This document shows positions 1 to 27,486 of a stretch of DNA of 27,486 nt, in pieces (the stretch's first letter is position 1; every line of letters begins with the position of its first letter). The notes under the pieces are model-generated. The model was given only the letters and a program-made list of their open reading frames with translations, was not told where the DNA came from and did no database searches. The translations under genes and the position numbers were made by a program. Origin of the DNA: Candidatus Moanibacter sp. (GTDB lineage Bacteria > Verrucomicrobiota > Verrucomicrobiia > Opitutales > UBA2987); the NCBI GenBank assembly GCA_965215885.1, contig CBDCEW010000001.1, positions 1 to 27,486 of the forward strand, in the 5' to 3' direction.

Positions 1-176
1 TCACGCGCATGGGCGTCCAGATCCTTCTCGACCGCCTCGATGATTTGCGGCGCGAACCCGGCCAATTCTTCAACTTCATCCAGAAAATCACGAAAATCCG
101 TGTCTGGAACCGGCAGAATGAGGTTGCTAAGGGGCGTCTTATCGCTTTTGTTCTCCTCTGTCGCACATGTTGGCAT
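1..176 (-). CDS. 5' part of a minus-strand ORF running off the window edge; possibly a transposase (IS5/ISNCY-like), otherwise hypothetical
   Basis: Not in the ORF track because it has no stop in the window. ATG at 176 reads open to position 1: MPTCATEENKSDKTPLSNLILPVPDTDFRDFLDEVEELAGFAPQIIEAVEKDLDAHAR. AT-rich upstream DNA. The transposase call is a recollected resemblance only; no DDE motif lies in the window. Confidence 0.5.
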   Translation of the reverse strand, partial: MPTCATEENKSDKTPLSNLILPVPDTDFRDFLDEVEELAGFAPQIIEAVEKDLDAHAR

Positions 177-270
177 GTTTAACTCATTTCTTAATCTTAA
201 GTTGTTAAACACTAGTATGTTACGACACTTTTTATCAAGCCGAAAAACTGATTTTTCTCAAGTTTTTCTT

Positions 271-299
271 GCGCCTTTTGCGCCTCTTTGCGGCCAATC
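271..299 (-). repeat. REP-like purine-rich repeat (ggccgcaaagaggcgcaaaaggcgcaa)
   Basis: The reverse complement resembles 15101-15134 (gatggccacaaaagagcgcaaagaacgcaaaagg); both show a ~9-nt periodic gcgcaaa/acgcaaa unit. Confidence 0.55.
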
Positions 300-406
300 A
301 GTAGCTTTTCGGATAAGGTCAAGCTATGGAGGATGTACAACGAATGGGGAATGTGAGAGCATTGAAAGCAACGAATCAGGAGCGGCGAGAAGTAAATGAA
401 AAAGAC

Positions 407-435
407 CCTGCCGTACGGCCAGGCCGGCGCGCCGG
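407..435. repeat. Short palindromic elements cctgccgtacggccagg and ccggcgcgccgg
   Basis: ctgccgtacggc(c)ag recurs as ctgccgtatggcag at 14071-14084; both copies are intergenic. Confidence 0.45.
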
Positions 436-671
436 GACTCCGTAGTGGCACGGATGGGGAATGAATTGGTAAGGCTCTGTCTGTGGCATCTGAGAATTAG
501 GTTATCGATCGCAAATTTCCTCTTAAAACAAGCTTTTCTCAGGAACAGAACGATATTTCTTGAAAATCAGCGGGTTATATGTGCGGCTACGAGATCTCTT
601 CTAATGGAGGCAAACCTTGTCGAGTTTGTAGTACGGAACTACAAACTGCTGTAATTAGAAAGTGAGAAACC

Positions 672-1586
672 ATGATACCTCTTATTAGCAGTCTTTGTTA
701 TGGTCTACTCGGCGTCTGTCAGTTGCCGCGCACGTGGTGGAAGGTGCTAACGCGTAATGCGGAGATAATGGACGAAGAGTATCCGGACTTCAGCGGTGGC
801 CTCGATCGCAGGGTCTTTGAAGTACTCGGCCTCGACAAGGAGACGACATTGAAGTGGTTGCGTGATGAGATGCCGACTTATCTCGAATTTGAAGCCTGGA
901 TTCTAAAGGAAAAAGGAAGTGAATTCTACGGTTTTGAACAACAGGATGCGATCGTTAAGTGGAACGCCTGGTTGCGCGCTCGCCGACACACACGCCCGGA
1001 GAAAATCGAAGAGACTTATAGCGACATTGGATTATCCAGAGATGCGGGAATCGACTCAGCAGTTATCCTCAACTGCCTTCAGGACTGGCAGTTGTTTCAC
1101 AAGCGCGACCTCAACTCAGATTACGCCGGCAAACTCGGCGGTCGTGTGGTACCCCTCATTGCCACCTTGGATTACGGTCCCTTGGGCGTGCGACAACTGC
1201 CACGCACGTGGTTCAAGATCATTCTCCGAGCCAAAGGTCTTCTGCACCCCGACTATCCGGACATGACCGAGAACGGTCTCGATCCCCGCGTCCTCCACGT
1301 GCTGAACCTCGACATCGATACCACATTGAGCACGATTCGCGAGAAACTTCCGTCATATCTCGATTTTGAATCGTGGGTGCTCGAACAGTGCGGTGGCGAA
1401 CTCCCTACTCGGGCAATCGAAGAGTGGAACGACTATCTCTGCAATCGTATCCACGATGAAGGCAAACGCGAAGACATTCACGCTACCGTCGGCCGTGAAA
1501 ACGATGGCGCGCTCTCCTCTGCGGTCGTCCTTAACCATATTGAGGACTGGCACTTCGCGCACCGGGATCTTGTGGGATGCGAGTGA
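672..1586 (+). CDS. Tandem double DUF5069-like domain protein
   Basis: 304 aa with two ~145-aa homologous halves, each with P-L-I...Y-G-x-L-G-V-x-Q-L-P-R-T-W-x-K, YPD...GLD, P[TS]YL[ED]FE[AS]W and SAV[IV]LN..[QE]DW..[FA]H..DL. This pattern matches DUF5069-type proteins as I recall them. Confidence 0.75.
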   Translation: MIPLISSLCYGLLGVCQLPRTWWKVLTRNAEIMDEEYPDFSGGLDRRVFEVLGLDKETTLKWLRDEMPTYLEFEAWILKEKGSEFYGFEQQDAIVKWNAWLRARRHTRPEKIEETYSDIGLSRDAGIDSAVILNCLQDWQLFHKRDLNSDYAGKLGGRVVPLIATLDYGPLGVRQLPRTWFKIILRAKGLLHPDYPDMTENGLDPRVLHVLNLDIDTTLSTIREKLPSYLDFESWVLEQCGGELPTRAIEEWNDYLCNRIHDEGKREDIHATVGRENDGALSSAVVLNHIEDWHFAHRDLVGCE

Positions 1587-1690
1587 AGAGAGATTGCCCG
1601 CTAAACACGCGAAAAGACGCGAAAATTAAGAGGATGGAAGGTTGTGAGATTCGAGATACGGGATGCGGGTTGCGAGATGCGGGATACGGA
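1581..1690 (+). repeat. Dispersed intergenic repeat family A, copy 1 (gagtgaagagagattgcccgctaaacacgcgaaaagacgcgaaa..ggatggaaggttgtgagat plus gatgcgg-like heptamers)
   Basis: 1581-1624 matches 5836-5879 at 43/44 nt. Further copies at 5983-6012 and 15692-15760, and a partial copy at ~1778-1796. Confidence 0.9.
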
Positions 1691-1910
1691 GAAGGGGAGA
1701 AAAGTCTTCTCCCGCTGATCCCCTAAAGCGGGACGAAACAAGTGCGAATATGGAAAGCAATAGGCGGAGATTACTTTGAAGAGAAATTGCCCGCTGATGC
1801 AGTAGCCATCCCACTGTTCCTTACGGTGTTCGAGCGATGAAGGAGGAAAGTTCAACGGGGCTGCAGGCGATGAGATAAAATTTATTGTGCTAGGATCCGG
1901 CTAGTAAAGA

Positions 1911-1970
1911 ACCCACTCCTACCCCTTCGAGGAGGGGATTACCCACCCCTGGCCCCTCCATGGGAGGGGA
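1911..1970 (+). repeat. Two tandem REP-like hairpins (acccac.cct..cccct[tc]c...gagggga)
   Basis: ccccttcgaggagggg (1922-1937) and cccctccatgggagggg (1953-1969), each preceded by acccac.cct. The same hairpin type occurs at 15802-15825. Confidence 0.7.
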
Positions 1971-2000
1971 ACTTGACAAAATAGCACCGAAGTGAAAATG

Positions 2001-2125
2001 GCCCCTCCAGGCGAGACATGTCCTTCGGTAGTTAAGGCTTGTCTCTGAGAGCCTGCCCGAAAGGCGATCTCCCTTCGATGGGGGTGTCGATGGGGCGGCT
2101 TTCCGGGAAACGGGAACTTTTCTTC
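2001..2125 (+). ncRNA. Candidate structured RNA of unknown family
   Basis: Nested complementary segments: gcccc 2001-05/ggggc 2092-96, caggc 2008-12/gcctg 2051-55, gagaca 2013-18/tgtctc 2040-45, cctt 2022-25/aagg 2034-37, ctccc 2069-73/ggggg 2080-84. TTGACA lies at 1973-78. A hairpin (ttccgggaaacgggaa) and pyrimidine run follow. No known riboswitch motif recognised. Confidence 0.3.
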
Positions 2126-2266
2126 TAAGAAATACTCAGGTTGGGTGTCTTATAAGGGTATGGAGGAGGCTAACCCACAGATTTCAACGCTTTGGCGCAA
2201 ACGGAGTGAAGCAGATAGTGAAGAATTGGTTGAGAATTCGGGGAAAAATACAGCCTGCGTCCGTTC

Positions 2267-2410
2267 GAGTTTGCGCCAAAACTCACATCCATTCTGCTGT
2301 ACAGCAGAACGGCGTAGCTGCGTTCTCGCAGAAATCCCGCGCGGTTACGCACAGCAGTGCGCGCCCGCACGGGATTTCGCTCGGACCTTGCCATCCACGC
2401 TTCTGAAAAG
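2267..2410. repeat. Palindrome/hairpin-rich MITE- or REPIN-like element in the sigma-factor leader
   Basis: Perfect 18-bp palindrome ttctgctgtacagcagaa (2292-2309). Long hairpin gaaatcccg...cgcac-agca-gtgcg...cgggatttc (2331-2378). gagttt/aaactc inverted repeat (2267-2284). Single copy in this window. Confidence 0.45.
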
Positions 2411-2460
2411 TGTGGAATATGCAGGTTAAAGTGGCAGGCAGGGACCATGCGAATGAGAGG

Positions 2461-3009
2461 ATGAAACCGGTCGACTCAACAGGGGAAGCGGAAGAACCAA
2501 TGCCGAAATCGCTGGACGGTCTCTTCCACACTCTCGAATCGCCGCTCCTTTTGTATGCCATGCAACTTGTTAGTTCCAATGAGGTCGCCCAGGACCTTGT
2601 GCAGGAGGCTTTCCTGCGCTTGCACGCCCGGTTTGGTGAAGTGAAACGGCCGCGGCCGTGGTTATACAGAACGGTGCATAACCTGGCGATGAACCACCAT
2701 CGGAGGCTGGCCCGAGAGCGACCAGCGGAAGATGATCGGGAGGGAGAAAAAGACGACAACCTGGCGAGCACCGAACTGATGCCGGATGAGCGGCTCGAAC
2801 GATTGGAGGCAATCGGCCTGGCCTGGTTGCAGATCGAGCAGCTCGAGAATCGGGAGCGGGAGGTCCTCCTCCTCCGGTTTGAGGAGGAGCTCTCCTACCG
2901 GCAGATCAGCGAGCGCACAGGACTCACCATCAGTCACGTCGGCTACCTGCTGCATCAAAGCCTTAAGGTTATCAGCGGGGAACTGGAGAAAATGGGGATT
3001 ATGCGATGA
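2461..3009 (+). CDS. ECF-type RNA polymerase sigma-70 factor
   Basis: Region 2 motif AQDLVQEAFLRL..PWLYRTVHNLAMNHHRR and region 4 HTH REREVLLLRFEEELSYRQISERTGLTISHVGYLLHQSL. Start uncertain (2410, 2416, 2461 or 2500). The stop overlaps the next ATG (ATGA 3006-3009). Confidence 0.93.
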   Translation: MKPVDSTGEAEEPMPKSLDGLFHTLESPLLLYAMQLVSSNEVAQDLVQEAFLRLHARFGEVKRPRPWLYRTVHNLAMNHHRRLARERPAEDDREGEKDDNLASTELMPDERLERLEAIGLAWLQIEQLENREREVLLLRFEEELSYRQISERTGLTISHVGYLLHQSLKVISGELEKMGIMR

Positions 3010-5837
3010 AGGAGAGGAACAACAACAGCAACGACCCTGAACAGGACGAACGCGAGCAGATGGAAGTTCGCCTTACGGCGCTTGCTCTCGGTGAAGCGAG
3101 TGATTTCGAAGCGGCCGAACTGCGCCGCGCGATGGACGCCGATCAGGAACTGGCGAAGTACTATCGTCGGGTGGAAATAACGGCTGGAATCGTTCGTGAG
3201 GCCGCGAGTCAAACGGACGCAGTTTCCGGCGCGACTGCTCCGCGTTTGAGCGAGGAGCGGCGAAATACGATCCTGAAGAGAATGAAACCTCAGCGCGCAT
3301 CGTTTTCTTCTATCATTCGATTCCCTCGTGCGCTGCCCATGGGCGTTGCCGCGAGCCTCGTCCTGGGAATCGGTTTCCTCTATTGGGCGCTCTTTCGCGG
3401 TGTGGTCGATAGCGAATTTCGGAACATCACAGGTGAGGGTGCTGGATCCTCTGAACTCCTTGTGTCATCTCCATCTCCAGATGAGCGCGCTGAAGTCGGA
3501 GAAGGGGCTTACTCTTCGCGAGAAGATATAGATCTCTCGGAGATTAAGGCAGTTGAGATTGATTTGGCTATTAGTCAGAGAGTGGCCGAATTGCGGAAGG
3601 ACGAATTGGAGTCTGCTGACTTGCAGGATATATCTCGAAATCGGTCCACCAATATGGCGCTAGGTGACAGGTTGGTGGTTGCTCCAGATATCTTCGCATC
3701 TGATCTCGTGGGCGGGAAACCTGGCCCACGCACGGAAACTGAAAAACAATCCGAGATTCACAGCTACCAGAACCTCAGGATCGGTGATGGCGAAGATTCA
3801 TTGCCGGTCGATACAAATCACGGCGATATCGTCGGTTTCGGTTTCGTGCCTGATAATGAGGCATTCGAACTGGAGCCTCCATTTCCCGAGGCAGCCCCGA
3901 AGGAAAAAGACGCGCTAAAGTTGAGTGCGTTTGAGGTTTCGAGGGAGGGCGATAGAGAATGGGACGGAGGGTTTACTCAATCGAAGAGTAATGTGGCCGC
4001 CGTGCAGGGGCAGATTTCCGAACCGGAAAGGATCGGGAGAACTGACTACTTTGCCTCGGATTTTGAAACAAGCGAAGTCCCTGCGTATGTTCTGACTTCC
4101 GATCTTGTCGCCCAAGACTTCGGTCCGGAGATGCGCGGCAAGAATAAGGGCCGGAGTATAGCCGTCGGAGAGGGAGAGGGAGAGGGACTGGAAATTTACG
4201 GAGTGCAATCAGGTATAATTATTGAGCGCAGCGAGCTTAAACGGAAATTGGCAACAGACGAGACGCAAGCGTTCCCAGCCGGTGCTTTGGGACAACAGAA
4301 CGATAAAAGTATAAGAATTGATTCGGTGGATACGCTTGCACCTGTTGCAGTCGATGCGCGGTCCGACACTGTGCGCGGCCAGGCTGGTTATGGCGGCGGG
4401 GCAGGGAAGGGGGATGGAAACTACCGGGCATCGGACGAGGATAATACGAAGAACGGGTTGGAAAATTACATAGGCCAGAAGGTGGCGGTGCGACGCTACG
4501 AACCGCTTCCGGAGATTGTCACGGCAGAAGAGCCGTTCTCTACTTTTTCTTTAAACGTGAGCGACGTGTCTTTCCAATTGGCGGAGGCGGCGCTTGTAAA
4601 AGGGAAAATGCCGTCTCCCCTGGATATTCGGAGCGAAGAGTTTCTCAACGCGTTCAACTACCACGATCCGGCGCCGACTGGAGGCGTGCCTCTCGCTTTT
4701 CACTGGGAGCGCGCACGCTCGCCTTTTCATCACAATCGGGAGTTCCTGCGCTTTTCCGTCCAAACAGCGTCAGAGGGACGGGAGCGCGCAAGGCCCCTTA
4801 ATCTGGTGCTTCTGATCGACAATTCGGGCTCCATGGAAAGGGCCGATCGCCGGTCGATCGTGCGGGCCGCAGTCGCGGTTCTGGCGGATGCGATGGGGGA
4901 GGGAGACCGTATCAGCGTGGTGGCATTCGACCGGACTCCGCACCTCCTTCTCGACGGCGTCGAGCGGAATTTTCAATCAAACGTTGCGGGGGCGGTAGAC
5001 AGCTTGAAGGCGAGCGGCGCGACCCACCTCGAAGGCGGACTCGATCTGGCCTACGAGGTGGCCAAGACTCAATTCCGTCCCAAAGCCGGTAACCGCGTGG
5101 TGTTGTTGACCGACGGAGCCGCGAATCTCGGCGAAGTGCTGCCTGACAACCTCCGCTCGAAAATCGCTTTCCATCGGAAGTTGGGCATCGCCCTGGATTG
5201 TTTCGGGATTGGGGCGGACGGACTCAATGACGCGATGTTGGAAGCGCTCTCCCGCAACGGCGACGGCCGCTATGGATTCCTCAATTCCGTGAAGGATGTG
5301 GAAAAGGGTTTCAGCAGGAAGCTGGCCGGTATTCTGCAGACCGCGGCCTCGGACGTGAAAGTGCAGGTGGAATTCAATCCCGGCCGCGTGGAAGCTTACC
5401 GTCAGCTCGGTTATCGCCGGCACCAACTCAAGCGCGCTGATTTCCGCGACGACGCGGTGGACGCCGCCGAGATCGGCGGAATCGAATCGGGCAACGCGCT
5501 ATATCTGGTTGCGCAAAAGCAGAGAGGAGTGGGTCCGATCGCCACGGTGCGGGTGCGCTTCCGTGATCCGGCAACGAGGGAAGTGCGGGAACTTTCCTGG
5601 CAGATTCCCGGGAGGCGCGAGGCGCCGGCCCTGCGGGAGGCGAATCCGTCACTTCGCCTGGCGGTGGGCGCCACTCTGTTCGCGGAATGGCTTGCAGGGA
5701 GCCCTTACGCTGAGGGCGTAACGCCAAGGCTGATCCTGGAGAATTACAGCGAGGTACCCGAAGCCTTCCCTTTGGATGAAGAGCCTTTGCGGCTTCGTGA
5801 AATGATTGAGAGGGCGGGGGCGATTAGTGGAAGGTGA
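3006..5837 (+). CDS. Anti-sigma-like membrane protein with C-terminal YfbK-type vWF_A + vWA + DUF3520 domains
   Basis: N-terminal anti-sigma-like helices (LTALALGEASDFEAAELRRAM), one TM (MGVAASLVLGIGFLYWALF) and a long acidic linker. Then EPFSTFSLNVSDVS..IRSEEFLNAF.Y (vWF_A), MIDAS LLIDNSGSM/GATH/LLTDG, and IA.DVKVQVEFNP-like ..YRQLGY...L...DF.DD.VDAAEI (DUF3520). Confidence 0.88.
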   Translation: MKERNNNSNDPEQDEREQMEVRLTALALGEASDFEAAELRRAMDADQELAKYYRRVEITAGIVREAASQTDAVSGATAPRLSEERRNTILKRMKPQRASFSSIIRFPRALPMGVAASLVLGIGFLYWALFRGVVDSEFRNITGEGAGSSELLVSSPSPDERAEVGEGAYSSREDIDLSEIKAVEIDLAISQRVAELRKDELESADLQDISRNRSTNMALGDRLVVAPDIFASDLVGGKPGPRTETEKQSEIHSYQNLRIGDGEDSLPVDTNHGDIVGFGFVPDNEAFELEPPFPEAAPKEKDALKLSAFEVSREGDREWDGGFTQSKSNVAAVQGQISEPERIGRTDYFASDFETSEVPAYVLTSDLVAQDFGPEMRGKNKGRSIAVGEGEGEGLEIYGVQSGIIIERSELKRKLATDETQAFPAGALGQQNDKSIRIDSVDTLAPVAVDARSDTVRGQAGYGGGAGKGDGNYRASDEDNTKNGLENYIGQKVAVRRYEPLPEIVTAEEPFSTFSLNVSDVSFQLAEAALVKGKMPSPLDIRSEEFLNAFNYHDPAPTGGVPLAFHWERARSPFHHNREFLRFSVQTASEGRERARPLNLVLLIDNSGSMERADRRSIVRAAVAVLADAMGEGDRISVVAFDRTPHLLLDGVERNFQSNVAGAVDSLKASGATHLEGGLDLAYEVAKTQFRPKAGNRVVLLTDGAANLGEVLPDNLRSKIAFHRKLGIALDCFGIGADGLNDAMLEALSRNGDGRYGFLNSVKDVEKGFSRKLAGILQTAASDVKVQVEFNPGRVEAYRQLGYRRHQLKRADFRDDAVDAAEIGGIESGNALYLVAQKQRGVGPIATVRVRFRDPATREVRELSWQIPGRREAPALREANPSLRLAVGATLFAEWLAGSPYAEGVTPRLILENYSEVPEAFPLDEEPLRLREMIERAGAISGR

Positions 5838-6012
5838 GTGAAGAGAGACTGCCCGCTAAACACGCGAAAAGACGCGAAATTTTGGGATGGAAGGTTGTGA
5901 GATGCGAGATGCCCTTCGACGGTTCGACAAGCTCACCGCAGGCGAGGCTCAGGGCCTTCGGCGGGATGAGGGAATGGGAGTAAAGAGAGATTGCCCGCTA
6001 AACACGCGAAAA
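5836..6012 (+). repeat. Repeat family A copies 2 and 3 with a nested ttcgac..gctcaggg module
   Basis: 5836-5879 and 5983-6012 repeat the cccgctaaacacgcgaaaa core. 5911-5965 matches 15758-15790 except for an extra 23-nt ggttcgacaagctcaccgcaggc. Confidence 0.88.
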
Positions 6013-6028
6013 TGGAGAGAGTGTAATT

Positions 6029-9000
6029 ATGAAGAGATCAATGACTATAACCAGACGACCAGGTTTACTATTTGGCGGCGGTGAGCTTGAGCAGCGGCTG
6101 AAATTACGTAGACGTTCAATGGTTTTGAGAAAGCTTCTGTTGCCGAAGCTCGCGGTGATGCTGTTAACGTTTGGGGCGGGTGGTCTCGACTTGGAAGCCA
6201 ACCCTTCGACTTCGCTCCCGCCTTCCCATAAAGCTTCGGCGAGGCACGGCAGGGCAGGTGAGGGAAAAGCGGCGGCGGAACCTGTGGAGTTTCGCGATTT
6301 TCTGCTCACGGGAAACCGAGACGGGGAAACGATTACCTTCGAATTGACGGGCACGGCGCACGTTTCCGATCGCGCGGGTGGACGCCTTGTTTTTGTATCC
6401 GGTGCCGTGGCGCTCGTGGAGATGCCCACCAAAGGGAATTTCGAGATTTTATATGAGGACGGTTCCTACCAATTGAACTTTAAGCGTCCGGGTCGCTATT
6501 CCGTAAGCCTCCGTTTTCGCGCGGCGGTTCGACGGTTCGATGAGTTGTCTCCCGCTACTCCCGCCGAACGGGACGTGGCAGGCAAGCTCACTGCAGGCAG
6601 GGTGGAGGACGGTCACGAAGTTCGATTTGGGGTGGTGAGTGCACCGATACGACTCGTTGAACTCATGGGATTCAGCGAGAGTGAGCGGGTGGAACTCGAT
6701 GGCGCGACGCGGCCCGTTCGCGATGGCGATGTCCTGCGCGCCCACCTCGGACTCGGTAGCGGATTCTCTCTCACGTGGCGACGGGAGGTTCCCGAGGTAT
6801 CGAGCAAGCTTTTTTACGCCGCCGAAGCGACTGTTGCGACCGTGGTTTCGCCGGGATTGATGCGCCACGTCCACCGATGCAAGGTCACAATTTTGCAAGG
6901 GGAGATGGAGAGCATCGAATTTCTCCTTTCTGGGGAGGGCGAGATAACGCGCATCGAGGGAGAGGGATTGGTGGGTTGGGAAATCCTGACCGGAAGCGAA
7001 TCTGGCGAACGGTTACTGAGAGTGCGAATGAACCCTTCGCAGAAGGAGGATTTCCAGCTGACCGTATTCACACGCTCGCCGCTTTCTCAGTTTCCCGTTG
7101 TGGCTGAGGTATTCCGGCTGGTTCCTGTTGGGGCGACCCGGTTCAGCGGTCACCAGTTAGTTATGAATGAGGGTGCCGTGAGCATTGAGGTTACGGAGAC
7201 GGTGGGACTCTCGCAGATCACGACGGAGGCTTTCCCGCGGGCATTCCCTGGGGAAGATAGCCCGGATTTAATGCTCGACGATGGAGGAGTGCAGGCATTC
7301 GCCTTTCGAATTTCCACCCCTCGATACCGTTTGACGGTGAGGGCAGACGATGTATTGCCGGAAGTGGCGGTTTCGGCGGTGATGGTCTTCGAATTGCGGG
7401 AGACCGAGACCGTTGCGAATGTCGGTTTGGAACTGGAGGTCCGTGAGGCGCCTCTTCGCGAGTTCTCATTGCTGGTGCCGGCCGATTACTCGATTGCGTC
7501 AATCGAATTTGCACACCTCAGCGATTACTTCCTCTCCGAGGCGGAGGATTCGCAGTCCCGATTGCGTCTTGTTTTTTCGCGTCCGATTGAGGGGAGACAG
7601 TTGCTTAGTTTCCGGCTGGAGAAAAACATTGATTGGTCCGGGTCGAATTGGAACTTGCCGCGAATTGTTCCTGAAAACGTAAAATCACTAAGGGGTTACC
7701 TCGGCGTAAAAGCGGATCCGGGGATTCGTCTCTCCTCTGAATCGGTCACAGGGGTCACGGAGTTGGCAACGGCTTTCTTTCCGCGGCGCGATCCCGATCT
7801 CCAACAGGCGTATCGCATTAAAAGAGGGGACTGGCAAGTCTCAGTCGCGGTTGACCGTCTACCGGCCTCGATTCGGGCGGAGATTTTTCATCATTTCTCG
7901 ATCGGTGAAGGGATTGTCTACGGCAGTTCTCTGCTGAATCTCCATATTTCCGGAGCGCCGATATCCGTGTTGCAAGTGAAAGTTCCCGAGAGGTACGGAA
8001 ACGTGGAATTCACGGGGCAAGACGTGCGCAATTGGGAGGCAAGTTCAAACGGTTTTCAGGTTTACCTCCACTCTCCTGTTGCGGGGCCCTACACACTCCT
8101 GGCGACCTATGATGCGTCCTTTGAACACGGCGGCGAATCACTCCCGTTTTCCGGCGCTCACCCGGTGGATGTCGAATCGGAGCAGGGGTACATCGTGGTC
8201 GAGAGTCCCTACCAGTTCGGGCTGAAGAACGAGCGAGTGTCGCCGGACCTGATTCGCCTTGAGGTTGAGGAAATCCCGGCAGAGTACCGTCTACTGGTCG
8301 ATGCCCCTGTCCTCGCCGCCTATCAGTATGCGGCTCGTCCGTTCGACGCCGACCTTCACCTGGTTCTTTTTCAGCAGGGAACAACGCTCGAGCAGTTGGT
8401 AGATTTCGCCGGGTTTAAGACCGAGGTCTCCGGAAGCGGGGAGACCCTGACCATGGCGCAGTTTCTCCTCAAGAGCCAGGGGGCCTCGCACTTCCGGGTG
8501 AGGATACCCGATTCGGCGAGACTCTGGTGGGCCAATGTTGACGGTCAAAGGGTTGTTCCCGTGACTGATCGCGAGGACATTCTCATTCCACTCCCCCGGG
8601 ACAAGGCGCCGGGGATCATGACGACGGTCGAATTAAAACTTGCCGGTGTGCCTGACGAGGGCGGTCGGATTTTATTGACCCCGCCTTCTGTAGAGATTCC
8701 GGCTCTCCTGACTGAGTGGGAGGTCTCTTCCGAGCCTGGTTACCTTCTCGAGATTTCCGATCAGGACCTGCACTCCCGGATTAATGGTCTGCCTCCCGCG
8801 GGAATCACACGGTTGAAGGAGCTGATTACCGGAAAACGTGGAAACTTCCACGGAACTCTGCTAACAGTCGCCCTTGTGTTCGCAGTAGCAGGTGGCGCCT
8901 GCTTGCGGCGCCTGCGTCCGAATGGAAAAGTGGGGGTAGTATCCGTCCAGCCGCCCGGATACCTTCGAGCGGGCGCGTCCTGCTTTTTTGGGTTGATCGC

Positions 9001-12000
9001 GGTCGGTGCCCTGGCCCCCTTGGCATGGGAGGGGTTCCAGGTTTCACCGGCGGATAAAACGACCTGGCAGTTCTCTGCATCGATGGTGCCGACCGATTAC
9101 CTGGCGAACCTCGAAATGAAGGTCAGGCCGCTTATTACAGCGTGGGATTTTGCTGTTGGTTCGGTAATTGCGGTATCGGGATTGTTACTCTATTTTCTGC
9201 TCTGCGGTCACCGAGTGCTGGCGGTTGCGGCCGGCTCACCAGGCGAACGGCTTCCGGTTTACCGCGCGGCATTTAGAGCCCTTCCTGCGACCCTGATACT
9301 CAGCGGACTGCTGCAACTCCCGTACGGGGAGATCGCGCTGCTTAGCCTCTTCGCCACGGTTATTGTATGGCGGGTTGTCCGACCTTCGGCCCGAGCCTTG
9401 GGGCAGGGTCTCCGTGGAGACTCGGCGTTGGTGTCGGCTTCGCGGGCCGGATCTACTTTGGCAGTCGTCGCGATCTCTCTCGGGATATTGCCTGGCCAGG
9501 ATGCCCATGGGGATGTTGGGAAGGCCGATTCCGGAAGGACTGCAGAATCCCTTGAACAGACTTTGACCGTGAATGAAGACTATGCCGCGGTCGAATGCGT
9601 GATGTTGTGGGACGCGGAAAGGGGCGAAACCCTCATTATTCTGGAACACCCGGGAATTTTGACTCGCCTCGATGAAACGGACCGGGATTTCACCCTGATT
9701 CGAGAATATGAGAGCGAAAGGGCCTCCTACCACCTAAAGGCGAAGCGCTCAGGCAGGCTGTCGATTCGATTTGCATACAATCTTCCCGTCCGTGAAACAG
9801 GGTCGATCAGCGAAATCGTCCTTCCTACCGTACCTGCGCTGTTTAGCGAGGCCATCGTTCAAATTGACCGACCGGATCTGGCGCTTTACTCGAAAGATGC
9901 GGTGATGATTATCGAGGAGGAAGGCTCGGGGACCGGAACGACGATTGCACGCGTCTCTCTTACCCCGGTCCGCGGCGCCCGCATTCAATGGGAGCCGAAA
10001 AAGCGCGAGACCCGCCTGGAGACTGCAGTTGTATTCGCCGAGGCGAATCACCTCTTTCAACTCGCAACGGGTGTAATCGCGGGAAACCACATTTTCGACC
10101 TTCGACTGGCACAGGGAGAAGTGCGGAAACTCTCGTTTCATATCCCTGAGGAATTTACTATAGCCGCGGTTTCGGCGGATGCTCTGGCGGGGTGGCGCTT
10201 CGATCCAGAAAGCCGGTCTTTGGAAGTGAACTTCGACTCCCCACGTACCTCGGAGTTCAGTGTCGAGATTCGCTCGCAAAGCGAAGCCGGCGGGCTGCCC
10301 TACCTTCAGCGGCTCGGGATGATTTCGGTCGAAGGGGTGGTTGGGGAAGTGGGACTTGTGGGGATTGTGACCAGTTCCGAGGTTCAACTGGGGGAGACGC
10401 GGGGCGAAGGGTTGGCACCGATCAATATCGAGGACTTTCCGCTTGAACGGTTTCAAAGTGAAGGCGGTGCGAGCGATCGGCTGTCCTTGCGGCGGGCCTT
10501 TCGATTTTCAAATATCTCTGTTGCTCTGGAACTCGAAACGCTGGCGATTGAGCCCCTGGTACGGTCGTCGGTGCGCCAAACGCTTTCCCTGGGCGAGGAT
10601 CAAACCGTCCTCGCGACGGATTTGGAGACTACCGTCACGCGTGCCGGAGTATTCGCCCTGAGCTTCAACCTTCCCGAACAGTTCGAAGTCGAGAGCATAA
10701 CCGGCTCAGTGCTCAGTCACTGGACCGAATCCGACTCCGGCGATGGGACTGTTATCACTCTGCACACTGTGGGAAAGGTGACGGGAGAGCATGCATTTCA
10801 TGTCAATCTCATTGGACCAGGTGTGAGTCCTGACCTTCTTCTGAGAGCTCCTCGGCTTGTCCTGCGAGAGTCTGAAAAACACCGTGGGATTATCTTCGTT
10901 GTGCCGGAGGAAGGTATGAGATTGAGTATCGTCGACCGGGACGGACTTACCCAGGTGGACCCGCGCGAAGCAGGAGTCAATCGTCCGGGTGTGCAGGTTT
11001 TTCGCCTTTTGAAGAGCGACTGGAAACTTGGATTCGAAGTCGAGAAAATTGACCCTTGGATCGAGGTGGCATCGCTCCAGGACGCTACCATCAGGGAAGG
11101 CCTCATCGAGGTGCGCGGGATTCTCAATTACAAGATTGAGAATGCCGGGGTCAAGACCCTCCGCGTGTGGATACCTTCGAATGCAGCCGGTGTGCTATTT
11201 TCCGGGGATTTCATCGAAGAATCCCAAGCGGTCTCGGATAGTGACGGATCGTGGTCGGTCGCATTGCGGCGTCGGGTGATCGGTGAATATCGCCTGGAGG
11301 TATCTTTCCAGATGGTGGTAAAGGGCGTCAGTTTTCCCCATTCGATTGAAGGTATTCGCGCCATCGACGCCTCTCTCCAGCGCGGATATTTCACTTTGCG
11401 CACGGTGGGCCGATTGGAACTGCGGGTGCCCTCCAGGCCATCCGCACTGCAACCCTTGCATTGGGAGGCTATTCCCCGGGACTTGCTCCCCGAGTCGCTT
11501 GATCCGCCCGTTCTCGCGTTTCGCGCTTTGGCTCCGGATTTTGTCCTACCCCTCGAAGTTTTGCGCCACCAGACGGCGGAGGTGCTGCCGGCCCGTGTGA
11601 CTGGGGCGAATTTCATTTCGCTCGTATCCGAAGCCGGGGAGATCCTCACCGTAGTGCGCATTCGCCTCCACCCTGGCGACAAGCGTCATCTCCGGGTCAG
11701 ATTGCCGGCGGAAGCCGGTTTCTGGTATGCCTTTGTCAATGACCGGAGCGCCCTACCGTGGCGAGATGGCAACGTCGTCCTCATCCCCCTCGGGGAGCGT
11801 CTGGAAAGTGGAGATGCTTCTACCGTCGAGTTTGTGTATGCAACATCGGAAAAATCCTTATTCCCTGGCGAATCAGTAGTGCCATTGGACGGGCCTAAAT
11901 TTGACCTTCCTCTCGAGAATATTGAGTGGCGTGTGTTTCTTCCCGAGCACCTCCGGCTCGCTGCCTATGAAGGAGACCTCGTCAAAAAGCGGGAATACGG

Positions 12001-12694
12001 GGCCTTTTCCGCGCCTTACGGGTTTAACTTGGAGGCCTACCTCAATGGAGAGAAATCACACCTGGCGGCAAAGATTGAGCGGGCCGAAGAGATGCTGACC
12101 GCCGGTAACGATCTGGTGAACCGGGGAAACCAGCGCGCCGCCCGAGACGCCCTCAAGTCGGCATATTCACTCTCCCGACATGATGAGGCGTTTAACGAAG
12201 ACGCCCGCGTCCAGTTGAACAATCTCCTCACCCGCCAGGCGTTGGTCGGTCTCGCAATGCGCCGCGACCGTTTGCTGCAACAGTTTTCTCCTGATTCGAA
12301 GGGGTCCGTCATACCTCTGCGAGGCGGCGCCGGACCTATGAGTTTCACCCCTCAGCAAGCACAGGCGGTAATGGGTGGCATTCCCGCGGAAGAAGGCGCC
12401 GTCCTTACCCGATTGGCGCAAAGGATCGTCCGCCAGCACACTTCGGTGATCGACTCTCCGGACGCGATTCGCGCGAGCTTGCCGCTGCGGGGCCGGGAAT
12501 ACACCTTTACCCGGCCCCTTCAGGTGGAACTTTGGCAGAACCTCGGTCTGGTTTTGGGAACACGCGAGAAATTTGACTGGACCGGTCGCTGGGAGCTCTC
12601 CCTGATTGCCGCAGGTCTATTCTTTGCCTTTGCTGCGATTCGGAGCGTCTTATCAATGTCTCGGGCGCGATTGGCGGGGTCTCAGAGTGAATGA
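6029..12694 (+). CDS. Giant (~2,200 aa) uncharacterised membrane protein made of two homologous beta-repeat halves separated by a multi-TM block
   Basis: Uninterrupted 2221-aa ORF. Signal-peptide-like MVLRKLLLPKLAVMLLTFGAGGLDLEA suggests a true start at ATG 6119. Hydrophobic block at nt ~8840-9510, C-terminal TM (LSLIAAGLFFAFAAI), and repeated ~170-180-aa modules. No catalytic motif recognised. Confidence 0.85.
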   Translation: MKRSMTITRRPGLLFGGGELEQRLKLRRRSMVLRKLLLPKLAVMLLTFGAGGLDLEANPSTSLPPSHKASARHGRAGEGKAAAEPVEFRDFLLTGNRDGETITFELTGTAHVSDRAGGRLVFVSGAVALVEMPTKGNFEILYEDGSYQLNFKRPGRYSVSLRFRAAVRRFDELSPATPAERDVAGKLTAGRVEDGHEVRFGVVSAPIRLVELMGFSESERVELDGATRPVRDGDVLRAHLGLGSGFSLTWRREVPEVSSKLFYAAEATVATVVSPGLMRHVHRCKVTILQGEMESIEFLLSGEGEITRIEGEGLVGWEILTGSESGERLLRVRMNPSQKEDFQLTVFTRSPLSQFPVVAEVFRLVPVGATRFSGHQLVMNEGAVSIEVTETVGLSQITTEAFPRAFPGEDSPDLMLDDGGVQAFAFRISTPRYRLTVRADDVLPEVAVSAVMVFELRETETVANVGLELEVREAPLREFSLLVPADYSIASIEFAHLSDYFLSEAEDSQSRLRLVFSRPIEGRQLLSFRLEKNIDWSGSNWNLPRIVPENVKSLRGYLGVKADPGIRLSSESVTGVTELATAFFPRRDPDLQQAYRIKRGDWQVSVAVDRLPASIRAEIFHHFSIGEGIVYGSSLLNLHISGAPISVLQVKVPERYGNVEFTGQDVRNWEASSNGFQVYLHSPVAGPYTLLATYDASFEHGGESLPFSGAHPVDVESEQGYIVVESPYQFGLKNERVSPDLIRLEVEEIPAEYRLLVDAPVLAAYQYAARPFDADLHLVLFQQGTTLEQLVDFAGFKTEVSGSGETLTMAQFLLKSQGASHFRVRIPDSARLWWANVDGQRVVPVTDREDILIPLPRDKAPGIMTTVELKLAGVPDEGGRILLTPPSVEIPALLTEWEVSSEPGYLLEISDQDLHSRINGLPPAGITRLKELITGKRGNFHGTLLTVALVFAVAGGACLRRLRPNGKVGVVSVQPPGYLRAGASCFFGLIAVGALAPLAWEGFQVSPADKTTWQFSASMVPTDYLANLEMKVRPLITAWDFAVGSVIAVSGLLLYFLLCGHRVLAVAAGSPGERLPVYRAAFRALPATLILSGLLQLPYGEIALLSLFATVIVWRVVRPSARALGQGLRGDSALVSASRAGSTLAVVAISLGILPGQDAHGDVGKADSGRTAESLEQTLTVNEDYAAVECVMLWDAERGETLIILEHPGILTRLDETDRDFTLIREYESERASYHLKAKRSGRLSIRFAYNLPVRETGSISEIVLPTVPALFSEAIVQIDRPDLALYSKDAVMIIEEEGSGTGTTIARVSLTPVRGARIQWEPKKRETRLETAVVFAEANHLFQLATGVIAGNHIFDLRLAQGEVRKLSFHIPEEFTIAAVSADALAGWRFDPESRSLEVNFDSPRTSEFSVEIRSQSEAGGLPYLQRLGMISVEGVVGEVGLVGIVTSSEVQLGETRGEGLAPINIEDFPLERFQSEGGASDRLSLRRAFRFSNISVALELETLAIEPLVRSSVRQTLSLGEDQTVLATDLETTVTRAGVFALSFNLPEQFEVESITGSVLSHWTESDSGDGTVITLHTVGKVTGEHAFHVNLIGPGVSPDLLLRAPRLVLRESEKHRGIIFVVPEEGMRLSIVDRDGLTQVDPREAGVNRPGVQVFRLLKSDWKLGFEVEKIDPWIEVASLQDATIREGLIEVRGILNYKIENAGVKTLRVWIPSNAAGVLFSGDFIEESQAVSDSDGSWSVALRRRVIGEYRLEVSFQMVVKGVSFPHSIEGIRAIDASLQRGYFTLRTVGRLELRVPSRPSALQPLHWEAIPRDLLPESLDPPVLAFRALAPDFVLPLEVLRHQTAEVLPARVTGANFISLVSEAGEILTVVRIRLHPGDKRHLRVRLPAEAGFWYAFVNDRSALPWRDGNVVLIPLGERLESGDASTVEFVYATSEKSLFPGESVVPLDGPKFDLPLENIEWRVFLPEHLRLAAYEGDLVKKREYGAFSAPYGFNLEAYLNGEKSHLAAKIERAEEMLTAGNDLVNRGNQRAARDALKSAYSLSRHDEAFNEDARVQLNNLLTRQALVGLAMRRDRLLQQFSPDSKGSVIPLRGGAGPMSFTPQQAQAVMGGIPAEEGAVLTRLAQRIVRQHTSVIDSPDAIRASLPLRGREYTFTRPLQVELWQNLGLVLGTREKFDWTGRWELSLIAAGLFFAFAAIRSVLSMSRARLAGSQSE

Positions 12695-12901
12695 GGAAAG
12701 TGATTGAGTTATGGAATAGTGGTGGTCGGTGGATGCTGGATGTGGGTTGTGTTACTGTTGGGATCGGGTGTAGCGTCGATGAAATGAGATGGCGTGGGTG
12801 GATTGGGTTGTTAGAGAATAGTCCTGGAAAGCCGGGATCGGACTTTATACTTCTTTCGTGATATTTACTCGATTTCAGCAGACCTGTAATCACATTAACC
12901 A

Positions 12902-14023
12902 ATGTCCGATACGATAAGCGAATTGATGCTCGATCTGCCGGAGACCGGAAGTGACCCGGAGGCGATCGAATACCCGAAATTAATGCACCTCCCGGCCGAG
13001 CCGGGAATGATCAGCGACGTTCGGACGGCGGGAGGAGAGCGGGTGAATCAGCACGCTTACCTCGCTCATTACGGTGGCCGGTTTTGGGCAGTGTGGAGCG
13101 ATGGACCCGGCCTGGTTCGCTGTCCACCGGAAGAGCACTGGAATGTCGTCCCCGGTCACGACCGGCCGCATACACGGATATCGTACGCGACGAGCGAGGA
13201 TGGATTGCGGTGGAGCGAAATTCAGGATCTTTCCGGTCCGCCGAAGATCGAGGGATTCGGGTATATCGCGCGTGGACTCTGGGAGAGGGAAGGGGAACTG
13301 CTGGCGCTGGCGAGCCATTTCAACGCACCCGGCTATACGGGAAAAGGATTGAGTCTTGAGGCGTGGCGCTGGAACGCCGGTACGGAGCGCTGGGATGAGG
13401 CCGGCAGGGTGCAGGATGACTCATTGAACAATTTCCCACCTAAGAAGCTGCCGAGCGGGGAGTGGATGATGAGCCGGCGCGACTATAGGGCACGAGTGAC
13501 GGCGTTGATCGGCGGAGTCGATAGGTTTGACGAATGGACTATTTATCCATTTGCGGCCTATGACGGCGAGAGCCAGAAACCGGAAGAGCCCTATTGGTAT
13601 ATTCTTCCGGACGGACAAACCCTTGTCGGGCTCTTTCGTGACAATGCCAGATCCAAGCGACTGCTGCGTGCGTTCTCCAATGATGATGGGCGAAGCTGGA
13701 CAGAACTGGTGAAGACGAATTTCCCAGATTCAATGAGCAAGTTTTTTGTGCTTCGCACCTCACGGGGGTTCTACGCGCTCGTATCGAATCCGAATCCGCT
13801 CGGCCGCGACCCCCTGACTCTGTCCATCAGCCACGACGGTATCCTCTATACCCGGATGTTCTACCTGATGGGCGGCCGGCATATCGATTATCCGCATATG
13901 ATTGAGCACGATGAGAATCTGTTGATCGCGTTTTCGGGAGCGAAACAGACTGTCGAAGTGTTGAAATTGCCGCTCGCCGCGATCGACGCGTTGATCCCAG
14001 CTGAGCGGGACAATCGTTCTTGA
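12902..14023 (+). CDS. BNR/Asp-box beta-propeller protein (exo-alpha-sialidase-like; activity unproven)
   Basis: Asp-box motifs SEDGLRW, SNDDGRSW and SHDGILY; also EP..Y.LPDG..L...FRD, R.PLTLSIS.DG and a C-terminal YP. No evident signal peptide. Confidence 0.8.
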   Translation: MSDTISELMLDLPETGSDPEAIEYPKLMHLPAEPGMISDVRTAGGERVNQHAYLAHYGGRFWAVWSDGPGLVRCPPEEHWNVVPGHDRPHTRISYATSEDGLRWSEIQDLSGPPKIEGFGYIARGLWEREGELLALASHFNAPGYTGKGLSLEAWRWNAGTERWDEAGRVQDDSLNNFPPKKLPSGEWMMSRRDYRARVTALIGGVDRFDEWTIYPFAAYDGESQKPEEPYWYILPDGQTLVGLFRDNARSKRLLRAFSNDDGRSWTELVKTNFPDSMSKFFVLRTSRGFYALVSNPNPLGRDPLTLSISHDGILYTRMFYLMGGRHIDYPHMIEHDENLLIAFSGAKQTVEVLKLPLAAIDALIPAERDNRS

Positions 14024-14137
14024 AATAGCGGCTGATGGCGAGGACGATTACGAGAACGAATTGTAGCGGCCTGCCGTATGGCAGAGTCCTATAAACCTTG
14101 TTCGTCATTCAACCAGCTGTAGATAACGTTTAAGGTT

Positions 14138-15082
14138 ATTAAAAGGTACATCATTGATACGGATACGGGGTCGGATGATGCGGTGGCGCTTGTCATGGCT
14201 GCTAAGGACCCGAATGCGGAGATCGACGCAGTTACGGTTGTAGCGGGGAATGTACCCCTGGATTACGGTGTACAGAATGCGCTCTACACACTGGAGCTGT
14301 GTAAGCGCGAAATTCCTGTATACGGCGGGTTGGAGAAACCGCTGATTCGGCCGCTTGAGACGGCCCAGTTTGTTCACGGGGAGGACGGTATGGGTGATAT
14401 CGGGTTACCTTTGAGCGGCCGGAAAGCGGCGGCAGGGCATGCAGTCACCGAATTGTGTGACCGTCTGATAAGAGAGGGCGACGCTATCGATTTGATTACG
14501 CTCGGGCCTCTGACTAACGTAGCTGCTGCCTTGCAGCTTGAACCGTCGATCGCGAAACGGGTTGGGGAGTGCGTCGTTATGGGCGGAACGGGTCGGGGTC
14601 CGGGAAACGTTACGCCCGTCGCGGAGTTTAATATCTGGGTCGATCCGGAAGCGGCTAAGATCGTGTTCGAGTCGGGAATGCGAATCAAAATGGTCGGGTG
14701 GGAAATCGCGTGCGGCTTCGCTTACTTTCGCGAGGAGGATATTGAGAAGTTGCGCTCTGTGGGCACTCCGCTGGCGCGATTCTGCGTCGATATCCAGAAG
14801 ACTCTTATCGAATTCGCGTCCAAAGTGTCCGGCGTTCGGGGATTCGATATGCCGGATCCCGTCGCCATGGCGGTTGCCCTGGACCCGGGTATTGTCCTCG
14901 CATCGGAGTTGCGGCATGTCGCCATCGCGACGGATGGGTTGTGCCGCGGGCAAACGGTTGTCGACCATTTGCAGATCACCGGAAATGCGCCCAATGTGGA
15001 AATCGTCACCGAGGTCTCAAGGGATGGCTTCCTTGAGATGCTTTACGAGTCTGTGGGGGGACCCGGAGAGTGGAAGAGTTGA
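14138..15082 (+). CDS. Inosine-uridine preferring nucleoside hydrolase (IUNH family)
   Basis: The frame upstream of the track start (GTG 14183) reads IKRYIIDTDTGSDDAVAL, containing the catalytic DxDxxxDD motif. Also VAGNV, VHGEDGMG, LGPLTNVA, VMGG and AEFNIWVDPEAA. The start is placed at ATT 14138 because no ATG/GTG/TTG precedes the motif. Confidence 0.9.
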   Translation: MKRYIIDTDTGSDDAVALVMAAKDPNAEIDAVTVVAGNVPLDYGVQNALYTLELCKREIPVYGGLEKPLIRPLETAQFVHGEDGMGDIGLPLSGRKAAAGHAVTELCDRLIREGDAIDLITLGPLTNVAAALQLEPSIAKRVGECVVMGGTGRGPGNVTPVAEFNIWVDPEAAKIVFESGMRIKMVGWEIACGFAYFREEDIEKLRSVGTPLARFCVDIQKTLIEFASKVSGVRGFDMPDPVAMAVALDPGIVLASELRHVAIATDGLCRGQTVVDHLQITGNAPNVEIVTEVSRDGFLEMLYESVGGPGEWKS

Positions 15083-15245
15083 AGAGTGGTAGAAAAGGGA
15101 GATGGCCACAAAAGAGCGCAAAGAACGCAAAAGGAGTCCCGGCCTGCCGGGAGAAAGAGGGGTCAGAGAGAAACCTGTCGCAGCATAACCGCAACCAAGA
15201 AAGAAGAAAAGAACCGCAGATGCACGCAGATGGACGCGAATGCAG
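15068..15245 (+). repeat. Cluster of short-period REP-like repeats downstream of the hydrolase
   Basis: 8-mer gagtggaa/gagttgaa/gagtggta, a gcgcaaag/acgcaaaa unit, hairpin tcccggcctgccggga and 10-mer cgcagatgca/cgcagatgga. A related hairpin atcccggcaagccgggat lies at ~15469-15486. Confidence 0.55.
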
Positions 15246-15691
15246 AAGGTTACTCCTACTTCCCTTGGAAACCTCGTCGCGAACCTTGTCCCATACCTTG
15301 CCTGCCTCGGCAAAGCGAAGCGATGACGGGTCGACTGCATTTTATTGAATATCAGCCTCTTCTACGCCAAACCTTGCTAGCCCGAACATCTCACAAACCT
15401 TCTACTACGACTGCGGATCTCACTACATATCAAAGCCTTCCCTTGCCCGCCGACCTCAGAGGGTTCCAATCCCGGCAAGCCGGGATCGCCCGCCGCCCTG
15501 CGGAAAGGCTCTGATATGCAGCAATCTACGCTGTCTCGCTACGAAGTGTGTGAAATGTTCGGGCTAGAAAAACAAAGATTTTACGGATTGTATTACGGAG
15601 GAGACACAGAGGGGTACAGAGGAGCATCTTACGGGAATAATGGTTCGAAGAGATAGGGAGACGGGGGAAAGGATGAATGATGAAGGATGTA

Positions 15692-15800
15692 CCCGCTAAA
15701 CACACGAAAAGACGCAAAAATGTGGGGTGGGAAGTTGTGAGATCCGAGATGCGGGATGCCCTTCGACGTTGCTCAGGGCCTTCGGCGGAATGGGAATGAA
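15692..15800 (+). repeat. Repeat family A, diverged copy 4
   Basis: cccgctaaacacacgaaaagacgcaaaaa..gttgtgagatccgagatgcgggatgcccttcgacgttgctcagggccttcggcgg is collinear with 5852-5965. Confidence 0.85.
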
Positions 15801-15801
15801 G

Positions 15802-15825
15802 AGATCCCCTCCCAGGAGGGGATCT
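15802..15825. terminator. Perfect 11-bp inverted repeat directly after the stop of the minus-strand gene (REP-like hairpin or terminator)
   Basis: agatcccctcc-ca-ggaggggatct abuts the TAA at 15825-15827. Only a weak U-tract follows. Confidence 0.5.
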
Positions 15826-16346
15826 TATTTTGGCAATGGTATCTTCACCCATTTTTCGTCGGGTCTTTGCCACCAATTGTAGAGGGGAGAACCGTTAATC
15901 TTGTGGACAGTTGCGTCGGTGACCTTCATGTCCCCTGAAGTGCCCCGCAAAAAGAAATCCATGTCATAAGTATTGCCGTCACTTCCGTCGAAGTCGGTGC
16001 AGGCGAAAAATTGACCATTTTCCAGTTGAGCGAGTTTATCTCTGTGAACCCTCTTCAGTGTCAGGGCCAACTCGGTCCCCTCGTAATTCATCCGATACAC
16101 ACCACCCCCCTCTTTTTCAGCGCTGCGGATGTGAACCTTGATCCCCTTGGCGATTTCAGCCTTGCTCACCGACTTTTCTTTTTTCGTGGGATGCTCGGGA
16201 TGTTCGGATTTTGCAGTCGGCTTCCTGGCTTTTTTCTCAGGGTGTTCCGAAGGGTGCTCGCTGGGATGCTCCCCTGCAGACGCCGGCACGGAGAGAAAAA
16301 ATACGAGAATAAAGCTTAGAGAAAGATTTAGAATATTTATGCGCAT
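15825..16346 (-). CDS. Small secreted protein with EHP (Glu-His-Pro) repeats, unknown function
   Basis: From ATG 16346: signal peptide MRINILNLSLSFILVFFLSVPASA, then GEHPSEHPSEHPEK..SEHPEHP, then a compact beta-rich domain (RVH...FACTDF...YDMDFFL...TVHKING.P.Y.W). Confidence 0.8.
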   Translation of the reverse strand: MRINILNLSLSFILVFFLSVPASAGEHPSEHPSEHPEKKARKPTAKSEHPEHPTKKEKSVSKAEIAKGIKVHIRSAEKEGGGVYRMNYEGTELALTLKRVHRDKLAQLENGQFFACTDFDGSDGNTYDMDFFLRGTSGDMKVTDATVHKINGSPLYNWWQRPDEKWVKIPLPK

Positions 16347-16631
16347 GTTTTTTACTATGGCAATTTGGCGGGGCACTTCAACAGGAATTTTTGGGAACGT
16401 GAGTGTGAGAATGAAAATCCTCCTACGCTTCCGAAGAGGCGGAAATCCCGCTCAGGGGGAGACGAAGGAGGGGAACTTGACGAATATAAACCTAAGGGAG
16501 AAGGGCCCCTCGAGAGGAGTTTCTCGGTAATAAGATCCTTGCGCGGGGAATTGAGCTTTACAATTTTTTTACAATTTTGTTATTTACCAAAAGAATGTAC
16601 CTGGTTCACGGGACGGATTCCTGACTGCGCC

Positions 16632-19157
16632 ATGAAAAGAGAAAAGAACACGGCGGACCGCTTTGGTGAAGGCAAGAAGAAGAGGGGAGATCGGTTGCGG
16701 TATGTGGGTGGAGTAATCCTATTTGCTCTACTCTATGATCTATTAGCGGGAATTGCCTTTGAATTTTTCTCAGAGGAAACGCATATTCCCCTGATCTGGA
16801 TACCGGGAGGCTTCAGTTTAGGCGTCTTATTACGATTTGGCTTGCGGTACTGGCCTGGAATCATTCTGGCGATTCTGGCTCCCTCCTATTACTATACAGC
16901 TTCGGCAGGGTTTACCCTCGGAATCGCAGCTAATAACACCTTTACAGCAATACTTGGAGCCGTTATGTTGCGTTCGGTTGCGGGTTTTGATGTGCGGATG
17001 CGGCGCGTGCGCGATGTCGTCTCGCTAATTGTCGTTGGCGCCTTCCTGATGACATCTGCGAGCGCATTGGCGAGTACGCTGCAGTTCACCCTGGTTCACG
17101 GTGAATACGCGTGGGCTGAGCTTCTCAGGCACATTGGTTTCTGGTGGCTATCCGATGCTTCAGGTGTGCTTCTTGTAACTCCTCTCGTTCTGCTCTTTCC
17201 CTTACATCTCAAGGATATTCGCTTTCTGGAACGAGGTCGAAAGCGGAGCTTGGAGTTGGTATTCGTCCTCTTCTGCCTCCTGGTGAGCTCTTTTCTCGCC
17301 TTTCACAACAGAGCGGTGTGGGGAGCCGATACAAATCCCGTGACTCTCTTACCATTCTCCTGCCTGGTTTGGATAGCATTGCGGTATGGTCAGAATTGGG
17401 CTTCGGTGGCCTGTTTCCTAGCCTGCCTAATCGCGGTGGGCGGAACGATTGGCGCTGAAGGAACCCTCGTTGGGGGTGATCTGGAGTCGGAAGCCGCCTC
17501 GCTGTGGACATTTATCGTGATCGCTACGATCACGCAATTGGTGGTGTCCACTGCGTTCAATGAGATGAGAGGGACAGAGAGGTCCCTTCGGGAAAGCGAA
17601 TCTCGTTATCGTGGCCTCTTTGAAAACTCTCCGATTTCCTTGTGGGAAGAGGACTTTTCAGCTGTGAAGGAATACATCGACAGTGTGAGGGCGAAAGGGG
17701 TGGTGGATTTCAGGAGCTACTTCGAAGAAAATCCTGAATCCGTAAATGAGTGTATCAATCGAATACGGGTCATCGATGTAAATGAAACTGCCCTGACTAT
17801 GAATGCCGCGGCAGATAAAGAGCAACTTAAGAATAATCTGGAGCGACTTTTTGAGGAGGACACGATGGATACTCTACGAGAAGAACTGATCACGTTGGCC
17901 GAAGGTAAGACACAATATGAAGGCGAGATGCGGGTCAGGCGGATGTCGGGAAGAAAAGCTACCGATTTCATCCATCTCTCGATTGCACCGGGCTACGAAG
18001 AGACCTGGTCGAAGGTCTTTCTCTCGGCGATTGACATAACGGAAAGAAAGAACGCCGAGACCTCACTTCGCGAAAGTGAGACGCGATTACAGATGGCGTT
18101 AGACTCTCTGGAAGGCGGAATCTGGACGAATCTAGTGCAGGAAAACGTAAGCTACTTTAGTCCCGGCTTGCGAAAAATGCTGGGACTGGAAAAGGATGAA
18201 GTGAGGAACCATCACAGTACCTGGGAAGATGCTCTTCACCCCGATGAAAAAGAGAGAGTCTTGCGGGCACTTGAAGATCATCTCAATGGTGTCACGAAAG
18301 CTTTCTATTCGGAACACAGGATGAAGACAAAAACCGGTGAGTGGATATGGGTCCTTGATCGGGGGCAGGTGACCGATTGGGACGAAGAAGGGAAACCGGT
18401 TCGCATGATGGGAACGGACATCAACATAACCGAACGAAAAAGAGTGGAAGAATTGCTTCGCAGACAGAATCAGCTCGTCGAAGAGGAACTGGAAGGGCTC
18501 AAAGAGCGGCTTGTGCGTCAGACCCGCCTCGCCGCCATCGGTCAGGTAGCGGCGAGTATTGCACACGACCTCAGGAATCCTCTGGGGGCGATAAGAAATG
18601 CCGGGTTTTTCCTCAGGAAACGAAAACCGGACAGCAATCCGGTGTGGGACGAGTATCTCGAGATCATTGAACATGAAATCAAGACCTCGAATCACATAAT
18701 CAACAATCTGATGGATATGAGCAGGTCCAGAGAACCGGTCATTGAACAAATGCCCTTGCATTCCGCGATATCGGACGCATTTGAGCGGATATTTAAGAAC
18801 ACGGAAGTGAATTTGCGGTGTCGGCTAGAACCTGAGACATTCGAGCTCTCCGCCGACCCAAACCAGTTTCGACAAGTCTTGTTGAATCTGATGGATAACA
18901 GCCTTCAGGCGACGAAGGGAAGAGGCAACCTTACGATCGAGGCTAAGCACAACGGCAATTTTGATATTCTCACAATCCGCAATGACGGGCCCCCGGTGCC
19001 AATGGAACTCAGGGACAAGATTTTCGAACCGCTCTTTACGACAAAAGCTAAAGGTATTTTGATTCTCGGAGCATTAGGTGATCGCTATCGCTCGACTTAT
19101 GATAAGTCGAAGACGAAATCATCACAGAGTGAACGGGATTGGACTGGGCGACGATGA
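16632..19157 (+). CDS. Sensor histidine kinase (MASE1 - PAS - PAS_3 - HisKA - HATPase_c); C-terminus corrupted after ~19056
   Basis: MASE1 motifs (IWIPGG, WWLSDASGVLLVTPL), PAS/PAC (RYRGLFENSPISLWEEDFS, DITERK, LHPDE, WIWVLDRG, NITERK), H-box SIAHDLRNPL, N-box QVLLNLMDNS and F-box IFEPLFTTK. The G2 box is missing in frame. Likely start is ATG 16632, not TTG 16365. Confidence 0.88.
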   Translation: MKREKNTADRFGEGKKKRGDRLRYVGGVILFALLYDLLAGIAFEFFSEETHIPLIWIPGGFSLGVLLRFGLRYWPGIILAILAPSYYYTASAGFTLGIAANNTFTAILGAVMLRSVAGFDVRMRRVRDVVSLIVVGAFLMTSASALASTLQFTLVHGEYAWAELLRHIGFWWLSDASGVLLVTPLVLLFPLHLKDIRFLERGRKRSLELVFVLFCLLVSSFLAFHNRAVWGADTNPVTLLPFSCLVWIALRYGQNWASVACFLACLIAVGGTIGAEGTLVGGDLESEAASLWTFIVIATITQLVVSTAFNEMRGTERSLRESESRYRGLFENSPISLWEEDFSAVKEYIDSVRAKGVVDFRSYFEENPESVNECINRIRVIDVNETALTMNAAADKEQLKNNLERLFEEDTMDTLREELITLAEGKTQYEGEMRVRRMSGRKATDFIHLSIAPGYEETWSKVFLSAIDITERKNAETSLRESETRLQMALDSLEGGIWTNLVQENVSYFSPGLRKMLGLEKDEVRNHHSTWEDALHPDEKERVLRALEDHLNGVTKAFYSEHRMKTKTGEWIWVLDRGQVTDWDEEGKPVRMMGTDINITERKRVEELLRRQNQLVEEELEGLKERLVRQTRLAAIGQVAASIAHDLRNPLGAIRNAGFFLRKRKPDSNPVWDEYLEIIEHEIKTSNHIINNLMDMSRSREPVIEQMPLHSAISDAFERIFKNTEVNLRCRLEPETFELSADPNQFRQVLLNLMDNSLQATKGRGNLTIEAKHNGNFDILTIRNDGPPVPMELRDKIFEPLFTTKAKGILILGALGDRYRSTYDKSKTKSSQSERDWTGRR

Positions 19158-21125
19158 AAGGCAAGAGGCTGACGAACCAGTTGCCTGCATGCAGCAAGAA
19201 TTCTGGCTGCGAGAGTGAGTTAGCGCGATCATCCATCGGTGTTCATCGACGGAGCGATCCTTGGGGTAATGATTTTTATTTTCGATCGACCAATGGTTGC
19301 GAGGCTGCGAGAGGAACAGTTGAAGGCTCAATATCGGTGACGGATACGAGACTGCTTACGTAGTAAGAGCGTTCAGAGAAGGTTGAAGCTTTGTTAGGCT
19401 AATGGAAGGTGCGTCTTTACACAGGCGAACTGGCGGGCAAAGCGCAGGCCGATTGCAAAAGTAACTGCTTAGAGAATGGGTTGCTATTTGACGTATTTCC
19501 AGTCGCCCATGGTCATTGTCCAACGGATCGGTGCGTGAAAAAGGGGGTGGAGCTGAACGAGATTCTGAGCGTATTGATGCATGATGGGCTGCATTACCCA
19601 GAATTTAAAAAACAGAAAACAGCGCTGAAATTCTTCGACGACGATGTGGGCAGTTTCCCCGAGAGTATCGCATGGCGTCGAAGGTGAAGGTGGAGCCGTC
19701 CAAAACTGGGAAACCGTCGCAAGAGAGTCAGGTAGAGCGATGATCGCGTTGGATCGTATCGGCGGTCGGCGACTTGGGCTAAGGTCCGAGCGCTATGGTG
19801 ACCGAAAGTCGGCCACCAGGTGCAAAGCCTTTGATTCTTCAGGTGTTTGTGGCTGTGACCGTCTTGCCGATCGAAGTGCAACCTGTCGCGGCGCAAATAG
19901 GCGGGTTGGGCAAGCAGATGAATTCGGCGAGGGTTTAAGTCGAAGAGCTCAGCCATGGTACGTTTCGCAAGACCCGATAGAAGACATCATAGAAAGAGTT
20001 TGAGTCTTATCAGAGGCCTGTTCGTGATGGTGTTCGTCTCTTGAAACCTCAGGCGCGCATTTCGGTTCTTCAATCTTCTGGAGATGATGGGCCAGGCGCA
20101 CGATGCCCAAGGAAGAGTCAGTTTGCCGCACATCGTGCCGAGCATACTCATGGTCAGGACAGTTCGCCAGCCCCAGGTATCTAAGCCACCAGCTTGAGTG
20201 AGGGCGGGAGCACCGGCAATACCGATTGAAGCGTTCCGACAGGCTTCTCATTTATTCCACTTTGAGCAGTGCCCCTCCTGCTCATAGTTATCGGTTTGAT
20301 TCAGCGCCTGGCTAAGTGCCGAGGGCAATGGCCCTAGAGGCTGCGCAAAAACGCTCAAGGGCATTAGGCCTTGAGCGGTTTGATCAACATCTGCTTGGGA
20401 CGCTGGTTCCGTTGAGGGAAATCTTCAGCATCATGGCCGGCCCGATATCCCAAGCTCAAGCTCCAAGGTGCGAACCACCCATTTCGCGCTCGATCGCATC
20501 GTGCCCAGGATTCCAATCTGTGGGAGCGCCCCAACGTTTCCGCTACTAAAGGAAGATAGCCCCAAAAGCCTCCAACCTAGTGACCGTCTAAGACTGGGAA
20601 GGCACCTCCCCAACGAGCTTGGAGGCCAAATTTGCCGCGGTCCAGGAAAGGCAAGCATCAGCAAACGCCGGCATCCGTAGATGACCAGTTTCAACCGTGT
20701 GCCGTTGAAGCCCCGTCCCACCCGATTCGTTGCGTCTCGAAACTCATTGAAGGCAGAGTAGAAAACGATCTTCCCGGGCTAGAGCAGGCCTGTCGGACTT
20801 TGTCCGTCGGATCTGCTGTGCACAGTAGCGCAGGGTCTCCTCCTGACAGGCTGCCTTGCACTGTGTAAATAATGATCGGTGGTGGAATCGATCCGTGAAT
20901 CGCACGAATGCACCTAGAAAGCAGCAGCGCAGACGCAAAATCGCAAAGCGAAGTCTATCGACAGGATTCCTAGTTGCGTACGGTTTCGGCGAGCGCTTCC
21001 TCCCATCTTAACATGACTGATTCCCCGGGTTTGTTTAGCTCTTCCATTATCTTCTTGCTTATCGCTAGTGGCGTCCTGGATAACTCGCGATAGAATCCTG
21101 GTACGACATTGCTAGAGGGACTGGT
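19057..21125. repeat. Indel-riddled direct tandem copy of ~21120-22760 (kinase 3' end, whole MFS gene, pilB 3' end); probable long-read assembly artefact
   Basis: Collinear anchors: gattggactgggcgacga (19137/21174), gagagtgagttagcgcg (19211/21228), gtggtgttcgtctcttgaaacctca-like (20027/21837), gaaactcattgaaggcagag (20739/22419), gataactcgcgatagaatcc (21080/22710). Confidence 0.9.
19220..20747 (-). pseudogene. Garbled duplicate of the MFS transporter gene
   Basis: Short in-frame islands are near-identical to the MFS protein (QKIEEPK..EVSRDEHHHE, LAQPAY, ADRRYD, SSAKWVVRT) with no continuous frame. Confidence 0.7.
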
Positions 21126-21141
21126 CCAGGACTCGCTACTC

Positions 21142-21240
21142 GCTCGACAGATAATCGAAGGACATGGAGGAACGATTGGACTGGGCGACGAGAAAGGCAA
21201 GGGCACGGCATTTTGCATACAGTTGCCGAGAGTGAGTTAG
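21142..21240 (+). other. Displaced true C-terminus of the histidine kinase HATPase domain
   Basis: Reads ARQIIEGHGGTIGLGDEKGKGTAFCIQLPRVS-stop, the canonical HATPase_c tail. It is preceded by a noisy GxGLGLA-like stretch. Confidence 0.85.
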
Positions 21241-22427
21241 CGCGTATCCATGGTGTTCATGACGGAGCGACCTTGGGAGGCGAAGAGAATGGCGGAGGCT
21301 GCAAGGACAGTAAGGAATACGGTGACGGATACGGCGAGGTAAACGGCAGAGATTGAAGCTGTAGGCTATAATGCTCTTTACACCCCAAACAGAAAGCGAG
21401 CCGATTCTCAAAAGTAACTGTAAATTTCAATCCGTAACCAGTACTGCGCCAACGATCGGGCGTGAACCGAGCAACGAGACTGTTTTCGATGGGCTGCATA
21501 CCCAGAATAAAAAACAGTAAACCCGCTGAAATTCCGAGGAGGGAACCCCCGAGAGTATCGCCATACCAAGCAAGAAAGGAAAACTGAAACCGTGAAAGAG
21601 CAGGTAGAGGATACGCAGATCGTAGCGGTCGGCGAGTCGCCCTCCGACGTATTGACCGAAAGTCCCAATAAAGAAGACCAGGGCAACGTGTCTGGTACCG
21701 TAACGCGATGACCGGTTGAACCTGTTCGTCGAAATAGGCGGGTTGGGCAACAGTTATTGCGCGGTAAGTAAGACCAGCCATGGTCATCGCGACCATGAGG
21801 ATAAGAAAGAGTTTGAGTCTTTCAGAGGGTTCGTGATGGTGTTCGTCTCTTGAAACCTCACCGGATTTCGGTTCTTCAATCTTCTGGAATGATACAGCCA
21901 GCCCAAGGAAGAGCAGGAGAAGGCCCATACTCAGGTAGGCAGTTCGCCAGCCCCAGGTATTTGCCACCAGTTGAGTGAGGGCGGGAGCACCGGCAATACC
22001 GATGTTTCCGAAAATTCCATTTATTCCAAGAGCAGTGCCCCTCCTGCTCATAGTACGGGTGATCAGGCTTAAGCCCGAGGGATGGTAGAGGCTGGCAAAA
22101 ACGCCAATCAAGGCCAGAGCGAGGATCAACATTGTTCCTGGTTCCGCGAGGGAAACCAGCATCATGGCCGGCCCGATTCCAAGAACTCCGGTGCGAACCA
22201 CCCATTTCGCGCTCGATCGATCGGTCAGGATTCCAACGGGGAGCGCCCCAATTCCAAAAAGGAAGAAGCCCCAAAAACTTCCAACCTAAAACCGTCTCGA
22301 TGGGAAGGCCCTCCTCCCGAGCGAGGGAAATTGCCGCGGTAGGAAAGGCAAGCATGGCAAAGTGGCATCCGAGATGACCGACACCGGTGAGTTGAAGGGT
22401 ATTGCGTTCGTTGCGTGAGAAACTCAT
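21237..22427 (-). CDS. MFS transporter with several frameshifts (probably sequence errors)
   Basis: Stitching ORF pieces gives MSFSRNERNTLQLTGVGHLGCHFAMLAFP.. / GILTDRSSAK.. / ASLYHPSGLSLI..RGTALGINGIFGNIGIAGAP..WGWRTAY.. / GQYVGGRLADRYDLR.. / QPIENSLVARFTPDRWRSTGYG. The ATG 22427 to TAA 21237 span is 1191 bp (397 codons), typical of a 12-TM MFS. Confidence 0.8.
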
Positions 22428-22575
22428 TGAAGGCAGAGAGAAAACGATCTTCCCGGGCTACTGAGCCTGTCGGACTTTGTCCTCGGATTGCGTGTGCAAG
22501 TACCAAATCTCCTCCGACAGGCTCCTTGCTGGAAGATAATCGGTGGTGGAATCGGCCGTGATCCACGAATCGCAC

Positions 22576-24906
22576 CTAGAAAGCATGCATTTGCGCTCCG
22601 CAAAATCGCAAAGCGAAGTCCGACAGGATTCCTAGGCGACGGTTTCGGCGAAAGCGCTTCCTCCTCTTCGACGGCCGGTCTCTCCATTGATCTCTACGGT
22701 GGCGTCCTAGATAACTCGCGATAGAATCCGGTACGACATTGGAGAGGGATTCCAGGACTGTTGTGATTCCCTCTCGCACTTTGAGGAGGCTGTCCTGATG
22801 GAGGGTCTTCATTTGGGCGGTATTCCGCGCAATTTCCTTGATAACAGCGGTCTCCGCGCCCTCATTGATGGCCTTGACCAGTTCATCACTGCTCGTCATC
22901 AATTCGTGGACACCGACACGGCCTTTATAGCCGATTCCGCCGCACATCGGGCAACCATCATCGCCGGCCTTAACAATCTGCCCCGTCCAGTTCAACGCTT
23001 TGAGCATGATCGCCTGCTCGTTGCCTGTCGGTTCGTAGGGAACCTTGCAGTTCTTGCATACCCGGCGCATAAGTCGCTGGGCGCAGACAACGAGGAGCGA
23101 GGCCGAAATCATGAACGGTTCAATATCCATATCTGTGAAACGAGCTATGGTGCTGGAAGCATCGTTGGTATGGAGTGTACTCAAGAGCAAGTGCCCGGTA
23201 AGGGCGGCTTCGATTGCGATCTCAGCTGTTTCCTGGTCACGAATTTCCCCGACTAGAATAACGTCGGGATCCATTCGCAGATAGCAGCGTAGGGCAGCGG
23301 CGAAGGTGAGCCCGATCTGCTTATGCATTTGCATCTGGTTGATCCCCGGGATGGTATACTCGATCGGGTCCTCCGCCGTCTGAACGTTGATCTCCGGATT
23401 GGCAACCTCGCGCAAGGCAGAGAAGAGCGTCATCGATTTTCCCGAACCGGTCGGACCGCAGTGCAGGATCATCCCATATGGTTGTTTGATACAATCCCGG
23501 TATCTGACAAGGTTTCCCTGGGAGAAACCCAAGGCCGTAATGGGCAGAGCAGACTTACTCTTGTCGAGGATACGCATAACGATTTTTTCACCAAAATTCA
23601 TCGGGCCGGTTGCGACACGGAGGTCGATATCGATGTTCTTTTTGGTAAATTTCTTAAAGACGATACGCCCATCCTGAGGAAGACGTTTTTCCGCGATATC
23701 GAGGTCGGCCATGACTTTAAGTCTGGCACTGAGCGCTCCCGCGACGGCCTTGGGAAGTTTCAATTTTTCGTTACAGATACCGTCAATCCGATAGCGAACG
23801 ATAAGATCCCCTTCCTGGGGCTCTATATGAATATCGCTTGCTCCTGAAACGTAAGCGTCTTCGACAATACGGTTGGCCAATTGGATGATCGGGGCGGAGT
23901 CTTCGCTGTCCATGTCATCAGGGTTAATATCGCCGTCACCGCCGCCACTGGCATATTCCTCACCGATGACGTCGGCCAATTCCGACATATCAGAATCGAC
24001 CTGGGGCCCCTCTTCGGCCGAACTGTCCGCAACAAAATACTGCTTGAGGAACTTATCAATAAGTGAGGACGGCGCCACCGAGACTTCCTCAACGAAGAGT
24101 TCGGTGGCGGTATGAAAACTCTCACGTCGCGGATAATCGAGGGGATTGGACATGAGGGCTGCGACACTGGTCGGTGTCAGTCTTTTATACGGAAAGACGC
24201 CTTCTCGGCGGATAACTGAATCGCCGACCACTTCAATCAATTTTTCGTCGATCGTGATTTCCTCTTCGCTCGAAACAAGAGGACAGTCCGTGTAGCGGGC
24301 GACGAACTTAGCGGTCTCTCTGTCATCAATTTCGAATTTCGGATCGAGCATGCGCTGAAGTAAAGGAGCGGAATACTCCGCCACTTCCTCGACAACACGC
24401 AGGTCCTCCTGTGCGAACTCGCGAGTGGGCGCATCCGGTTCCTTGTTCAAGACTTGAATAGCGCCGATTACTTTCGAGGTCTTCAAAGGCACCGTGAGCA
24501 TTGATGTGACGTCAAAGCCGGTATTTTTCGCCATGGAGTACATGGCCTCGCTATTTTCCGATTTGGAGAAGAAAGCAGCTTCGCCGGATTCGATACAAGC
24601 ACCGACCACACCGGTGCCGGTCGGAATTTTGAGATCTAAGAGCTTTTCTTTCTTGGCATCAAACTCCTGCTCTCTCTCCGGAGCGTTGTCCCACAAGGTG
24701 GGAGAGTAATAAACGTGCTTAAACGCGATCTGATTCCCCTCGACGAGGTAAAGAGTCATTGATTGGGCCTCGAGGGCTTCGACAACTTTGCTCGATGTCA
24801 ATTCGATTACAGAGCTGACGTCCTCCCGACTGGGTTGAGGCTTGGAAATGACCTTAATAAGAAGCGTTCTTCTTAAAGTTCCTGAGATACCTGAACCTGC
24901 AATCAT
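22576..24906 (-). CDS. pilB: Type IV pilus / T2SS assembly ATPase (PilB/GspE family) with N-terminal GAF domain
   Basis: [26 protein letters not shown], Walker A GPTGSGKS, Asp box TAEDPIEY, Walker [11 protein letters not shown], His box [11 protein letters not shown] and tetracysteine CKNC/CPMC. GAF signature [18 protein letters not shown]...[10 protein letters not shown]. The last ~45 aa lie in the error-prone region and are unreliable. Confidence 0.9.
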
Positions 24907-25084
24907 AGCTAGTATAGTGGTTTATGTTTCAGTTAATAAAGTAGCACTTTCCCAAAGAGATGGTTTGGGAAGTCAATCTATTGATGGACACTTTCTTCTT
25001 ACTGATATAATTACAGGTTTTCTTACTAAAATAAACACAAAATTTCAAAATTGCTGGGAGGCGATTCAAGGAGGCCTGAAGCGT

Positions 25085-25114
25085 GAGACAATATTCCACA
25101 AGCCATTGTATAAT
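25085..25114 (+). promoter_or_regulatory. Candidate sigma-70 promoter for yraN-zwf-opcA
   Basis: Perfect TATAAT at 25109-25114 with GAGACA (4/6 match to TTGACA) 18 bp upstream, inside an AT-rich divergent intergenic region. Confidence 0.4.
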
Positions 25115-25564
25115 AGAACTTTAAGATTCATCAGTAGGGTTTTTCGAGGAAGAAGGCGGGCGCCTGGGAGCAGGCAAGAAACCGGGAGTTGGGGTGAAAA
25201 GCAGGCAGAAAAGCACCTCAAGAAAGAGAAAAACTTCACGATAGTGGGGAGGAATTGGCGCCACCGTCGAGATGAAGTGGACCTGGTGGGTTGGGATGAA
25301 GGGGTCCTCGTCTTTGTTGAAGTGCGTACCCGAAGGGCGGAAGCGCTGGTAGCGGGCTTCTATAGTGTAAAAAAGGATAAGAAGCGGGGTCTTCGACGGG
25401 TGTGTAAGGCGTATCTCTCTGGTCTTGCGGAGGCACCGAAACACTTTCGATTTGATATTGTGGAAGTGAGATATAGCAGTATAGAGAAATTCACCGTAAA
25501 TCACTATGAGAATATCCCATTGTTTGGAAAAGGGTATCATCCGACGGGAGTGGTGAATGGCTGA
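25106..25564 (+). CDS. yraN: YraN (UPF0102) family PD-(D/E)xK nuclease-like protein
   Basis: G.WGE..A..HL, RNWR....EVDLV, LVFVEVRTR and RFDIVEV. Start uncertain; TTG 25106 is the nearest canonical start upstream of the conserved N-terminus. Confidence 0.88.
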   Translation: MYNRTLRFISRVFRGRRRAPGSRQETGSWGEKQAEKHLKKEKNFTIVGRNWRHRRDEVDLVGWDEGVLVFVEVRTRRAEALVAGFYSVKKDKKRGLRRVCKAYLSGLAEAPKHFRFDIVEVRYSSIEKFTVNHYENIPLFGKGYHPTGVVNG

Positions 25565-27104
25565 TGAGATAAGGCATCCATTCTTGAAGGGGCTGAGCAA
25601 ACACCGGGGAGCGCCGCCCTCAATGATTGTGATTTTTGGTGCGTCGGGTGATCTGACGGCGCGGAAACTGATCCCGGCCATCTATAATCTAAGCGTGGAC
25701 AGTCTCCTGCCGGCTGATTTTCGGTTGATCGGCTTTGGGAGAAAGAAGATGACAGATGCGGAGTTTCGGAAAGGAGCCGAAAATTCAATCGAGAAATACT
25801 CCAGGCGCCCACTCAATCGCGATATTTGGGAGCGCCTGTCCGAAAATGCCGTTTATCATGCCGGCGGCTATGATGATCTCGGCGCATTCCAATTGCTCAG
25901 CGAGAAGATCGCAAGAATCGAGAAGGATTTTGGGAGGGATATGCAGACGTTGTTTTATGTCTCTACGCCGCCATCAACTTTTAAACCGATACTGCAGAAT
26001 CTCGGGGCGAGCGGTCTGGCCAAACGGCATCTCCACACGGAATTAGCTTCAAAAGTGGTTGTGGAAAAACCATTTGGGCGAGACCTGCGTAGTGCGCGCG
26101 AGTTGAACAGGGTTATAAACGAGGAATTTGATGAGAGCCAGGTATACCGCATCGATCACTATCTGGGAAAAGAGACGGTGCAGGATCTTCTGGTGCAGCG
26201 GTTCGCAAACGCCATCTTTGAGCCGATCTGGAATCGAGAGTACGTGGAGTGCATCCAGATTACGGTAGCGGAGGATATCGGGGTTGGGAATCGAGGGGGA
26301 TATTATGACGGGAACGGTGCTCTGAGGGACATGATCCAGAACCATACGATGCAACTGCTCGCTCTCACTGCAATGGAACCGCCGGTATCGTTGGACCCGG
26401 AAGCGATTCGGGATGAGAAGGTAAAGGTGCTAAAAGGGATTCAACCGCTCACTTTGAAATCGGAGGGGGGCGAGGTGGTTCGCGCGCGTTATAAGGAAGG
26501 GATCATTGGGGGCAGGAAAGTGAACGGGTACGTGCAGGAAGAGGAAATCGCGCCCGACTCTTCCACCGAGACCTATGCGGCGCTGATTCTCTCTATCAAT
26601 AATTGGCGGTGGAAAGGGGTGCCATTTTATGTGCGCTCGGGCAAACGCATGGCCCGGAGGGTCAGTGAGATTACGGTGCAATTCAGGCGCCCGCCGGGGG
26701 TGCTGTTTACGGAAGGAGACAGATTTGATGTCGCTTCCAACACAATGGTAATCCGAATACAGCCGGATGAGGGAATCACCCTTCTAATGAATTCGAAGGT
26801 TCCCGGATTGGAGACACGCACGCAGCCGGTGAAATTGCACTTTCGCTATGCCACAACCTATGGCTCAAACACACCGGAAGCCTACGAGCGCCTTATCCTG
26901 GATGCCATGATTGCCGACAGCACGTTATTTATTCGAGGAGACGAGACGGAAGAGTCGTGGAGAATCATAACTCCTATTCTTGAATTCTGGGAAGAGTGCG
27001 GCAAACGCGGCCTTGAAACCTACGTGGCTGGCTCCTGGGGGCCGCTCGCCGCGGAGAGACTCCTTTGGGAAAAGGGCCACAATTGGAGGCGGTCGGGGCC
27101 GTGA
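25557..27104 (+). CDS. zwf: Glucose-6-phosphate 1-dehydrogenase
   Basis: GASGDLTARKLIPA, EKPFG, RIDHYLGKETVQ, GALRDMIQNH, RWKGVPFYVRSGKR and AYERLILD. Confidence 0.97.
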   Translation: MADEIRHPFLKGLSKHRGAPPSMIVIFGASGDLTARKLIPAIYNLSVDSLLPADFRLIGFGRKKMTDAEFRKGAENSIEKYSRRPLNRDIWERLSENAVYHAGGYDDLGAFQLLSEKIARIEKDFGRDMQTLFYVSTPPSTFKPILQNLGASGLAKRHLHTELASKVVVEKPFGRDLRSARELNRVINEEFDESQVYRIDHYLGKETVQDLLVQRFANAIFEPIWNREYVECIQITVAEDIGVGNRGGYYDGNGALRDMIQNHTMQLLALTAMEPPVSLDPEAIRDEKVKVLKGIQPLTLKSEGGEVVRARYKEGIIGGRKVNGYVQEEEIAPDSSTETYAALILSINNWRWKGVPFYVRSGKRMARRVSEITVQFRRPPGVLFTEGDRFDVASNTMVIRIQPDEGITLLMNSKVPGLETRTQPVKLHFRYATTYGSNTPEAYERLILDAMIADSTLFIRGDETEESWRIITPILEFWEECGKRGLETYVAGSWGPLAAERLLWEKGHNWRRSGP

Positions 27105-27486
27105 AGGCACTGATCGATGTGTTGCCCGGTCTGCGAATGCCGGTTTCGCAAGTGACTTCCACTCTGGCGCGGATTCGAGGGGCAGATTGGGAGGAAGGAG
27201 ACGAACCGCCCTCTGAGTTTCATGCCTCGCAAATGAATCTCATTCTACATTTCGGCTTAGAAACGACCGAGGAAGAGGCTTGGGAAAAGTTCGATACGGC
27301 GATACGATTTGCTCAGCGGCACCCGTGCCGTATAATCGTTCTGTGTCCCGAGGAGAGTAATCGCCATGAAGTTCTCCTGGAAGGGAAATTCTACAGCCAA
27401 TGTTTCATCGGACGCACTCAAGACGAGAGAGTGTGCTGCGAGGCGCTGATGTTGGGCTATCCCACAAGTGAATCCGATTTTCTTGA
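27101..27486 (+). CDS. opcA: OpcA-like glucose-6-phosphate dehydrogenase assembly protein (5' part, runs off the window)
   Basis: Not in the track. GTG 27101 overlaps the zwf stop (GTGA) and reads open to the end: MKALIDVLPGLRMPVSQVTSTLARI..HASQMNLILHFG..FAQRHPCRIIVLCP..CCEALMLG. HPCR.IVL and the position after zwf fit OpcA. Confidence 0.8.
   Translation, partial: MKALIDVLPGLRMPVSQVTSTLARIRGADWEEGDEPPSEFHASQMNLILHFGLETTEEEAWEKFDTAIRFAQRHPCRIIVLCPEESNRHEVLLEGKFYSQCFIGRTQDERVCCEALMLGYPTSESDFL

What the first reader, a model, noticed from the sequence alone, without database searches (positions are those of the whole stretch)
2461..12694. Candidate undescribed envelope-sensing system: ECF sigma + anti-sigma/vWA(MIDAS) receptor + giant duplicated membrane protein
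Seen: three co-oriented genes, the first two translationally coupled (ATGA), and only repeat DNA between genes 2 and 3. Gene 2 joins a cytoplasmic anti-sigma-like domain and one TM to an extracytoplasmic YfbK-type vWA domain with intact MIDAS. Gene 3 is a ~2,200-aa non-enzymatic-looking multi-repeat membrane protein. Known: ECF anti-sigmas relay extracytoplasmic signals, and MIDAS vWA domains bind acidic residues of partner proteins via Mg2+, as in integrin I-domains. Inference: the vWA domain docks on the giant protein to form an integrin-like adhesion/mechanical or envelope-state sensor that controls the sigma factor. I know of no characterised system with this architecture.
Basis: partly seen in the sequence, partly recalled or inferred. 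Interest (0 to 1): 0.8.

Follow-up and report, generated by a model that had tools for sequence, protein, structure and literature searches.

The report
Sigma switch with envelope-decoy tether
A three-gene unit conserved across Verrucomicrobia pairs a stress-type sigma factor and an unstudied 2,200-residue membrane protein with a likely membrane inhibitor whose long outer tether is patched with fragments resembling the cell's own envelope proteins, which likely act as baits that switch the unit on when the envelope is attacked.

Summary
In detail: ECF sigma (2461-3009), one-TM anti-sigma/YfbK-vWA with intact MIDAS (3006-5837), and a duplicated giant (6029-12694). The order is kept in 49 of 49 informative GTDB loci; in a phylum sample, 15 of 18 two-arm giants have the vWA gene next upstream. 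The sigma + vWA anti-sigma pair is catalogued (ECF226/ECF289); the giant is not. AlphaFold shows two arms of five ribophorin-I/aminopeptidase-N-terminal-like beta-sandwiches, with no peptidase motif. A conserved ECF promoter (TCTAAGAA-N13-GTGTC, 2124-2149) is the top genome-wide hit, so the operon is likely autoregulated. New here: the TM-to-vWA tether is long (median 604 aa, against 119 in giant-less paralogues) and hypervariable. It carries selected fragments of envelope proteins (Wzc, secretin, TonB-receptor N-termini, pilin, lipoprotein, autotransporter repeats) in 27 of 59 tethers; reversed controls give none. Such a tether argues against rigid integrin-like signalling and for a bait/decoy sensor. 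That the vWA binds the giant remains inferred. This scan found the triad at least eight times on other DNA; one note saw a Wzc piece.

The parts
2122..2152 (+). Predicted cognate ECF promoter: -35 TCTAAGAA (2124-2131), -10 GTGTC (2145-2149)
   Evidence: Motif found upstream of 48 of 58 triad sigmas. This site was not in the training set and scores 34.3 bits, the best in the genome (next 21.7); shuffled 3-Mb strands reach at most 22.9.
2170..2440 (.). Multi-copy ~270-bp repeat inserted between promoter and sigma ATG
   Evidence: 10-15 genomic copies across its length; absent at the same place in same-family genome G300.
2461..3009 (+). ECF sigma factor, 182 aa (sigma2 + sigma4)
   Evidence: Pfam Sigma70_r2 and r4_2, TIGR02937 over its cut-off.
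3006..3395 (+). Gene 2 N-terminus: class I anti-sigma-like domain (zinc ligands lost here) and single TM (aa 112-130)
   Evidence: Weak NF052375 anti-sigma hit, E 1e-3; TM scan; CxxC/zf-HC2 kept in deep-branching orthologues.
3402..4493 (+). Gene 2 tether, ~365 aa, low-complexity; carries a TonB-box-like LSAFEV (3921-3938; label recalled) and an 18-aa piece matching the C-terminal peptide of an exported protein gene on contig C18 (4125-4178)
   Evidence: 14 of 18 aa identical, pN 0.14 against pS 0.90; score 74 against a maximum of 64 in 200 block shuffles; LSxFEV also occurs near the N-termini of two TonB-dependent receptors of this genome.
4494..5837 (+). Gene 2 head: vWF_A + VWA + YfbK_C with MIDAS D605/S607/S609/T673/D703
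   Evidence: the closest solved structures by profile are ITIH4 (E 8e-17) and 8s05.
5838..6028 (.). Intergenic repeats (up to ~49 genomic copies of the first part); no terminator-like site
6029..9130 (+). Giant, signal-like N-terminus and arm 1: five beta-sandwich domains; the fifth carries a two-TM hairpin insert (aa 938-1004)
   Evidence: AlphaFold2 mean pLDDT 86.4; for the distal domains, fold match to ribophorin I Z 14.1, M1 aminopeptidase N-terminal domain Z 13-14 at rmsd ~3.5, ITIH1 Z 9.9.
9140..9508 (+). Giant, membrane linker (about four more TMs; the last resembles an internal signal peptide)
   Evidence: single-arm relatives occur as separate genes.
9542..12694 (+). Giant, arm 2: five beta-sandwich domains; the fifth carries a soluble TPR-like helical insert (aa 2001-2140) with motif HDEAFNEDARVQL (12179-12217); C-terminal TM
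   Evidence: AlphaFold2 mean pLDDT 87.8; ribophorin I Z 15.5; D2058 invariant in 90 of 90.

Best explanation
This is a conserved three-gene envelope module in which a likely anti-sigma factor would hold the ECF sigma at the inner membrane until its bait-studded outer tether is likely cut or engaged, whereupon the sigma would switch on its own operon, including the giant membrane protein on which the vWA head likely docks. Shown: gene order and conservation; domain anatomy; invariant MIDAS; a promoter motif before the operon; and a long, hypervariable tether carrying fragments of exported envelope proteins under purifying selection. Inferred from class I anti-sigma biology (my own knowledge): ASD-sigma binding and release by site-1 cleavage followed by intramembrane proteolysis. 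Inferred from co-occurrence: the Mg-MIDAS head binds the giant, most likely at the invariant acidic NEDAR insert, so that the tether is displayed as a loop in the periplasm. Inferred from the mosaic: the fragments are decoys for whatever attacks or mis-handles pili, secretins, TonB receptors or capsule export (foreign proteases, predators, phage, or unassembled partners). The giant is a non-catalytic two-armed periplasmic scaffold and the only constant output.
For: Triad order in 49 of 49 GTDB loci with upstream DNA; sigma in 43 of 43. In a 200-genome phylum sample the 17 best vWA hits are the 17 genomes (own included) whose giant has the NEDAR insert (profile partly built from them). In a tree, 20 stand-alone vWAs form one 100*-supported clade that excludes the giant-linked ones. 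G195 has a giant without the insert and no YfbK-vWA match. Promoter in 48 of 58 upstream regions against 11 of 1160 shuffles; top genome hit at 2122; a second copy directly before the giant in 2 of 63 loci. Tether median 604 aa (n=58) against 119 (n=15); 28% identity where the vWA core is 77%. 17 of 59 tethers hit this genome's proteins at E<=1e-3 against 0 of 59 reversed. All 13 in-frame targets are envelope proteins (Pfam labels for 2 Wzc, 1 secretin and 1 TonB receptor; pilin, lipoprotein and C18 labels read from sequence). Best matches lie in the tether's own genome (in one search for the lipoprotein piece, near-tied for the pilin piece). Fragments are 48-70% identical between orthologues against 22-45% for the rest of the tether in 9 of 10 pairs. 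ITIH4, the closest solved relative of the head, works by bait cleavage plus MIDAS (PMC7793589, passages).
Against: No cleavage, binding or induction is shown. 32 of 59 tethers show no recognisable fragment. One of 15 stand-alone tethers also carries a secretin piece, and stand-alone sigma-vWA pairs exist without a giant, including one in this genome. The protease-trap link is sporadic: only 2 of 40 alpha-2-macroglobulin genes have a promoter-proximal site, and sites >=13 bits number 3 sense against 2 antisense. Genome-wide pattern counts do not exceed reversed-pattern controls. In G169 the sigma-vWA pair is not next to the giant, and in G197 three genes intervene. The promoter model misses 9 deep-branching triads. 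Related genomes are not independent samples.
Confidence: 0.4

Rival explanations
1. The fragments are docking tags, not sacrificial baits. The tether binds the cell's own envelope machines (TonB, secretin, pilus, Wzc/Wza) and reports their assembly or energisation, for example by TonB pulling on a TonB-box-like segment.
For: The fragments are interaction modules such as secretin N domains, STN, TonB-receptor N-termini, pilin heads and the Wzc periplasmic region. They are conserved as folded-domain-sized pieces of 50-170 aa.
Against: The fragment set differs between relatives, and one tether can carry several unrelated pieces (G300: pilin, lipoprotein, TonB-box-like segments), which suits broad baits better than one partner.
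Confidence: 0.2
2. The giant is only a transcriptional output. The vWA head binds an outside ligand or protease (ITIH4-like) and never touches the giant.
For: Promoter before the operon and, in 2 of 63 loci, directly before the giant. Stand-alone sigma-vWA pairs exist without a giant. Distant three-arm giant operons exist without sigma or vWA nearby.
Against: Giant-linked vWAs are a separate lineage with five-fold longer tethers, and the NEDAR insert is found only in giants of genomes with such a vWA.
Confidence: 0.2
3. One reading: vWA-giant docking transmits adhesion or mechanical strain to the anti-sigma domain.
For: Invariant MIDAS, an invariant Asp in the giant, and long multi-domain beta arms.
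Against: The head is tied to the TM by a 125-1034-aa hypervariable low-complexity tether. Both proteins are predicted to sit in the same membrane. Foldseek's integrin hits have TM-scores of 0.09-0.15 and rmsd of 25-42 A.
Confidence: 0.1
4. Only the tether's length matters. The fragments are passengers of recombination with abundant envelope genes.
For: More than half of the tethers have no detectable fragment; whole-tether dN/dS in close pairs is ~0.45.
Against: Hits are in frame and to envelope proteins only; off-frame hits are antisense shadows in one locus. Fragments keep their protein sequence while synonymous sites approach saturation.
Confidence: 0.1

Closest known systems
ECF226 (Casas-Pastor et al. 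2021, PMC7826278, supplement passage)
   Same: Includes Verrucomicrobia; +1 putative anti-sigma with one TM, DUF3520 and von Willebrand domain (DUF3520 = PF12034/YfbK_C is recalled).
   Different: Described with no conserved promoter and no context beyond the anti-sigma; here there is a conserved promoter, a conserved giant third gene and a mosaic tether. Not experimentally studied in the passage read.
ECF289 (same paper, main-text and supplement passages)
   Same: +1 vWA-DUF3520 one-TM putative anti-sigma; predicted autoregulation; motif CCCAAGGA / CGTCTxA resembles ours (TCTAAGAA / GTGTCTTA).
   Different: 100% Proteobacteria; no giant partner mentioned; motif not identical.
ITIH4 (PMC7793589, passages)
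   Same: Best PDB match of the vWA head by profile (E 8e-17); bait cleavage plus Mg-MIDAS complex formation is a precedent for the proposed logic. The giant's fifth domains resemble the ITIH1 N-terminal region (Z 9-10).
   Different: Soluble human plasma inhibitor, with no TM, anti-sigma domain or transcriptional output; similarity covers the vWA core only.
Ribophorin I (RPN1/Ost1) lumenal domain and M1 aminopeptidase N-terminal domain
   Same: Fold of the giant's distal domains (Z 13-15.5); membrane-anchored extracytoplasmic tandem domains.
   Different: 8-17% identity; rmsd 11-14 A over the two-domain ribophorin match; ten domains in two arms; no HExxH.
DdvA/DdvS of Myxococcus xanthus (PMC11506125, abstract only)
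   Same: Transmembrane zinc-finger anti-sigma with a large periplasmic sensor; proposed proteolytic release; defence output.
   Different: TPR-CHAT sensor controlling CBASS/CRISPR; no vWA, tether mosaic or giant.
Plant NLR integrated decoys and the alpha-2-macroglobulin bait region (recalled; bait variability also in PMC7793589 passage)
   Same: A variable region displaying copies of attack targets, coupled to a fixed response module.
   Different: Analogy only; no homology.

Membership tests
ECF (group 4) sigma factor | sigma2 and sigma4 only, under ~200 aa | tested here: met
ECF226 | +1 gene with one TM, DUF3520 and vWA; taxon range includes Verrucomicrobia | tested here: met
ECF226 | No conserved promoter and no conserved context beyond the anti-sigma | tested here: not met
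   Conserved motif in 48 of 58; giant in 49 of 49 informative loci.
ECF226 / ECF289 | Assignment by the group HMMs of the classification | not testable with these tools
   ECF group HMMs are not held; the supplement copy was cut when stored.
ECF289 | Proteobacteria only | tested here: not met
   Homologous loci are Verrucomicrobiota by record titles and phylum samples.
ECF289 | Promoter CCCAAGGA / CGTCTxA | tested here: inconclusive
   Related but distinct consensus TCTAA(G/T/C)(A/G)A-N13-(G)TGTC.
Class I anti-sigma factor (ASD/ZAS) | Cytoplasmic N-terminal ASD of ~80-100 aa before one TM, gene coupled to the sigma | tested here: met
   zf-HC2 in orthologues; zinc ligands absent in the window's protein.
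Class I anti-sigma factor (ASD/ZAS) | Binds and inhibits the cognate sigma | not tested
MIDAS-type vWA domain | DxSxS...T...D | tested here: met
   Invariant in 60 of 60.
M1 aminopeptidase (giant) | HExxH zinc site in a catalytic domain | tested here: not met
   No HExxH in the window's giant; present in 5 of 247 long homologues; models contain no zincin domain.
Ribophorin I / OST subunit (giant) | RPN1 lumenal fold | tested here: inconclusive
   Z 14-15.5 but rmsd 11-14 A and 8-12% identity; no sequence hit.
Ribophorin I / OST subunit (giant) | Association with an STT3/PglB-type oligosaccharyltransferase | not tested
   No conserved fourth neighbour in 101 loci; genomes not searched for PglB.
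Integrin-like receptor | Rigid multidomain leg coupling the MIDAS head to the TM | tested here: not met
   Hypervariable low-complexity tether of 125-1034 aa.
ITIH4-like bait-and-trap inhibitor | Cleavage in a bait region followed by a MIDAS-dependent complex with the protease | not testable with these tools
   Needs biochemistry.

The most novel reading that the evidence does not exclude
A bacterial integrated-decoy receptor: an anti-sigma factor that captures fragments of its host's own pilin, secretin, TonB-receptor, capsule-export and lipoprotein genes into a periplasmic tether, pins the tether's MIDAS head on a previously undescribed ten-domain ribophorin-like scaffold, and releases its sigma when an attacker or envelope failure hits a decoy.
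Probability: 0.3. Interest if true: 0.85.

Novelty: new variant of a known kind. Interest (0 to 1): 0.64.

Why it matters
Site-1 signals are unknown for most ECF groups, and the vWA-DUF3520 anti-sigmas (ECF226/ECF289) are untested. The tether mosaic gives a concrete, testable input: each fragment names a candidate stimulus. If the fragments are decoys, bacteria use the integrated-decoy logic known from plant immune receptors to survey their own envelope, and the fragments would map what attacks environmental Verrucomicrobia. Independently, the giant defines a large unannotated family (2,470 representatives at E<=1e-30) of membrane-anchored ribophorin-like domain arrays. The promoter gives a ready reporter.

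Tried and rejected
Complex prediction of the vWA head + giant aa 1850-2183 + Mg gave no answer (score 0.28, mark 0.32; controls not folded); it is not used for or against binding. RNA: the one metatranscriptome (share 0.08) gave only short scattered contigs in the sigma and giant genes, none across 5837-6029, and DNA carry-over is possible, so co-transcription is untested. A core protease-defence regulon was rejected: 2 of 40 macroglobulin genes have a proximal site. Isolated cases remain: G204 and G293 (found through the motif; G266 negative), a 13.8-bit paralogue-type site before this genome's macroglobulin, and one macroglobulin gene inside the G197 operon. DUF4139 genes carry the motif in 5 of 10 genomes with a match, three of them discovery cases; this genome had no match. 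No conserved fourth gene. The giant is not an aminopeptidase. CAGE (bioRxiv 10.1101/2025.09.22.677704, abstract, passages and sections 8 and 11) is a different, Ig-like cage protein as described; no sequence comparison was made. Integrin Foldseek hits were dismissed on geometry. No plasmid copy. ESM Atlas gave only unnamed clusters (Verrucomicrobiota, Acidobacteriota, Planctomycetota; recognition value below threshold). An attempt to sample another phylum through a locus titled Acidiferrales returned the same Verrucomicrobiota genomes, so the range outside the phylum was not surveyed. The sigma tree does not cleanly separate triad from stand-alone sigmas (4 changes). VIA lists were filled by the distal domains, so the folds of domains 1-3 were barely tested. 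Literature searches (listings only): ECF + anti-sigma + von Willebrand; YfbK; Verrucomicrobia + ECF; DUF3520, which found only the classification paper; DUF4139 + sigma factor, none; bait/macroglobulin; ribophorin/PVC; decoy/RIP; MuiA. None of the listings described the giant or the mosaic tether; subscription papers are not covered.
Full report
Observation. The three genes are at the stated places on the + strand. Gene 1 is an ECF sigma with sigma2 and sigma4 only. Gene 2 starts in the sigma's stop (ATGA, 3006-3009). It reads: N-terminal ~100-aa domain, one TM at aa 112-130, a ~365-aa low-complexity stretch, then vWF_A/VWA/YfbK_C. The MIDAS residues are invariant in 60 of 60 homologues. The 191 bp before gene 3 are genomic repeats with no terminator-like site. 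Gene 3 (2,221 aa) has no Pfam, NCBIfam or PDB sequence match and is an internal duplication (E 2e-36).

Conservation. A GTDB scan found 376 stretches encoding relatives of the giant and returned the best 80. In 31 the giant begins within 300 bases of the contig end. All other 49 have the vWA gene next upstream, and all 43 with room for it have the sigma; a few have small genes or mobile ORFs inserted. In an evenly drawn sample of 200 genomes of the phylum, 22 have a match, 18 of them a two-arm giant. Of these 18, 14 show sigma-vWA-giant and one shows vWA-giant at a contig end. G197 has three genes in between, G169 has the pair on another contig and not followed by the giant, and G195 has no YfbK-vWA match at all. 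The 17 best vWA hits are the 17 genomes (own included) whose giant bears the NEDAR insert. That profile was partly built from those genomes, so I checked with a tree of 53 rows (15 of the near-identical L001-L080 rows kept): the 20 stand-alone vWAs form one 100*-supported group that excludes the giant-linked ones. This genome also has a stand-alone sigma-vWA pair on C19. Record titles and phylum samples place the triad in Verrucomicrobiota; other phyla were not surveyed. No fourth gene is conserved.

The giant. AlphaFold2 models of both halves are confident locally (pLDDT 87.8 and 86.4, pTM 0.50). Each arm has five beta-sandwich domains. The distal ones match the ribophorin I lumenal region (Z 15.5 and 14.1, rmsd 11-14 A), the M1 aminopeptidase N-terminal domain (Z 13-14, rmsd ~3.3) and ITIH1 (Z 9-10); domains 1-3 were barely tested. 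There is no HExxH. The fifth domain of arm 1 carries a TM hairpin. The fifth domain of arm 2 carries a soluble TPR-like insert with the motif DxAFNEDAR, whose last Asp (D2058) is invariant in 90 of 90. I infer a signal peptide and about seven TMs, with both arms in the periplasm. The family is large (2,470 representatives at E<=1e-30). Distant members form three-arm operons (1+2 or 1+1+1 genes) without the NEDAR insert and without sigma or vWA in the DNA fetched.

Anti-sigma identity. The N-terminal domain has a weak anti-sigma hit, aligns as a class I ASD ahead of a single TM, and keeps the zinc-finger (zf-HC2) ligands in deep-branching orthologues. Binding to the sigma was not tested.

Promoter. 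Motif discovery upstream of triad sigmas gave -35 TCTAA(G/T/C)(A/G)A and -10 (G)TGTC, present in 48 of 58 regions against 11 of 1160 shuffles. The ten misses are nine deep-branching triads and the window's own 330-bp stretch, which stopped short of its site. Scanning the whole genome put the best hit (34.3 bits; next 21.7; shuffled maxima 20-23) at window 2122-2152. A ~270-bp multi-copy repeat separates it from the sigma ATG; same-family G300 lacks the insertion. Two of 63 loci have a second copy directly before the giant. The operon is therefore likely autoregulated, and the giant is the constant output. Secondary sites precede exported proteins in several genomes: DUF4139 in 5 of 10 genomes with a match, small secreted proteins, and some macroglobulins. 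However, pattern counts do not exceed reversed controls, only 2 of 40 macroglobulin genes have a proximal site, and the stand-alone paralogues have a similar -35, so these are accessory leads.

The tether. Between TM and vWA head, giant-linked proteins have 125-1034 aa (median 604, n=58) against 42-291 (median 119, n=15) in stand-alone ones (kin are not independent). Among 265 close pairs the head is 77% identical and the tether 28%. The tethers hold pieces of other envelope proteins. Against this genome's proteome, 17 of 59 hit at E<=1e-3 and 0 of 59 reversed. In a six-frame test 17 of 60 hit in frame, and off-frame hits were antisense shadows in one locus. With a target set enlarged by three of the tethers' own hits, 21 of 59 hit: Wzc 12, secretin 7, TonB receptor 2. 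Pfam finds autotransporter repeats, TPRs or secretin domains in 14 of 59, against 0 of 15 stand-alone. The union is 27 of 59. In three tethers searched against five genomes each, the best non-orthologous match lay in the tether's own genome. G300's tether has a pilin head, a 74-aa lipoprotein piece, TonB-box-like segments and the same short peptide as the window. The window's own tether has no Pfam hit but carries an 18-aa piece matching the C-terminus of an exported protein on C18 (14 of 18 identical; pN 0.14, pS 0.90; above all 200 shuffles) and an LSAFEV like the N-termini of its TonB receptors (the TonB-box label is recalled). Orthologous fragments are 48-70% identical against 22-45% for the remaining tether in 9 of 10 pairs. 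One stand-alone tether also has a secretin piece.

Mechanism. My best reading (0.4): the ASD holds the sigma; the MIDAS head likely docks on the giant, so the tether is displayed in the periplasm; attack on a decoy fragment would lead to cleavage, intramembrane proteolysis and sigma release, inducing the operon. Proteolytic release is taken from general class I anti-sigma biology (recalled; DdvA abstract). The bait-plus-MIDAS precedent is ITIH4, the head's closest solved relative. Rivals: docking tags that monitor the cell's own machines (0.2), giant as pure output (0.2), passenger fragments (0.1).

Known versus new. The sigma + one-TM vWA-DUF3520 pair is described as ECF226 (including Verrucomicrobia; no conserved promoter or context) and ECF289 (Proteobacteria; related motif; untested) in PMC7826278 (main-text and supplement passages; the supplement copy was cut, and its tables may bear on group assignment). 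I do not file the sigma in either group: each fails one stated feature and the HMMs were unavailable. The giant, the promoter and the tether mosaic were not found in the paper searches listed under Tried and rejected. Consulted after my analysis, this scan's index holds at least eight reports of the same triad on other DNA; one noted a Wzc-like tether piece, and a search for decoy/bait wording found none. Verdict: a real new variant of a known regulator kind, with an undescribed scaffold family and a testable, possibly new sensing principle.

Noticed in passing
G000:C19 (L081 4175-7465): Second ECF + ASD-TM-vWA/YfbK pair without a giant. Same -35 but -10 CGTT; an ATG lies 6 nt after the -10 core, as for several motif-preceded secreted genes (likely leaderless mRNAs).
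   Followed up: partly
G000:C104:285673: 13.8-bit paralogue-type site in the intergenic region before this genome's 1,993-codon alpha-2-macroglobulin frame.
   Followed up: partly
window 2160-2429: An ATG 10 nt after the -10 core opens a short frame running through the inserted repeat, out of frame with the sigma; G300 has a short out-of-frame ORF at the same place.
   Followed up: partly
window 1-399: The contig starts inside a sequence also present on C18 (L260 ~2200-2500), antisense to a 528-aa transposase-like ORF (label from appearance): probably a multi-copy element at the contig end.
   Followed up: no
window 19594-22730: Near-identical duplicated segments (20020-20496 vs 21829-22219; 21068 vs 22699) with fragmented MFS-like ORFs: a local duplication, pseudogene or assembly artefact.
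   Followed up: no
window 672-1586: 304-aa protein of two similar halves with a weak DUF5069 hit, upstream of the promoter; not a conserved neighbour.
   Followed up: partly
L227 1307-2103 (G000:C18): Exported Gly/Gln/Glu-rich protein gene whose C-terminal peptide (the one matching the tether) lies in another frame, with a second nearby copy of the ending; next to TolQ/vWA-like and lipoprotein genes (labels from appearance).
   Followed up: partly
L092 (G071): Giant flanked by two sigma-vWA pairs: a triad-type pair upstream and a stand-alone-type pair directly downstream.
   Followed up: partly
L102 (G197), L050: Genes inserted between vWA and giant: alpha-2-macroglobulin, radical SAM and GH123 in G197; two small secreted proteins in L050.
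   Followed up: partly
L101, L100, L125, L130-L132, L138, L139: Distant three-arm operons of the giant's family without sigma/vWA; in L101 the fifth-domain insert is STN-like, so the insert position is a variable cargo slot.
   Followed up: partly
L056 9962-16526: Giant split into five ORFs by frameshifts (sequencing error or decay); the tether of the same locus has several secretin-domain pieces.
   Followed up: no
L004, L029, L041, L049, L079, L072, L074: Records titled Bifidobacterium/Bifidobacteriaceae or Acidoferrum/Acidiferrales carry typical verrucomicrobial triads or giants; L074's phylum sample coincides with the window's, so at least that title is probably wrong.
   Followed up: partly
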